Below, one piece after another: positions 1 through 64,000 of a stretch of DNA of 64,000 nucleotides. Origin of the DNA: Elusimicrobiota bacterium (GTDB lineage: Bacteria; Elusimicrobiota; Elusimicrobia; Elusimicrobiales; UBA9959); NCBI GenBank assembly GCA_016208085.1, contig JACQYT010000030.1:8135-72134 (forward strand), read 5' to 3'. A program made the translations under genes and the position numbers. The notes beneath the pieces were generated by a model. The model ran no database searches. It saw only the letters and a program-made list of their open reading frames with translations, and was not told the DNA's origin. Each line of letters opens with the position of its first letter. The first letter of the stretch is position 1.

Positions 1-749
1 GAAACCGCCGTCCTTATTTCCTGTTTTATTTCCGGAGCCGGAACCGCGGTCTTGGGCTTGCCGCAGGCTTCGCGGAGCTTTATCTGGAGGGCGCAGATCT
101 TGTCAATTTCCAGCTTGGCGGTTTCCATGGCGGCTATTAGGTCGTAGTTCGGTATTTCCCGGCCCCCGCCTTCCACCATCAGGATGCCCTGCGGCGTGCC
201 GGAGATGACCAGCTCAAGGTCCGATTCCTGCCGCTGCTCATAAGTGGGATTGATGATAAACCGGCCGTCCGTCTTGTTTATCCTGACCGCGGCGACCGGG
301 CCGTTGAACGGGATATCCGAGATCATAAGCGCGGTAGCGGCGGCGTTGATGGCAAGCACGTCGGAATCGTTCTCGCCGTCGCTTGACATCACCAGCGACA
401 CGACCTGGGTCTCGGTGTTGAAATGCTCGGGGAACAGCGGCCGGAGCGTGCGGTCCGAAAGCCTGGAGCCGAGGACTTCCTTCTCTCTCGGCCTGCCTTC
501 CCTCTTGAAGAACCCGCCGGGTATCTTGCCGGCCGCGTAGGTCCTTTCTTTATAATCCACGGAGAGCGGCACGAACGAGGACGGGTTGTCTTTGGGGTTC
601 TTGGCCTGGACGCAGGACGCCAGCACCACTGTGTCGCCGCATCTCGCCAGCACGGAGCCGCCCGCCTGTTTGGCCAGCAGTCCGGTTTCAAATGAAATTG
701 CTTTATCTCCCACCTTTTCTTCAAGGCGGATCAGTTTGGGTTCAGTCAT
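1..749 (-). CDS. pnp: Polyribonucleotide nucleotidyltransferase (5' part; runs off window)
   Basis: Manual translation MTEPKLIRLEEKVGDKAISFETGLLAKQAGG...YAAGKIPGGFFKREGRP...DRTLRPLFP; directly downstream of rpsO. Confidence 0.96.
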   Translation of the reverse strand, partial: MTEPKLIRLEEKVGDKAISFETGLLAKQAGGSVLARCGDTVVLASCVQAKNPKDNPSSFVPLSVDYKERTYAAGKIPGGFFKREGRPREKEVLGSRLSDRTLRPLFPEHFNTETQVVSLVMSSDGENDSDVLAINAAATALMISDIPFNGPVAAVRINKTDGRFIINPTYEQRQESDLELVISGTPQGILMVEGGGREIPNYDLIAAMETAKLEIDKICALQIKLREACGKPKTAVPAPEIKQEIRTAV

Positions 750-754
750 TGGTG

Positions 755-1024
755 TTATTTCCTTAAGCCTAATTGCTTGATTACTTTTTTATATTCTTCC
801 CTGTTGGTCCTTTCAAGGTAGGTAAGGAAGCGTTTTCTCTCGGCTACGAGAATAGAAAGACCTCTTTTTGTGGCGTGGTCTTTGGGGTTGGCTGTGATGT
901 GCCTGGCGAGGTACTGGATTCTTTCGGTCAGCAGGGCCACCTGCACCGAGGTGGAGCCGGTATTGTTCGGATCAGCGGCGAATTTTTCCACCACTTCTTT
1001 TGCTTTCTGTTTCGTTAATGGCAT
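755..1024 (-). CDS. rpsO: 30S ribosomal protein S15
   Basis: NTGSTSVQVALLTERI...KDHATKRGL motifs; rpsO-pnp synteny; start placed at ATG 1024. Confidence 0.96.
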   Translation of the reverse strand: MPLTKQKAKEVVEKFAADPNNTGSTSVQVALLTERIQYLARHITANPKDHATKRGLSILVAERKRFLTYLERTNREEYKKVIKQLGLRK

Positions 1025-1041
1025 GTTCTTTTCTCTCTTAG

Positions 1042-1082
1042 AGCGTGTCCCAGGGTGCAACTCAAAGACCCCGCGGACCGCT
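1042..1082 (-). promoter_or_regulatory. Putative rpsO leader hairpin (S15 autoregulation)
   Basis: AGCG/CGCU, GUCC/GGAC and CGGGGU/ACCCUG stems just upstream of the rpsO start. Confidence 0.4.
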
Positions 1083-1215
1083 TTCCGTTTATTAGTTTAT
1101 TTTCTTAAATGTATTATATAAACTCCATTGCCGGCGAGTCAATTGCCCCAAAAAACGGCTGATGTCTTTGTATTTTAATCGGCCTGGCGCGGGTTGGAGC
1201 GTTATAGGGTTGCGG

Positions 1216-1824
1216 CTATTTTATCGCCTCTTTTATCCCGCTTATGATCTCTTCGTTAAAGGATTCGTCGTAGCCGGCCCAGACATTGTAGATGGCATGG
1301 TCCTTTGTCAGCAGGAAGATATAAGGGACGCCCCGGGTCCTGTACTGGCGGGACACCTGAGCGCCCTGATAAGCCACCGGGAAAGTCAGGCCGAAATCCC
1401 GGGCGAAATCGGCAGCGGATGAAGCTTCATCATCCAGGGAGATGGCTATAACGTTCAGTCCCCTGCCTTTATACAACTCGCCCGCCTTTTTTATAAAAGG
1501 GGCGGCCTTCCTGCAGTAAGGGCAGGTTTCGGTGAAAAACATCAGCATTACGGGTTTCCCGCCGTAATCGGCCAGGTCTACCTCACCGCCCGCGCAATCG
1601 GGCAATTTGAAGTGTGTTTCCTTTTTAACGTAAGCTTTTTTTGTTTCTTTGGCCGGTCCTTTTTTTGTCTGCGTGGTTTCGCTCACCGGTTCGGTTTCCA
1701 CCGCCGCCGCTACGACGGTCTGACCGGTCTCTTTGGCGGCCTCGGTTTTTTTGCAGGCATAAATGAACGTCAAAACCGGCAATGTTGCTAAAATAAAAAC
1801 TTTCGCATTTTTCATATAGAACAT
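1216..1824 (-). CDS. TlpA/ResA-like thiol-disulfide oxidoreductase, probable lipoprotein
   Basis: CPYC motif in thioredoxin fold, GVP cis-Pro motif, lipobox-like YAC. Confidence 0.85.
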   Translation of the reverse strand: MFYMKNAKVFILATLPVLTFIYACKKTEAAKETGQTVVAAAVETEPVSETTQTKKGPAKETKKAYVKKETHFKLPDCAGGEVDLADYGGKPVMLMFFTETCPYCRKAAPFIKKAGELYKGRGLNVIAISLDDEASSAADFARDFGLTFPVAYQGAQVSRQYRTRGVPYIFLLTKDHAIYNVWAGYDESFNEEIISGIKEAIK

Positions 1825-3062
1825 TATATTACTTTTCTGAGCGCGTCCAAAGCGGCGTTTACCGCGCAGCGTTTGATGAAAGCCCGCGCGCGGCGGAAGT
1901 TCCTGATAAAGCGGAAGGTTTTACCGTAAGGGCCGGCGACCGCGAAATGCACCAGGCCCACGGGTTTTTCTTTTGTCCCCCCCCCGGGCCCGGCTATACC
2001 GGTTACTGCGACGGCGTAATCGGTCTTAAAAAGGCGTTTCGCGCCTTCGGCCATTTCAGCCGCGCATTCCCCGGAAACGGCCCCGTGCTTTAAAATGGTC
2101 TTCCCGCTTACGCCCAGGATGATTTCCTTGGCCCGGTTGGAATAAGCTATGACCCCGCCCATGAAATAATCGGAACTGCCCGGGACATCGGTGATGGCGC
2201 TCCCAAGCGCCCCCCCGGTGCAGGACTCCGCCGTGGAAACGGTCGCGCTTTTCGCCAACAGCCGCCCTCCGACTACCTCTTCAAGCGTTTCGCCGCCGAC
2301 ACCGTAAATCCGGTCCTTTAAGATGTTGCGGCAGGCTTTTTCTATGGCCGAGCTCTTTTTAGAGGTTTCGCGCGCGTTCTTTCCCTTTACGGTAAAACCG
2401 AACTCGGCCGTATAGGGGCCGGCCAGGATGGTGTAATCGGCCTCCTTGAATTTCCGCATCACCGGGCGTAAAAGCGTTTCGGCCTGCACTTCCCATAGCC
2501 CCGCCATTTTGAGCCGGAGCGTTTTGATCGTCCCTTCCCGGACTTTAAAGAACTCTTTTACGGCGTCGGAAATAAAAGCGCCGAACATCGGCGCCCATTC
2601 GTTCTGCGGCCCGGGCAAAAGTATAAGCATTTTTCCGCCGGAAGTTATGATCTGGCCGAAAGCCGTGCCGTCGGCGTTTTTAACCATTTTGGCGCCGACG
2701 ATAATAAGGCATTGATTCCGAAGATTGGGCGGCAGCTCCTTCAGGCCGTAGTCGGCCTTAAGTATCTGTTCGGCGTATTTTGAGTATCGGAGCCTGCGGC
2801 CGAGGGCATAGGCTGCGGCCTGCCTGGTCACGTCGTCAAAGGTGGGGCCCAGCCCTCCGCAGGTAAGGACCAGGTCCGCGTTCTTGAGGGCGCACTTGAT
2901 CATCCCGGCTATGGCGGGCGGGTCGTCGCCTACGGAATGTTCTCTGGCTATCCTGAAACCCAGTTCGCCGAGCCGGCCGGAAAAGAGCGGCACATAACTG
3001 TTGATTTTTCCGGATAGCAGCTCCGAACCGGTGCAGACGAGTTCAGCTTTTTTGAAATCCAT
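1824..3062 (-). CDS. cinA: Competence/damage-inducible protein CinA (MoCF domain + NMN deamidase PncC)
   Basis: GGLGPTFDD; AESCTGG; GAVS; TGIAGPGGG motifs. Confidence 0.93.
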   Translation of the reverse strand: MDFKKAELVCTGSELLSGKINSYVPLFSGRLGELGFRIAREHSVGDDPPAIAGMIKCALKNADLVLTCGGLGPTFDDVTRQAAAYALGRRLRYSKYAEQILKADYGLKELPPNLRNQCLIIVGAKMVKNADGTAFGQIITSGGKMLILLPGPQNEWAPMFGAFISDAVKEFFKVREGTIKTLRLKMAGLWEVQAETLLRPVMRKFKEADYTILAGPYTAEFGFTVKGKNARETSKKSSAIEKACRNILKDRIYGVGGETLEEVVGGRLLAKSATVSTAESCTGGALGSAITDVPGSSDYFMGGVIAYSNRAKEIILGVSGKTILKHGAVSGECAAEMAEGAKRLFKTDYAVAVTGIAGPGGGTKEKPVGLVHFAVAGPYGKTFRFIRNFRRARAFIKRCAVNAALDALRKVI

Positions 3063-3151
3063 TAATAACTAAATTACAAAATAATCGGGAACATATGCCA
3101 TTCGGAATTTAATAGAATATTTATTCACTACATCAGCAGGGGAGGACTTGC

Positions 3152-3484
3152 ATGATAAAAGACACTCTTTCAAAAATAGAATCCGCCATCGCGAAGGTGC
3201 GCACGATTGACAATAAAGACGCGGCCGAACTGGTGACGCTGCTGACCGCGCTTAAAGCCGAACTCCAAGCTCTCCCGCAATCCTGCATGGACGACGCCAG
3301 GAGCATCGCTCATTTTACCGAGGCGGCGGCCCATGAGGTCTCGCGCGCCAACAAAAGCGTGCAGTTAAAGAACCTGTCCATCGCCGGCATCTCTTACGCG
3401 GTCAAGGGGTTTGAGGCTTCTCACCCGAAGCTGGTGGACGTGGTTAACGAGATCTGCATGGCGCTGTCGCGCATGGGCATATGA
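3152..3484 (+). CDS. Small helical protein (DUF4404-like)
   Basis: C-terminal FEASHPKL...LSRMGI; RBS GGAGG; overlaps next start. Confidence 0.65.
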   Translation: MIKDTLSKIESAIAKVRTIDNKDAAELVTLLTALKAELQALPQSCMDDARSIAHFTEAAAHEVSRANKSVQLKNLSIAGISYAVKGFEASHPKLVDVVNEICMALSRMGI

Positions 3485-5592
3485 ATCATTTTAATTACTG
3501 CGCGGCGCTGGGAACGGCGGTTTTTGTGTTGGGGCTGTCCGGTTTCGCGAACGCCGCTGAGCCGCCGAAGGCAAAAAAAATACCCCATAAAATGGAGAAG
3601 CACGGGGACGCGCGGACCGATGATTATTACTGGCTTAGGGAACGGGAGAACCCTGAGGTCATAAAGTACCTTAAAGACGAGAACGCCTACACCGACGCGG
3701 CGATGAAGCACACCGAAAAGTTCCAGGAAAAACTGTTCGCCGAGATGAAGTCCCGCATAAAAGAGGACGACTCCTCCGTGCCGTTCAAATACGGCCCGTA
3801 TTTTTACTATAAAAGGTATGAGAAAGGTTATGAATATCCCGTCTACGCCCGCAAAAAAGGCCTGACCGCTCCGGAAGAAATTCTGCTGAACGTAAATGAG
3901 GCGGCGAAGGGCGCTGCGTATTACCATGTTCGCTTCCCGACGATACGGCCGGACCACAAAATGACGGCTTTCGCGGTGGATACCAAAGGCAGAAGATTTT
4001 ATACGGTCTATTTCAAAGATCTTGAAACCGGGAAAATACTGGACGAGAACATTCCTGACACAGCCGGCAACATGAGCTGGGCGAACGACAATAAAACGCT
4101 TTTTTACGTCAAGCAGGACACTCAGACGCTGCGCTGGAACAGGGTCCTGGCGCGCAGGCTCGGCGAAAAAGAGGACAAGGAAATATATTTTGAGAAGGAC
4201 GAGACCTTTGAAGTAAGCCTTTCAAAATCCAGAACCGACAGATATATTTTTCTGAGGACCGCCGCCACGCTCTCCACCGAATACAGGTACCTGGACGCCG
4301 GCCGGCCGAAAAGCGGGTTCAAAATATTCTATCCCAGGCAGCCCGGGCTTGAATATTCGGTGGACGACGGCGGGAACATGTTCTATATCACGCATAACGA
4401 CAACGCCAAAAACTTCAAAGTTTCGGCCTGCCCGCCGGATAGGACCGAGAAAGCCGGCTGGACCGACGTCATCGGCCACCGGGACAACACGCTGGTGGAA
4501 TACATAGATGTCTATGAAAACTGGCTGGTGATAAAAGAAAGAAGCGGCGGCCTGCCCAGACTGCGTCTGCTGAACAGGGCCGATAACGCATACCATTACC
4601 TGCCTTTTGACGAGCCTACCTATGTGGCCGACGCGGGCGAGAATTTTGAGTACAAAACCGATTGGTTCAGGTTTAACTACGAATCGCTGACCACGCCGGT
4701 ATCCGTCTATGATTATAACATGGCGACCGGGGAGAAGATTCTTAAGAAAAGGCAGGAAGTGCCGGGGGGCTTTAAGCCGGAAGATTATGTTTCCGGATTC
4801 CTGCTGTTCGCGGTCCGCGACGGAGAAAAAGCGCCGATGTCCATCGTCTATAAGAAGGGGCTGAACCTCGCCTCCGGCGCGAACCCGGCTTATATCTACT
4901 CCTACGGCTCTTACGGTTACAATTCGGACCCGTCATTCAGCGCTATACGGCTGTCGCTTCTGGACCGCGGCTTTATCTGCGCCATTCCCCATATCCGCGG
5001 CGGCTCGGAACTGGGCCGGCGCTGGTATGAGAACGGCCGGCAGTTGAAGAAGAAAAACACCTTCTACGATTTCATAGACGCCACGAAATACCTGATAGAG
5101 AGGGGCTATACTTCGCCGAAGCATATATACGCCGAGGGCGGCTCGGCCGGCGGGCTGCTGATGGGCGCCGTTTCAAATCTCGCCCCTGAATATTACAACG
5201 GCATCATAGCGGGCGTGCCTTTCGTGGACGTGCTGACGACTATGCTGGACCCCGATATTCCCCTTACCACGTCCGAATACGACGAATGGGGCAACCCCGG
5301 CGCCAGGGAATACTACGATTATATGCGTTCCTATTCCCCCTATGACAACGTGGAGAAGAAAGCCTACCCCAACATGCTGATAACCGCGAGCCTTAACGAC
5401 TCGCAGGTCCAGTACTGGGAGCCCGCCAAATGGGCGGCAAGGCTGCGGGCGCTGAAAACCGACAATAATTTCCTGCTGCTCAAGACTGACATGGACGTGG
5501 GCCACGGCGGCAAATCCGGCCGCTTTGAGTCGCTGAAACTGGACGCTTTAGGCTACGCCTTCATGCTGGACCTGGAAGGGATCAAAGAATAG
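3481..5592 (+). CDS. ptrB: Oligopeptidase B (S9A) with signal peptide
   Basis: DDYYWLR, GGSAGG nucleophile, DSQVQYWEPAKW, GHGG. Confidence 0.93.
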   Translation: MNHFNYCAALGTAVFVLGLSGFANAAEPPKAKKIPHKMEKHGDARTDDYYWLRERENPEVIKYLKDENAYTDAAMKHTEKFQEKLFAEMKSRIKEDDSSVPFKYGPYFYYKRYEKGYEYPVYARKKGLTAPEEILLNVNEAAKGAAYYHVRFPTIRPDHKMTAFAVDTKGRRFYTVYFKDLETGKILDENIPDTAGNMSWANDNKTLFYVKQDTQTLRWNRVLARRLGEKEDKEIYFEKDETFEVSLSKSRTDRYIFLRTAATLSTEYRYLDAGRPKSGFKIFYPRQPGLEYSVDDGGNMFYITHNDNAKNFKVSACPPDRTEKAGWTDVIGHRDNTLVEYIDVYENWLVIKERSGGLPRLRLLNRADNAYHYLPFDEPTYVADAGENFEYKTDWFRFNYESLTTPVSVYDYNMATGEKILKKRQEVPGGFKPEDYVSGFLLFAVRDGEKAPMSIVYKKGLNLASGANPAYIYSYGSYGYNSDPSFSAIRLSLLDRGFICAIPHIRGGSELGRRWYENGRQLKKKNTFYDFIDATKYLIERGYTSPKHIYAEGGSAGGLLMGAVSNLAPEYYNGIIAGVPFVDVLTTMLDPDIPLTTSEYDEWGNPGAREYYDYMRSYSPYDNVEKKAYPNMLITASLNDSQVQYWEPAKWAARLRALKTDNNFLLLKTDMDVGHGGKSGRFESLKLDALGYAFMLDLEGIKE

Positions 5593-5603
5593 CCGATTTT
5601 TCA

Positions 5604-6146
5604 CTATTTCAAGATCTCTATCTGCCCGATGGAGGGCTGCGGGACCAGGGCCTTGGAAATCGCGCTGACCCCTTCCCCGACGTAAAGCGCGGCTACCAGC
5701 ACGACGCTGGCCAGCAGCACGCCCACCGCGATATTGCCCTTATGCAGTTCGGAGCCGGCGTGCAGGCGCTCTCTGGACAGCCTGCCGAAGAGGCGCAGCG
5801 TGACCGAAATAGTTATTACGGCCAGCAGCATGGAGACGCCAAGATGTCCGAGCGACAGCAGCGCCAACTGCCACAGGTTCAGCGTGCTTTCTCCCGGGGC
5901 TGAAATATACATCCGGAACATGCTTACGACGGCGCCCATGCCCTTCTGGAGTATCATGGAAGCGGCGAATAAGATGGCCGCGACCAGGATGCCCACCGCC
6001 GTATTGCCTTTCTTTATCTGCGTTTCCATGTTGAAGTCGGGATTGGCCGTTATGAAGATTTTGTAGGTGAGATATATCACCAGCCCGGCCATCACGACCG
6101 CAAGCGCGAACTCAAATACGCTCACTATCACTCGTGTGTATAACAT
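5604..6146 (-). CDS. DUF350-like membrane protein
   Basis: Two KGN(T/I)AVG repeats with hydrophobic helices. Confidence 0.7.
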   Translation of the reverse strand: MLYTRVIVSVFEFALAVVMAGLVIYLTYKIFITANPDFNMETQIKKGNTAVGILVAAILFAASMILQKGMGAVVSMFRMYISAPGESTLNLWQLALLSLGHLGVSMLLAVITISVTLRLFGRLSRERLHAGSELHKGNIAVGVLLASVVLVAALYVGEGVSAISKALVPQPSIGQIEILK

Positions 6147-6156
6147 TTTTCCTCCA

Positions 6157-6439
6157 TTACTGAGCCTCGCACAAATAATGGCTACACTGGAGGTTCAGCT
6201 TTGAGACGTATGCGAGGCGCGACGACGCAGACGGGCTTTATGCCCGTCAAGGAGGAGCAACGAAGCAGACGGCCAAAGATGAACCTCCCCCGCACCGTCG
6301 GTGCGGGGGCTGGCCGCCTTTGGGCTGCAGCTGCGTCACGCGTTTGCTTACGTAGCGTTGCTACGCCACGCTCCGCGCTCCTTGTTTCGCTCCAAAATCG
6401 GCCAGCCAGTGTATCCATTATTTGTGCGAGGCTCAGTAA
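6157..6439. repeat. Miniature inverted-repeat structured element, family B copy 1
   Basis: 34-bp terminal IR (6157-6190 / 6406-6439, 1 mismatch); internal hairpins; homologous to 42464-42741 in opposite orientation. Confidence 0.85.
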
Positions 6440-7473
6440 AAGAACGGCTCCACTTTATAACCCTCCGCCCCTTCCAGAAGGGCGGCGGTGTTTTTTCCCA
6501 CCGTGCCCGGCTCAAGCCAGGCCGGCCCGGCAGGCTCAATAAGCACGTACTCAAGCCCCTCGTACCTCACGAACATGTCGCCCTTGGCCGGGATTCTTCG
6601 TATGGCCATCAGGTAATGTCCGGGAACGGCTATGCCAACCAGCCGCATTCCGCTCCAGTTTCCGAGTATGGCGGCCGCCGTTCCGGTTTTGGTGTCGCAG
6701 TCCCCCCAGCCGCTCAGGAGCGCCCTGGCCGGCGGGAGCAGGCCGCCAGTATGCAGCTGACCCTCCAGCGAGGGCGGTATCCTGTATCTGAGGGCGGTCT
6801 GGACCAGGGAAATGACCGCGCCGACCGTCTCCTCCGCTCCGTAGCCACGCTCCGAAGAGATCTTCTGGAACGTCAGCGCCAAGGATTTGAGCACCGGGAT
6901 ATTGCGCTTTACGATGAGGGGCATGTCGCATTCCACCACGTTGCCCGCCCGCAGGGCGAGCCCGCGCGAGCGCATAAGCTTGCGCAACTGCGTTTCGTGG
7001 TCCAGGTCCACGTCAGCCACCGCCTTATCAGCGGCGGCTTTTCCGTCTTTTCTTATGGTCTGGTCCCAGGCGTTTTGGCGGGTCTTCTCGCGCCATTTGC
7101 GGAGCCTGGCTATGTCTGCGTCGGAGTAACCGTAGCCGGCGAGGTAATCCAGGTACGCCCTGCTCGGCATTGAAAAGGAAATATAGAGTCTGTCCTTGTT
7201 GAAATTAATGAAATTATACCTGGCGTTCAGGGCTCCTTTTTCTATCCAGATCTTCTGGGAGGTTCCCTTTTCAATTCTTTTGGGGCGGGGCGTTTCTTCC
7301 CCGTCTGTTTCGTCCTCTTCTTCCCCTTCGCCGGCCGACTGGGCGCGCAGAATGTCCATCCCCTCCGGATAGACGGTCAGTTTTTTCTCCCATTCCGAAG
7401 AAAGCCGGAGCGAGAGCGCAAACAACCCGCCCAGAAGCGCGAAGCAAGATATCAGCCCGCGATAATTCCTCAT
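6433..7473 (-). CDS. Exported transglutaminase-like cysteine protease
   Basis: GDCDTKT...PGHYL...IEPAG catalytic-type motifs; hydrophobic N-terminus from ATG 7473; stop codon lies inside the element IR. Confidence 0.65.
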   Translation of the reverse strand: MRNYRGLISCFALLGGLFALSLRLSSEWEKKLTVYPEGMDILRAQSAGEGEEEDETDGEETPRPKRIEKGTSQKIWIEKGALNARYNFINFNKDRLYISFSMPSRAYLDYLAGYGYSDADIARLRKWREKTRQNAWDQTIRKDGKAAADKAVADVDLDHETQLRKLMRSRGLALRAGNVVECDMPLIVKRNIPVLKSLALTFQKISSERGYGAEETVGAVISLVQTALRYRIPPSLEGQLHTGGLLPPARALLSGWGDCDTKTGTAAAILGNWSGMRLVGIAVPGHYLMAIRRIPAKGDMFVRYEGLEYVLIEPAGPAWLEPGTVGKNTAALLEGAEGYKVEPFFY

Positions 7474-7535
7474 AAAAGATTTCCTTATATCAATTCCGGG
7501 GAACTCAAGTTCCCCGTATTTTTCACGTATTTTTT

Positions 7536-7587
7536 GTAGTGGCAAAGCTTGCTTTGCCTTTTTGGGCAGAGTAAACTCTGCCGCTAC
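7536..7587. repeat. GTAG-type REP doublet
   Basis: GTAGT-GGCAAAG cttg CTTTGCC ... GGCAGAG taaa CTCTGCC-GCTAC. Confidence 0.65.
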
Positions 7588-7827
7588 GACGACAGACCTG
7601 AGTAGACAATTCCGGTCTGAACTCAATTTTAATCCATTTCATATAAGCAGCAAAACTGCTGTCTAAATAAAATAAATCTCCGCGCACCCAGAGTTAGGGG
7701 CATTTTATGCCGTCCCACAAAATCTTCGCTACGCGCGCAAATCTCTACAGTTCCCAAGAACCCCTCAGCTTTCGCGCAAGGGCGTTCAACTCAAAAATTA
7801 TCGGGTAATCAACCCGCGCTATTGTTT

Positions 7828-8799
7828 TCATTTTTTTCCATCCCGAACCACTCGGGCAGGGAACGCAGTAGGTCTTCGCATATCCGCGCCCTGTTTTTTG
7901 CCGCTTCCCGTATTGTCGTTTGGCTTATAAGGGTTTAACCGTGTCGTAGTTATTTTGAGGCGGCCCTTTTTTCCGCCGCCGGTCTGTTTCGCCGGCCGCG
8001 TGCCGTCCTCCAGCAGGAATTCCAGCCGGTAGTTCTGTTCTGAAAATGTCTTCCTCCTGTTCAGCGTCAGCGCCGTCTCGTTCTGCGTCTGGACGGATTT
8101 GGCAAAAGGGTTGAGCCCCAGCTCCAGCTGGTACTGCAGGCTGAATTCCCCGTCGTTCCCGGACGGCGCGAAGAGAGCGTTGAGGATAAACCCGTATTTG
8201 CGGCCGCCTTGCGCTATTGAATCCGCCACATTGGATTGAACGCCTGCCTTGGAAATAAGCCTGCACTGCTGTTTAGAGCCTCCTGCGCGCATATCCGCCG
8301 TGAGGCGGTAATTCGGAAGGCCCGCGGGATTCCACGCGCCGGCCCGGGACGGTTTTTTTAAGCCCGGTTTGACGTCCAGGCCGAGCGTCACTGTCCAGGG
8401 GCCGCAAGTTATGACCGTCAGCTCGTCTCCGGGCCGGATGACCACCTCGCTTTGGCCCTGGAACGACCTACCACCGCTGCCGCGGCCGCTTGAAAGCTCC
8501 AGTTGGTATTGCAGGTTCAGCGCACTTTCCGCGCCGCCGCCGCGGCTCAAAAGCCCGTTGAAGATCATCTGCTTCGGGACGCTGTTTGGGGCTTTCACCG
8601 GGCCCAAAAAATTGCCCTGGCTGCCTTCTGTTATCGGGATCTTTTGAATATAGGCGGACTGCCCGTTGGATACGCGTACCATAACGGAATGTGACCCGTC
8701 GCTAAAAGCCGCCTGTGCGGCTTTAAGCGGTTGGGCGGAAAGGAAAAATACAATGGCGGGAACAAAGACCAAAACCGAAACGGGCCTGAGTTTTTTCAC
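7828..8799 (-). CDS. Secreted hypothetical protein with duplicated beta-rich domain
   Basis: Signal peptide from probable GTG 8799; LQYQLEL motif occurs twice in similar context. Confidence 0.6.
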   Translation of the reverse strand: MKKLRPVSVLVFVPAIVFFLSAQPLKAAQAAFSDGSHSVMVRVSNGQSAYIQKIPITEGSQGNFLGPVKAPNSVPKQMIFNGLLSRGGGAESALNLQYQLELSSGRGSGGRSFQGQSEVVIRPGDELTVITCGPWTVTLGLDVKPGLKKPSRAGAWNPAGLPNYRLTADMRAGGSKQQCRLISKAGVQSNVADSIAQGGRKYGFILNALFAPSGNDGEFSLQYQLELGLNPFAKSVQTQNETALTLNRRKTFSEQNYRLEFLLEDGTRPAKQTGGGKKGRLKITTTRLNPYKPNDNTGSGKKQGADMRRPTAFPARVVRDGKK

Positions 8800-8976
8800 T
8801 GGGCAATACCTCCGGGAATCGTTTAAAAACCGTAACTGCTCACCCCTCCCTATATATAAGCATATATAGCCTGCCATGTTCACGGCATGAGCCTAACGGG
8901 GAGCAGCGTAACAGGCCAAAAGTCCGCTACGCTATTGATATTTTATTTGACACACAAGAATAACTGTGGTAATATT

Positions 8977-9145
8977 GATTCTTCCGTAAAAAGTCTTTTT
9001 TTGGTCCAAAACTGTAGCGGCGGACGTAAGTCCGCTCAATAGGCGACTCACGTCGCCCGCTACAAGGCTATGCCAGTGCCGTATCAAGAGCTATGCTCAT
9101 TAGACGGCCAATTTCTAAACAAAATAAACTTTTTACGAATGAATC
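8977..9145. mobile_element. MITE family A copy 1 (GATTC..CGTAAAAAGT IR, REP-doublet core, extra 43-bp insert)
   Basis: Terminal IRs; flanking AATATT duplication; near-identical to 23954-24076. Confidence 0.85.
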
Positions 9146-9217
9146 AATATTGGCCAAGCGGAGAATCCGCTCAAGTAAGAATGTCAGCATAAAACCAAGA
9201 GATACGGGGGGGGCGCT

Positions 9218-9604
9218 ATGGGCAGAATTGTTTCAAATGTAAGAATCATGAATTTACTTCAACAGGAAGCTGCAATTACCTGTGATGCTCTTGTTGATAC
9301 CGGTGCGGCATATATGGTTTTGCCGAGAGCATGGAAAGAAAAAATTGGAAAAATCAACATTGTAAGAGAGATTGATTGTGAAACCGCTACCCAGGAAATA
9401 ATAAAGGGAGAGGTATGTGGACCGGTGGAAATCAGGATTGAAGGCTTTAAGCCTATTTACAGTGAAGTGTTATTTCTGGATATGAACCCCGTAGATGGAA
9501 TATATGAACCATTAATCGGCTATATAGTTTTAGAACAATCTCAAGCTGCCGTGGACACGCTTGGGCACAGACTTGTGCATATTAAAAAGGCGGATTTAAA
9601 ATAA
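9218..9604 (+). CDS. Clan AA (retropepsin-like) aspartic protease
   Basis: ALVDTGA motif and LIG...LE C-terminal motif. Confidence 0.8.
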   Translation: MGRIVSNVRIMNLLQQEAAITCDALVDTGAAYMVLPRAWKEKIGKINIVREIDCETATQEIIKGEVCGPVEIRIEGFKPIYSEVLFLDMNPVDGIYEPLIGYIVLEQSQAAVDTLGHRLVHIKKADLK

Positions 9605-9632
9605 AAATATCAGGCCAGGGAGAAAATAAAAT

Positions 9633-12611
9633 ATGAACACCGCTTATTTGTCGGCTAAAATCGCTTCGCCTCCGCCGCCCGCCAAAATCGCGGGCCGTGA
9701 AATAGACCCTTTCTGCGTGGAAAACAAGCTCCATTCCTGGGCTTCTTCCCGCGTTATTTACAGAGGGCGCGATTACTACAGGAAAGGCCGCGTGTCTGCG
9801 CTTGAAACCTTCCCCGGGAACAGCATGGAAGCCAGGGTTGAAGGCTCAATGCCGGAACCCTACCGCGTGCGGATTACGTTTGATAAATGGGGGATGCCGG
9901 TTTCAAAATGCACCTGCCCATATACCTTTGAGCCTCTCTGCAAACATGCGGTTGCCGTTCTCCTCGCCTGGCAGCAGCAGGAAACGGGGGACGAGCCAAA
10001 ACTCGGCGGCCTTCCGGAGGAAGCGGCTCCGCCGGGAACCGGCGGGGAGGAAAGGAGCCGTTACATCCGGGAACTGGCGGCGATAGAAATAAACGATAGG
10101 GTCGTCCGCTGCGGGGAGCAGGGGCTGAAAATAATAGGGAAACCGGGCAATTTCCCGCTTGGCGCATATGAAGTTTCATCCGGCAATCCCGAACTGAAAG
10201 CGCGGGAGTCTTACAAGGTAACGGTAAGGGATGCGCAATGGAAGCATGCTTCCTGTAATTGCCTGGATTACCGGACCAATGAGCTTGGAACGTGTAAACA
10301 CATTGAAATCGTAAAAAGGCATTTCAATAACAGGGAGAGAAACCGCAGGCTGATTCAGGCGGCGCTTGCGGATAAAAACGTGGCTGTTTACTCCCGTCCG
10401 AGGGAATCGCATGAAAAAATTTATGGGAACGCGGAAAATATCAGGTTTTACGTTCCCCCCGGCCTCGCTTTGACGGCGGAGAGGCTGCTGCCGGCAGCGG
10501 CGGACAGCCAGGGCTGGTTCCTGGCTGACGGAAGGGACCCTGAGGCGCAGCTTAAGCATTTTAAAATGATTTTAAACCGTATTTCCTCCGCCCTGGGCAA
10601 TAAAGGGAAAATTGAAGTGGATCCGCTGGTCTGGGCCGGGCTGGAGGGGGAGGCGGAGGCGTTTAACTGGGAAAAACGCATTTCTGGGATTGCCCAACAG
10701 CCGGCCCGCCATTCGCAATGGAATAATTCCGCGGGCGGGCTTAAAATCCGCCTTCATCCCTACCAGGTGGAAGGGATATTGTTTGCCGCCAAAAAGCGCC
10801 GCGCTTTCATCGGCGACGACATGGGCCTCGGCAAAACGGCGCAGGCGATAGGAACAGCCCTGCTTCTTAAAGAACTGGGCGCCGTGCACAGAGCCGTCAT
10901 CTTTTGCCCCGCCTCGCTTAAATTCCAATGGAGAAATGAAATCGAAAAAATCTCGGCGGCTTCAGCCGCCGTTGTTTCGGGCGGGGCAGGGGAACGGGCG
11001 GAACTTTACAAAACGTCAAAGGACTTTTTTCTTATCCTGAATTATGAGCTTCTTTACCGCGACCTGGACGCCATCGCGGATCTAAGATCCGGTCTGGTCA
11101 TCCTGGATGAAGCGCAGAGAATAAAAAACTGGGAGACAAAAGTGGCAAAAACGATAAAACGGCTGGAAAGCCCTTTCCGCCTGGTCCTGACCGGCACTCC
11201 AATCCAGAACAAACTGCCTGAATTCCACTCCATAGCGGAATTTCTTCACCCCAGGGCGCTGGGCGCTCCCTGGAAACTTGTTCCCACCTACGCCCAGCTT
11301 GACGCGGATGACCGGATCTCCGGCTATACGAATCTTGACCACCTGCGCCGGCGCATGGCCGGGTTTTTTATCAGGCGCACGCGCGAGGCCGTGCTTTCCC
11401 AGCTTCCCAAGCGGACCGACAATAATTTCTGGACGGACCTTACGCAGGCCCAGCGCCAGGAGCATGATGCGCTTGCCAATCAGGTCAGACGGGTGATAGC
11501 GAGGTGGGAAAAACTGAAGCGGATAACAAAAGAGGACATCCAGCGCCTTATGACGCTGCTTGCCTGCATGAGGATAGTTTCCAACGCTTACGGACAGTAT
11601 GACTGGAAGTCCGTAGAAACCGAGGCGCTCACCGCAAGGCGCGCTTCGGCGGAATTTAAGAAGAAAACCGGCTCGCCCAAGCTGGAGGAATTCCAGAAAG
11701 TGGCCGCCGACCTCCTTGAGAATCCCGGGCAGAAAATCGTGGTGTTCAGCCAGTGGGAAAGGATGATACGCCTGGCGGATCTTTATATAAGGGAAATCCT
11801 TGAATCCTCAAACAGCCGGTCGGTGGTTTTCTGCGGAGCGCTTCCCCTCAGGAGAAGGGAAACCGAGGTGAAACGGTTCCTTGAAGACCCGCAAACGAGG
11901 GTGTTTTTCTCAACCGACGCGGGAGGGCAGGGGCTTAACCTCCAGCACGCCGCCAACTGCGTGATCAACCTGGAAATCCCCTGGAACCCTGCTGTCATGG
12001 AACAGCGCATAGGCCGGGTTTACCGCATGGGGCAGAAGAAATCGGTCCAGGCGATAAATTTCATCTCTTCCGAATCAATAGAGGAAAGGATTTTCAATCT
12101 TGTGGCGCAGAAAAAAGCCCTGTTTTCCGGGCTCTTTGACAAGGGAGAAAACGAAATCCGCTTTAACGCCCTTCAAACCGCTTCTTTCATGGACAAGATG
12201 AAAATGATTGTGCCTGAAGCGCCGGCACCGCAAGCGCGGGAAGAGGCCGAAACGGGGAAAATCCCGCCTGAAGAAGCCGTTTCGGACACAACCGCAAAAA
12301 TCTGCCAAAGCGGCCCGGCGCGAGATTGCGGGGGCTCTCCCTCCATTAACTTTGACCTGGGTCCGGTGGTTTCGGCGGTCTCGGGGCTGCTTCAGCTTCC
12401 CGGCGACCGGACGGCGGCCGCAGGCGGCTTAAAAGTGAAAATGTCCGAGGACCAGGAAGGGGTGCATTTATCCATTCCCAAACCGGCGGTGGATATCCTG
12501 AAGGGCTTCAAGCCGGCGCTGGAATCCCTGCTGAAGCTGATTTCCTACGCCGGCTTATCCTTATTACCGGCGCTGGTAAAAGGTGACTGGCGCCTTTTAC
12601 ATATGTATTGA
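9633..12611 (+). CDS. SWIM zinc-finger SNF2-family helicase
   Basis: CTC...CKH SWIM twice; DDMGLGKT; DEAQ; LTGTP; QRIGRVYRMGQ. Confidence 0.92.
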   Translation: MNTAYLSAKIASPPPPAKIAGREIDPFCVENKLHSWASSRVIYRGRDYYRKGRVSALETFPGNSMEARVEGSMPEPYRVRITFDKWGMPVSKCTCPYTFEPLCKHAVAVLLAWQQQETGDEPKLGGLPEEAAPPGTGGEERSRYIRELAAIEINDRVVRCGEQGLKIIGKPGNFPLGAYEVSSGNPELKARESYKVTVRDAQWKHASCNCLDYRTNELGTCKHIEIVKRHFNNRERNRRLIQAALADKNVAVYSRPRESHEKIYGNAENIRFYVPPGLALTAERLLPAAADSQGWFLADGRDPEAQLKHFKMILNRISSALGNKGKIEVDPLVWAGLEGEAEAFNWEKRISGIAQQPARHSQWNNSAGGLKIRLHPYQVEGILFAAKKRRAFIGDDMGLGKTAQAIGTALLLKELGAVHRAVIFCPASLKFQWRNEIEKISAASAAVVSGGAGERAELYKTSKDFFLILNYELLYRDLDAIADLRSGLVILDEAQRIKNWETKVAKTIKRLESPFRLVLTGTPIQNKLPEFHSIAEFLHPRALGAPWKLVPTYAQLDADDRISGYTNLDHLRRRMAGFFIRRTREAVLSQLPKRTDNNFWTDLTQAQRQEHDALANQVRRVIARWEKLKRITKEDIQRLMTLLACMRIVSNAYGQYDWKSVETEALTARRASAEFKKKTGSPKLEEFQKVAADLLENPGQKIVVFSQWERMIRLADLYIREILESSNSRSVVFCGALPLRRRETEVKRFLEDPQTRVFFSTDAGGQGLNLQHAANCVINLEIPWNPAVMEQRIGRVYRMGQKKSVQAINFISSESIEERIFNLVAQKKALFSGLFDKGENEIRFNALQTASFMDKMKMIVPEAPAPQAREEAETGKIPPEEAVSDTTAKICQSGPARDCGGSPSINFDLGPVVSAVSGLLQLPGDRTAAAGGLKVKMSEDQEGVHLSIPKPAVDILKGFKPALESLLKLISYAGLSLLPALVKGDWRLLHMY
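12406..12548 (+). repeat. 143-bp direct repeat copy 1 (3' end of SNF2 gene)
   Basis: Identical by eye to 13877-14019. Confidence 0.92.
12575..12602. repeat. REP-like palindrome, left inverted repeat of ATPase cassette
   Basis: GGTAAAAGGTGACTGGCGCCTTTTACAT; 27/28 inverted match to 13852-13879. Confidence 0.85.
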
Positions 12612-12636
12612 CCTTTTTATAGTAGTGGTATAAAAT
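12608..12636 (+). promoter_or_regulatory. Sigma70-like promoter of ATPase cargo gene
   Basis: TTGACC-17 bp-TAAAAT, ATG 6 nt downstream (near-leaderless). Confidence 0.55.
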
Positions 12637-12642
12637 AGTTAT

Positions 12643-13857
12643 ATGAATATAAAACGCGATGCTTTCCCCCGGCTTTTGGATGAACTGAACCGCAGGGAAA
12701 CTTCCATTTTGCTGGGCGCGCGCCAGACGGGAAAAACTTTTCTTTTAAAGCAACTGCATAAAAAAGCCGTGAATTCGGGCCTAAGAGCGGTTTATTACAA
12801 TCTTGAACTGCCATCCGATTTAAAGCTGTTCAACCGGACGGATTCTGAAATGTATAAATTCCTTGCGTCGGCCGGAGAGGCGCTTTTTATTGACGAGTTC
12901 CATTATATGAAAAACGCCTCAAAGATTTTTAAAATGTTGTTTGACAGCGGTCGGAAAGTCAAGATTTACGCTTCAGGCTCTTCATCGCTTGAAATCCACA
13001 AACATCTCAAAGAAAGCCTGGCCGGCCGCCGGCTGGTTTCAAAATTGCTCCCGTTGTCTTATAATGAGTTCCTGCGGAAATACAAAACCGGCGGCGCGGC
13101 GGCGGCATTCGGCGAGTACGCGCTGTACGGCGGCCTGCCGGGGCTTTTGAAACTTAAAAGCGCGGACGAAAAAATACGCGAGTTAAATGAAATTCTGGAA
13201 ACATATATCCAAAAGGACGTCAAATCCCTGATAAAAGAGGAAAATATCAGGGCTTTTAATTCCTTGTTGTATCTGCTTGCCGAGAATCAGGGGTCGCTCA
13301 TTTCGGAGCATGGTTTGTCCAGGGAGGTCGGGCTTACCTCCGCTACCGTAAACCGGCACATTTCTATTTTGGAAAAAACCTATGTCTGTTATCCGGTTTG
13401 TTCTTACGCCGTAAAGCTGGGCAATGAACTGAAGAAATCCAAAAAAATTTATTTTTACGACCTTGGAATCAGGAATATGTTGGTCAAGGACTTTTCGCCG
13501 TATCCCGCAAGGCGCGACAAGGGCGTTTTGGCCGAAACCTTTGTGTTTCTTCAGCTTTTGTCTTTGCTGAAGCCGAATATGGAAATAAGATTCTGGCGCA
13601 ATAAAGCCGGCAGCGAGATAGATTTCGTAATTCTTAAAAACCGGAAGCCTTTTATTCTGGAAGTAAAGACGGCGCTGTCCGCCTGTAATTTACCAGGCGC
13701 TTTCCCGACGTTTATCAATCATTATCCCGAAACCGAAGGGGGGATGGTGATTTCAGGCAATCTTGAAAAAACCGTTGAATATAACGGGAAAGAGATAGAG
13801 TTCTCCACCTTTGATGATTTTCTTGGAAAACTTGAAAGCAAATTGTCGCGCATGTAA
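12643..13857 (+). CDS. AAA+ ATPase with DUF4143/PD-(D/E)xK-like C-terminus
   Basis: GARQTGKT; IDEFH; SGSS; ESLAGR; GGLP; KKIYFYDLGIRN; EIDF...EVK. Confidence 0.88.
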   Translation: MNIKRDAFPRLLDELNRRETSILLGARQTGKTFLLKQLHKKAVNSGLRAVYYNLELPSDLKLFNRTDSEMYKFLASAGEALFIDEFHYMKNASKIFKMLFDSGRKVKIYASGSSSLEIHKHLKESLAGRRLVSKLLPLSYNEFLRKYKTGGAAAAFGEYALYGGLPGLLKLKSADEKIRELNEILETYIQKDVKSLIKEENIRAFNSLLYLLAENQGSLISEHGLSREVGLTSATVNRHISILEKTYVCYPVCSYAVKLGNELKKSKKIYFYDLGIRNMLVKDFSPYPARRDKGVLAETFVFLQLLSLLKPNMEIRFWRNKAGSEIDFVILKNRKPFILEVKTALSACNLPGAFPTFINHYPETEGGMVISGNLEKTVEYNGKEIEFSTFDDFLGKLESKLSRM

Positions 13858-13879
13858 AAGGCGCCAGTCGCCTTTTACC
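13852..13879. repeat. REP-like palindrome, right inverted repeat of ATPase cassette
   Basis: ATGTAAAAGGCG ccagt CGCCTTTTACC; supplies the ATPase stop codon. Confidence 0.85.
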
Positions 13880-14019
13880 GGACGGCGGCCGCAGGCGGCT
13901 TAAAAGTGAAAATGTCCGAGGACCAGGAAGGGGTGCATTTATCCATTCCCAAACCGGCGGTGGATATCCTGAAGGGCTTCAAGCCGGCGCTGGAATCCCT
14001 GCTGAAGCTGATTTCCTAC
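13877..14019 (+). repeat. 143-bp direct repeat copy 2
   Basis: Duplicate of 12406-12548. Confidence 0.92.
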
Positions 14020-14335
14020 TCCAATAAAAGCTGCAAAGCGCGAAGCCGCAGAGGAAGCAGGTGTTTCTGATGATTATAAACTGATCAGATTAGACTCTAT
14101 AGCTTCCATACCTGCAAATAATTTCCCGGCACACAAAAAATGGGGAAAAAATGTGTATGTAGTTCCCGAATATTCTTTTGCAGTTGATATGAAAAACAAG
14201 CAACTTGACCTGCGTTTCGAGCATACGGAGGTAAGATGGCTGAAATATGAGGATGCTGTTGAAATATTGAAATGGGACAGCAACAAAACTGCATTATGGG
14301 AATTGAAAGAACGTATAACAAGGCGCTCCATCTGA
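14018..14335 (+). pseudogene. 5'-truncated NUDIX hydrolase (integron-cassette remnant)
   Basis: Frame reads TPIKAAKREAAEEAG (second half of Nudix box)...EHTEVRWLKYEDA...WDSNKTALWEL; AT-rich. Confidence 0.75.
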
Positions 14336-14384
14336 CCGCAATTCCGCTCCGCTCCATTGCGGCAGGTGAGCTTTGCCGTCCGCA
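14313..14384 (+). other. Degenerate integron attC site
   Basis: TAAC-AAGGCGCTCCATCTGACCGCAAT...ATTGCGGCAGGTGAGCTTTGCC-GTCCGCA imperfect palindrome at gene end; right core GTC rather than GTT. Confidence 0.65.
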
Positions 14385-14588
14385 TAAAATGAACAGACAG
14401 GAGGTTCAGACGAAGCTGGGGTCGGTGACCAGCCGACTGCTGCATGAAAAGGGCTTTGGTTTTTCCGGAAGCTGGTGACCGGCGCGGCCGGCTTCCATCG
14501 TTAGGCCTTGACTTGCGCGCGCTTTGGTATAATAATATCGGACGATTTCGCGTATTTTTCAGCACGGTTTCGAACGGAGAATACATTT

Positions 14589-16118
14589 ATGGTCAAGGTC
14601 AGTGGGAGCGGTCTGACGATAGAGGATGTGGTTAAGGTCGCGCGCCGGAACGAATCCGTGAAGCTGACCGCCGACGCGATGGAACGTATCAAAAAGTGCC
14701 GGGGGATGCTGGAGAAAAAGATCACGGCGCATGAAATAATGTACGGCGTCAATACCGGCATAGGCGAATTTTCGGAAGTGGTCTTAAACGACGAACAGGT
14801 CAAGCAGTTCCAGCGTTACCTGATATATAATCACGCCGCGGGCATAGGAAAGCCGTGCCCCGTAGAGCACGTGCGCGCGGCGATGCTCAGCCGCATTAAC
14901 GTCCACGCCAGAGGGCATTCCGGCTGCCGGCCTGAGATAACGCAGACCTATGTTAAGATGCTGAACGAAGGCGTTACGCCTGTGGTTTGCGAAAAGGGCA
15001 GCGTCGGCGCCTGTGGCGATCTGTCCCCGATGAGCCAGCTGGCGCTTTCCCTGCTGGGCGAAGGCGAAAGCTTTTATAAGGGAAAGCGCATGCCCGCCAA
15101 AGCGGCCCTGGAACAGGCGGGCATACCGGCGCCGGGCCTTTCGGCGCGCGACGGCCTGGCCGCAATAAACGGCTCCAACTTTATCACGGGCATGGGCTGT
15201 CTTGAGCTCTACGACTGCGAGCGCTGGGTCAGGCAGGCGGAAATAACCGCCGCGATGACGCTTGAGGCGCTTCTGGCCAATATGAAGCCCTACGACACCC
15301 GCCTTCACGAGCTCAGGGGATTCAAGGGCGCGGTAACGTCCGCCGCCAATATCCGCTCCGTGGTCACCGGCTCCGATCTTGTCACCGGCAAGCTTAAAGT
15401 TAAGGTGCAGGACGCCTATTCCATGCGCTCGACGCCGCAGGTCATAGGCGCGTTCAGGGACCAGCTCGCATATGCGCGCAGACAATTTGAGATAGAGCTT
15501 AACGGCGTCGCCGATAATCCCATCTTCCTGCCGGAAAGCGACACGGTTCTTACAGGCGCGAATTTCCAGGCAACCCCCGTCAGCATGCCTCTTGATATGG
15601 TGGGGGCCGGGGTCACGATGGTCTGCGCGCTCTCCGAAAGGCGTCTGAACCGCCTGCTGAACCCGGCGTTAAGTGTGGGCCTGCCCGCGTTCCTGACCAG
15701 GGGCGCCGGGATGTTCTCCGGCCTGATGCTCAGCCAGTATACCGCTGATATGCTTATAGTGGAACAGCGGATACTCAGCGCGCCTTCCTGCATACAATCC
15801 ATCCCGGCGGCGGCCGACCAGGAAGATTTTGTCAGCATGGGGATGAACGCGGCGCTGAAGACCGCTCAAATACTGGAGAACGCTCACAGCATTCTGGCGA
15901 TAGAGATGATCGCCGCCGCCCAGGGCCTTGATTTCAGGGACTTCTCCATCGGAAAAGGCACGCGGGCCGCCCAGGCTGCCGTGCGCGAGGTGGTCAAACA
16001 TCTGGACGAGGACAGGCCGCTATTCACGGATCATAACAATATGTCAGAAGCCGTCAGGCAGTGCAGGGTCCTGGACGCGGTAGAGAAAGAGATCGGCGGG
16101 CTGAAGAGCTCCTGGTAG
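14589..16118 (+). CDS. hutH: Histidine (aromatic amino acid) ammonia-lyase
   Basis: YGVNTGIG; NHAAG; GSVGACGDL (MIO position); QDAYSMR; DNP; QEDFVSMG. Confidence 0.85.
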   Translation: MVKVSGSGLTIEDVVKVARRNESVKLTADAMERIKKCRGMLEKKITAHEIMYGVNTGIGEFSEVVLNDEQVKQFQRYLIYNHAAGIGKPCPVEHVRAAMLSRINVHARGHSGCRPEITQTYVKMLNEGVTPVVCEKGSVGACGDLSPMSQLALSLLGEGESFYKGKRMPAKAALEQAGIPAPGLSARDGLAAINGSNFITGMGCLELYDCERWVRQAEITAAMTLEALLANMKPYDTRLHELRGFKGAVTSAANIRSVVTGSDLVTGKLKVKVQDAYSMRSTPQVIGAFRDQLAYARRQFEIELNGVADNPIFLPESDTVLTGANFQATPVSMPLDMVGAGVTMVCALSERRLNRLLNPALSVGLPAFLTRGAGMFSGLMLSQYTADMLIVEQRILSAPSCIQSIPAAADQEDFVSMGMNAALKTAQILENAHSILAIEMIAAAQGLDFRDFSIGKGTRAAQAAVREVVKHLDEDRPLFTDHNNMSEAVRQCRVLDAVEKEIGGLKSSW

Positions 16119-16263
16119 GCGCGCTGAAACCGGAACCGGGGATCGAGGGTCAATAGGCATTGAGTTTAAAACCGTAAGATGGCCCAGTCGGGGTCGACGG
16201 CAAGTTTCCCGCGCTCCGGGACCGGGCTTCCGGCAACCGGAATTATGCTAAACTTAAGGGTAA

Positions 16264-16677
<414 letters not shown>

Positions 16678-16724
16678 TGTTGCAACGGCGCCGTTTATGG
16701 CGCAGGGACGGGAGGAATTGAATT

Positions 16725-16955
16725 ATGACGAAAAAAACGGCGGCAAAAAATATTCCGGGAATATGCTTTGTCTTTGCCCTGGCGGGTTACGCATTCGCCG
16801 CTGAAGACGCGGAAATAAAACTGTCTTCAAACCCCGGCAAACTGATAATCCAGGACAAAGACCTCAATACTGTTTCCAGTTTCGATTCAAACGGGAATAT
16901 CGTAACTAACGGAACGGCCACGATTGCCGGTTCGGGATTCTCGGTGGGGGAATAG
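16725..16955 (+). pseudogene. Truncated secreted/surface protein N-terminus
   Basis: Good RBS and signal peptide, beta-strand-like start, ends abruptly at a GGGGACAG motif. Confidence 0.5.
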
Positions 16956-16997
16956 GGGACAGCGCCCCGTTTTAAAACAGGCTAAAAAAAATGGAGT

Positions 16998-17432
16998 TTA
17001 CTTTTTTGTTTCAAGGAGCGTTATGCGGTTTTCGTGGTTTAAAAGCTTGTCTTCATGGTCCGTGAGGATAGCGCCGTGGGTTACGGCTTTTTGGTCGTAC
17101 TTTTCGCCTTTGACAACCGATTGCTCAAAGGCGGCGAGAAGTTCGCTTTTAAAACTTCTAAGTTCCGTCATCATGTTGGTTTCCAGTCGGTCCATTCTGA
17201 AGTGTATTTTGAGAATCTCGCCGGATAAATTTTTAATATCGTTTTTTAGTTCGGTTTTTACAGCGGCAAGTTCAGACCTTACATCGGCAATATCGCCTTT
17301 TAGTTCGGTTTTTACAGCGGCAAGTTCGGATCTTACAGCGGCGATTTCGATTTTTAGTTCGGTTCTTAAACCGGTAACTGCATCGGCAAGGTCGCCTTTG
17401 GTAGCCGGTTGATGATCGGTCTTTTTCGCCAT
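16998..17432 (-). CDS. Coiled-coil protein with 18-aa tandem repeats (DUF1640/CCDC90-like)
   Basis: ATKGDL start motif; TELKxxIAxVRSELAAVK repeats (54-bp DNA unit). Confidence 0.7.
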   Translation of the reverse strand: MAKKTDHQPATKGDLADAVTGLRTELKIEIAAVRSELAAVKTELKGDIADVRSELAAVKTELKNDIKNLSGEILKIHFRMDRLETNMMTELRSFKSELLAAFEQSVVKGEKYDQKAVTHGAILTDHEDKLLNHENRITLLETKK

Positions 17433-17505
17433 ACAGGTATTCTACAAGATTTGGCGGAAAATAAAAAGGATAAGGGACAGCGCCCTCTTTTTGGATTGAA
17501 GGGAT

Positions 17506-17973
17506 TTAAGGGGAGAACTGGTCTTTCTTAGCGCCGGCTTCCGGCTTCTTAACCTTTTCGGCCGACTGTTGCCCGGCTTGGCGTGTCTGTATTTCCCTGA
17601 GCATCCCGGCCGGAGGAGGTCCGGGCGGCAGCATCGGCATCTCGCCCATCATCCCCGCATAACCATGCCCGCCGCCGCAGGTTTTAGAAGACGCAGCCGT
17701 CCTTACGTGGCCGGCGACCCCGCAGAGAAAGCCCAGCAGTCCGACGACGACCAGTAGCCCGCCCACTGTCATACCCGTTCTCCTGACGCAGTTGTGGGCC
17801 TCCTTGTCGGCGTGCTGCAGCGTCCAGTAGCCCAGCGCCGCGACTGCGGCGTAAAGCGCCGCGGCCATAAGCCCTCCGATCGCGGAATCGCAATTGCCCG
17901 CGCCCCCGCGCATGCTCATCGCATGAGCGGAGGCCGGCAAAGACATTAAGAACACCGCTGTTAATCTTTTCAT
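17506..17973 (-). CDS. Hypothetical membrane protein
   Basis: Signal peptide plus two TM helices; RBS GGAGG. Confidence 0.6.
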   Translation of the reverse strand: MKRLTAVFLMSLPASAHAMSMRGGAGNCDSAIGGLMAAALYAAVAALGYWTLQHADKEAHNCVRRTGMTVGGLLVVVGLLGFLCGVAGHVRTAASSKTCGGGHGYAGMMGEMPMLPPGPPPAGMLREIQTRQAGQQSAEKVKKPEAGAKKDQFSP

Positions 17974-18069
17974 CAGAACGCCTCCTCGTAAAGCTTATCC
18001 GTCTTAGTGTATAATTTTACGGCAAAAAACGCAAAATTATATTTTGTATACTGAGATAAGGGAGGGTCA

Positions 18070-20469
18070 ATGCCGGAAACCGGATTTGTCCATCTTCATA
18101 ATCATTCCGAATATTCGCTTTTTGACGGGCTGCTGCGTTTCACCGACAATTACGGCCGCCCGTCCGGATTTATGCTGGAGCTGGCCGGGCAAAAAAACCC
18201 GGCGCTGGCGCTTACCGATCACGGCAACATGTACGGCGTCCCCGATTTTTATTTTACCGCCGTTAAGCTGGGAATAAAGCCGCTAATCGGCTGCGAGGTG
18301 TGCGTCCAACGCACTCCGATAAAGGATAAATCGGAAGGCTCTCACAAAGGCGCCGGACACCTTACGCTGCTGGCCGCCGACAGCGCCGGCTACTCTAACC
18401 TTTGCCGTCTGGTTTCCCGGAGCTTCCTTGAAGGCTTTAACCACGGTCCCAAAACGGACCTTGAACTGCTTGCGGCGCACAGCAGGGGCCTTATATGCCT
18501 TTCCGGCTGCGCAGCAGGACAATTGCCTCTTTTATGCTCGCAGGGAAGATCTGAGGAAGCTCTTGGCTCGGCTGAGAAGTACGCCGGGATCTTCGGCAAA
18601 AACAATTTCTACCTGGAACTGATGGACAACGGCCTGCCCGCTCAGGCGGCGGCCGTCAAGGGCCTGCTGGAGATTTCCAAAAAACTGAAACTGCCCGTGG
18701 TCGCCACCAACAACTGCCATTACTGGAAGCCCGGGGACTGGGAAGCGCATGACGCGAAGCTGGCCCTGAACACCCGCTCTTTAATTGACGACGCCAGGCG
18801 TTTCCGTTTTACCGGCCGCGAATATTATTTTAAATCCCCCGAAGCCATGGCCAGGTTGTTCGCCCATGCGCCGGCGGCGCTCCGAAACACGCTGGCCATA
18901 GCGGAGCGCTGCGATGTAAAGCTCCCGGCCGGGAAGCCGCGGCTGCCGGAGTTCAGCGTAAAAGGCGGCGCGGACGCTCATTTGAAGACGCTCTGTTCCA
19001 GGGGTCTGGCGGACAGAATAAGGAGGCCTGGAACCGAATATAAAAAACGATTGGAATGGGAACTGAAGACGGTTAAAGAGGCAGGCCTGGCCACCTGCTT
19101 CCTTATAGCAGCGGACCTGCTTAAGCATTTGAGGGCGAAAGGCGTGGCGGCCGGGCCCGGCCGCGGCTCGGCCCCGGGTTCGCTGATTAATTACGCGCTG
19201 GGGATAACCGGCATTGACCCGCTGCCGGCCGGCCTGCTTTTTGAGCGTTTTTTCAGCAGGGAAAGCGGATGTCTGCCTGATGCGGACCTGGAAGACGGCG
19301 GCCGGGAGAAAGCGCTGGCTTACCTGCGCGGGAAGTACGGCGCGGAAAGCGTGACTGAGATTATAACTTTCGGCAGGCGCTCCGGCCGCAAGCTGGTCTG
19401 GGACCTCGGCGCCGCGCTGGGCATGAGCAAAGAAGCGATTTCAAAACTTCACCGGCTTCTGCCGAAGACCGGCGGCAGCCCGGAAATCCCCGGCCTGCCG
19501 GGAATCAAAGAGCTCTGCGCCGATCCAGAAATAAAAAAACTGGCGGAGCTTGCGGACGGGCTGACCGGGACTAAAACAAATACCGGCGCGTACTCGGCCG
19601 GAGTCTTTATAGCCCCGGGCGCGGCGGCGGACTTCGTGCCGCTCGCCAACTGCAACCGCAAGCGCGTCGTCACGACGCAGTACGACGGCGCCGCGCTGAC
19701 GAAGCTGGGTTTCATGAAGATAGATCTGTTGAATCTGCGGGCGATAGGGATAAACAAGGCCGCCGCCGGACGCGTCAAAACGCGCGGCTTCAATCTGGAA
19801 AAAATCCCACCGGACGATGTAAAGGCCTGGACGCTTGTTTCGCACGGGCTGACCACCGGGATCTTCCAATTGGAAAGCGAAGAGCTGAAAAAATACCTGG
19901 TTCAGCTGCAGCCGGGGCGGTTAGAGGACCTTGCCGCCCTGGTGACGCTTTACCGGCCGGGCCCGATACAGAGCGGCCTGATGGACCTGTTCATAGAACG
20001 CAGGAAAGGGAGGAAGGACATCGTTTACCCCCACCCGCTGCTTGAGCCGCTCCTGAAAGAAACTTGCGGGCTTTTTATTTACCAGGAACAGGTCATGAGC
20101 GCGGCGGAAAAACTGGCCGGTTTCAACCCGTGGGAAGCCAAAGATTTCTGCAGGATACTGGGCAAAAAGAGACAGCCGGAGCTGGACGAAGCGCGCGAAC
20201 TGTTCATTGCGGGCGCGAAAAAGAGAAAGACGGCGCGCAAAGACGCGGAGGCGGTATTCGCGCAGCTTGCGGCGTCCGGGAGTTATGTCTTTAACAAGTC
20301 GCACAGCCTGGCTCACACACTTATTTCCTATCAGCAGGCCTGGCTGAAAGCCAATTATCCGCAGGAATTCATGACCGCCCTGCTGGAAAGCGAAAAACCC
20401 CGCGATGCCGAACACAGTAATTACGCGTTATACCTGGCCGAAGCCCGGAAAATAGGCGTGAAAATATAA
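18070..20469 (+). CDS. dnaE: DNA polymerase III alpha-subunit homolog, C-terminally truncated (799 aa)
   Basis: HLHNHSEYS PHP; GPGRGSAPGS; LLFERF; KIDLL; GIFQLES; LYRPGP; FNKSH; ends just before the usual LPPD motif. Confidence 0.85.
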   Translation: MPETGFVHLHNHSEYSLFDGLLRFTDNYGRPSGFMLELAGQKNPALALTDHGNMYGVPDFYFTAVKLGIKPLIGCEVCVQRTPIKDKSEGSHKGAGHLTLLAADSAGYSNLCRLVSRSFLEGFNHGPKTDLELLAAHSRGLICLSGCAAGQLPLLCSQGRSEEALGSAEKYAGIFGKNNFYLELMDNGLPAQAAAVKGLLEISKKLKLPVVATNNCHYWKPGDWEAHDAKLALNTRSLIDDARRFRFTGREYYFKSPEAMARLFAHAPAALRNTLAIAERCDVKLPAGKPRLPEFSVKGGADAHLKTLCSRGLADRIRRPGTEYKKRLEWELKTVKEAGLATCFLIAADLLKHLRAKGVAAGPGRGSAPGSLINYALGITGIDPLPAGLLFERFFSRESGCLPDADLEDGGREKALAYLRGKYGAESVTEIITFGRRSGRKLVWDLGAALGMSKEAISKLHRLLPKTGGSPEIPGLPGIKELCADPEIKKLAELADGLTGTKTNTGAYSAGVFIAPGAAADFVPLANCNRKRVVTTQYDGAALTKLGFMKIDLLNLRAIGINKAAAGRVKTRGFNLEKIPPDDVKAWTLVSHGLTTGIFQLESEELKKYLVQLQPGRLEDLAALVTLYRPGPIQSGLMDLFIERRKGRKDIVYPHPLLEPLLKETCGLFIYQEQVMSAAEKLAGFNPWEAKDFCRILGKKRQPELDEARELFIAGAKKRKTARKDAEAVFAQLAASGSYVFNKSHSLAHTLISYQQAWLKANYPQEFMTALLESEKPRDAEHSNYALYLAEARKIGVKI

Positions 20470-20557
20470 ATATAGGTACAAGGGCCTATCTGCTAATAGG
20501 TCCTTTGGCCCTTGGAGGGTTGACTTTTATCAACTAAAGTATAGCGCCATATAATTT

Positions 20558-21580
20558 ATGGTGGATAAAATGTTAAGGTCAATAATAAGCGCCCTCCTGA
20601 AAGCGGCTGCAGCCGCTTCTTTTCTCTGCTTGTCATTGCTGTCCCCGGTCCTTATCCCCCCGCTTTATGCCGGCGCCGCCTTGGATTCGCTGAATGAAAT
20701 AACTGCGCCGGCCGAATCTCCGGTCGTCCCGTGGCCGCCCGAGCCTCCGGCCGCCGGTCCCGCCGCTTCGGTTTCAGCCGCCCGCGCCTTGAACGTCTAT
20801 TTCATCAGCGTGGGCCAGGGCGACAGCGAATACATCGAACTGCCGAACGGGAAAAATGCGCTTATAGACGGCGGCCCCTCTAAATCCACCGGCTCCCTGC
20901 TGGCCCAATTTCTGGCCCGGCATAACGTGACCAAAATAGATTACGTGGTGCTTAGCCACCCGCACACCGACCATTACACCGGCCTCAACTATGTTTTCAG
21001 CAATTTCACCGTCGGCAATTTCTACGACACCAGGATGGATAACCTCGGCTCCGCCGCTGATAACGCCTTGCGGGACCGGATACGCGGCCTGGGCGTCAAT
21101 GTGAGCTATCCCGCTCCCGGAGACGCCCTTGACTGGGACCCGGACGTGCAGGCCAAAGTCTTTAACAGTTGTCCCGTCTCAACGCAGAGTTTTTCAGGAC
21201 AGGCCGTCAACAATTGTTCCATTGTTATAAAGGCCGCTTATCAGCGTTCTTCCGTCCTCTTTGCCGGCGACATAGAGAACGAGGTTGAATCCGCGCTGGT
21301 TTCCAAATACGGAGGCGAGCTTCAGGCTGACGCCCTTAAAGTCGCTCATCACGGCAGCAGCACCTCCTCCGGCGAAGCTTTTTTGGCCGCCGTGAAACCG
21401 TGCGACGCCTACATCTCGGCGGGCGCGGGAAATAACTACAACCTCCCGGCGGCCGCCGTCCTGGCGCGGCTCTGGGCCGCCGGCGCGACAGTACACCAGA
21501 CCGACATGGACGGCACCCAGGAATTTTCCATCGGCGCGTCCCCGTCCCCGGCCGGGCAGGCTCTCGCTTTTATGCGGTAG
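20558..21580 (+). CDS. Secreted ComEC/Rec2-like metallo-beta-lactamase-fold hydrolase
   Basis: VGQGD; SHPHTDH; NNCS; GD; KVAHHGS. Confidence 0.85.
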   Translation: MVDKMLRSIISALLKAAAAASFLCLSLLSPVLIPPLYAGAALDSLNEITAPAESPVVPWPPEPPAAGPAASVSAARALNVYFISVGQGDSEYIELPNGKNALIDGGPSKSTGSLLAQFLARHNVTKIDYVVLSHPHTDHYTGLNYVFSNFTVGNFYDTRMDNLGSAADNALRDRIRGLGVNVSYPAPGDALDWDPDVQAKVFNSCPVSTQSFSGQAVNNCSIVIKAAYQRSSVLFAGDIENEVESALVSKYGGELQADALKVAHHGSSTSSGEAFLAAVKPCDAYISAGAGNNYNLPAAAVLARLWAAGATVHQTDMDGTQEFSIGASPSPAGQALAFMR

Positions 21581-21587
21581 CATTTGA

Positions 21588-22649
21588 ACCTCCTTAGAAA
21601 AAAAGGATAAGTTAAGGATTTCACAAAAAACAAATGCCGCCCTTTTTGACGGCGCAGCCGACCCGGATAAAGATTTGGGCCCCACTCCATTCGACCGGGC
21701 AGCTGTAATTACCGGCAGAGGCGGCTCGGTCGGCGATTTAAAAAAATCTGACCCGGACATCAAGACATCTCCCATACCGGAGTTCAGCCTGAGCGGCACA
21801 AAACTGTCCGGGAAGACGCCGGGTCAGGCGGCAACAAAGCAGTCTTCCAGCCTGTTGGCGTCCGCCTCATCGGTAAAGTCCCCGGCTGACATCACTGCGT
21901 CCGCGAAAACCGCCGGTTCGGCAACCGCAAAAGCAATGGCTGCTTCCGCCGCTGGAATAGAGCCGGACTATGCCGGATGTTGGTGCTCAGTAGGAGGCAC
22001 GTTTCACGATACAAGCGAAGCATCTAATCTAGCCGCCTGTGAAGCCCTGTGTTGCAAAGAGGAAGGCTTGCTTTGCCCGCCAGACGGCTGCGGGTCATAT
22101 GATCCTAAAAAATTCTGCTGCATAAACGGAAAAGTTGTGGAGAAATTTAAGGCGCCGAAAAAACCGCTGATCGGCGGCATACGCGACTGCAATAACCGGG
22201 TCCAGGCGGTTTCTCCAACAGTTGTAGCGCCCGGAAAAGAAGGTTGTTCGGTTAATAAAGCGATGGAATTTTCCATTAACTTAAAGGAGATGAGGATTTT
22301 CCCGTTGAATATAATAAACAAGAAAACCATAATCATTGATTTTAATAACCCTTTTAATGATCCTAAACTCGCTTTTCGGGGTTCCTGCAATACACACGAT
22401 TGGTGCTATGGGACATGCCGGAAGAACGCAAATGATTTCGCAGATAGAAAAAAATGCGATGACAAGTTGCTTGAGAATTTAAAGGTGGTTTGTGACAATG
22501 CAAAAAAAGATAAGCCAACATGGGATGCATGTTACGAGCTGGCAGGTGATATATATGGCGGTTTAAGACAGAATATTTTTCCTTTTGCAGGACCAGGGTC
22601 TTACAGAGATGCTCAAATCCAGCATTGTAAATGTGATTTATGCCCATAA
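21588..22649 (+). pseudogene. 5'-truncated member of Cys-rich secreted family with phospholipase-A2-like tip (copy C)
   Basis: Open frame from 21588 aligns with copies A/B (FDG..., TG.GG.V.DLK, EFSLSGTKLSG); C-terminal CNTHDWCYGTC...KKCDDKL. Confidence 0.7.
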
Positions 22650-23584
22650 TTCCACTTTTTAGGATGCCTGCCCGGCAAATTCAGATGTCTGCGTTTATTC
22701 GTGGGTCGTTTATTTTTTGTTTTCTCGGCCTTGTTGTTGTTCCATGTTTAATGTGTGCCGAGGATTGGTACAGCCACGACCACATGGCGATGCGGTTAAA
22801 AGAGCTGGAGGACAAAAATCCGGAAGTCCGTTACTCCGCCGCGATATATCTTGGATTGGTCGGTCAGGAATCAAAGGATGATGAACGAAAAGAAGTGATA
22901 TCGGCCTTGAAACGGCATCTTTATGATACTGATAAGTTTGTGCGCTACAGCGCAGCCGGAGCCCTGGCTGGCATAGATACCAGTGTCAAGGAAGTTCTGC
23001 CTATTCTTATCGAGAAACTTAAAGACAAAGATACGAAACCAGATACTGCGGCGTTGGCTCTTCGCCATTTTGGTCCGGAAGCCAAGGAAGCAGTGCCTAT
23101 AATCATTGACCTGATGAAAAAAGAGGGGATAGATTATTCCTGGGGTACACCTATTTCTCATTATGGGGACGTGCTGCGGGACATCGGCACGCCGGAAGCT
23201 CTTGCCGCCATTGAACCGCTGAAACGAAGAGAACTGATAGCGAACGCATTTTATGCGCCGTTCGACCTTTTGCTGCAACCGGTGTTTGCGCTATTGACCA
23301 GTCTGTGTTTTGCGGGACTTTTTTGGCGGAGCCGCGCCCAATACAAAAAAGGGAAAAAGATAAAGTACATGCCGCTTCTTATTCCGGCCCTGAGTTGGGG
23401 ATGCTGGGGGCTGTATGAGGCCTATGAGCATTATGAGCATATGGACAGTTTTGGAGGTACAGTTTTTATCGTCTGCTGGTTTTTATTTTTCGCAACTTTG
23501 GCGGGCGTAATTCCATGGCTGGCAAGCCGGCTGCGGGGGCGGGCGCAGGAAAAATGCAAACCCGCCGGCTCCGCCCCTTCTTAA
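22640..23584 (+). CDS. HEAT-repeat membrane protein (candidate immunity/partner gene)
   Basis: VRYSAA HEAT repeats, N-terminal signal, three C-terminal TM helices; overlaps upstream stop; true start may be a downstream Met. Confidence 0.65.
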   Translation: MPIIPLFRMPARQIQMSAFIRGSFIFCFLGLVVVPCLMCAEDWYSHDHMAMRLKELEDKNPEVRYSAAIYLGLVGQESKDDERKEVISALKRHLYDTDKFVRYSAAGALAGIDTSVKEVLPILIEKLKDKDTKPDTAALALRHFGPEAKEAVPIIIDLMKKEGIDYSWGTPISHYGDVLRDIGTPEALAAIEPLKRRELIANAFYAPFDLLLQPVFALLTSLCFAGLFWRSRAQYKKGKKIKYMPLLIPALSWGCWGLYEAYEHYEHMDSFGGTVFIVCWFLFFATLAGVIPWLASRLRGRAQEKCKPAGSAPS

Positions 23585-23953
23585 ACCTCAACAATTGACC
23601 CCTCCCCGGCTGACGACTCCCCTATTACTATCCAGTTTTGCCCGGGCAGTGTTTTCGCCGGACAGCGGAAGCATTGCCAGAAACCGCGCCGGGTATCCAG
23701 CATTCTTTCCACCTGTCAAGTCATTTAAAAATGTTACCCAAGGAATGACGTCGTCATCGGCTGTTTCTTTTTTGCTTCTTTTTTCTTTTTGTGAATTCAT
23801 GTTGACAAAGTGCATAACTCATCTCGTCTGAAACAACTTATCGTGATACCATTGCTTGCGAAATCGTTTGATTTCAATGTCCCTGAAAGGCTGAAATAAT
23901 GGTTCAAAAGCATTTCCATCAAGAACAAAAGGTTTTGCTAATGGCAAACGTTT

Positions 23954-24076
23954 GATTCATTCGTAAAAAGTTCATTTTGTTTAGAAATTGTAGCGGGCGA
24001 CGTGAGTCGCCTATTGAGCGGACTTACGTCCGCCGCTACAGTTTTGGACCAAAAAACGACTTTTTACGGGAGAATC
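23954..24076. mobile_element. MITE family A copy 2
   Basis: IRs, AACGTT flanking duplication, REP-doublet core. Confidence 0.85.
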
Positions 24077-24377
24077 AAACGTTGTTGATAAATACTTGGC
24101 ACAGATTTCACTTTTGTCTTTGAAGTCAGTGCCAAAATCGCTTCTAATTTCTTGTCCATAATCTTAGATATTTCAAACGGATTAAGACTTTTTCGTAGAT
24201 GATAATATTCTTGTAACCTGGCACGATCACCTAAATTAGATTCAAGCAATCGGTCCAACGGTGTTTTGGCTTGGTCATAAATCCGTTTGATTTTAGAACC
24301 TATCCGAATCTTTTTCAAAAGTTTGACAGATGGTAAAAAGAAATTATTTAAAAGCCTGTGTTCATTCCGGTAAAGTT

Positions 24378-24546
24378 GATTCTCCCGTAAAAAGTCTTTT
24401 TTTATCAAAAATGACCGGTTTTGGTATTTTGCCGGAAATCATACGATTTTGTGTGTTGTTGTCGTAGCGGCGGATGTAAATCCGCTAAAAGGCGACTGAC
24501 GTCGCCCGCTACAATTCATCAAAATCGAACTTTTTACGGGAAAATC
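24378..24546. mobile_element. MITE family A copy 3
   Basis: IRs GATTCTCCCGTAAAAAGT / ACTTTTTACGGGAAAATC, REP core, no target duplication. Confidence 0.8.
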
Positions 24547-25066
24547 ATCATCTTTCTTGTAAGGCCGACTGCGAAAGCGTTTTAACCCTGTTTCTTGACA
24601 GTATCGTTCTAAATGTCAGTTAATATAAATTCTTCTCCATTATCTGAATCTATACCCTTCTGTTCCAATGGCATGGCCTTACGCATCTCATCTAATGCCT
24701 TCACTACCCCGTATGCCACCTTGCCCAAAACTGCTCTGGATTCTACCCAACCGGAAAACAAATCAGTTTCATTAACTGTATAAGCAAACATTCCAGAAGC
24801 ATTAGTGCCTGAATGACTAACTGTATCTATTTCCATCCAGCCAGGTTCTTTTACTTGCCAGGATTCTGTTTGAATAGGAATCCTTTGTCTTAAAAATTTG
24901 CCAGGTTTTGTCTTTCCATAAACCCGTTCGGTAACATTTTACATGAGTTGACAAGGCTTTGTTCGGTAACATTTTAAATGATTTGATTCGTTCCATTTAC
25001 CCCCCGCCTCCTATTTGGTAATATATATATAAGGCTTTACCTAATATTAATCATCCAGTCCAGGCC

Positions 25067-25095
25067 TTGCCCTTCGCTATGGGCCATCCTATAAT
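25067..25095 (+). promoter_or_regulatory. Sigma70-like promoter of ppdK
   Basis: TTGCCC-17 bp-TATAAT followed by AGGAG RBS. Confidence 0.55.
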
Positions 25096-25112
25096 CCAGG
25101 AGCGACATTACT

Positions 25113-27899
25113 ATGCCCAAGTCGGCCACCATCAAAAAACCCGGGACTTCCCATAAATCTATGAAAATCTCAAAGGCGGTATATTTTTTCGGCGGCGGCA
25201 AAGCCGAAGGCAAAGAATCAATGAAAAACCTGCTCGGCGGAAAAGGCGCCAACCTCGCCGAGATGGCCGGCCACCCTGACCTGAAGCTCCCCGTCCCTGC
25301 GGGTTTCACGCTGACCACCGGGGTCTGCACCTATTACTGGGCCAATAAAAGGACCTACCGGAAAACTTTGAAAGAGGATGTGGCGAAGAACCTTCGGAGA
25401 GTGGAAGAGTTGACCGGGAAAAAATTCGGCGGCCCGGCGAACCCGCTGCTGGTTTCAGTGCGCTCCGGCGCCCGCAAATCCATGCCCGGCATGATGGAGA
25501 CGATTTTAAACGTCGGCCTAACCGCGGCGACCATCCCGGGCCTCATCAGGCTGACGAAAAATCCCCGCTTCGTTTACGACGCGTACCGCCGCCTTATCAT
25601 GATGTACTCCGACGTCGTCATGGAAAAGGCCGCCGGCATAGAGCCCGCCGACGACATGGGCATACGCAAACAGCTCGACCGGCTTATGGACGCGATGAAG
25701 CAAAAAAGAGGCGTCAAACAGGACACCGGCCTCTCCGCGGACGACCTTAAAAAGCTGGCCGCGCAGTTCAAAATCAGGGTGAAAGAAGTCCTGGGCAGGG
25801 AATTTCCGGACGACCCGATGGAACAGCTCTGGGGCTCCATAGGCGCTGTGTTCGCGTCCTGGATGGGCGCGCGCGCCGTTAAATATCGCAGGATAGAAGG
25901 CATCCCGGAGGAATGGGGCACGGCCGTCAACGTGCAGGCGATGGTGTTCGGAAACATGGGCAACGATTGCGCCACCGGCGTGGGTTTCACCAGGAACCCC
26001 GGCACCGGCGAGAACGCTTTTTACGGGGAGTTTTTAGTGAACGCGCAGGGCGAGGACGTGGTCGCCGGCATACGCACCCCAAATCCGATAAACGAATTCA
26101 GCCGCAGCGAGCAGTCAAAGAAGCTTAAATCCCTTGAGCGGTTTATGCCGGAGGCTTATAAGGAACTGGCGGAGATTCGCACGAAACTGGAGAAGCATTA
26201 CCGCGACATGCTGGATATAGAATTCACGATAGAAAATAAGAAGCTCTACATGCTGCAGTGCCGCGTCGGCAAAAGGAACGGCCCGGCGGCGGTGCGCATG
26301 GCGCTGGACATGTACAAAGAAAAGCTTGCCACGAAGGAAGAAGCGGTGATGCGGGTAACCCCTTCTCAACTTGACGAACTTCTGCACCCCATTATCGATC
26401 CGAAAGCCGAAGCGGCGACCAAACCGATAGGCAAAGGCCTTCCCGCCGGCCCCGGCGGCGCGCGCGGTATGATAGTTTTCACCGCGGCCGACGCCGTGAA
26501 CCGGCGCAAAGAAGGCAAGGAAGTCATCCTGGTCCGCGAAGAGACCAACCCCGAGGACGTGGAAGGAATGAGGGCGGCCGAAGCCATCCTTACGGCCCGC
26601 GGCGGCATGACCTCTCACGCGGCGCTCGTGGCCCGCGGCTGGGGCAAATGCTGCGTGGTCGGCTGCTCCGGCGTGGAGATAGACCTTAAGACCAAAACCC
26701 TGCATTTAGGCGGAGCAGTCATGAACGAGGGCGATTGGATCTCCCTGAACGGCTCCAAGGGCTTTGTCTATAAGGGCAAGATGGAAATGCTGGACGCCGG
26801 CGAATCCAACAAAATGCTTGACGCTTTCCTGAAACTCTGCAACGCCGTCAGAGCGCTTAAAGTGTGGACCAACGCCGACACCCCGGACGACGCCGCCAAG
26901 GCGCGCAGGTTCGGCGCCGAAGGCATAGGCCTGTTCAGGATAGAACATATGTTCTACGGCAGGGGCGCCGACGAGCCGCTGTTTGAGCTTCGCAAGATGA
27001 TCATGTCAAAGACCCTTGATGAACGCAAGGCCGCCCTCAACGAGCTTTTCCCGCATATAAAGAACGACATCAAGAACACGCTGAAGGTCATGGAAGGCCT
27101 GCACGTGACCATCCGCCTGATGGACCCTCCGTTGCACGAATTCGTGCCGCACCAGCAAGAGAAGCTCCAAGACCTCGCGAGAAGCCTCAACATTTCTTAC
27201 GACGAACTCCAGACCAGGGCGTGCGCGCTGCGCGAATCCAACCCGATGATGGGACACAGGGGCGTGCGGCTCGGCATCACCTACCCTGAGATAACCGAGA
27301 CGCAAACCCGGGCCATTTTCGAGGCCGCCGCCGAACTCCAGAAGGAAGGCATAAAAGTCCACCCGGAGATAATGATACCGGTGGTGGGCACAGAGACCGA
27401 GACAGACCACCAGGCCGCCATCATAAAACAGGTTTACGCCGAGGTCCTTGAGCGCAAGGGAGTAAAGGAAATAAAGCACAGCGTCGGCACCATGATAGAG
27501 ATCCCGCGCGCCTGTCTGCTGGCCGGCAAACTGGCCGAGCATATGCAGTTTTTCTCGTTCGGCACCAACGACCTCACCCAGATGACCTTCGGCTACTCCC
27601 GCGACGACTCCGGTTGTTTCCTGAAGGAATACATCGAGAAGAACCTCCTGAGCGCCGATCCGTTCCAGACCATAGACCAGTCCGGCGTGGGCGAACTGAT
27701 AAAAATGACCGTGGACCGGGGCAGGAAAACAAGGCCGGACCTCAAGATCGGCATCTGCGGAGAGCATGGCGGCGACCCGGCCAGCGTGGACTTCTGCCAC
27801 CGGGCGGGCCTGAACTACGTTTCCTGCTCGCCGTTCAGGGTGCCGATAGCCATACTTTCGGCGGCCCAGGCCCAGTTGAAGCACCCGAGGAAGAAATAG
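25113..27899 (+). CDS. ppdK: Pyruvate, phosphate dikinase
   Basis: LLGGKGANL; SVRSGA; GGMTSHAA; FSFGTNDLTQ; GICGEHGGDP. Confidence 0.97.
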   Translation: MPKSATIKKPGTSHKSMKISKAVYFFGGGKAEGKESMKNLLGGKGANLAEMAGHPDLKLPVPAGFTLTTGVCTYYWANKRTYRKTLKEDVAKNLRRVEELTGKKFGGPANPLLVSVRSGARKSMPGMMETILNVGLTAATIPGLIRLTKNPRFVYDAYRRLIMMYSDVVMEKAAGIEPADDMGIRKQLDRLMDAMKQKRGVKQDTGLSADDLKKLAAQFKIRVKEVLGREFPDDPMEQLWGSIGAVFASWMGARAVKYRRIEGIPEEWGTAVNVQAMVFGNMGNDCATGVGFTRNPGTGENAFYGEFLVNAQGEDVVAGIRTPNPINEFSRSEQSKKLKSLERFMPEAYKELAEIRTKLEKHYRDMLDIEFTIENKKLYMLQCRVGKRNGPAAVRMALDMYKEKLATKEEAVMRVTPSQLDELLHPIIDPKAEAATKPIGKGLPAGPGGARGMIVFTAADAVNRRKEGKEVILVREETNPEDVEGMRAAEAILTARGGMTSHAALVARGWGKCCVVGCSGVEIDLKTKTLHLGGAVMNEGDWISLNGSKGFVYKGKMEMLDAGESNKMLDAFLKLCNAVRALKVWTNADTPDDAAKARRFGAEGIGLFRIEHMFYGRGADEPLFELRKMIMSKTLDERKAALNELFPHIKNDIKNTLKVMEGLHVTIRLMDPPLHEFVPHQQEKLQDLARSLNISYDELQTRACALRESNPMMGHRGVRLGITYPEITETQTRAIFEAAAELQKEGIKVHPEIMIPVVGTETETDHQAAIIKQVYAEVLERKGVKEIKHSVGTMIEIPRACLLAGKLAEHMQFFSFGTNDLTQMTFGYSRDDSGCFLKEYIEKNLLSADPFQTIDQSGVGELIKMTVDRGRKTRPDLKIGICGEHGGDPASVDFCHRAGLNYVSCSPFRVPIAILSAAQAQLKHPRKK

Positions 27900-27964
27900 A
27901 GGCGCGGCAATTTGGAGGCGCAGCGACTTCTACGCATCTACGCGTCCGCGCATCTGTTTTTAAT

Positions 27965-28597
27965 GTGAAAGAAGCTGATTACGCTTATTTCCCGATGGTT
28001 ATTGCCGCCCCTTCAGGGGGCGGCAAGACCGCCGTCCGCGCGAAACTGCTTGAATGCGATAAAAGGTTCCGTTTCAGCATCACCTGCACCACCCGGCCCA
28101 GCCGGGCGGGAGAAGCGGACGGCAGGGATTATTATTTCGTCACGGCCGCGCGGTTCAGCGCCCTGCGCAGGAACGGAAAACTTCTTGAATGGGCGAAAGT
28201 GCACGGCAACCTCTACGGCACGCCGATATCTTCGGTCGCGAAACTTCTCCAAAAGGGTTTCATCCCGGTGATGACCATAGACGTAAAGGGCGCCAGGTCG
28301 GTTAAACGGATCTTCCCGGAAACGGTAACGGTGTTCCTGCTCCCGCCGGACCTCTCTACGCTGACGGCGCGGCTTAAAAAAAGGCGCGAATCCCCGGAGA
28401 ACATCAGGATACGGCTGCGGACCGCGCGCAATGAGATAAAGGAAGCGGAATTCTTCGACTATCTGGTGATAAACGACCTGCTAGGCGAGGCGGCGGCCGG
28501 CATAAGGAAGATAGCCGATATTGAATGCCTGAAAGTCTCCCGCAGGCGGGCCGAGATACGGAAATTCAGCCGGGAGCTTGCGAAATTAAGACTATAG
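27965..28597 (+). CDS. gmk: Guanylate kinase
   Basis: APSGGGKT; TTRPSRAGE.DGRDYYF; VHGNLYGT; start GTG 27965 (or ATG 27995). Confidence 0.93.
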   Translation: MKEADYAYFPMVIAAPSGGGKTAVRAKLLECDKRFRFSITCTTRPSRAGEADGRDYYFVTAARFSALRRNGKLLEWAKVHGNLYGTPISSVAKLLQKGFIPVMTIDVKGARSVKRIFPETVTVFLLPPDLSTLTARLKKRRESPENIRIRLRTARNEIKEAEFFDYLVINDLLGEAAAGIRKIADIECLKVSRRRAEIRKFSRELAKLRL

Positions 28598-28611
28598 TAC
28601 GGAGGTCAATC

Positions 28612-28935
28612 ATGGCGGCAGTTGAGATCAAGAACGACGGCGATACCCTGGATAAACTTATCTGCGACTACGGCCCCACGAAATACAGGGACGTTGTATG
28701 GGCGATGGAATGGGCCCGTCACCTGAGATGGGATGAAATGTCCCGCCGGCTGCCCATGGCCGAGCTGATAGAAAAAGCCATGCTTGAAGTAATAAGCGGC
28801 GAAGTGACTCCCACAACCATACTTGCCGCCGCGCAAAAGGATACGGCCGTAACCGAGAAGATCGCCGAGAAGAAAGAAGAGGGCAAAAAAGAGAAACCTA
28901 AAAAAAAAGAGGGCAAAGAGAAAGCTAAAAAATAA
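28612..28935 (+). CDS. rpoZ: Probable divergent RNA polymerase omega subunit
   Basis: gmk-rpoZ synteny; KY..V......ARHL...AMLEV..G pattern; Lys/Glu tail; RBS GGAGG. Confidence 0.5.
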   Translation: MAAVEIKNDGDTLDKLICDYGPTKYRDVVWAMEWARHLRWDEMSRRLPMAELIEKAMLEVISGEVTPTTILAAAQKDTAVTEKIAEKKEEGKKEKPKKKEGKEKAKK

Positions 28936-28945
28936 CACTTCTTTT

Positions 28946-28979
28946 AAAAGCCCGGCGTCAGCTCAAAGCCGGGCTTTTT
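28946..28979 (+). terminator. Rho-independent terminator
   Basis: AAAAGCCCGGC-loop-GCCGGGCTTTTT. Confidence 0.75.
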
Positions 28980-29018
28980 CGTGCGCACGGCTCGCGCGCG
29001 CGCCGGAAAAAAAGGAAT

Positions 29019-29861
29019 ATGAAAAACGAATTAAAAAAACTGGCCGGAGAGCTGGCCGCCCACATCAAAAATCTGGACGAGGATACGTATATACCGGGGA
29101 CAAGCAAGACAGCAAGACAGCAAGACAGCAAGACAGCGGGACAGCAAGACAGCAAGACAGTCACAAGCCGGAAGCCGCAAGTCACGGAACAGAAGTCACC
29201 GGTGACCGACTGCCAGTCACCAGCTGCCGGCCACCCGTCTCAGGGCGGCGGGGCCGGGATGGCGGCCCTTGCTGAAGAAATAAAAAAATGCCGGAAATGC
29301 CGGCTCGGCAATGGGCGGCTGAACGCCGTTTTCGGCGTGGGTGATCCGCGTTCCAAAATTGTTTTTGTGGGCGAAGGTCCGGGCTACGAGGAAGACCATC
29401 GTGGAGAGCCCTTCGTCGGCAGATCAGGCCAGCTCCTGGACAAAATACTGGACACCGTGCTGGGTTTAAAGCGCAGCCAGGTCTATATCGCCAACATAGT
29501 CAAATGCCATCCGATGGTGAATCCGGAGAATCCCCAGGCCAGGGGCAACGACCGTCCCCCGACCCCGGAGGAAATCTCCGCCTGCAGGCCGTATCTGGAC
29601 AGGCAATTGATCCTGATAAAACCCGAATGCATCGTAACGCTCGGTTCGGTGGCCACAAAGGCGCTTTTAGGCGTCACCCAGGGCATAAGCCTTGTCAGGG
29701 GCAAATGGCACGATTATCCGGCGGAGCTTTTCGGCCCCGGCCATCCCATCAAAGTGCTTCCCACTTATCACCCGGCGGCCCTGCTTCGCAACCCGAATCT
29801 CAAACGGGACGCCTGGGAAGACATGAAAAAGCTGAAAGCGTTCCTGGAGGAGAGGGTTTAA
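29019..29861 (+). CDS. Uracil-DNA glycosylase family 4
   Basis: CxxC, GEGPG.EE, PFVGRSG, VKC, YHPAALLR; repeat-derived N-terminal linker. Confidence 0.9.
   Translation: MKNELKKLAGELAAHIKNLDEDTYIPGTSKTARQQDSKTAGQQDSKTVTSRKPQVTEQKSPVTDCQSPAAGHPSQGGGAGMAALAEEIKKCRKCRLGNGRLNAVFGVGDPRSKIVFVGEGPGYEEDHRGEPFVGRSGQLLDKILDTVLGLKRSQVYIANIVKCHPMVNPENPQARGNDRPPTPEEISACRPYLDRQLILIKPECIVTLGSVATKALLGVTQGISLVRGKWHDYPAELFGPGHPIKVLPTYHPAALLRNPNLKRDAWEDMKKLKAFLEERV
29103..29158 (+). repeat. (AGCAAGAC)7 octamer tandem repeat inside the UDG gene
   Basis: Six perfect units and one AGCGGGAC. Confidence 0.9.
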
Positions 29862-29882
29862 GGGTTTGAGGGTCTTAAGGTT

Positions 29883-30005
29883 GATTCTCCCGTAAAAAGT
29901 CCACATTCCGGAAAATTGTAGCGGCGGGATTACTATCCCGCCCAATGGAGGCGAATAGTAATTCGCCCGCTACAGAACCGCAAAATGACTTTTTACGAGT
30001 GAATC
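29883..30005. mobile_element. MITE family A copy 4
   Basis: IRs, AAGGTT duplication, divergent REP core; inserted in a GGGTTTAA-like octamer tract. Confidence 0.85.
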
Positions 30006-30088
30006 AAGGTTTAAGGGGCTGAATAAAAAATCACATAGTTTTCCGTTGTTTTTACCCTAAAACCCTTCGACCCTGAAACCCTTCTGCT

Positions 30089-32107
30089 ATGATCGCCGAT
30101 ATTGCATTTCCGGTCCCGTTAAGAAAGACCTTCTGCTACCGGCTGAATGACGGTCTGCTTGAGCGCGCGCGGCCGGGGCTGCGCGTACTGGCCCCGTTCG
30201 GGCCCAGGATGGCTGCCGGCCTGATAATAAAACTGCGCGAGGAATCAGCGGTGGAGCTCTCCGGCTTCAAAACGATAAAGACCGTGGACACCCTGCTGGA
30301 CAATTCCCCGGTCTTTAAAGACGATGTGCCGGCCCTGGCATTATGGATGCAGGCCCGCTGGAACGCGCCGGTGGGCCTTGCCGTTGACAGTTTTTTTCCC
30401 CGCATGTTGCCGCCTGTCCTCCCCCTTCCGTCCTCTACCCTCTACCCTCTACCCTCTACCCTTCCGGCAGTCCCGCCTCTGGCGGGCGAACTGGCCGGGA
30501 TAACGGACAAACTGTCGGCGTTCATTAATAATACGGAATGCGGCAGGCCCGCGGCGCACGTGCTGTTCGGCCCGCCGCAGCACGGCCGCTATGAAATCTA
30601 CCTTGAACTGATAAAAAAAGCGGTTTCCGGCGGCGGCCAGGCCCTCTGCCTTGTGCCTGACCTGAATCTGATGCCCCATTTTATGGAGCGGCTCGGTTCC
30701 GCCTTCAAGCCGGAAGCTGTGGCCGTCTGGCACAGCCGCATCGCCGCCAGACAGAAGCGTTCGGTCTGGCTGGGCGTATTGAACGGCTCGGTAAAGATAG
30801 TGCTGGGCGCGCGTTCCGCCGTCTTCCTCCCTTTCCGAGAACTGGCCCTCGCCATTATTGACGAAGAGCAGGACGATATTTACAAGCAGGAGGAGCAGGA
30901 ACCCAATTTCCACGCGCGGGCGCTGCTGCTGAAACGCGCACAATATCACAATACCTGCCTGCTCCTGGCCAGCGCCTGCCCGTCCATGGAGGCTTATGCC
31001 GGCGTGAAAGCGGGGCGGTTTACCTGGAATGATCTGCCGCGTCCGGTCCGCGGCCGCCCCAGGGTGACCATAATAGATATGGAAAAGCATCCCTGGGACA
31101 TAATTTCGCCGCCGCTCGCAGAAAAGCTCAAAAAGGCCGTCGGGGAAAAACGGCAGGCCCTGGTGCTCTCCGGCAGGAAAGGCTATGCTTCGCTTTTCAT
31201 GTGCGCCAACTGCGGCTGGATAAAGCGGTGCCCGCGCTGCCGCATCCCGCTGGGAGTAAAAAAGGACGGGGAAGCCTGCGGGGTCGTCTGCTGGCGCTGC
31301 GGCAGAAAAGAGCCGCTGCCGGAGAGCTGTCCCAAGTGCTCGGGGAAAGTCTTCAGGGAGAAGGGCGCCGGCACGCAGAAGGTTGAGGGTTACCTGAAGA
31401 AGCTTCTGCCCGGGACGCGGGTGGCGCGGTTCGACGGGGACCTGCTTAAAAGTTCGGTCAAGGGCGCCGCGGCCGTTTACGGGGCTTTTTTAAAGGGCGA
31501 GACGGATATCCTGGTCGGGACCAGGCTGCTGGCCAGGGGCCACGATTTTCCGAACCTGGGCGTAATAGGCGTGATAGATTCGGACAGCGGGCTTTCCACG
31601 GCCGATTTCCGGGCTTCGGAAAAGGTTTTCCAGACGCTTTTTGAGGCCTGCTCCACGCTTGAGACGGCGGCCGCCGAGCCTGAGTTCCTGGTCCAAACCC
31701 GGCAGCCCGGGCATTATATATTTTCGGTCCTGCCGGACATGGATTACCGGAAGTTCGCCGAAGACGAGCTCGCGGCCCGCAGGGATTTTTTCTACCCTCC
31801 GTTCTCGGAGCTTGTGCGGCTGGGTTTCGCCTCTTTTGAGCCGAAGGCGCTGGCGGATTTTTCGGGTTCGGCGCTTAAGGCCCTGGATTTCCCCGCCGCG
31901 CCGGACGAGCCGGCCCAGCTGCAGCCGGAAATCCTCGGCCCGATGGCGGTGGGCGATCTGAAGAGAAGCCGCCTGCTGAAGGAGTATTATCTGGTCAAGC
32001 TGCCGGACGAGGCCGCGCTGGCCTATTGTCTTGAGCGGCTGCGGCCCCTAAAACCCCCGAAATCAGTAAAATTCAAAATAACCGCCGACCCCTACGGCCT
32101 CGGTTGA
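30089..32107 (+). CDS. priA: Primosomal protein N' with degenerate helicase motifs
   Basis: 3'-DNA-binding N-terminus (PFG.R), GARSAVF.P, IIDEEQ, four CxxC, GTQKVE, G.DFP. Confidence 0.88.
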   Translation: MIADIAFPVPLRKTFCYRLNDGLLERARPGLRVLAPFGPRMAAGLIIKLREESAVELSGFKTIKTVDTLLDNSPVFKDDVPALALWMQARWNAPVGLAVDSFFPRMLPPVLPLPSSTLYPLPSTLPAVPPLAGELAGITDKLSAFINNTECGRPAAHVLFGPPQHGRYEIYLELIKKAVSGGGQALCLVPDLNLMPHFMERLGSAFKPEAVAVWHSRIAARQKRSVWLGVLNGSVKIVLGARSAVFLPFRELALAIIDEEQDDIYKQEEQEPNFHARALLLKRAQYHNTCLLLASACPSMEAYAGVKAGRFTWNDLPRPVRGRPRVTIIDMEKHPWDIISPPLAEKLKKAVGEKRQALVLSGRKGYASLFMCANCGWIKRCPRCRIPLGVKKDGEACGVVCWRCGRKEPLPESCPKCSGKVFREKGAGTQKVEGYLKKLLPGTRVARFDGDLLKSSVKGAAAVYGAFLKGETDILVGTRLLARGHDFPNLGVIGVIDSDSGLSTADFRASEKVFQTLFEACSTLETAAAEPEFLVQTRQPGHYIFSVLPDMDYRKFAEDELAARRDFFYPPFSELVRLGFASFEPKALADFSGSALKALDFPAAPDEPAQLQPEILGPMAVGDLKRSRLLKEYYLVKLPDEAALAYCLERLRPLKPPKSVKFKITADPYGLG

Positions 32108-32127
32108 AACCATCTTTTTTATTTATC

Positions 32128-32898
32128 TTACGTTTTACAGATGAAACAGTACCATTGACCTTGATCATGAAAGAAGGCAAGTTCACCGCCGCAGGTTGTG
32201 CATTGCTTTGACACGGAAGGCGACGCCGGCTGCGGGGACGGATAACTGTTGCAGGCATAGCAGTAATATAATTTGTATTGAGGCACATATACCAGGTATT
32301 TATTGCAGGCGCCGCAAAAGTGCGGTATTACCGGGGACGCCGGTCGTCCTTGCGGCGGTACGGAAGGCAGCGAGGGGGACGCAGAGCCCGGACCTGTTTC
32401 ATGCGCCTGAGTTTCTGTGTTTTGGGATATCCCGGGCTGTGCCTGCGGCGCTGGGGCGGCTTCGTTTACAGGGCGTGCCTTGGCGGGAATGTTTATATTA
32501 AGCACTTTGGCGAGCTTCTGCTTTATCTGTTCTATGTTGAACGGTTTGTTGAGATATCCTACAGCGCCGTTTTGCATCGCCTTTTCCACAGTCCGCATCA
32601 AGGATTCGCTGGTGCACATAATAACCGGGATAGGAGAGGTTTTGCGGTTCTTTTTCAAAAGCAGACAGGTATCCAGCCCGGAGATGCCCGGCATCAGGAC
32701 ATCCAGGAGTATAACATCCGGATGTTCCTTCTCGGCCAGTTTAACGCCATCCTCGCCGTTAGAAGCGGTCAGGAATTTAAATCCCAGATCTTTGATTACA
32801 AATGCCAGCAGATCCTGTACAAGCGCGGAATCGTCTATTGATAAAACTTTGATCGCTTTTTCTTTTTTGCCGAAAAATCCCATAGTTTTCGCAACCAT
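32128..32898 (-). CDS. Response regulator receiver with two C-terminal zinc ribbons
   Basis: IDDS, LLD, KPF receiver motifs; CxxC...YCxxC twice after Pro-rich linker. Confidence 0.85.
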   Translation of the reverse strand: MVAKTMGFFGKKEKAIKVLSIDDSALVQDLLAFVIKDLGFKFLTASNGEDGVKLAEKEHPDVILLDVLMPGISGLDTCLLLKKNRKTSPIPVIMCTSESLMRTVEKAMQNGAVGYLNKPFNIEQIKQKLAKVLNINIPAKARPVNEAAPAPQAQPGISQNTETQAHETGPGSASPSLPSVPPQGRPASPVIPHFCGACNKYLVYVPQYKLYYCYACNSYPSPQPASPSVSKQCTTCGGELAFFHDQGQWYCFICKT

Positions 32899-32981
32899 CT
32901 GTCCCGGTATATACTCGCAAACATAAAACTCAAAGTAACATGTTCGGGTAATGGAAAAGGCTCCTGCTGGTCTGCATGGGT

Positions 32982-34139
32982 CTACTGTTTTTTTGAAAAA
33001 TAAACCGTTGTTCCGTCCAGGGAGGCCCGGGCGCTGATAATTTCACAACCTATCGCAAGCACTTCCTTGCCCAGGTTTCTGCTGATGTTTTGGGAAAACA
33101 CATTAAAAACTATTTCCACCTGAACGGGCGTCTTTGCGCTTAAAAGCGTCGCTGCACGGGTTTCCTCAATCTCAATGACCGGGAGCTTCAGTTCGAGGAA
33201 ATAACACGGCTTGGCTTCGTATCGGCCGCTTATCTCATAGCCGCGCCGGTTCAGCTCATACTCAGGCAAAGTCGCCGTGAATTTAAGCGCGAATTTCCTG
33301 TTAAGGAGGTCCTGGTAACGGCGCCCCGGCGTGGCTTCGTTTTGTTTGCGCTCCAGGTCATTGTTCCCCAGCGCTTTGTTTTGGATCGCATCATGGAGCT
33401 CTTTGCGCCTGTCGGCATCCTCCCGCTCCAGCTTTTTATAGTTGTCATACTCCGCGACCTTAAAGCCCGGTCCGCGGGCGAACGTTCTCGTCCTGTTAAA
33501 AACATAAGACACGCCCTTCAGGTTTTGTTCGTGAGCGTAAGCGGGTTCCCCGGCGGATATTTCTTTCTGGAGCTCCCCGATGCCCGGCAGACTGATCCCC
33601 GGGACCAAAGTCCTTGCTTTGCCCAGGTTCTCCCTTGCCTGGTCAAATTGCATCCGGTTCAAATTCTCTCTTGCGGCGGACACCAGGCTCAGGGCCGTAA
33701 TTTCAAGATTTTTTATTCTCAAAAGCTGCACCTCCGCATATTCCGTAAAATCCTCGTTTACCCCGCGAACCTGATTCAAAACCGCCCGTGTCGCTTCCAG
33801 GTTGGGACTCGCGATGTCTCCGAGGAGATTGTGAAGCGCGCTTCTTACCTTGTCGGCGGGATGCCCGGCTTCCAGCGCCTTTTTAAATGAAAGCAAAGCC
33901 GCTCCTTTTTTATTGTCTCTGGAAAGCAATACGCCGATCTCGTAATGCGCCGCCGCGGCTTTCGTACCGGTCGGATGTTTTGCCAGATACGCTTCATAGG
34001 AAGCCAGCGCCATTTTGTGCGCCCCGCCCTTCGCATGCCTGGCGGCAAGGTCAAAATCATCAGAGCAGCCGCAGAAAAAAAAGAAGACAGGAATGAGGCC
34101 TGCGAGATATCTTGTTCTTATCATTGCGGAGCTTATCAT
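32982..34139 (-). CDS. TPR-containing lipoprotein
   Basis: Lipobox-like CGC; TPR-like helices. Confidence 0.6.
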   Translation of the reverse strand: MISSAMIRTRYLAGLIPVFFFFCGCSDDFDLAARHAKGGAHKMALASYEAYLAKHPTGTKAAAAHYEIGVLLSRDNKKGAALLSFKKALEAGHPADKVRSALHNLLGDIASPNLEATRAVLNQVRGVNEDFTEYAEVQLLRIKNLEITALSLVSAARENLNRMQFDQARENLGKARTLVPGISLPGIGELQKEISAGEPAYAHEQNLKGVSYVFNRTRTFARGPGFKVAEYDNYKKLEREDADRRKELHDAIQNKALGNNDLERKQNEATPGRRYQDLLNRKFALKFTATLPEYELNRRGYEISGRYEAKPCYFLELKLPVIEIEETRAATLLSAKTPVQVEIVFNVFSQNISRNLGKEVLAIGCEIISARASLDGTTVYFSKKQ

Positions 34140-34325
34140 AAGGCAAAGGGGTCTTGAATCCTTACATTATTAAGGGCCGACACGGCTGCCCCGTTTGAAT
34201 ATTATGCACCAAATCGGGGCTGTCGCGCAAATTTTTATGAGTCGGCGCTGCAGAGCCGCCGACAGGCTTCAGGCATCAATCCGGCTGATTTTTGTTACTT
34301 TTTCCCCTCAAAAATAATAAAATAT

Positions 34326-34356
34326 GGGGACACACCTTGCTGCAAGGTGTGTCCCC
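34326..34356. repeat. Perfect 15-bp inverted repeat (GGGGAC-type REP-like)
   Basis: GGGGACACACCTTGC-T-GCAAGGTGTGTCCCC, 10 nt before tyrS start. Confidence 0.8.
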
Positions 34357-34366
34357 GGGGAAACCG

Positions 34367-35539
34367 ATGAACGACGAAAACGCGCTTAAAGAGCTTTCAA
34401 GGGGTCTGGTGGATATAGTGAACCGCGAGGAACTGCTCAAGAAAATTTCCTCCGGCAAGAAGCTGCGCGTAAAGCTTGGCGTGGACCCCACCAGCCGGGA
34501 CCTGCACCTGGGACACAGTATCGTGTTCTCCAAACTCCGCCAGTTCCAGGACCTGGGCCACACGGCGGTGCTGATAGTCGGGGATTTCACCGCCCAGGTG
34601 GGCGACCCTTCCGGCCGGGATTCCACGCGCCCCATACTGGACCGCGCGGCGGTGGCCGGCAACGCCGAAACCTATACCCGGCAGGCGTTCAAGCTGCTGG
34701 ATGAGGATAAGACCGAAATAAGGTTCAACAGCGAATGGCTCAAACCTTTCATCGGGGACCGGGCGGAAAACGTTTCCGGTTTCATCACGACGGCAAAAAG
34801 CGTGACTATCTCCCGCCTGCTTGAACGGGAGGATTTCAGGACCCGGATGGCCGCCGGCGCGCCGGTGAGCCTGCTTGAACTGCTCTACCCCGTTTTCCAG
34901 GGCTATGACTCGGTGGCGGTCAAAGCCGACATAGAGCTGGGCGGGGCCGACCAGCTTTTCAACCTGCTGGTGGGCAGGGACCTCCAGAAAATCTACGGCA
35001 TGGAGCCGCAGGTGGTGATGACCGTGCCGCTCCTTATCGGCATGGACGGCGTAAAAAAGATGTCAAAATCCTACGGCAACTGCGTGGCGCTGACCGACGC
35101 GCCGCAGGAGATGTTCGGCAAGCTGATGTCCGTATCCGACGAGCTCATGTGTAAATATTACGAACTGCTCACTTTTGAAGACCTCGCTGAGGTTAAAAGG
35201 CGCCATCCCATGGACGCCAAGAAGGCCCTGGCCGCGCTGGTCGTGAAAAAATACCACGGCCCGGCCGAGGCTGAGGCGGCCCGGCAGCATTTCGAACGGG
35301 TTTTTTCCCGGAAAGAGCCGCCCCGGGACATCCAGACTTTCAGGGCGGAAAAACCCGGAAAGCTCTCGTACTTGCTGGTCGCCTCGGGGCTGTGCAAAGG
35401 CGCCAACGAAGCCCGCCGGCTTATCGCGCAAGGCGCGGTGCGCATAGATGGGGAAAAAGTCGCCGGGGATATTTTTTTCGAGCCTAAGGACTGCGTGCTG
35501 CAGGTGGGCAGAAGGCAATTCGTAAAAATTATAAAATGA
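34367..35539 (+). CDS. tyrS: Tyrosine--tRNA ligase
   Basis: GVDPT..DLHLGH; QGYDS; GGADQ; KMSKS; S4-like tail. Confidence 0.96.
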   Translation: MNDENALKELSRGLVDIVNREELLKKISSGKKLRVKLGVDPTSRDLHLGHSIVFSKLRQFQDLGHTAVLIVGDFTAQVGDPSGRDSTRPILDRAAVAGNAETYTRQAFKLLDEDKTEIRFNSEWLKPFIGDRAENVSGFITTAKSVTISRLLEREDFRTRMAAGAPVSLLELLYPVFQGYDSVAVKADIELGGADQLFNLLVGRDLQKIYGMEPQVVMTVPLLIGMDGVKKMSKSYGNCVALTDAPQEMFGKLMSVSDELMCKYYELLTFEDLAEVKRRHPMDAKKALAALVVKKYHGPAEAEAARQHFERVFSRKEPPRDIQTFRAEKPGKLSYLLVASGLCKGANEARRLIAQGAVRIDGEKVAGDIFFEPKDCVLQVGRRQFVKIIK

Positions 35540-35593
35540 GCGTCAGCGGGCAGCGGCCTGTATGTTTGCGGCCTATGGGCCAAGGAGCGCCAG

Positions 35594-36547
35594 GTGAAAA
35601 TTAAAAAGATCAGCGCGGTTCTTTTAACATCGGTCCTGTTTCTCGCGCCGGCCGGCCTTAAGGCCCAAAAGCCGATAGAAGACGACAGCTATAAGACGAT
35701 GCTTGAGGAAGCCATGAAATCCGGCAAATACAGCCTGAGCCAGGTGGACAACTGGGACGCCCGCGTTAAAAAGATCTCGGGTTCCGTCAGCGTGAAAACC
35801 GCCGATTCGGAGGAATGGTCCAGACTTGAAGGGGAGATGCCGCTTGAGGCCTCGGATTTCGTGAAAACCGGCGGCGACGGCTCCGCCGAGATATATCTGG
35901 ACGACAAAGGCTCCATTTTCCTGGGCGGGAACACCCAGCTTGAGATCTCAGCCATTGTAAAGACGGAAACGGCTTTCTCGCTTAAATCCGGCTTTCTGGC
36001 GGCCAAGATCCGGCATTTTTTGAACGAGAAGTTTAAAATGCAGGTGCGCGTCCCGTCGGCTGTCTGCGCGGTGCGGGGCACCGAATTCGCGGTTCAGTAC
36101 TCCCCGTTCGGCAAAGAGACCGGGGCGGCGGTGTTTGACGAGGGCAGCCTGTTGGTAACGCCCATGGACGAAAAGGGCCAGACACTGGGCGAATATTTTC
36201 TGGAGAAAAACACCGAACTCACTTTCACCCCCGACCAGAGAAGATTGAAAACCGTGCCGCTGGCCAAGATGCGCCGCTACACCACCCAGATCGCCTTAAT
36301 GCGCCTGCGGCTCAAGGCTTTGAAAAAAGCGTGGAAGCCGCTGAGCCAGTCCAGGAGGGCGGATTTAAGGAACAAGGTCCTTAAGCATGTCATAAGAAAA
36401 GAATTGAATGACGGGTCCGGGCCGAAAAAGTCTAAATTCAAATCTAAAGTGAAAAACAAGGCCAAGCGCGGCGGCAGCGGCAGGGCGCCTAAAAAAACTG
36501 GCGCGCGCAGGGTCCGCCCCGTCGCCGAAGAAGAAGAGGAAGAGTAA
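35594..36547 (+). CDS. FecR-domain secreted protein
   Basis: Signal peptide; VKTG.DG.A; PSAVCAVRGTEF. Confidence 0.75.
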   Translation: MKIKKISAVLLTSVLFLAPAGLKAQKPIEDDSYKTMLEEAMKSGKYSLSQVDNWDARVKKISGSVSVKTADSEEWSRLEGEMPLEASDFVKTGGDGSAEIYLDDKGSIFLGGNTQLEISAIVKTETAFSLKSGFLAAKIRHFLNEKFKMQVRVPSAVCAVRGTEFAVQYSPFGKETGAAVFDEGSLLVTPMDEKGQTLGEYFLEKNTELTFTPDQRRLKTVPLAKMRRYTTQIALMRLRLKALKKAWKPLSQSRRADLRNKVLKHVIRKELNDGSGPKKSKFKSKVKNKAKRGGSGRAPKKTGARRVRPVAEEEEEE

Positions 36548-36564
36548 AAATTAAATTGAACCCC

Positions 36565-37122
36565 ATGCGTTTATTCATCGCTTCCGGTTTTCCGGAGCCG
36601 TTCATCGAGCGTGTAAACGAGATACAGGTTTTCGCGAAGGCGCGCCTTGAACGGGGAGTGAAATGGGTGGAGCCGCGAAACATTCACCTTACTTACGCGT
36701 TCCTGGGTTCGTGGCCCGAAGACCGGTCGCCGGCCATAAAGAGAAGCCTGGAAGCGGCCGCGGGGGTTTTTAAAAAGCCGGAAGTCACCCTGGACGGATT
36801 GGGCGCGTTCCCGTCTCTCGACAAGCCTCGCGTCCTGTGGCTTGGGCTTAAAGAAAAAGCGCCCGGAACGCTGAACGAGCTGGCGCTTAAAATATACGAG
36901 GCCCTTTTGGCCGAGGGGTTTATACTGGAACACAGGTTTTCGGCGCATCTCACCATAGGCAGGGTTAAGTCAGGAGTGGATCCGTCCGCTCTTGAAGAAA
37001 TACGCCGCAAAGCGGCGGGAACAGATGCTCGGTGCCTTCTGACTTCGGTGGACCTGATGGAAAGCCTGCTTTCAAGTTCCGGCCCCGAATATAAAATACT
37101 GGCTTCCCGTGAACTCTTATGA
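36565..37122 (+). CDS. thpR: RNA 2',3'-cyclic phosphodiesterase (2'-5' RNA ligase family)
   Basis: MRLFIA start; two HxT motifs (HLTY, HLTI); PRVLW. Confidence 0.9.
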   Translation: MRLFIASGFPEPFIERVNEIQVFAKARLERGVKWVEPRNIHLTYAFLGSWPEDRSPAIKRSLEAAAGVFKKPEVTLDGLGAFPSLDKPRVLWLGLKEKAPGTLNELALKIYEALLAEGFILEHRFSAHLTIGRVKSGVDPSALEEIRRKAAGTDARCLLTSVDLMESLLSSSGPEYKILASRELL

Positions 37123-38060
37123 GCGGATTCAATAAAACAATTTTTTCGGCGGTTTTCCTGCTGGCGGCGCTTTCAACCTATTTTTGCTGGCCCGGCGCTA
37201 AAGCGCAGGTTGTCATTCCGGAAGGCTCGTCGGCCGCCCAGGCGGCGGCCATTTTAAAACAGAACGGCGTGATCCTAAGCTCCAACTGGTTCAAGCTGCT
37301 GGTCCTGGCCACGGGCAGCGCCAAAAAAATAATGCCGGGGGACTACTCGTTCAGGAAATACATGTCCGCCGAAGAAGCCCTCTGGCGCCTGAGACACAGC
37401 ACCTACATAAACCATGTCAGGATAGTCCTGCCCGAAGGCTGGCGCATGGAGCAGATGGCGGAGCGCCTCCAATCCAACGGCGTGACCGATAAAAGCCGGT
37501 TTATGGCCGCGGTCAATAAAAGCGGGCTGGAAGGTTATCTTTTCCCTTCCACCTATTATTTCAAAAAAAATTCCTCCGCACAGGAAGTTATTAATTTGCT
37601 AAACTTGGAATTTGACAGGCGGGTACGCCCTCTGTTCTCTAAAGGCTTTCCGTCCGGTCTGGACGAAAAAAAAACGCTGATCCTGGCCGCTATAGTGGAG
37701 CGCGAGGCCGCTATACCGACCGAGCGGCCGCTTATAGCCGCGGTATATCTGAACAGATACCATAAAGGCATGGCGCTTGAGGCCGACCCGACGGTGCAGT
37801 ACGCCCTGGGGTATTGGAAAAAAGGGCTGACCTTGAAGGACCTTAAAATCAAATCCGCGTATAATACTTACGCGGTCGGCGGTCTTCCTCCCGGGCCGAT
37901 CTGCAATCCGGGTTATGATTCCGTGTCCGCCGTTTTGAATCCGGCCGATATAGACGCGCTTTACTTCGTGGCCGACAGGAAGGGCAGGCATATCTTTAAC
38001 GCGAAGTTCAGCGAGCATCTTAAAGCCAAAAGAAGAATAGAACAGGCCGGCAAAGAATAA
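37119..38060 (+). CDS. mltG: Endolytic transglycosylase MltG
   Basis: LEGYLFPSTY; IVERE; DPTVQY; YNTY...GLPPGPICNPG. Confidence 0.93.
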   Translation: MSGFNKTIFSAVFLLAALSTYFCWPGAKAQVVIPEGSSAAQAAAILKQNGVILSSNWFKLLVLATGSAKKIMPGDYSFRKYMSAEEALWRLRHSTYINHVRIVLPEGWRMEQMAERLQSNGVTDKSRFMAAVNKSGLEGYLFPSTYYFKKNSSAQEVINLLNLEFDRRVRPLFSKGFPSGLDEKKTLILAAIVEREAAIPTERPLIAAVYLNRYHKGMALEADPTVQYALGYWKKGLTLKDLKIKSAYNTYAVGGLPPGPICNPGYDSVSAVLNPADIDALYFVADRKGRHIFNAKFSEHLKAKRRIEQAGKE

Positions 38061-38267
38061 CGGTCAATCCGCCCCGCGAATGCGGGGTGCGACAAAAGGA
38101 TTCCTTTCAGGAAAGGGGTTCAGCCGTCCTGGCCCCCGCCGAAAGGCGGGCTGGCCGACGGCGCCGACGAACGGGGAAAACCTGGGTTTTCCCCTTGGGG
38201 AGCACCGGCCCGGGTTTCTCTAGAGGGCCGGCGGTCAATCCGCCCCGCGAATGCGGGGTGCGACAAA
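38061..38267. repeat. 36-bp direct repeats enclosing a 135-bp hairpin-rich segment
   Basis: CGGTCAATCCGCCCCGCGAATGCGGGGTGCGACAAA at 38061-38096 and 38232-38267. Confidence 0.85.
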
Positions 38268-38268
38268 G

Positions 38269-38341
<73 letters not shown>

Positions 38342-38404
38342 TAAAATTTTAGAAGTCAGAAAGATATAAACGCTTCACGCTTTACCGGAATTACCGGAGG
38401 ACTG

Positions 38405-38935
38405 ATGCCCGCTGATTATTTTCCGTTGAAAGAAAACACCAGGTTTGAATACAAATATAAAAGCACCGAATTTGAAGGCCTCGCCAAGGTCTTTATCGAC
38501 ATAATGGAGATTATTAAAAAGCCCGGCAAGACCGTGGCCCTGGTCCAGATGATATTTGAGCTGCGCGATTCCCATACCAGCGAATACACCATAACAAAAG
38601 ACGCCAAGTGGCTTACCACGGCCAACGGGGTCATGGTCGGCGGCAGGCGCGAATTTCCCCTCCCCCCCGCCGAGGGACGCAAGTGGGACGAAAAACCGGA
38701 CGTGAACGAGATAGTCTCCATGTCGGATAAAGTTTCCATTATAGCCGGGAAATTCGCGAAATGCCTGAAAGTGGTCACCCGGCTTTCCGGCGGCAAGTCC
38801 GGCAAGTCCGTCCGCTACTACGCCCCCGGCGTAGGCTATATACTTGAGGAATACACGGGCGACGACAAGATCTGCGAGCTGGAGCTTGTTTCCATGGGCA
38901 GGATCCCCGTTCTGCCGGCTAAAAAAAGAAGATAA
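38405..38935 (+). CDS. Hypothetical beta-rich protein
   Basis: DYFPL start; AGKF..C.KV; YYAPGVG motifs; RBS GGAGG. Confidence 0.65.
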   Translation: MPADYFPLKENTRFEYKYKSTEFEGLAKVFIDIMEIIKKPGKTVALVQMIFELRDSHTSEYTITKDAKWLTTANGVMVGGRREFPLPPAEGRKWDEKPDVNEIVSMSDKVSIIAGKFAKCLKVVTRLSGGKSGKSVRYYAPGVGYILEEYTGDDKICELELVSMGRIPVLPAKKRR

Positions 38936-40338
38936 TGGCGACCCTTACCGTTAAAGAACTGCTTAAAAGCGCCGCGGCCGCCGGCGGGATCGCGGTGAAA
39001 GGCTGGATAAAGACCAGGCGCGATTTGAAAACTTTTTCCTTCGCCGAACTGAACGACGGATCCACCCGGGAAAACCTGCAGATAATCTTTGAAGCCGCCA
39101 ACGGCGACTTCACGGCCATACTCCCCAGGCTGGTCACCGGCGTAAGCGTCGCCGTCGCGGGCGAGCTGCTAGCGGCCCCCGCCGGCGCCAAGCAGAAATA
39201 CGAACTGCACGCCAAAAAGATCGAGCTTTGCGGCGAATGCGACCCCCAAAAATATCCCATCCAAAAGAAGAAGACGTCGGACGAGTTCCTGCGCACGGTG
39301 GCGCACCTGCGGCCCCGCACCAATAAATACGCTTCCATGCTGCGCATCCGTTCGGAGCTGGCCTTCGCGGTGCATAATTATTTCCGCAGTAACGGGTTTT
39401 TCTACGTCCATACGCCCATCCTGACGGGGTCAGACTGCGAAGGGGCGGGGCAGATGTTCAGCGCCACCAGCCTGGACCTGGGAAAGCTGGCCGCGCTCCC
39501 GAAGACGGAGAATGGCGAGATAGATTTTTCTAAAGATCTTTTCGGCAAAAAGACCTATCTTACCGTTTCGGGCCAGCTTGAGGGCGAAACCCTGGCTTTG
39601 GCCCTGGGCAAAATCTACACTTTCGGCCCCACCTTCCGGGCGGAAAATTCCAACACTTACAGGCATTGCGCCGAGTTCTGGATGATAGAGCCGGAGATGG
39701 CTTTTTATGAACTGGCGGACGACATGGACCTGGCCGAGGATTTCGTCAAGGGCATAACCCGCCACGTGCTTGATAACTGCCAGGAGGACCTTGACCTTTT
39801 CGCCAGATTCGTGGATACGGACCTGCCGGCTGCGCTCGCAAACGTCGCGGAGAATAAATACGAGCGCATAACGTATACCGACGCGGTAAAGCTGCTTGAA
39901 GCCGCGAACGACCGGTTTGAAGCCAAGATAAGATGGGGAGCGGACCTTTCTTCCGAGCATGAGCGGTTCCTGGTGGAAAATTACTTCAAAAAACCCACGA
40001 TCCTCTATAATAAGCCCAAAGAGGTGGCCGCTTTCTACATGAAACTCAACGACGACGGGAAGACCGTCAAGGGCATGGACCTGCTCGTTCCGAGGATAGG
40101 CGAGCTTATAGGCGGCAGCGAAAGGGAGAACCGCCTGGACGTGCTTGAGAAAAAAATGGCTGATTTTAAGATAGACCCGGCTGCCTACTGGTGGTATCTG
40201 GATCTCAGGCGCTACGGCTCGGCGCCGCACGCCGGTTTCGGGCTCGGCTTTGAAAGGATGATGATGCTGATAACGGGCATCTCCAATATCCGCGACGTGA
40301 CCGCCTACCCCCGGGTCCCCGGCTACGCGGAATTTTAA
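38935..40338 (+). CDS. asnS: Asparagine--tRNA ligase
   Basis: HLRPRTN; LTVSGQL; FRAENSNT; GELIGGS.RE; [11 protein letters not shown]. Confidence 0.96.
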
Positions 40339-40383
40339 TCTCCATTCTGATGTCCGGTTTGACCGGAGACTCATGAGCCGAAT

Positions 40384-41847
40384 ATGGAAAACATATCTGC
40401 CGGAAAATCGCTTTCGCTGGTGGTCCCGTTCTATAACGAGGAGCGGGCGGTGGCTCATTTTTTTGAGAGCGTGGTTCCCGTCATGGACGCGCTGCCGGGC
40501 TGCGCTTATGAGTTTGTATGCGTCAACGACGGCAGCTCGGACTTAACACTGCAAAAGCTGCTGGCGGCAAAAGAGAAATACGGGGAACGCGTTAAGATTG
40601 TGGATCTTTCCAGGAATTTCGGCAAGGAAGCTGCGCTGACCGCCGGGATCGATTTTGCCGCCGGAGACGCCGTGATCCCGATAGATTGCGATTTGCAGGA
40701 CCCGGTAGAACTTATACCTGAATTGATCGGGAAGTGGGAAGAAGGGTATGAAGTGGTACTGGCGAAACGGACAGACAGAAGTTCCGACTCATACCTCAAG
40801 GCCTGTACCGCCGGGCTGTTTTACAGGCTGTTCAACACGGTTTCAGATACAGCTATCCCGGAAAATGTGGGCGATTTCCGGCTGATGTCCAGGAACGCCG
40901 TCGACGCCCTGAAGCGGCTGCCGGAAAGGCGCAGGTTCATGAAAGGACTGTTCGCCTGGATAGGTTTCCGCCAGGCGGTAGTCGAGTACAGCAGGAAGAG
41001 CCGCGTTTCCGGCAGGACGAAATTCACCTACCCTTGTTCCAGGGGGAGAGGGGCGGCCGGTCGCTCATTTAATTCTGCTTTTTATTTTCGGAGTGTCCGG
41101 AATATTCGCAAATCGGGCAGAAAAAATGGACGGGAAATCGTTGCTTCTCATGTCTTACCTGCTCGGCGTCCGTCTTACCTGCTCGGCGTCCAGGCGGCGA
41201 TCGCGCTGCCGGGCTGGTTCTATACGCAATATTACCAGCTTTGGCTGCCTTTCCTGGCGGTGGCCGGGGGGTGGGCGCTGGAATCCATTGAGTTTGCCCC
41301 GTTTAAACGGGCCCGGCGGCTCTCGGCCGTAGCGGGACTGGTTTTGGCCGCCGTCCTGCTCGGCGCTCAGCTCCCTTATTTCCGCCTTACCGCGGATGAA
41401 TGGTCGCGGAAGAAGTTCGGAAATGAATTTGCTTTAACCGACAAGGTCGGGCGTGAGCTAAAAGAACTCCTGCTGCCGGGAGAGTCTTTTTATGCCTGGG
41501 GGACTCAGCCCGGCCTTTATTTCAGCAGCGGCCTCCGCCCTCCTGTGGGGCTTTTTTATAATACGCCGGTAATATCGGGGCCGCAGCATGTCAAATTGTC
41601 GCGGCGCCTTCTTTCCGCCCTGGCTCAAAAACCCCCGGAATTGTTTATCGCGCTGAAATGGGAGTATGAGGGCCGCCGCCAGGGCAAACCTGTCCATCCG
41701 GTTTTATCCTGGGCGCTCGGCCATTACCGGAAATTCGAATGGGCCGGCCACCGCGGGGCCTTTGTGTTTTTCGCAAGGAGAGGCGGAATGCTGGAAAAAC
41801 GAATTCAGTCGGGGGCGCTGCCCGCCGGGTTTTTAAAAAGCGGTTGA
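40384..41847 (+). CDS. Chimeric ORF: GtrB-like GT2 N-terminus joined to the C-terminal part of a membrane glycosyltransferase
   Basis: VNDGSSD, SRNFGKEAA, D.DLQDP, GDFRLM up to GRTKF; out-of-frame linker; 20-bp tandem duplication 41152-41191; then TM/periplasmic segment. Confidence 0.65.
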   Translation: MENISAGKSLSLVVPFYNEERAVAHFFESVVPVMDALPGCAYEFVCVNDGSSDLTLQKLLAAKEKYGERVKIVDLSRNFGKEAALTAGIDFAAGDAVIPIDCDLQDPVELIPELIGKWEEGYEVVLAKRTDRSSDSYLKACTAGLFYRLFNTVSDTAIPENVGDFRLMSRNAVDALKRLPERRRFMKGLFAWIGFRQAVVEYSRKSRVSGRTKFTYPCSRGRGAAGRSFNSAFYFRSVRNIRKSGRKNGREIVASHVLPARRPSYLLGVQAAIALPGWFYTQYYQLWLPFLAVAGGWALESIEFAPFKRARRLSAVAGLVLAAVLLGAQLPYFRLTADEWSRKKFGNEFALTDKVGRELKELLLPGESFYAWGTQPGLYFSSGLRPPVGLFYNTPVISGPQHVKLSRRLLSALAQKPPELFIALKWEYEGRRQGKPVHPVLSWALGHYRKFEWAGHRGAFVFFARRGGMLEKRIQSGALPAGFLKSG

Positions 41848-41910
41848 ACTCCCCCAACACTATATATTCTATAATTTTGCCAAGTATTCTGTTCGCTCTA
41901 TGGAGAAATT

Positions 41911-42465
41911 ATGGAAAGAGAAAAAGCTTTTAAACTTCTGAAGACCCATGTCAAAAACGAAAACCTGATCAAGCATTGCCTCGCCACGGAAGCCATCATG
42001 CGCGTCCTGGCGCTGAAGCTGGGCGGCGACCAGGAGAAATGGGGCGTGACAGGTCTGCTGCACGATATAGACGTGGAGCTGACCGCCGGCGATCTGAAGA
42101 AACATACTCTTGAGGCGGAGAAGATCCTGCGCGAGCATGACTGCGCCGCGGACATCATAGAGGCGGTAAAAATGCACAACGAGGCTGCCTCGGAGAAAAA
42201 AAGGGAAGAGCGCTTTCACAAGGCGCTGGCCGCCGGGGAAACCATTACCGGGCTTATCATAGCCACGGCGCTGGTATATCCGGATAAAAAGCTGGCCGGC
42301 GTGAAACCCTCGTCCATCGTAAAGCGGATGAAGGACAAAAGGTTCGCGGCCGGAGTGGACAGAAACATCGTAATGGAATGCGAACAGCTGGGCATCCCGC
42401 TTGCGGAGTTCGCGGAGCTGGCGCTGAACGCCATGCGCGGCATCTCCGGCGAGCTGGGGCTTTAG
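41911..42465 (+). CDS. HDIG-domain metal-dependent hydrolase
   Basis: KHC; GLLHDID; HN; FAAGVDR. Confidence 0.85.
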   Translation: MEREKAFKLLKTHVKNENLIKHCLATEAIMRVLALKLGGDQEKWGVTGLLHDIDVELTAGDLKKHTLEAEKILREHDCAADIIEAVKMHNEAASEKKREERFHKALAAGETITGLIIATALVYPDKKLAGVKPSSIVKRMKDKRFAAGVDRNIVMECEQLGIPLAEFAELALNAMRGISGELGL

Positions 42466-42741
42466 GAGCCTCCGCAGAATAACTTGCACATTTGGCTGAC
42501 CGATTTTGGGCTGCAACAAGGAACGAGGAGCGCGGCGTACCATTGGTACGTAAGCGACGAGTGACGCAGGTGCAGCCCAAAAGCGGTCAGCCCCCGCGCC
42601 GACGGCGCGGGGGAGGCACATCTTTGGCCGGCTGCTGCGTTGCTCCTCCTCAATGTAGCCAAGCTACACCATCGTCGTCGCGCCTTGCATCCGACTCAAA
42701 GCTGTGCCTCCAAATGTGCAAGTTATTCTGCGGAGGCTCCT
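42464..42741. repeat. Miniature inverted-repeat structured element, family B copy 2
   Basis: Perfect ~32-bp terminal IR; TTA on both flanks; fills the space between convergent genes. Confidence 0.85.
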
Positions 42742-43688
42742 TAATGTCTCAAGATGCCCGGCCGGCACGCCTTGTTCAGCTCAGAGATGTCTATACCGCT
42801 CGCTTTCAGATTCCCACCCGCGACTATCTTGTACATGACGGCTTCTGGGCCGGGAAGGTGGGCAAGCCCCAGCGCGTGGCCCATCTCGTGCGCAAGAAGG
42901 CGCGTCAGCTGCATACGGTCGGTATAGCTGTAGATGTCTATCTCCTGTATTCCCCAATAAATCCGGTAATAGCCCGCTTCATAGCTACCCAGGGCCGCGC
43001 CCGCGCGGTTGTACTGCGCGACGTTTAAATTAAGCTGTACGATGAACTGGTTAAGCGCTGTCGCGAGCGCGTTCAGGGTATCTATATGCGCGTTCACGTT
43101 AGCCTCCAGCGCGTTAATACCCGCGAGTTCGCGCCCCAGCGCCGTTCTCCCGGACTCGAGCCGCCTGTATTCCGCCGCCGATCCACCCTGGTTCCAGCGC
43201 CGCATCGCGGCGTTGAAAGTGGCTTCGCGGCGCTTGTAGGCGGTCAATTTAACCGTATTCCTCGCCTGGTCGGAATCCACCTGCGCTAAGAGCGCGTTGT
43301 ACCGCGCTTTCAGGGCTTCGTAGGACGCCTGGCCCTGGTCGGTCCGGATACCCATCGCCTTAAGCTTATCGGCCGCGGCCTGGCGGTTGTCGTAGATTAG
43401 ATTGACCGTAATATCGCCGCCGATGCGCGTATATTCAAAAAGATCCCAGCGCGCCGGTTTTTCCCAGACCGCTTCGGCGTTTTTCAGGTCATCGGCAAGC
43501 GTGTCTGCCGGGATGCGGAAACGGGGGTCGATATAGCCTATTGAATAGGTGATAGGGGCCGTGCAGGGCGCCGCCTTCCTGCCAACCACGCGCGCCATCG
43601 CGCGGAGCCGCGCTTTATTCGGGTATACCGCGTACCACGCGCCTGCAAGGAGCGCCATGGTCAGTATCCCGCCGATAAACCTCAGCAT
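42741..43688 (-). CDS. Matrixin-family (M10) zinc metalloprotease with coiled-coil insertion
   Basis: HEMGHALGLAH + Met-turn AVMY; N-terminal TM. Confidence 0.85.
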   Translation of the reverse strand: MLRFIGGILTMALLAGAWYAVYPNKARLRAMARVVGRKAAPCTAPITYSIGYIDPRFRIPADTLADDLKNAEAVWEKPARWDLFEYTRIGGDITVNLIYDNRQAAADKLKAMGIRTDQGQASYEALKARYNALLAQVDSDQARNTVKLTAYKRREATFNAAMRRWNQGGSAAEYRRLESGRTALGRELAGINALEANVNAHIDTLNALATALNQFIVQLNLNVAQYNRAGAALGSYEAGYYRIYWGIQEIDIYSYTDRMQLTRLLAHEMGHALGLAHLPGPEAVMYKIVAGGNLKASGIDISELNKACRPGILRH

Positions 43689-43860
43689 AACTCAATTATA
43701 CCTTTGTCAGGGCGGGCAGTGTCGGACTCCAGGGTTAAAGCGTTCGTAGTGCCCACCTGCAAATAGGTCCAAAAGAAACGCGGTGTTAGGCCCTTATTCA
43801 CTGCCGATTTTCGCGAAGAACTGGTAAATTATAACAGCAGGTATTCAAGGAGACCGCACA

Positions 43861-45573
43861 ATGTTTAAAAGAGTATTCATAAGCGCGGCAGTCATCCTCT
43901 CCCTTTTCCCCCGTTGCGCCGTATCCCTTCAGCTTGAAGCCATGAACGCCTCCGACATAAGCGGCGCCCTGTATCTCGCGGTCCCGGCGGTCCAAGCGCC
44001 GGCTTTCCCGGCGGCGGACGCTAAAGCTCCCCGGTACGGCAACTACTACCTGGACGAGAACAGCTATGACCCGCTGCTCACGCGCAGCCTGCCGTCTTTG
44101 CAGAAAATAAACGTCATAGGCGGCGACATAAACATCCCCGGCGCAGACAGCGGCTTGAATTTCGCCCGCAAATACCGCCAGGCGGCTTACCAGGTATACG
44201 ACCTCCAGAGCGACGTGGCGCTCACGGTCTACACCAAGAGTATTCCCAAAACCCTGTTCCGGGTGCTTTTCGGCGTCGTGGAGGATAACGGCGCCACCAG
44301 CGGCGGCACCTACGGCGACATAAACCCGGTGGCGCCGGATACGCAGGACCCGGTCATCGCGCTGCCTACCGAGGCGGAGATAATGGCGCAGGAGATACCG
44401 CAGGATGAAAAGGACCGCCTGCTGCTCAGCTTGAAGAACTCAAAGCTTATGCTGGAGGGGCGCGTAAACCCCTTCCGGGTCAAAGAAATGGTAAAGATGC
44501 TTACCCAGATAATGAAAGAGGAAATGGATGCCAACGGCATTACGCCGCAGTTCGGCGTGCCGCATGCCTGGAGCCCGGAATTCACGGCTTACTGCAAGGC
44601 GACGGGCGAAATGATCCCGCTGACTTTCACAAAGCTGCTGACGGCCCTCGCCTCGGGCGTCACCTCGCGCCACTTCAAGACGGGCAAAGAGAACGACCTT
44701 GTAAATTACATCCTCTCCCGTCCCGACGGCAGCGTCACCCTGGACGAGGCTTTTCACCGGAGCTACGTCTTGAACAGCGGCGAAGTCTATCTGACCATCC
44801 TCACCATAGAGAACATCCTTTCCGATTACTGGAGACATCCGCAGCGCGACCAGTTGGCCGTCACGCGCAAACTCGCGAACATCTCCAATTTTTATCAGGG
44901 CAAGGGCGACAAGTACGGCGCGTGGTACCATTTCCACGGCATCATGCTTTACGGCTATGTCAGGGGCGGCCTGCGGGCCTATATCGTGGGCAATATAGAG
45001 AGCGCGGGCTCGCACGTCCTTTCCCCCGGCGTGAACGAACAGCAGGAAGATTACGTCAATTCCACCGGCGGCAGAATAGGCGCGAAGGCCGCCAGGGCAG
45101 TAAAGAACCGGGATTACCTGACCTTCACGGCGGACCGCAACTACCGCGACCCTGAAGTCTATCTGAACCTGCGCGAGGATTTCCGCGACAGGATAGAAAT
45201 AATACAAAGCCGCAAGTTCCAGGGCGACCTCTCCGATTCCAGGCTCTGGCTGAAACCCCTGGGCGGCGATTACGCCGGCTGCAGGGTGGAGATAATCTAC
45301 TCCGACTCAGGCGGCGGGCTTAATTCCGAATACAAGCGCGTCATGGAGGCCGTGGATTTCCGCAGCGGCAAATCCAAGCCGTTTTATCTCAGCAGCGCCG
45401 GCCCCGTAAAAAAAGCCAGAGCTTTCATCGCCTGTCCCGGCCTGGCCGAGCAGGCCCTGGACTCCGACGACCCCTGGGCGGATATGAGTAACTCCGCCAG
45501 GCGCGGCGCGCCGGCCCCTCCGGAAACAGCCCCAACGCATTACCGTCCAGAACAGCTGGTTCAGGCCAAATGA
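43861..45573 (+). CDS. Secreted hypothetical protein
   Basis: 570-aa ORF, signal peptide, RBS AGGAG, host-like codon usage. Confidence 0.7.
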   Translation: MFKRVFISAAVILSLFPRCAVSLQLEAMNASDISGALYLAVPAVQAPAFPAADAKAPRYGNYYLDENSYDPLLTRSLPSLQKINVIGGDINIPGADSGLNFARKYRQAAYQVYDLQSDVALTVYTKSIPKTLFRVLFGVVEDNGATSGGTYGDINPVAPDTQDPVIALPTEAEIMAQEIPQDEKDRLLLSLKNSKLMLEGRVNPFRVKEMVKMLTQIMKEEMDANGITPQFGVPHAWSPEFTAYCKATGEMIPLTFTKLLTALASGVTSRHFKTGKENDLVNYILSRPDGSVTLDEAFHRSYVLNSGEVYLTILTIENILSDYWRHPQRDQLAVTRKLANISNFYQGKGDKYGAWYHFHGIMLYGYVRGGLRAYIVGNIESAGSHVLSPGVNEQQEDYVNSTGGRIGAKAARAVKNRDYLTFTADRNYRDPEVYLNLREDFRDRIEIIQSRKFQGDLSDSRLWLKPLGGDYAGCRVEIIYSDSGGGLNSEYKRVMEAVDFRSGKSKPFYLSSAGPVKKARAFIACPGLAEQALDSDDPWADMSNSARRGAPAPPETAPTHYRPEQLVQAK

Positions 45574-46330
45574 TTAAAAGACGTATTCTGAACACCGGGG
45601 ATGATGGCCTTTTGCGACACCGGCCCACGCAGACCTTGACATTCTGGTTAACCGGTTAAGAGTTTTTTCTGTGGGGAATATGAGGAAGAAAACCGTTTCA
45701 ATAATATTTGCGGTTATCACCGCGTTCAGCGTTATTCTGCCGCACGCTCCCAAAATAATTCCGGAAGGAAACTCCCTCATAGCCGCCGCGGCCGTTGCGG
45801 CAACTTTATCCATCCCGTCAAAATCAATGGCGGCCATTATGCCAGCGCGCATAGTGCAACTCGCCGTCGCCATGCCGCAAAGGTGTGAGGCCGGCGTCAT
45901 GGAGCAGCTTTGTTCCTCGGTCACCAGTTTCCTGAATGACGAGGCCGCCAGGGCCGATACCGCGTTAAAAAACTGCACTAAAAACTGCGGCTGGAAAAAA
46001 CGGAAAGACGACCTGATAGACGCCGCCCGGAAAAAGGCCAAAGAGTCCTGCGCCAGGGGCGAGGCCCCGGATATCAACGAGGTGAGTAAAGGGCTTGACG
46101 GGAACACCAAGGCAAAACTTAAAAATTTATATGACAGTAACAGCCGGATGTTCGATGGCTCGGCCAAGCTCACCGCCAAGGACTTTGATGTAAAATCCAA
46201 CCAATCCCCCGCGTTAACCGGTAAAAGCGGCCAGGTCACCGACCTTAAAACCGCCGAGTCGGCCACCCCCAAGTTAAACATCGCATCCGAGTTCGGCCTG
46301 AGCGGCACAAAGCTATCCGGGGAACTACCG
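45557..46330 (+). repeat. Long inverted repeat arm (leader + conserved N-terminus), partner of ~52805-53601
   Basis: Near-identical from TGGTTCAGGCCAAATG through ~46180, patchy beyond; right boundary approximate. Confidence 0.85.
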
Positions 46331-47074
46331 GCCCCGGCAAAACAAAACGCCGTGTTGCCAGCTTCTGCGTCGCCGGCAAAGACTTCGGCCGATACGGCTT
46401 CCGTATTGCCGGCGAAATCCACGTTTGACACTGCCGCATCCGCAAATAATGCCCTTTCGCTGCAAAAAGCCGTGGCGGCTTCGGATCCGATAATTCCGAT
46501 GGTGAGGGAATGCAAGTGTTACTACGGCGGCTTATTTCTGGAGGTTGGGGAGGCGGAGACAAAATGCTGCGTGAACGGAACGCCGGTCGCAAAGTGCGGC
46601 AGCGCATGTTGGAATCCCGTGGTGGAATGCTGTCAAGACGGCAAGGTCTATCCGGGAAAAACTTTATATCTTGGAAAATGCATGACCATATGCGAGGCCA
46701 TTCTAGGGCGCATCGGGAGAATAAATACATATATTGGCAAGTGGGAGGCAGATCCCAATTATACTATAGAAGGCGATCCGAATACTGCGGTAGTAACAAC
46801 ATATGCTGAAACATTTTGCCGGACACTTAAAGGGCCAGAAATAAAGTTCTATGAAGCGTTTTATAGCTTGGACCCTGAATTACAAAAAGCAATAACAGTA
46901 CATGAGAATGTGCATGCGGGGCAATGTAAGCCATATACGTTTCTCAGGATAACTTATTACGGGAAGGACAAAGAACTAAGCGAAAAGGGTGGCATCGGTC
47001 CTTTTGAAATACCAGCACATGAGGCAGAAAAGAGGATTCTGGAAACCTCCGCAGATAAATTACACTGTCAATAA
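45680..47074 (+). CDS. Cys-rich secreted protein with HExxH tip (copy A; putative polymorphic effector)
   Basis: Signal peptide; conserved N domain; A/S/T linker; CC..G...CG..C.NP..ECC.DGK repeats; HENVH...E.PA...E. Confidence 0.75.
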   Translation: MRKKTVSIIFAVITAFSVILPHAPKIIPEGNSLIAAAAVAATLSIPSKSMAAIMPARIVQLAVAMPQRCEAGVMEQLCSSVTSFLNDEAARADTALKNCTKNCGWKKRKDDLIDAARKKAKESCARGEAPDINEVSKGLDGNTKAKLKNLYDSNSRMFDGSAKLTAKDFDVKSNQSPALTGKSGQVTDLKTAESATPKLNIASEFGLSGTKLSGELPAPAKQNAVLPASASPAKTSADTASVLPAKSTFDTAASANNALSLQKAVAASDPIIPMVRECKCYYGGLFLEVGEAETKCCVNGTPVAKCGSACWNPVVECCQDGKVYPGKTLYLGKCMTICEAILGRIGRINTYIGKWEADPNYTIEGDPNTAVVTTYAETFCRTLKGPEIKFYEAFYSLDPELQKAITVHENVHAGQCKPYTFLRITYYGKDKELSEKGGIGPFEIPAHEAEKRILETSADKLHCQ

Positions 47075-47085
47075 AGGCAAGCAAT

Positions 47086-47535
47086 ATGAAGATTTGCACA
47101 TATGTAGTTGTTTTCGCAATGATGGCCGTAATGGTGTTGATTGTTCCGTATATCATAACGGTATTCAGTCGCTTTAATAAAGACAAGGTTTCGGCTTGGC
47201 GCCGATTTTTCATGATTGTTTCTGTTTGCTACCTTCCGTTTCCTATAGTTCTGGCAGTGGTCCATGCTCATAACCCGTTGATTTTAAATTTTTCCGACCA
47301 TTTACTTAGAACATTATTTCTGGTCTACTATCTAGCCTATCTAATGTCAGGCAGTTTTATTAAGACCTGGCTCAGTCTCCAATTGCGTTTGCGGACATTT
47401 GTAGTTCTAAGCACTATATTTTATCTGATAGCCACACTCATTCTTCCGGTGATATTTTATCTTTGTGGGGATCCGCTTTGTGATATTCTTTCAGTAAGAA
47501 TAGGTGTGCCGACTGCCGATATAATAGAAAAATAA
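47086..47535 (+). CDS. 4-TM membrane protein (candidate immunity A)
   Basis: AT-rich; paralog of 51432-51863 (PYIIT...FNK....WR.F..I.S.CYLP; GD.LC.I). Confidence 0.7.
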   Translation: MKICTYVVVFAMMAVMVLIVPYIITVFSRFNKDKVSAWRRFFMIVSVCYLPFPIVLAVVHAHNPLILNFSDHLLRTLFLVYYLAYLMSGSFIKTWLSLQLRLRTFVVLSTIFYLIATLILPVIFYLCGDPLCDILSVRIGVPTADIIEK

Positions 47536-47736
47536 GTTTGTCATGTCGGTATTATCGATTATTCGGAGATAAAAGACGCCGTCAAATCCCTGACGAATTT
47601 AACGCTTACGAACGCAGTCAAAATGGCGCTGTCTTCGGCCGGCAGACGCGAAATTACAATAGCGGAGGGATCCGTCGATCTGGCCCGGGCAAAAGCCGAC
47701 GACTCCTGGAATACCGCCGAATCCCGTGGAGTTGCG

Positions 47737-48489
47737 ATGAAACGCATAAAAAAAATCATTCCCGTGCTGCTTAGCGCTCCTGTCTGCGCATTTATCCTCC
47801 TTCTTTTAATCGGGGTTTTTGCCACACCAGACCGGGAGAATATAGAGGACCGGGTCCTGGAAAATGTGAAAATTGATTGTGACATTTTGGATTTAAGCGA
47901 CATCGTATAGTATTATTACAAAATCCCCATTATGGTGGAAGTCGGCGGCGGGCGCCATGACGGTTCGGAAAAGATTTCTTATTCAACCCCAAAAACAACG
48001 GCGCGGGAACTATTGGACGCAGTCGTTCCTAAAAACTCTTTCGTGTGGCGAGCGGAAGGGGATGTTATTCATATTATTTCAAAATCACTGGCCACGCGGT
48101 CCGATTATCAATTAAATGCCACCATTGAACGATTTTCTGAGAGAGGGGATTATAACAGCCTGATTCTGAAAGCGCTGGAACAAGTGCAACAGCGTAATTT
48201 CCCGGAACCAGTTCTTTTTGAGCCGTTCTCATATAAGGATTGGAATATTAAAAAACAGTTATGCCCGTTTAAAGTCAAGGCGCGCAATACAACGCTCAGG
48301 CAGCTGTTGGACCAGATCGCTTTAAAAGGGGGGATACTATATTCGGTTAGGCGGCTCCAAAACAACGGACTGCTCCGAAACACTAACTGCGCATACTATT
48401 TCTGGCTGCCTTTGACAGAAGATGGAATAGGCGGCTTAAGTCCGATCAATGATCCGTCCGAACCGGAACCGCCCTGCCCGAAGATTTAA
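47737..48489 (+). pseudogene. Exported protein with STN-like repeats, interrupted by in-frame TAG at 47908-47910
   Basis: ORFs 47623-47910 and 47932-48489 share one frame; T.RELLDA and TLRQLLDQIA motifs; signal peptide from ATG 47737. Confidence 0.6.
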
Positions 48490-48587
48490 ACATTAACGCG
48501 CCCTCACCGGTCTCGCCAAAGAAAAATCCGCTGGTTGAAATAAGCATTTAGCCACCACCACGCCCAAAAATCAAAAAATATCGCTGG

Positions 48588-49784
48588 TTGGAAGGCATTC
48601 TCAAACGCTTCATGTTCTTTGATCTCAAGCGGGACGAAAAGGGATTGCTGCGCAGCTACATGAAAGCTATGACCGGGATTTCCGAGTCGCAGCTGACAAG
48701 GCTGATAAAGAAGCAATTGCTTGCCGGGAAGATAACTGCGGCTTGGGGCCAGCGCAACAAGTTCCCGGTGGTTTACACAAGGGAGGATATAGAGCTTTTG
48801 GCGGAAACGGATAATCTTCATGAGCGGCTGGCAGGTCCGGCGACCAAGAACATCTTGGAGCGCAAGCTTAAATTCGGCGATATCCGTTATAAACGTCTTA
48901 GCAGCATATCCGTTTCGCACATATACAACCTACGGGAAAGCCCCGCATACAGATTTAAGGCGCTGACCGTATCAAAGACAAAATCGGTGCAGGTCGCCAT
49001 ATGGAAAAGAGGCAAGCCAAATCCGAGAGGGAAGCCTGGGCATTTACGGGTGGACACGGTGCACCAGGGCGATCTTGACGGCGTAAAGGGCGTTTACCAT
49101 ATCAACATGGTTGACGAGGTCACACAGTGGCAGATTGTCGCGTGCGTGGAGGCGATAAGCGAGGCTTGGCTGGAAGACGTGCTGGAGGCGGCCATATTGA
49201 TGTTCCCGTTTCTTATCCGGGGGTTCCATTTGGATAACGGCGGGGAATTTATAAACAAGCAGGTAGCCGGGATGTTGGGCGGGCTTTTGATAAAACAGAG
49301 CAAATCCAGGTCGGGGCGGACCAACGACAACGCGCTGGTGGAGGGCAAGAACGGGAGCGTCATCCGCAAACATATGGGGCACTGGCACATAGAGCGGCGG
49401 CACGCTGACGGGATACACCGGTTTTACATGGAATATTTCAACATCTACCTGAACTACCACAGGCCCTGCGGATTCGCGACGATCACCGTTGATGAGAAAG
49501 GCAAGCGGCACAGAACGTGTGAAATCTACCAGACGCCATATCAGGCGTTTAGGTCGCTGAAGAAACCGGAGCAATATCTTCGGGAAGACGTGACCCTTGA
49601 GGAACTGGAAAAGACGGCCAAGGCGCACAGCGCCAACGGGTTCGCAAAACTGATGCAGAACGCAAAGGCTAAATTATTCAGAGAAGTGCTGCCGAAAGGG
49701 GCACAAACATTCAGAAATGGAGGCTTGGTTAAAAAGTTTGCGACGGAGCACCGACGAGAGATCTCATGCTCATCCTTGGATTAG
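48588..49784 (+). mobile_element. rve/DDE transposase (IS481/ISNCY-like), probably 5'-truncated
   Basis: PGHLRVDTVHQGD; HLDNGGEFIN; NDNALVEGKN; YLNYHRPC; YQTPY. Confidence 0.85.
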
Positions 49785-49986
49785 AAAATGCTGACAACGC
49801 CTGCGCCGGACTGCGGCGGGAGACGGTTGCACGGAACGCGGCAGGTCTGTGGGCGTCGAACAACCAAATACGGCTGTTTGAAACATTTATCCGACTGAAA
49901 CGGGCTAACAGCCTGTTTCAGGGGGTGTTTTTCGACTCAGAATAAGAGGCCGAATCGGGCCCTATTATAGGGCTGCTCGGGGAGCG

Positions 49987-51177
49987 TTTTGGGTACTACT
50001 CTGCAACAAAGAGGGTTGTCCGGTAGCCGTTGAAGTTGTTGACGGTGATATCGGCGATGCTAAGTCATTAGACAGGCAGCTTGATAAGTTGCGCAATCGT
50101 TTCAGGCTCAAGCGCATCATTATGGTGGGCGACAGGGGAAGCATAACGGATGCGCGTATTAACGAGGAACTAAAGCCGGCGCAAGGAATAGACTGGATAG
50201 CGGCTTTGCGGGCTCCCTCAATTAAGGAACTGGCGGAACAGGGGCTGATCCGGCCATCGCTTTTTGACGAGCGGGACCTGGCAGAAATAAAATCGCCGGA
50301 TTTTCCAGGGGAGCGGCTTATAGTATGCCGCAATCCTTTTCTGGCGGAAGAGCGGACGCGCAAGAGGCAGGATTTATTGCAAGCGACAGAAAAAACGCTG
50401 AAAAAAATAGTCGCCGCCACCAGACGTGCCAGAAAGAGATTAAAAGGCAAAGCGGAAATCGGCGTCAGCGTGGGCAAGGTTATCAATCATTACAAGATGG
50501 CGAAACATTTTAAGCTGACCATTACCGAGGATTCTTTTTCTTATGAACGGAAGAAACAGGAAATTGAGGCGGAAGCCGCGCTGGACGGCATATACGTGAT
50601 ACGCACCTCCGTGGGAGCAGAGACCCTTAACAGCGAAGATGTGGTGGGCCGCTACAAGGATCTGGCTTTTGTGGAACGCGCTTTTCGCTGTCTTAAGACT
50701 GTGGATTTGAATGTGCGTCCGATTTATCATTGGCTGGAAAAGCGCGTGGTCGCGCACATTTTTCTATGCATGCTGGCCTATTATATTGAATGGCACATGC
50801 GCAAAGCGCTGGCACCGCTGCTCTTTGACGACAAAGACAAGGAATACGCCAGGAAACTGCGGACATCTGTTGTAGCTCCTGCCGTGCGTTCGCCAATGGC
50901 GGAAGAAAAAGCCCGTACACGGCGAACCCCGCAGGGCTATCCGGTGCACAGTTTTCAAACGTTGTTACAGGATTTGGCGACAATAGCCAAGAATCGGGCT
51001 AATCCTTGTGGTGCCGGCAAGGCTGAATTCTTTATGTTGACAAAACCAACGCCTTTGCAAAAGCGGGCTTTTGAGTTGCTCAATATCCCGCTATCGTTGT
51101 AGCCAGAACAGCTACAGCCGGAATTGACTGGCTGTCGACGATAAAAGCTCTTTTTATGTGCTGGAACTTTGGTTTAG
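49987..51177 (+). mobile_element. IS1634-family transposase, 5'-truncated, with right end
   Basis: GCPVAVEV; VGDRG; LDGIYVIRT; YKDL..VERAFR.LK; RPIYH; AHIFLCMLAY; end GGAACTTTGGTTTAG. Confidence 0.85.
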
Positions 51178-51178
51178 G

Positions 51179-51377
51179 GTAACGCAGCTACATCCGGGTT
51201 CACTTTCGTTACGACCCGCTCCTTCGCATCGGACATCTTATAATGCCCTTTGTCGAATCGCTTAGAAAGAGGGAATTGCTCCCCTCCCTCCGATTCCCTG
51301 CTATCAGGCTGTCAAGCTTTACCTGAGCCGGCTCTTTTCATCCGGCTGGATTAACGGCAGTTTACTCCTTGGCACAC
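51179..51377 (-). ncRNA. Group II intron 5' fragment (domain I), truncated at the IS1634 end
   Basis: Starts GUGUG; AAUCCAGCCGGAUGAAAAGAGCCGGCUCAGGUAA; GGGUCGUAACGAAAGUGAACC; no RT ORF or domain V seen. Confidence 0.6.
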
Positions 51378-51431
51378 AACCACGTCCCTTTTTCCCCTTT
51401 TTCCCGAGAATGTTTTGTAAAAGTTTCCCGG

Positions 51432-51863
51432 CTAGAGATAATTGACGGCGCCTCCAAAAAATATTCCACATAATAGGTCGCCGAATAACTCGGATAAATA
51501 GAGAAGTAAAACTGTGGTTATTAAGTAACCCACAGTTGAAAACAGGATGAATTTAAACCAGCCTAATTGAAGATTTGTGTGTTTCTTAACAAAAATTGTA
51601 AGCGCGATATAAGCAAAATAGCAGCCCTGCCACCACGGGAGTAAAATTTCCTCACCAATATGGCCATGCGAAGCAATACCAACAATATAAAAAACAGCAA
51701 TAACCGGTAAATAGCAAGCAGAAATAATAATCAGAAATTTACGCCAGATTAAAAGCCTCTCCTTGTTAAAATGATTAGGCAAAGTAATGATGTAGGGGAG
51801 AGCCATTATAACAATGCCCATTGATAAAGAAAATAAAATAATTACCCATAAATTTGGTTTCAT
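51432..51863 (-). CDS. 4-TM membrane protein (candidate immunity B)
   Basis: AT-rich; paralog of 47086-47535; 16 nt after copy B stop. Confidence 0.7.
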   Translation of the reverse strand: MKPNLWVIILFSLSMGIVIMALPYIITLPNHFNKERLLIWRKFLIIISACYLPVIAVFYIVGIASHGHIGEEILLPWWQGCYFAYIALTIFVKKHTNLQLGWFKFILFSTVGYLITTVLLLYLSELFGDLLCGIFFGGAVNYL

Positions 51864-51879
51864 AATTTGCCTGTATAGG

Positions 51880-53450
51880 TTATTTGCATTTTTCCGTGAG
51901 TTTCCCTTCTAAAAAGTCCCGCTCCTTGGTATATGCAGGGACCTCAAGTACATATTCCTTTTCCTTTTGTAGTTCCATGTAGCGCTTCTGGCCCATATTT
52001 ATACATTGTTGTCTATGCTCATTTTCATGAATTGTTATCCCGGCTTGGATATCAGGGTCAAGAGTATAGAATCCAGGGTAATTGTACGTCCATGGTCGGT
52101 TAATACCCCACAAACAAGATGTCATGGCAATTGTGGTGGCAGTTGGGTCTGTTTGTGTAAGGGGCTGATGTTGGTTATAGCCAGCGAGGTATTTATTCAC
52201 CGTTTCAAGACGCTTTCTAACATGATAACATGTACAACTTTCCGGTATCTTCTTTCCGTCCACGCAACATTCTGTCTTGGGGTCATAACAAGCTGTGTCG
52301 CATTTTACCCCATCCACTATCTTTTCGTCCGCGCAGCATTTTGTCTTGGGATTGAACCATGTCCCGCAGCATTTCTGCTTCCCCCAAAGTTTGTGCCACC
52401 AATCAAAAATACCAGACTCCGGCCCGCAGCCTGACGTGCAGCCGGTAACAAAAGTGGTGCAAAGACTGTTGTAATCCTGGCAACATTTACATTGTGCCGC
52501 CGCCCCGGCGGTAATAGCGGTACACAGTGTATAGCACTCTCCTTGCTTAGCTGCGTCCTTTGGATACTTTTTACCTCTTCCGCGCAGCATATTCCAAGGC
52601 ATCTTTTAGAAAGATTGGGTTCAACCTGCTTGCATTCAGCACAGGTTTGAGGCTCGACTGCCGAAACCGTGGCTTTATCGGATGCAGCAGCGGCGGTCGG
52701 GGATTTTGATGATGACCCGGCGGTTGTGTCGGCCGAAGCTTTGGTTTGCACAGCAGATGCCAGCAAGCCGGCGGATTGTTTTGCAGCGGCCGGATTCGAG
52801 GTTTCCCCGGACAGTTTTGTACCGCTCAGGCTGAATTCAGTGGTGGGATTTAATTTTGGGGTGTTCGGCTCGTAGAATTTCAAATCGGTGACTTGACCGC
52901 CCTTACCGGTGAGCGTTGCGGCGCTGTTTGAGGGGACCGGTGTTAAATCTTTCGCGGCCAGTTTGGCGGTGCCGTCGAACATCCGGCTATTCCGATTGTA
53001 TAAATCCTTAAGCCGGTCTTTTGTGTTCCTATCCAGCCCCTTGCTTAATTCATTGACGTCCGGAGCCTCGCCCTTGGCGCAGGACTCTTTGGCTTTTTTC
53101 TTGGCGGCGGCTATCAGGTCGTCTTTCCGTTTTTTCCAGCCGCAGTTTTTAGTGCAGTTTTTTAACGCGGTATCGGCCCTGGCGGCCTCGTCATCCAGGA
53201 AACTGGTGACCGAGGAACAAAGCTGCTCCATGACGCCGGCCTCGCAGCTTTGCGGCATGGCGACGGCGAGTTGCACTATGCGCGCGGGCATAATGGCCGC
53301 CATTGATTTTGACGGGATGGATAAAGTTGCCGCAACGGCCGCGGCGGCTATGAGGGAGTTTCCTTCCGGAATTATTTTGGGAGCGTGCGGCAGGATAACG
53401 CTGATCGCGGTGAGCCCCGCAAATATCATTGAAACGGTTTTCTTCCTCAT
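51880..53450 (-). pseudogene. Cys-rich secreted protein with HExxH tip (copy B), frameshifted at A5 run 52568-52572
   Basis: ORF 53450 start matches copy A N-terminus; Cys pattern continues in ORF 51880-52602 ending HENEH...EVPAY.KE. Confidence 0.75.
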
Positions 53451-53868
53451 ATTCCCCGCAGAAAAAACTCTTAACCGGTTAAACGCTGTATATAGGATGG
53501 CCGATAAAACCCAGAATGTCAAGGTCTGCGTGGGCCGGTGTCGCAAAAGGCCATCATCCCCGGTGTTCAGAATACGTCTTTTAATCATTTGGCCTGAACC
53601 AAACGGACGGTGCCGCCGCCCGTGCCCCGTTCCTTTGGGTATTATCCTTTTTGGCAGCCGTGAAACCACAGGTAAACACAGATATCTATGATGAATGATT
53701 TACAATCCGACGGTGCCCCGCTGATCTGACTCCCCCGCCGCCTTTTTTGGTATTATAATTGTTGCCGCGACGCTTCGGCAAAAAAGAAACGGTTTCTAAA
53801 GGCTTGGAGCGCGATAATCGATAATAATAATTGCCCCATATTTCTTAGAGATCAGAGAAAATACCGCT

Positions 53869-54558
53869 ATGAATGAAAAGATACTTGTTATTGAAGACGA
53901 AAAAGATATCGCCGGAATGATAGATTATAACCTTAAGAAGGAAGGTTATAGGACTGTTTTGACCCATGACGGTCTTTCCGGGGCCGCTGCCGCGCTCAGG
54001 GAACGCCCGGACATTATAATCCTGGATCTGCTGCTGCCCGGAATGGATGGGCTTGAAGTCTGCCGCCGCATCAAGATGGACGTCAGAACCGTTTCCATAC
54101 CTATAATAATGCTTACCGCAAAGGGCGAAGAGTCGGACAAGGTGGCTGGCCTTGAGCTGGGCGCCGACGATTACGTAACCAAGCCTTTCAGCGTGAAGGA
54201 ACTGCTGGCCCGTGTGCGGGCCGTGCTGCGCCGCCCGGCGGCCGCGGCCGAAACGCCGGAAGTTTACCGCGCCGGGGACATTAAGCTGGACTGCTCCCGG
54301 GTGCTGGCGCTGGCCAAAGGAAAACCGCTGGAGCTGACCGCACGCGAATTTGAGCTCTTAAAGGCGCTGATGGCGGCCGGCGGGAAAATGCTGTCGCGCG
54401 AAGCCCTGCTGGATAAAGTCTGGGGGATGGACGCGGCGCTTGAGGTGGAGACCCGCACCGTGGATGTGCATATAGGCACGCTGCGCAAAAAGCTGAAGTC
54501 CGACGGGAAGCGCATCATAACGGTTAAAAATTACGGCTACCGTTTTGAAAACCAATAA
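53869..54558 (+). CDS. phoB: Phosphate regulon response regulator (PhoB/PhoP)
   Basis: OmpR-family motifs; GLELGADDYVTKPFS; RTVDVHI; upstream of pst operon. Confidence 0.88.
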   Translation: MNEKILVIEDEKDIAGMIDYNLKKEGYRTVLTHDGLSGAAAALRERPDIIILDLLLPGMDGLEVCRRIKMDVRTVSIPIIMLTAKGEESDKVAGLELGADDYVTKPFSVKELLARVRAVLRRPAAAAETPEVYRAGDIKLDCSRVLALAKGKPLELTAREFELLKALMAAGGKMLSREALLDKVWGMDAALEVETRTVDVHIGTLRKKLKSDGKRIITVKNYGYRFENQ

Positions 54559-56327
54559 TGCCCGGTATGTTTAAAACTTTCAGATTCCGGCTTTTTCTTT
54601 CATATCTCGCCCTGTCGGCGGCCGTGCTCGGTGCGGCTTTCTTTTTGGTATACCAGTGCATCGAGAGAGCCGAACTTTCGACTTTGAAATCCAAACTTTT
54701 GGATGAAGCCGCGCTGGTTTCCGCGCAACTCCGTTCTTCCGACCTCGCTTCCCCCGGCCTTCACGCGCTGGCTCATTCCCTCGGCTTAAAAGTGCGCTCA
54801 AGACTGACAATAATAGGCGCGGACGGCCGTGTGCTGGCGGATTCGGAATTGGACGTAGCCGGCGTAAGAGCCATGGAAAACCACTCAAGCCGGCCTGAAG
54901 TTGCGGGGGCCATGAAAGGCGGGCCCTCTTACGACCTACGCCGCTCGGCTACGCTCGGCAAGGCTATGCTTTACGCGGCCTATCCGGTAAGTTCAGGCGC
55001 GCGGGTGGTGGCGGTGGCGCGCCTGACTATCCCCGCGGCGCAGTTGGAAGCGGCAATGACCATGCTTAAGAAAGCGCTGTCGGCGGCGCTGGCGCTGGCA
55101 TTCTTGCTTTCTTTCCTGCTTGGCCTTGCGGTTTCAGGCGGCTTTTCCAGGTCTTTCAATAAAATAGTTTACGGTTCCAAGAAATTCGCCGCCGGGAATT
55201 TCTCGTACAGAATACAGAAAGATTTTCACGGCGAGATGGGCAAGCTGGCCGAGACGCTGAATTCCATGTCGGCGGCCATAGAGGAGAATCTGCGGCGCGT
55301 GGAGTTCCAGTCGCAGCAGCTTGCCGCCGCTTTCGCCAATATGGCAGAAGGCGTTCTTATAACCGGGCCGGACGCCCGGGTGACCGCGCTCAACCCGGCG
55401 ATAGAGAGGATGTTCGGCGTGAAAGCTGAAACTTCCGTTTCAAAACCGCTGCTGGAAGTTATTCTCAACGCCCGTTTAAGTGGGATCTGCGGGCGCGCCG
55501 TTTCCGGCGGGAAGCCGGTTTGGGAAGAAACGGAACTCTTCGCTCCGGTCAGGGGCGTTTTCAGCGTGAACGCTTCGCCCCTGTTTGAGGGCGGGGCCGT
55601 GTCCGGCTGTCTTATGGTCGTGCATGACGTCACCGAAGTGCGGCGTCTGGAGGCCGGGCGCAGGGACTTCGTGGCCAACGTTTCGCACGAACTAAAAACG
55701 CCGCTTACGGCTATCCGGGGCTGCGCGGAAACGCTGCTGGAGGGAGCCATAGACGACAGAGAGCACGCAATGAAATTTCTCGGCGTCATTTGCGAACACT
55801 CTAAGCGGCTGGATAATATAGTCGGCGACCTGTTGAAACTTTCCGCGCTGGAATCTTACGCGGCGGAGGTAAAGAAGGAAGCTGTAGGATTGAAAGACCT
55901 GGCGGATTCTCTTGTAACTAGCCTGGCTTCCGTCTTCAGGTCTAAAAAAGCCGTTGTCTCCAATATAATACCGGCGGACCTGCGCGTCAATGCCGACCCG
56001 GAGAAGCTGGGGCAGGTTTTTATAAACCTGCTGGACAACGCCGTTAAATTTTCCCCGGAAAGTCCGAAAGTGGAAATCTCGGCGCAGGAACTGCCCGGAA
56101 GCGTCAAAGTGCTGGTGAGGGACAACGGCACAGGAATACCGCAAAGCCGGCTTGCGCGGGTGTTTGAGCGTTTCTACCGCGTGGACCAGGCCCGCTCCCG
56201 CGAAACGGGAGGAACCGGCCTCGGTCTTTCTATAGTAAAGCATGTGGTGGAACTGCACGGCGGTTCCGTCGGAGTGGAAAGCGCCGAAGGCCGCGGCTCC
56301 ACATTCTGGTTCACAATACCTAAATAA
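54558..56327 (+). CDS. phoR: Phosphate regulon sensor kinase
   Basis: ENH..RPEV; HAMP; PAS; FVANVSHELKTPL; RFYRVD.ARSR..GGTGLGL. Confidence 0.9.
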   Translation: MPGMFKTFRFRLFLSYLALSAAVLGAAFFLVYQCIERAELSTLKSKLLDEAALVSAQLRSSDLASPGLHALAHSLGLKVRSRLTIIGADGRVLADSELDVAGVRAMENHSSRPEVAGAMKGGPSYDLRRSATLGKAMLYAAYPVSSGARVVAVARLTIPAAQLEAAMTMLKKALSAALALAFLLSFLLGLAVSGGFSRSFNKIVYGSKKFAAGNFSYRIQKDFHGEMGKLAETLNSMSAAIEENLRRVEFQSQQLAAAFANMAEGVLITGPDARVTALNPAIERMFGVKAETSVSKPLLEVILNARLSGICGRAVSGGKPVWEETELFAPVRGVFSVNASPLFEGGAVSGCLMVVHDVTEVRRLEAGRRDFVANVSHELKTPLTAIRGCAETLLEGAIDDREHAMKFLGVICEHSKRLDNIVGDLLKLSALESYAAEVKKEAVGLKDLADSLVTSLASVFRSKKAVVSNIIPADLRVNADPEKLGQVFINLLDNAVKFSPESPKVEISAQELPGSVKVLVRDNGTGIPQSRLARVFERFYRVDQARSRETGGTGLGLSIVKHVVELHGGSVGVESAEGRGSTFWFTIPK

Positions 56328-56389
56328 CTATTTCTACATACATTATTTTTAAGTAAAAAAATATGGTATAATCAAAATAAGGTGATGGA

Positions 56390-56650
56390 ATGCCAGTAAT
56401 TTCGAAATTCTTCGGGATTATTATACGGCTGTTTTATGATGAACACGATCCACCGCACTTGCACGCGGAATATCAAAGGAAAAAATCTGTTTTTGATTTC
56501 CAGGGCAACGTAATTAGGGGTGGCCTGTTTTCCAAAACGGCGACGCGGCTTATCAGGGAATGGATCGATCTCCACTCCGCAGAGCTTGAAGCAGATTGGA
56601 AATTGGCTAAAGCCGGTAAACAAATAAGAAAAATTGATCCATTGACTTGA
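56390..56650 (+). CDS. DUF4160 protein (putative toxin-antitoxin component)
   Basis: [10 protein letters not shown]; [11 protein letters not shown]; EL...W; KIDPL. Confidence 0.85.
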
Positions 56651-56658
56651 GATGCAAT

Positions 56659-56934
56659 ATGTGGAATATGAATGAAGTTAAAAAAATTAAATACAAAAAC
56701 AATTATGTTTATCATATCGTATTTGACGATAAGACAAAAGGGGATATAGATTTTTCCAAGCGCATCAATAAAGGTCCTGTATTTAAAGCATTAAAAAACC
56801 TGCGGATTTTTAAGAGAGCAACCATTGAAGGCGGCACAATCGCCTGGCCCAATGGAGCCGATATTGCTCCTGAAACATTGTACGAAAAAATAAGTTCCGA
56901 TTTCATTAAACGCCTCCCGACACGCGGCTTATAA
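56659..56934 (+). CDS. DUF2442 protein (putative toxin-antitoxin component)
   Basis: GPVF..L; [16 protein letters not shown]; exact start Met uncertain. Confidence 0.85.
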
Positions 56935-57059
56935 ATCAAACTTCGCCCGACTGCAGCTCAATTTCTGGCTCCGCTTAACCCGCCTGGGCCTGCCTGCGGA
57001 TTTTCCGAAGTTTCCCGCCAAACAACCCAGCCCTCCAAACGGTCGGCGGGGACAGATAA

Positions 57060-57097
57060 AGGGGACAGGCTGGTTTTTATAAAGCAGCCTGTCCCCT
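57060..57097. repeat. GGGGAC-type REP-like hairpin
   Basis: AGGGGACAGGCTG-gtttttataaag-CAGCCTGTCCCCT, preceded by another GGGGACAG. Confidence 0.8.
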
Positions 57098-57098
57098 C

Positions 57099-57182
57099 GT
57101 GGTGGAGCTTCCCGGCGGCTCCGTCGGAGTGGAAAGCGCCGAAGCTCGCGGCTACACGTTCTGGTTCACACTTCCGAAATAA
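57099..57182 (+). repeat. Diverged duplicate of phoR 3' end (56244-56327)
   Basis: 84 bp, 11 differences counted by eye; reads VVELPGGSVGVESAEARGYTFWFTLPK*. Confidence 0.9.
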
Positions 57183-57187
57183 TAATC

Positions 57188-57226
57188 TTTACATACATTT
57201 TACACCTCCTTTAACTGCGCTTCACA
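57188..57226 (+). promoter_or_regulatory. Pho box array
   Basis: TTTACA, TTTACA, TTTAAC, TTCACA at exact 11-bp spacing upstream of the porin-pst operon. Confidence 0.75.
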
Positions 57227-57261
57227 CCGGTTTTTTACACTTTAAGTATGGGAGACCAACA

Positions 57262-58314
57262 ATGAAGATAAAAGTATGGCTGACAGCGGCGGCAGTATTT
57301 ATATCAGCTCTGGGCCCAGCCAGGGCAGCGGATGTGAAACTAAGCGGAGTGGTGTTCGGCCAGTACGCTCATCAGTTGAGCAATAATAATTATAAGGGCG
57401 ACGAGGGTAAAGACCGTGGCGCGTTCGGCATCTCGCGCATCTACATGACCGGCGAGGCCAAGTACAGCCCCGAGTTGAAGGCCAAGGTCGTGCTGGAAGG
57501 GAGTTCCAGGGAGATATACGTCACCTCCGGCACCAGTAACGCCGTATTCGTGAAGAACGCTTTCGGCGAGTATGTGTTCAACGACCGCCTGAGCGCGGCT
57601 TTCGGCATGATCCCAACTCCCTGGATCGATTTTGAGAAAGAAGTTTGGGGCCGTCGCTTCGTCCAGAAGACCAATTTGGCCCAGGCCGGCGTGCTGAACT
57701 CGGCCGACCTGGGCGCGGGGCTTGTGGGAAAGCTGCCGCGCGGTTACGGCGAATACCATGCCGTTTATGTCAACGGAGAAGGCTATAATAAGGACGAAAA
57801 AAGCAAAAAGGACGGCCGCCGCAAGGACGTCATGCTGCGCGTTTCTCTGGTTCCGTTTTCCAACTCACCGCACTCGGGAATTGGAGATTTGTCAGGACTG
57901 AAGTTCCACGGCTATATTCAGCAGGGGCGCGTCTCGGACGGAGCCAGACAATTGCGGGACCGTTATATCGCCGGAGTGAGCTACCAGAAAGGCAAGTGCC
58001 ATTTTATGTATTATTACCTGCGGGGCCATGACGGGGACGGGACTGCAAACCGCATAACCAATAGCTGGTCCGCGCACGGCTCCTACCGGCTCCTGCGGGA
58101 CTTTTCGTTGTTCGGACGTTACGACAGCTTTCGAAAGGCGGCAGCCGCTGGTCCCGAGGCCTATGACCGTGGCACGATAGGCGTGGATCATAAACTGGCC
58201 GATGGCGCGCGGATTTCGCTTAGCGACCAGTGGCTTCAGGTCGTCAAATCGGTATCCGGCTCCAATAAGTCCAACGAAAATCAACTGATGGCCCAGTTTG
58301 AACTGAAATTCTAA
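57262..58314 (+). CDS. Outer-membrane porin, probably phosphate-selective
   Basis: Signal peptide, amphipathic beta strands, terminal Phe, first gene of pst operon. Confidence 0.7.
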   Translation: MKIKVWLTAAAVFISALGPARAADVKLSGVVFGQYAHQLSNNNYKGDEGKDRGAFGISRIYMTGEAKYSPELKAKVVLEGSSREIYVTSGTSNAVFVKNAFGEYVFNDRLSAAFGMIPTPWIDFEKEVWGRRFVQKTNLAQAGVLNSADLGAGLVGKLPRGYGEYHAVYVNGEGYNKDEKSKKDGRRKDVMLRVSLVPFSNSPHSGIGDLSGLKFHGYIQQGRVSDGARQLRDRYIAGVSYQKGKCHFMYYYLRGHDGDGTANRITNSWSAHGSYRLLRDFSLFGRYDSFRKAAAAGPEAYDRGTIGVDHKLADGARISLSDQWLQVVKSVSGSNKSNENQLMAQFELKF

Positions 58315-58341
58315 AACGAAAACATAAATGGGAGGCTAGTT

Positions 58342-59214
58342 ATGAAAGCAAATGCAATTATCAAAAGTGTCGCGATTCTGATAAGCATGGGGCTTATCGT
58401 CGGCGCGGTTCAGGCCGCCGATAAAACCATCACTATCAAGGGTTCGGACACCATGGTGATTCTGGGCCAGCGCTGGGCGGAAGAATACATGAAGGCGCAT
58501 CCGGGCGTCGTGATCCAGGTCACGGGCGGAGGCTCCGGCACCGGCATTTCGGCCCTGATCAACGGCTCCACCGATATAGCCGAGGCTTCCCGGCCCATGA
58601 AGCCGGCGGAAAAAGCGTTGGTGAAGGAGAAGCATGGCAAGGACGTTGAAGAGATTGCGGTGGCCCTGGACGGGCTGGCCATCTACGTCCACCAGTCCAA
58701 TACCCTGAAGACCATCACTCTGGCGCAAGCCAGGGCCATCTATATAGGGCAGATGACGAGGTGGGAAGAGCTCGGCGTGAAACTCGCTCAGATCATCGCC
58801 TACGGCCGCGAGAATAATTCCGGGACCTATGCCTACTTCAAAGAGCATGTGCTGGGAAACCAGGACTTCGCCCCCGAAGTGCTCAGCCTGCCCGGCACGG
58901 CAGCCGTAATCAACGCCATAAGCAAGGACAAGAACGCCATCGGCTACGGCGGCATCGCCTACGGCAAGGGAATCCGGGCGCTCAAAGTCAGCAAGGACGT
59001 CAACGGGCCGGCGGTGGCGCCGACCATGGCGAACGTGCTCAACGGCTCCTACCCGATCTCCCGGGAATTATACTTTTATACAGCCGGGAAACCCGAAGGC
59101 GAAGAGAAGAACTTTATCGCCTGGATCCTGGGGCCGCATGGACAGAAGCTATGCGAACAAGTGGGTTACTACCCTTTAAAGAAAGCCGGAAAAGCCGCGA
59201 AGAAAAAGGCATAA
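58342..59214 (+). CDS. pstS: Phosphate ABC transporter substrate-binding protein
   Basis: KGSDT; GGGSGTG; ASR; RENNSGT; YPISR. Confidence 0.93.
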   Translation: MKANAIIKSVAILISMGLIVGAVQAADKTITIKGSDTMVILGQRWAEEYMKAHPGVVIQVTGGGSGTGISALINGSTDIAEASRPMKPAEKALVKEKHGKDVEEIAVALDGLAIYVHQSNTLKTITLAQARAIYIGQMTRWEELGVKLAQIIAYGRENNSGTYAYFKEHVLGNQDFAPEVLSLPGTAAVINAISKDKNAIGYGGIAYGKGIRALKVSKDVNGPAVAPTMANVLNGSYPISRELYFYTAGKPEGEEKNFIAWILGPHGQKLCEQVGYYPLKKAGKAAKKKA

Positions 59215-59473
59215 AAAGGATGAGAATCCCCCTTTTAGCAAAGGGGGTAGGGGGATTTGAATAAAATGTTGCCTGGCAACATTTTATGTACCCGGCGCGG
59301 GGTTTTCTTCAACACCTTGCCGGGGATGAGGGAGAAATTTCTTTCCCCCTCAAACTCCCCCTTGCCCCAAGGTTTCCCCGCGACTTGGGGGCGGGGTATA
59401 TTAAAAATTTTTGCGGCAAAAATTTTTAATAAATAAAGAGGGGTAATCAAAGCGAGGGACATGAGATAGTTGC

Positions 59474-60418
59474 ATGAACAGACCCAAAACCATGACAAGA
59501 AGCCGCTTCGCGGAAGGAGCCGTAGAATGGCTCATCCGCGCAAGCGCTTTTTCAGCCATTGTCGGATTATTCCTTATCTTTATATTCATTGGAAAGGAGG
59601 CGCTGCCCATTCTGACCTCGCCGGATGTCCGCAAGGAGGCAAACATCTCAAAGCTGTTCCTGCCCCAGGACCAGGCCCATCCATACTCATGGCAGCCGGT
59701 CTCTGAAATCCCGAAGTATTCCATCCTCCCGCTGTTCGTCGGCACCCTGAAGATGACCCTGGTCGCCGTCCTGTTCGCGATCCCTCTGGCCCTGGGCGCG
59801 GCTCTGTTTACTTCAGAGTTCTCCCCCGGCTGGCTTAAGGAGTTTATCAAGCCGATTATTGAACTTCTGGCCGGGATTCCCTCGGTAGTATTAGGCTTCT
59901 TCGCGCTGATGGTTATGGCGAGCTATGTGCAGGAACTTTTCGGCATCGTTTATCGTCTCAACGCCATCAACGCAGGCATAGCCCTGGGCTTAGCCGTGAT
60001 TCCCATTGTCTACACCGTGGCCGACGACGCGCTGACTTCGGTACCCAAGAGCTATCGCGAGGCCTCCATGGCTATGGGCGCTTCGCCCTGGCAGACGGCT
60101 TGGCGCGTGGTGTTTCCGGCGGCGCTGCCCGGAATACTGGCCGCCTGTGTGCTGGGCTTCGGCCGGGCCATCGGCGAGACCATGATAGTGTTGATGGCTT
60201 CGGGCAATGCCGCCATCATGTCCTGGAACCTGGCCAAGCCTGCGCGCAGCCTTTCCGCCACCATCGCGGCGGAACTGGGAGAGGTTGTCGTCGGCAGCGC
60301 GCATTACCATGTCCTCTTCTTCATCGGCATCTCTCTTTTCATCTTCACATTCGTCCTGAACATGTTCGCGCACTGGTTCGTAGCCCGGCTGCAGAAAAAA
60401 GTCCTGGGGACGATATGA
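59474..60418 (+). CDS. pstC: Phosphate ABC transporter permease
   Basis: ELLAGIPSVV.G; GRAIGETM. Confidence 0.92.
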   Translation: MNRPKTMTRSRFAEGAVEWLIRASAFSAIVGLFLIFIFIGKEALPILTSPDVRKEANISKLFLPQDQAHPYSWQPVSEIPKYSILPLFVGTLKMTLVAVLFAIPLALGAALFTSEFSPGWLKEFIKPIIELLAGIPSVVLGFFALMVMASYVQELFGIVYRLNAINAGIALGLAVIPIVYTVADDALTSVPKSYREASMAMGASPWQTAWRVVFPAALPGILAACVLGFGRAIGETMIVLMASGNAAIMSWNLAKPARSLSATIAAELGEVVVGSAHYHVLFFIGISLFIFTFVLNMFAHWFVARLQKKVLGTI

Positions 60419-61305
60419 TCGGAATATTCTTCGTCGCTTTGACCGCTTTGTGCTGCCTGATAATCGTCGCGCTGGTCGCCGTCATCCTCGGCGATATCGC
60501 CTGGTTCGGCTGGGGATCCTTGAACCTGCAATTTCTGCTGACGGCTCCGCAGCAGGGCATGACCGAGGGGGGCATCTTCCCGGCGATTTTCGGGACGGTC
60601 TTTCTGGTGCTTCTTATGACCATCGCGGTCATCCCTCTGGGAGTCATGACCGCGATTTATCTGCATGAATATGCGCCCAGAAAATCCATGGTGATCCGCT
60701 GGATCAGGCTTGCCATTGAAAATCTCGCCGGCGTCCCGGCCATCGTCTTCGGGCTCTTCGGCCTGGGCTTCTTCATAGAATTCGTAGGCAGGGGGATTGA
60801 CCGCATCTTCTTGGACGGCCAACTGGCTTTCGGCCAGCCGGCTATAATCTGGGCGGCTTTGACCCTGGCTCTTCTGACCCTGCCCACCGTGGTCGTGGCG
60901 ACCGAAGAAGCGCTCCGGGCCATTCCTGTGTCGCATCGCGAGGTGGCGTATTCCCTGGGCGCCACGCGCCTGCAGATGGTGCGCCGCGTCGTTCTGCCGC
61001 AGGCTGTCGGCGGCATACTGACGGGCGGCATACTGGCTGTCAGCCGCGGCGCGGGAGAGGTCGCGCCCATCCTTTTTACAGGCGCTGCCTATTTCCTGCC
61101 GTATCTGCCTAATAAGCTCAACGACCAGTTTATGGAGCTGGGCTACCACATCTATGTCCTGGCTACGCAGTCGCCCGACGTCGAGAAAACAAAGCCCATC
61201 CTGTATTCTACGGTCTTCGTGCTGCTGGTTTTGACATTCGCGCTCAATTTCACGGCCATCTGGATCAGATCCAGGATCCGGCGCAGGCTGCGGGCGGAGA
61301 AATGA
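60415..61305 (+). CDS. pstA: Phosphate ABC transporter permease
   Basis: GGIFPAIFGT; LAGVPAIVFGLFG; RGAGEVAP; ATG 60415 overlaps pstC stop. Confidence 0.92.
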   Translation: MIGIFFVALTALCCLIIVALVAVILGDIAWFGWGSLNLQFLLTAPQQGMTEGGIFPAIFGTVFLVLLMTIAVIPLGVMTAIYLHEYAPRKSMVIRWIRLAIENLAGVPAIVFGLFGLGFFIEFVGRGIDRIFLDGQLAFGQPAIIWAALTLALLTLPTVVVATEEALRAIPVSHREVAYSLGATRLQMVRRVVLPQAVGGILTGGILAVSRGAGEVAPILFTGAAYFLPYLPNKLNDQFMELGYHIYVLATQSPDVEKTKPILYSTVFVLLVLTFALNFTAIWIRSRIRRRLRAEK

Positions 61306-62063
61306 CTGGACAAAAAGGGCTGCAAATAGAAGAGTTGAGCATCCGCGCTGACGGGCGGGACCTCCTGCGTTCCGTTTCGCTGGAAGTCCGCCCGGGCGAG
61401 ATCCTCGGGATAATCGGCCCGGCCGGCAGCGGAAAGACCACTCTCCTCAGGTGCCTCAACCGGCTGGCCGATCTGGACGAGGGGCTGCGGATCTCCGGCC
61501 GGGTCTTCCTCAACGGCGCATCCATTCTGGGCAGGGATGCCGACGTCGTCGGGATCCGGCGCAAAATCGGCCTGGTTTTCCCGGTTCCCACGCCGCTTCC
61601 TTTGTCCATCTTTGACAATCTGGCTTTCGGCCCCAGAATCGGCGGCATAACCGCCGTGGAGGAATTGCGCCGGATGATGGAGAGCAGCCTTAAGTCCGCG
61701 TATCTCTGGGAGGAGGTCAATGACCGCCTGAACGAGCCGGCCGCCAACCTCTCCGGCGGGCAGCAGCAACGGCTCTGCCTGGCCCGCACCCTGATGCTGG
61801 AGCCGGAGATTTTACTGTTGGACGAGCCTTGTTCAGGGCTGGACCCGATTTCCACCGCGCAGATAGAAGAGGCTCTGAAGGTCCTGAGGAAGGATATGGC
61901 CATTGTTCTGGTCACTAACAATGTAAAACAAGCCTCACGGGTAGCGGATAAAACCGCTTTTCTGCTCCTGGGCGAACTAGTGGAGTTTGCTCCTACCCGG
62001 GAGCTTTTCACTACGCCCAGGGACAAGCGAACGGAAGATTATATCACCGGGAGGTTCGGATGA
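61302..62063 (+). CDS. pstB: Phosphate ABC transporter ATPase 1 (Q-loop and H-loop degenerate)
   Basis: GPAGSGKT; LSGGQQQRL; DEPCSGLDP; DYITGRFG. Confidence 0.88.
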
Positions 62064-62818
62064 GCATCTCCTCCCTGGAAGCCCGCGAACTCAATCTCTA
62101 CTACGGCAATTTCCACGCGCTTAAAAATGTGACTGTCCGGATTGCGGAACACGCGATCACCTCCATCATCGGGCCCTCGGGCTGCGGTAAATCCACGCTG
62201 CTGCGCGTTTTCAACCGAATGAACGATCTGATCGCCACGGTCCGCGTTACCGGACAGGTTTTGATGCACGGCCGTGATATCTATTCCAGGCAGCTGGATA
62301 CGGCCTCCTTGAGGAAACGGGTCGGGATGGTGTTTCAGCGGCCTAATCCCTTCCCGCTGTCTATATTTGAGAATGTGGCCTATGGCCCGAAGATACACGC
62401 CCTCGTTGAGAAACACGAACTGGCGGAATTAGTCGCGAACAGCCTGAAGAAAACCGGTTTGTGGGAGCAGCTAAAGGATAAGCTGAACGACTCGGCCCTA
62501 TCGCTGCCGCCGGAACAGCAGCAGAGGCTGTGCATCTCCCGGCTGCTGGCTACGGAGCCGGAAGTGCTGCTTATGGACGAGCCGTGTTCCGCTCTGGACC
62601 CTATCGCCACGGCCAAGATTGAAGAGTTGATGCTGGAGTTGAAGGACAAATACACCATCGTCATCGTAACGCATAATATGCAGCAGGCGGCCCGCATCTC
62701 CGATTTCACGGCATTCATGCTGCTGGGGGAATTGCTGGAGTTCGACTCGACAAGCGCGATCTTCACCAACCCGCAGCACCCGAAAACGCAGGATTACGTC
62801 ACGGGAAGATTCGGCTAA
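62060..62818 (+). CDS. pstB: Phosphate ABC transporter ATPase 2 (signature degenerate)
   Basis: GPSGCGKST; FQRPNPFP; LPPEQQQRL; VTHNMQQA. Confidence 0.9.
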
Positions 62819-62829
62819 CGGAGGGACTT

Positions 62830-63501
62830 ATGTATCGCCATTTTGAGGAAGTGGAAGGGGAATTGAAGAACCAGATTCTCTTCATGGGAAGCCTGGCGGA
62901 GGAAATGATCCATTTGGCCGTTCAAGGACTGGTGGAAAGGAAGAAAGAGCCGCTGTGCCATGTGGCGCAAAACGAGGAGCGAGTCAACCGTCTGCACATT
63001 GACGTGGACAATCGCTGCCTCAACCTGATAGCCCTGTATCAGCCGGCTGCGACGGACCTGCGGTTCATTATCGCGGCGATCAAGATCAACTCCGACCTGG
63101 AACGCATCGGCGACCAGGCTGTTAATATCTCGCAAACAACCGAACTATTGTTAAGTCAGCCCCAACTTGAAAGGAAGCTGCTGGATATCCCGCGCATGGC
63201 CGAATTAGCGCAAAACATGCTTAGAGATAGTTTGGACGCTTTTGTAAAAAAAGACGTGGCGCTCGCAAGAACGGTCCTGGCCAGAGATGCCGAAGAAGAC
63301 CAGTTGAAAAGCGAGGCGTTCAACGAGCTGATGCAGTTGATGCAATCAGATGCGTCCACAATCCAGCGGGCTTTAGGGCTTATACTTATCGCCAGGAACC
63401 TGGAGCGCGTCGCCGATCACGCCACCAACATCGCGGAAGACGTCATCTTCATGGCGCTGGGCCAGGATATTCGGCATCACGCGGAGGATGCGGCCGGCTG
63501 A
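62830..63501 (+). CDS. phoU: Phosphate signaling/transport regulator PhoU
   Basis: QPAATDLR; DLERIGD; LERVADHATNIAE. Confidence 0.95.
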   Translation: MYRHFEEVEGELKNQILFMGSLAEEMIHLAVQGLVERKKEPLCHVAQNEERVNRLHIDVDNRCLNLIALYQPAATDLRFIIAAIKINSDLERIGDQAVNISQTTELLLSQPQLERKLLDIPRMAELAQNMLRDSLDAFVKKDVALARTVLARDAEEDQLKSEAFNELMQLMQSDASTIQRALGLILIARNLERVADHATNIAEDVIFMALGQDIRHHAEDAAG

Positions 63502-63520
63502 ACGGGAAAATGTGGTTTTC

Positions 63521-64000
63521 CTATGGAGTTTTTCCGAGCCGGAGCTGTTTTTCCCACTGGCCGAAGGCGTGGCCCTGGGCCACAAGATTGCGCAGCCGCC
63601 GGAGCGTCTTTTCGCTCAAGGCGGCGGGGGCCCTGTCCGCAAAAGGAGTGCCGGGCAGCGGCATGAAAGTGTGGGCGTGTATCCTTGCCCCCAGCCTGAC
63701 CAGTTCCTCCATCGCCTTCAGCGTCATTCCCGCGTCGGCTTCCCCCTCCCCCGGCAGGCCCAGGATGAAATCCACGTCGGCGCTGAACCCAAAACGCAGG
63801 GCCAGCCGCACGGCCCTGTGAATATCGTCCACGGTATGCTGCCGCCGGATGGCCGAAAGTATCCTGGGGCTGCCGCTCTGCGCCCCTATGACCAGCCGCT
63901 TGTTATCGGCGTAACGCCGGGTCAGTTCCAGCGTTTCTTCCGTGACATGGTCCGGGCGCACTTCCGACGGGAAACTTCCAAAAAATATCCGCCCCTCTTT
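63521..64000 (-). CDS. Radical SAM protein, C-terminal part (B12-binding radical SAM-like; runs off window)
   Basis: GSFPSEVRP; GAQSGS; DFILGLPGE; HTFMPLPGTP. Confidence 0.75.
   Translation of the reverse strand, partial: KEGRIFFGSFPSEVRPDHVTEETLELTRRYADNKRLVIGAQSGSPRILSAIRRQHTVDDIHRAVRLALRFGFSADVDFILGLPGEGEADAGMTLKAMEELVRLGARIHAHTFMPLPGTPFADRAPAALSEKTLRRLRNLVAQGHAFGQWEKQLRLGKTP

Follow-up and report, generated by a model that had tools for sequence, protein, structure and literature searches.

The window analyzed here, a 64,000-nucleotide stretch of an Elusimicrobia genome, contains three related genes, designated copies A, B and C. Sequence comparisons indicate that these copies and their four-transmembrane-helix (4-TM) neighbors are likely to be members of a greatly expanded polymorphic toxin/immunity family, found in one small clade of groundwater Elusimicrobia.

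Family size and distribution

The genome is a 90%-complete metagenome-assembled genome (MAG) of an uncultured groundwater bacterium (3.14 Mb, 136 contigs). A profile of the constant N-terminal domain (N-domain) gave 57 matches in this MAG, and 47 family loci were found in the same genome by tblastn; since the architecture of copies A and B recurs at these loci, it is not the product of chance. Only 59 cluster representatives were matched by the profile among 1.84 billion proteins. The family ORFs and their first downstream ORFs account for 2.35% of the assembly, and the genes are scattered singly across the genome, without forming islands. Many copies lie at contig ends, several loci are truncated, and some copies may be strain variants. 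Contig C59 seems to hold a version of the copy A locus that has suffered a deletion.

Domain organization of the family proteins

The family proteins share a common layout: a Sec-type leader, a three-helix bundle, a conserved disordered motif segment, an A/S/T-rich linker, a Cys-rich stalk and a variable tip. Copy A (45680-47074, forward strand, as are all of its parts), at the coordinates given in an earlier note on this DNA, is an intact ORF of 464 aa. Its type 1 leader (residues 1-59; 45680-45856) begins with MRKK followed by two hydrophobic segments, contains no simple-sequence repeat according to a tandem-repeat scan, and, judged by eye, would act as a Sec-type signal peptide. No canonical lipobox was seen, again by eye, in the family leaders.

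The leader is followed by the constant N-domain with its conserved Cys (residues 67-159; 45878-46156), delimited with an AlphaFold2 model and alignment A3. In the model, built with 25 paralogs, the helix bundle (model residues 11-100) has a block pLDDT of 76-91. Neither its fold nor its sequence matched anything in the PDB, and no match was found in Pfam or NCBIfam, in agreement with the claim that the N-terminus lies outside known families; judged by these searches, the N-domain is undescribed and lineage-specific. Domains of the RHS, CdiA, LXG or MafB (DUF1020) type, whose absence had also been proposed, were detected in none of the 37 + 28 members scanned.

The motif segment (46166-46333), with near-invariant columns in A3 (FDG..., GGQVxDLKxSEPxxPK, EFxLSGTKLSGE), is conserved yet modeled as disordered (block pLDDT 35-46, model residues 101-159). 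It is here that the constant part gives way to the variable one: DNA homology between copy A and nine paralog contigs stops at 46320-46324, the end of the motif. The low-complexity A/S/T/K-rich linker (46334-46498), inside which the A-B DNA homology ends (nt 716 of gene A), leads to the Cys-rich stalk (46499-46657), recognized from sequence and alignment by its CxxxC...CC.DGK units. The motif, linker and repeats thus all occur as the earlier note had listed them. Stalk modules are mosaic among paralogs, and sub-threshold matches to Pfam IGFL were obtained for 5/37 members. The proteins may be disulfide-rich, as had been suggested; searches of the 90%-complete genome turned up neither DsbB nor VKOR. 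The GC content drops from ∼0.55 to ∼0.40 across the tip and the gene that follows it.

The N-terminal region shared by copies A and B is real, although "nearly identical" was too strong a term: 149 of 170 residues (87.6%), or 180 of 218 (82.6%), are the same. Nor is copy B the single ORF (53450-51880, reverse strand) that it had been taken for, since an A5 run at 52568-52572 (reverse strand) shifts the frame. The N-terminal reading frame (52317-53450, reverse strand; type 1 leader, N-domain and linker) is out of frame after this run, and the stalk and a T1 tip with HENEH are encoded by a second frame (51880-52602, reverse strand), identified from the ORF, a Pfam scan and alignments. In the blastn alignment, paralogs on contigs C52 and C22 have A6 at this site, while A5 is also present on C112. 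As read from the assembly, copy B is inactivated by this 1-nt frameshift, which is separate from the leader repeats described below.

Variable tips

The tip of copy A (46658-47074; 138 aa; HENVH...QC...ExPAxxxE), assigned by alignments to type T1, is a putative small metallopeptidase-like toxin domain. As previously noted, the tips of copies A and B are diverged (34% identity), AT-richer (GC ∼0.40) and carry a common HExxH-type motif. The further assignment of both to the zincins rests on the HExxH motif and is unproven. Conservation speaks for it, as H82, E83, H86, Q89, C90, E117, P119, A120 and E124, which include the H, E, H and two downstream E residues, are invariant in 7/7 aligned tips despite identities down to 29%. 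There are also weak leads toward small HExxH peptidases, namely Pfam Tox-MPTase4 on the copy B tip (E 0.098; 13 bits against a cut-off of 25) and, for tip A, Atlas clusters with Peptidase_M76 (49% of members, 0.90) and M78 (24%, 0.89). However, when the confident model of tip A (pLDDT 87.9, pTM 0.83) was compared with 48,161 PDB representatives, no zincin came up and the highest VIA-align Z score was 5.5, to the unrelated SpoIIIAB and ZnT transporters; Foldseek gave no match at E ≤ 0.001. There is thus an appreciable, if lesser, chance that these tips are not metallopeptidases, and that HExxH with the Cys/Glu residues binds a structural metal or that the domain hits a membrane-embedded target without proteolysis. 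A non-proteolytic membrane target would fit a partner that is a 4-TM protein with short loops only, i.e., an immunity protein built almost wholly of membrane helices; the absent fold match for tip A is nevertheless no proof of a different fold.

The expectation of a constant front with variable tips was borne out, in that diverse tip types and no single invariant C-terminus were found. The repertoire includes phospholipase A2 (PLA2), colicin M and Ntox44 (Pfam), three HExxH types and one Ig-like type. PLA2 tips were recognized in 5/37 and 2/28 members (best E 7e-08, Pfam). Colicin_M (PF14859) was detected in P0045, a foreign family member (40.8 bits; cut-off 27), and Ntox44 in P0065, a protein of the same genome (41.6 bits; cut-off 24). 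The commonest tip, T0 (8 loci), gave an Ig-like lead only (Atlas 0.82; Big_2 E 0.005) and no match to a toxin family. None of the 65 members scanned contained a eukaryote-directed domain.

Downstream membrane genes

The candidate immunity gene for tip A (47086-47535, forward strand; 149 aa) starts 11 nt after the copy A stop, and that for tip B (51432-51863, reverse strand; 143 aa) starts 16 nt after the copy B stop. The encoded 4-TM proteins are 36% identical, so their description as diverged paralogs holds. A 4-TM gene accompanies T1 tips in 5/5 own-genome loci and in two foreign loci.

More generally, the downstream gene co-varies with the tip type, as the earlier note had anticipated. Across 27 own-genome loci, a downstream gene type was shared by 31/45 same-tip pairs versus 1/306 different-tip pairs, an association matched in none of 10,000 label permutations; these counts are not independent events, because the paralogs are kin. 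Tip identity and downstream-gene identity were correlated (Spearman 0.78, n = 28). The N-domain profile matched 3/401 Elusimicrobiota genomes, and the same pairings of tip and downstream gene recurred in three foreign MAG loci (L026, L027 and L030). On the N-domain tree, tip type required 11 changes (minimum 4, shuffled mean 10.7), which shows that tips and N-domains are not inherited together.

Complex prediction for tip A and its 4-TM protein gave a score of 0.43 (best control 0.00), with runs agreeing in at least 92% of contacts and a partner pLDDT of at least 57. This is weak support: the mark applied was reached by 58/80 solved complexes and 2/110 mismatched pairs, and at scores of 0.60 or below it was passed by only 7/80 solved complexes but by both of the passing mismatches. 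Taken with the co-variation, the downstream membrane genes probably protect the producer cell.

No conserved accessory gene was found upstream (at most three loci share one), no T6SS sheath was found in the 90%-complete genome, and no route across the outer membrane was identified.

Copy C and orphan cassettes

Copy C (21588-22649, forward strand) does have the linker motif, a different tip (PLA2) and a different downstream gene (HEAT), as had been reported, but sequence and Pfam analysis showed it to be a 5'-truncated cassette of a second N-domain subfamily, comprising the N-domain end, motif segment, linker, stalk and PLA2 tip. It starts 8 nt past the stop of a metallo-beta-lactamase-fold gene and lacks the leader and the helical bundle; its stop-to-stop frame retains KLRISQKTNAALFDGAAD. 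The tip matched PF09056 with an E value of 1e-4 (23.3 bits, under the cut-off of 29.4), and the DNA is 86% identical to a paralog on contig C113. The next gene (22640-23584, forward strand), a candidate immunity gene for the PLA2 tip, encodes a HEAT-repeat protein (HEAT_2 E 2.7e-11) with one N-terminal and three C-terminal hydrophobic segments; from the charge distribution, the HEAT domain would face the periplasm. HEAT-repeat genes accompany PLA2 tips in 5/5 loci, and HEAT is among the immunity types listed in the accessible text of PMC3482391.

A remnant of the T0-tip downstream gene type lies at 47699-48553 (forward strand), an orphan immunity-type gene in two ORFs (47623-47910 and 47932-48489). 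It was recognized by DNA identity, 85.5% to the gene following a T0 toxin on contig C80, with weaker matches on C103, C90, C117 and C10; it gave no Pfam match. Behind the family gene on contig C45, a second tip and membrane gene form another orphan cassette.

Leader repeats

About 28 family genes, all located outside the window, contain simple-sequence repeats, (CTCTT)n or poly-C, in the leader-coding region. The genome has 11 tracts with at least three perfect CTCTT units, every one of them within a family leader; six are in frame (17-20 nt) and five out of frame (22-24 nt). Similarly, 14 of 30 C/G runs of at least 9 nt are placed at one site, between the leader and the mature part. Under a strict test, ten poly-C genes were out of frame, with mature frames open for 133-607 codons, and two were in frame. 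Leaders that are out of frame, with either kind of repeat, were seen in other MAGs as well (L026 and L030), and a locus with a like leader in G355 has the same poly-C tract, C10, likewise out of frame; no (CTCTT)3 tracts were found in G355 and G212.

On this pattern, many family genes may well be contingency loci, in which toxin export would be phase-variable via the leader tracts. Copies A and B, with leaders lacking repeats, would be constitutive, B aside from its frameshift. Rather unlikely, the out-of-frame leaders might not be switches at all, representing instead dead or dying copies, homopolymer or repeat errors of metagenome assembly, or fixed low expression by +1 ribosomal or transcriptional slippage. 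Plain frameshifts do arise in the family, as in copy B and the C112 paralog, and the truncated loci mentioned above would fit decay, which, however, would not preserve mature frames of up to 607 codons after out-of-frame leaders. The identical C10 state in G355 speaks for this alternative, as does the common +1 offset of most out-of-frame poly-C copies, each needing the same correction, which could also reflect a systematic assembly error or recoding. On the other side, the pentamer tracts vary in steps of one full 5-nt unit, unlike typical sequencing errors, and the restriction of both kinds of tract to one site of one family favors contingency loci.

Proposed mode of action

In the model that we propose, the Sec-type leader would bring the protein across the inner membrane. 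The constant module, composed of a ∼95-residue Cys-containing three-helix bundle and, after it, a conserved but disordered motif segment of ∼55 residues that ends in EFSLSGTKLSGE, would then carry out a family-specific step, i.e., export, outer-membrane anchoring or processing, for which no partner was found. The exchangeable C-terminal domain, borne on the low-complexity linker and the variable-length Cys-rich stalk, would in most recognizable cases be directed at the envelope (phospholipase A2, colicin M-like and the HExxH tips of copies A and B), one tip being Ntox44. A gene up to ∼35 nt past the stop, or overlapping it, would encode an inner-membrane protein specific to the tip type, which may neutralize the tip inside the producer, in its periplasm or membrane. 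Tip and membrane gene would form one cassette that recombination at the motif segment transfers from one N-domain to another, leaving orphans such as copy C and the remnant at 47699-48553. Depending on its length, a (CTCTT)n or poly-C tract would join the leader to the reading frame of the mature protein, which is otherwise intact, or disconnect the two; slipped-strand mispairing would thereby toggle individual toxins, whereas the immunity genes, being translated separately, would remain expressed.

It is improbable that the family is instead a general secretion or surface-display scaffold, whose adhesin-like and hydrolytic cargo would serve to attach, to feed or to attack non-kin targets, eukaryotes or prey among them, and whose membrane proteins would do no more than protect the producer while the cargo is exported, or anchor that cargo: the commonest tip looks Ig-like or invasin-like and matches no toxin family, switching by leader repeats is classically known from surface adhesins, Opa among them (PMC3960869, accessible text), and the Amoebophilus APD1/2 effectors have the same constant-front, variable-end layout and are host-directed (PMC3482391, accessible text), but colicin M and Ntox44 are bacteriocin or polymorphic-toxin domains, a dedicated membrane gene is tightly linked to every tip type, orphan tip and membrane-gene cassettes are typical of inter-bacterial toxin systems, and the scan of 65 members for eukaryote-directed domains was negative.

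Relation to known systems

The suggestion that the family represents an undescribed class was not upheld. Sec-dependent polymorphic toxins with a lineage-specific domain after the signal peptide (MAFB-N, Microscilla-N, APD1/2) are set out in the accessible text of Zhang et al. 2012 (PMC3482391), and the Elusimicrobia family, being of the same kind as Neisseria MafB/MafI, thus falls into a class already in print. As far as the accessible text of PMC4287609, PMC7738311 and PMC3482391 goes, the two have in common a type I signal peptide, a restricted N-domain (to the genus in Neisseria), a short junction motif and a variable C-terminal toxin, as well as an immunity gene immediately downstream, several N-domain classes, silent C-terminal cassettes carrying their own immunity genes, and a comparable share of the genome (∼2% for MafB/MafI, 2.35% here). 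In contrast to MafB/MafI, the Elusimicrobia members lack DUF1020 (0/65 scanned) and a MafA-like conserved upstream gene, are single and scattered rather than in islands, and are present in about ten times more copies; their stalk is Cys-rich, their candidate immunity proteins are integral to the membrane, and they have leader repeats, none being described for MafB in the accessible text of these three sources.

The Microscilla-N, APD1 and APD2 proteins likewise have a lineage-only domain behind a signal peptide, many paralogs and polymorphic C-termini, and surface anchoring or clustering of proteins is the role proposed for a domain of this type (PMC3482391, accessible text). The Elusimicrobia domain differs in being a helix bundle with a disordered motif, and in occurring in another phylum; its expansion is far larger than the seven toxins of Microscilla given in the same text, and, whereas APD proteins have a lipobox, no canonical one was seen by eye here.

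The leader repeats resemble those of Neisseria Opa, whose phase variation depends on CTCTT repeats within the part of the gene that codes for the leader peptide (PMC3960869, accessible text): the pentamer is identical and falls in both cases on the signal peptide's hydrophobic core, and both are multi-copy families in which copies of one genome differ by whole units, some in frame and some out. Unlike Opa, an outer-membrane adhesin, the Elusimicrobia cargo is toxin-like with a linked immunity gene, the host comes from a phylum that is unrelated, uncultured and free-living, poly-C takes the place of the pentamer in a second subfamily, and switching is predicted from assembled sequence.

Colicin M-type and other envelope-targeting bacteriocins have membrane-anchored immunity proteins; colicins are not known to be Sec-exported and use dedicated receptor and translocation domains, and no such domain was detected in the Elusimicrobia family. 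The tips in the window are not colicin M, but one foreign member carries a colicin M domain, and, like colicin M, the family would act on the envelope, with protection taking place on the periplasmic side of the inner membrane.

Constant N-terminal region of the family

Copies A, B and C are the three members of the toxin-like gene family in the window; a full-length member has a modular layout of leader, N-domain, motif segment, A/S/T-rich linker, Cys-rich stalk and variable tip. The N-domain is well conserved in an alignment of 25 paralogs (A3; mean column identity 60%), and AlphaFold2 modeled it from this alignment as a bundle of three long helices (model residues 8-38, 45-66 and 82-100), with block pLDDT values of 76-91 over residues 11-100. 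The segment behind the helices is predicted to be disordered (AlphaFold2 pLDDT 35-46), yet it is the most widely conserved part of the family, with the motifs FDG, GGQVxDLKxSEPxxPK and EFSLSGTKLSGE. A second N-domain subfamily, 34-38% identical, is without 12 residues of the bundle, while a third has retained almost nothing but the motif segment. The DNA homology of nine paralog contigs to copy A stops at positions 46320-46324, the end of the EFSLSGTKLSG motif, which therefore marks the junction between the constant and variable parts. The linker is followed by Cys-rich modules that form mosaics among genes with different tips.

The view that the N-terminus belongs to no known family was upheld: the N-domain profile retrieved no PDB chain at E ≤ 1, Pfam matched the N-domain in none of the 37 + 28 members scanned, NCBIfam gave nothing in 37 members, and a Foldseek search with the model returned generic helical bundles only (E of 0.9 or worse). 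In agreement with the earlier note, which had recognized no RHS, CdiA, LXG or MafB region, the Pfam matches of 65 members included no RHS repeats, TPS or FHA domains, LXG domain or MafB DUF1020. Three secretin genes are present in the genome. Despite the high Cys content of the family, no gene for DsbB or VKOR was detected in the assembly (90% complete), nor was one for a T6SS sheath. No conserved accessory gene was found upstream, as no upstream ORF was common to more than three loci. Directly upstream of copy A lies an ORF of 570 residues (43861-45573) with a leader-like N-terminus and no Pfam match, which does not recur in this position at other family loci.

Family members in the window

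Copy A (45680-47074, + strand) is an intact ORF of 464 residues. Copy B (53450-51880, - strand) has the same layout and had been described as a single gene, which had to be corrected: an A5 run at 52568-52572 shifts its reading frame, leaving one frame at 52317-53450 and another at 51880-52602. At this position, A6 is found in the paralogs of contigs C52 and C22, and A5 again in that of contig C112. The N-termini of A and B are identical at 149/170 residues (87.6%), or at 180/218 (82.6%) over a longer stretch, against 34% identity for the tips and 36% for the downstream four-transmembrane (4-TM) proteins, the candidate immunity proteins. The A-B DNA homology ends at nt 716 of gene A, within the A/S/T linker. 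Each 4-TM gene starts shortly after the stop codon (11 nt for copy A, 16 nt for copy B), and GC content falls from ~0.55 to ~0.40 across the tip and the 4-TM gene. The earlier reading of A and B as genes with a shared N-terminus and diverged tips, each followed by a 4-TM paralog, is thus confirmed. Two ORFs resembling mobile elements lie between the inverted copies: the product of 48588-49784 matches an integrase core domain (rve) below the cut-off (E = 9.5e-07), and that of 50089-51102, without a Pfam match, looks like a transposase fragment by eye only.

Copy C (21588-22649, + strand) starts 8 nt after a gene for a metallo-beta-lactamase-fold protein. It keeps just the last part of an N-domain, of the second subfamily, and is therefore a leaderless, 5'-truncated cassette. 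Its tip is similar to PF09056 (prokaryotic phospholipase A2, PLA2) at 23.3 bits (cut-off 29.4, E = 1e-4), and a CNTHDWCY motif, a candidate for the catalytic His-Asp motif of that family, can be discerned by eye. The downstream gene overlaps copy C and encodes HEAT repeats and hydrophobic segments (HEAT/TM protein). The different tip and downstream gene previously ascribed to copy C were found, but it is not a full copy.

Tip domains

Clustering of the last ~170 residues gave 11 clusters, one of which was the out-of-frame tail of copy B; when copy B was read in its true C-terminal frame, 10 tip types remained. At least 10 tip types are thus combined with one N-domain in this genome. The commonest, T0 (8 loci), comprises an Ig-like domain and a beta-rich domain, and no toxin signature was detected in it. 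T1 (4 loci and copy B), to which copies A and B belong, carries HExxHxxQC, T2 (4 loci and copy C) is the phospholipase A2 type, and T3 (3 loci) and T4 (2 loci, with a related single locus) are another and a further HExxH type, respectively; several other types occur at one locus each.

Known toxin families were recognized in part of the family, excluding tips A and B and T0. PLA2 was detected by Pfam in 5/37 and 2/28 members (best E = 7e-08), Colicin_M in the foreign protein P0045 (40.8 bits, cut-off 27) and Ntox44 in the own-genome protein P0065 (41.6 bits, cut-off 24).

The T1 tips were analyzed further. Residues H82, E83, H86, Q89, C90, E117, P119, A120 and E124 are invariant in 7/7 aligned tips, so that HExxH is accompanied by further conserved acidic residues (E117, E124) in every case. 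Structure prediction yielded a confident model (pLDDT 87.9, pTM 0.83) for which no structural relative was found: Foldseek gave no match at E ≤ 0.001, and the highest Z in a comparison with 48,161 PDB representatives (VIA-align) was 5.5, for unrelated non-peptidases. The Tox-MPTase4 profile (PF15640) reached 13 bits with the copy B tip, under the cut-off of 25 (E = 0.098), and did not match copy A. Leads from the ESM Atlas were clusters with Peptidase_M76 in 49% of members (0.90) and M78 in 24% (0.89). The single PDB match of the tip profile, a designed TPR protein, was discarded as spurious, and a word-based homolog search with the tip alone retrieved three proteins, all of them family members. 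Of the zincin assignment made earlier for tips A and B, HExxH and the distal Glu are confirmed; the searches gave no family match above the cut-off and no fold match. Overall, the T1 tip is likely a metallopeptidase. As small novel domains, the T1 and T0 tips and the 4-TM protein lend themselves to structural and biochemical work.

In the 480-aa ORF of locus L032, from another genome (G355), the tip is a glycine-rich, strongly hydrophobic segment instead of an enzyme-like domain, and may be membrane-inserting.

Linkage of tips to downstream membrane genes

Nearly every full-length family gene is followed by an ORF with predicted membrane helices, at a spacing from a 10-nt overlap to a 34-nt gap. 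As the earlier note had anticipated, the downstream gene co-varies with the tip type. Among 27 loci, the same downstream type was found in 31/45 same-tip pairs vs 1/306 different-tip pairs, counts which do not represent independent events because the paralogs are kin; none of 10,000 permutations reached the observed value. Tip identity and downstream identity are correlated (Spearman 0.78, n = 28), and the 4-TM protein accompanies 5/5 T1 tips and the HEAT/TM protein 5/5 PLA2 tips. The pairings recur at foreign MAG loci, with a T1 tip and a 4-TM gene at L026 and L027, and a T0 tip and a multi-TM gene of ~170 aa at L030. On the N-domain tree, tip type changes 11 times (minimum 4, shuffled mean 10.7), i.e., it is unclustered; the tips have therefore been reshuffled against the N-domains while remaining linked to their own membrane genes. 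Orphan cassettes also occur. One is copy C together with the HEAT/TM gene; another, behind the family gene on contig C45, is an additional T0 tip accompanied by its own membrane gene. In the window, 47699-48553 is a split remnant of the membrane gene type that accompanies T0 tips.

The candidate immunity proteins are all membrane proteins, which suggests that the putative toxins act on the envelope. In the 4-TM alignment, conservation is concentrated in the helices and the pair of basic loops. The remaining loop and the tail are variable, and by the positive-inside rule these variable parts would face the periplasm. The predicted complex of tip A with the 4-TM protein scored 0.43 (best control 0.00), above a mark passed by 58/80 solved complexes and 2/110 mismatches, in a range (≤0.60) where only 7/80 solved complexes passed, as did both passing mismatches. 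Contact agreement among runs was at least 92% and partner pLDDT at least 57. The model lends weak support to binding of tip A by the 4-TM protein in silico.

Size and distribution of the family

The assembly containing the window is a fragmented MAG (3.14 Mb, 136 contigs, 90% complete). A tblastn search with residues 4-218 of copy A identified 47 loci at E ≤ 1e-5 in it, and the A3 profile gave 57 matches, with many of the family loci truncated or located at contig ends. The family ORFs together with the first downstream ORF occupy 73.9 kb (2.35%) of the assembly; this base-pair total alone was used from the respective analysis, in which the automatic classification of leaders was unreliable (type 1 leaders were missed and the gene on contig C39 was misjudged). 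Given the 57 matches to the N-domain and this share of a genome of 3.1 Mb, the putative arsenal is an extreme case of expansion. On contig C59 (113-954), the sequence passes straight from an N-domain into the final ~50 nt of tip A (100% identity) and the final ~250 nt of the 4-TM gene (98%). This arrangement looks like the copy A locus with a deletion, and may reflect either strain variation or a chimeric assembly; some family "copies" may therefore be metagenome strain variants.

In a search of 1.84 billion proteins, the A3 profile matched 59 cluster representatives at E ≤ 0.001, and 32 of the 71 family proteins collected come from this one genome. The N-domain was detected in 3 of 401 genomes of the phylum: the genome analyzed here, with 57 matches, a congeneric genome, with 15, and a genome from a different genus of the same family, with 2. 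The named records are MAGs of Elusimicrobia or Elusimicrobiaceae and one 2.2-kb contig binned as Chloroflexota, and the sequencing runs in which the contig occurs are groundwater metagenomes of one study.

Repeat tracts in the leaders

At least three leader types occur in the family. Type 1, that of copies A and B (45680-45856 and 53274-53450), contains no repeat. It has two hydrophobic segments with PHAPKIIPEGN between them, the second of which corresponds in alignments to the only hydrophobic core that the other types have, and may be an extended signal region.

The type 2 leader (MKAILKISV...LLFSSL...YSVPxxCEA), found outside the window, contains a (CTCTT)n tract in the signal-peptide region. 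All genomic tracts of at least three perfect CTCTT units (11/11) are at this site, and in the assembly consensus six genes are in frame (tracts of 17-20 nt) and five out of frame (22-24 nt, about one unit longer). The copies differ by whole units, and an out-of-frame tract shifts the start codon and the first 10-13 codons relative to the mature frame. The CTCTT leader repeats are on contigs C8, C11, C39, C56, C72, C96, C113, C114, C134 and C135, and at the foreign locus L026.

In subfamilies 2 and 3, a leader of normal appearance is separated from the mature part by a poly-C tract of 7 to 12 nt (17 tracts); these account for 14/30 of the C/G runs of at least 9 in the genome. Most of them put the leader out of frame, with the mature frame intact. 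These tracts are on contigs C1, C13, C17, C22, C25, C26, C45, C47, C51, C77, C79, C94, C109, C110, C120, C133 and C135, and at the foreign locus L030/L040. A strict test, again of consensus frames, placed 10 genes out of frame and two in frame; in the former, the leader ORF ends after 31-48 codons and the mature frame is open for 133-607 codons. Several genes of subfamilies 2 and 3 had been taken for leaderless orphans, an interpretation that was rejected, as their leaders exist, out of frame at the poly-C tract. Out-of-frame leaders were also found in other species, at L030/L040 with a run of ten C and at L026 with an imperfect pentamer tract. A (CTCTT)3 pattern had no match in the genomes G355 and G212. 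The assembled contigs of the four groundwater runs (one study) that contain the contig break at the tracts (about 822-865 and 9194-10097 of locus L050) and yielded no insertion or deletion entries there, and JGI metagenome contigs scanned with patterns flanking one poly-C and one CTCTT tract gave no match.

The type 2 repeats have the same pentamer and the same leader position as those of Neisseria opa (PMC3960869, in part), and share with them a coding repeat in the leader whose unit number sets the frame. Among the papers listed by literature searches on phase variation together with polymorphic toxins or interbacterial immunity (including PMC9900821 and PMC4287609), no description of repeat-switched polymorphic toxins was found.

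Relation to known polymorphic toxins

The family probably belongs to an already described kind, the Sec-dependent polymorphic toxins. The survey of Zhang et al. (2012; PMC3482391) covers polymorphic toxins that depend on Sec/T2SS and carry a domain specific to one lineage after the signal peptide (MAFB-N, Microscilla-N, APD1/2), and lists Tox-PLA2, Tox-MPTase4 and HEAT immunity proteins. The suggestion of an undescribed class is consequently abandoned, since the kind has been published. Several features by which that survey defines such systems are present here: a conserved N-terminus with unrelated C-terminal domains, recognized toxin domains in part of the family, an adjacent co-varying downstream gene (here a candidate immunity gene, by position and co-variation) and orphan C-terminal cassettes with their own candidate immunity genes.

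The nearest worked example is MafB/MafI (parts of PMC4287609 and PMC7738311). Neisserial MafB differs in having DUF1020/MAFB-N (PF06255), which is absent from the 37 + 28 family members scanned, and an upstream mafA-like lipoprotein gene, for which the present loci have no counterpart. The family is further set apart by its N-domain, its scale, the membrane-protein partners, the scattered single-gene loci and the leader repeats. A literature search for polymorphic toxin systems in Elusimicrobia/Elusimicrobiota returned solely the 2012 survey, and none was found described. The present family adds to this phylum a probable polymorphic toxin system whose constant domain is new.

Proposed mode of action

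The leader would direct Sec export, and the helical bundle and motif segment would serve a family-specific step, either outer-membrane passage or anchoring, or processing. The stalk would then present the tip, which would mainly hit envelope targets, while the cognate inner-membrane protein would guard the producer and its kin. Tip-immunity cassettes would be exchanged by recombination at the motif segment. In the repeat-bearing genes, we consider it somewhat probable that slipped-strand changes toggle export, leaving the separately translated immunity gene unaffected.

A broader reading, which we offer tentatively and hold to be rather doubtful as a whole, joins these elements into the first polymorphic toxin arsenal to be organized as contingency loci. 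Of ~50 toxins, a random subset, heritable yet reversible, would be exported by each cell, owing to slippery repeats (CTCTT, convergent with Neisseria opa, or poly-C) that separate the start codon from the mature protein, and all immunity would always be on. The disordered motif of ~55 residues ending in EFSLSGTKLSGE, the sole segment common to every subfamily, would in the same reading be a new outer-membrane export or processing signal as well as the recombination handle for tip-immunity cassettes. If the leader repeats are real switches, they would join contingency loci to inter-bacterial warfare, two usually separate fields, and provide a testable bet-hedging model of toxin deployment in a free-living, non-pathogenic bacterium.

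Other features of the window

Divergent from copy B, the region 53869-56327 encodes an OmpR/PhoB-type response regulator (Pfam) and, by eye, a histidine-kinase-like ORF. A ~49-nt sequence at 23952-24000 recurs with 98-100% identity on about 15 other contigs; this short dispersed repeat is possibly a MITE/REP element.
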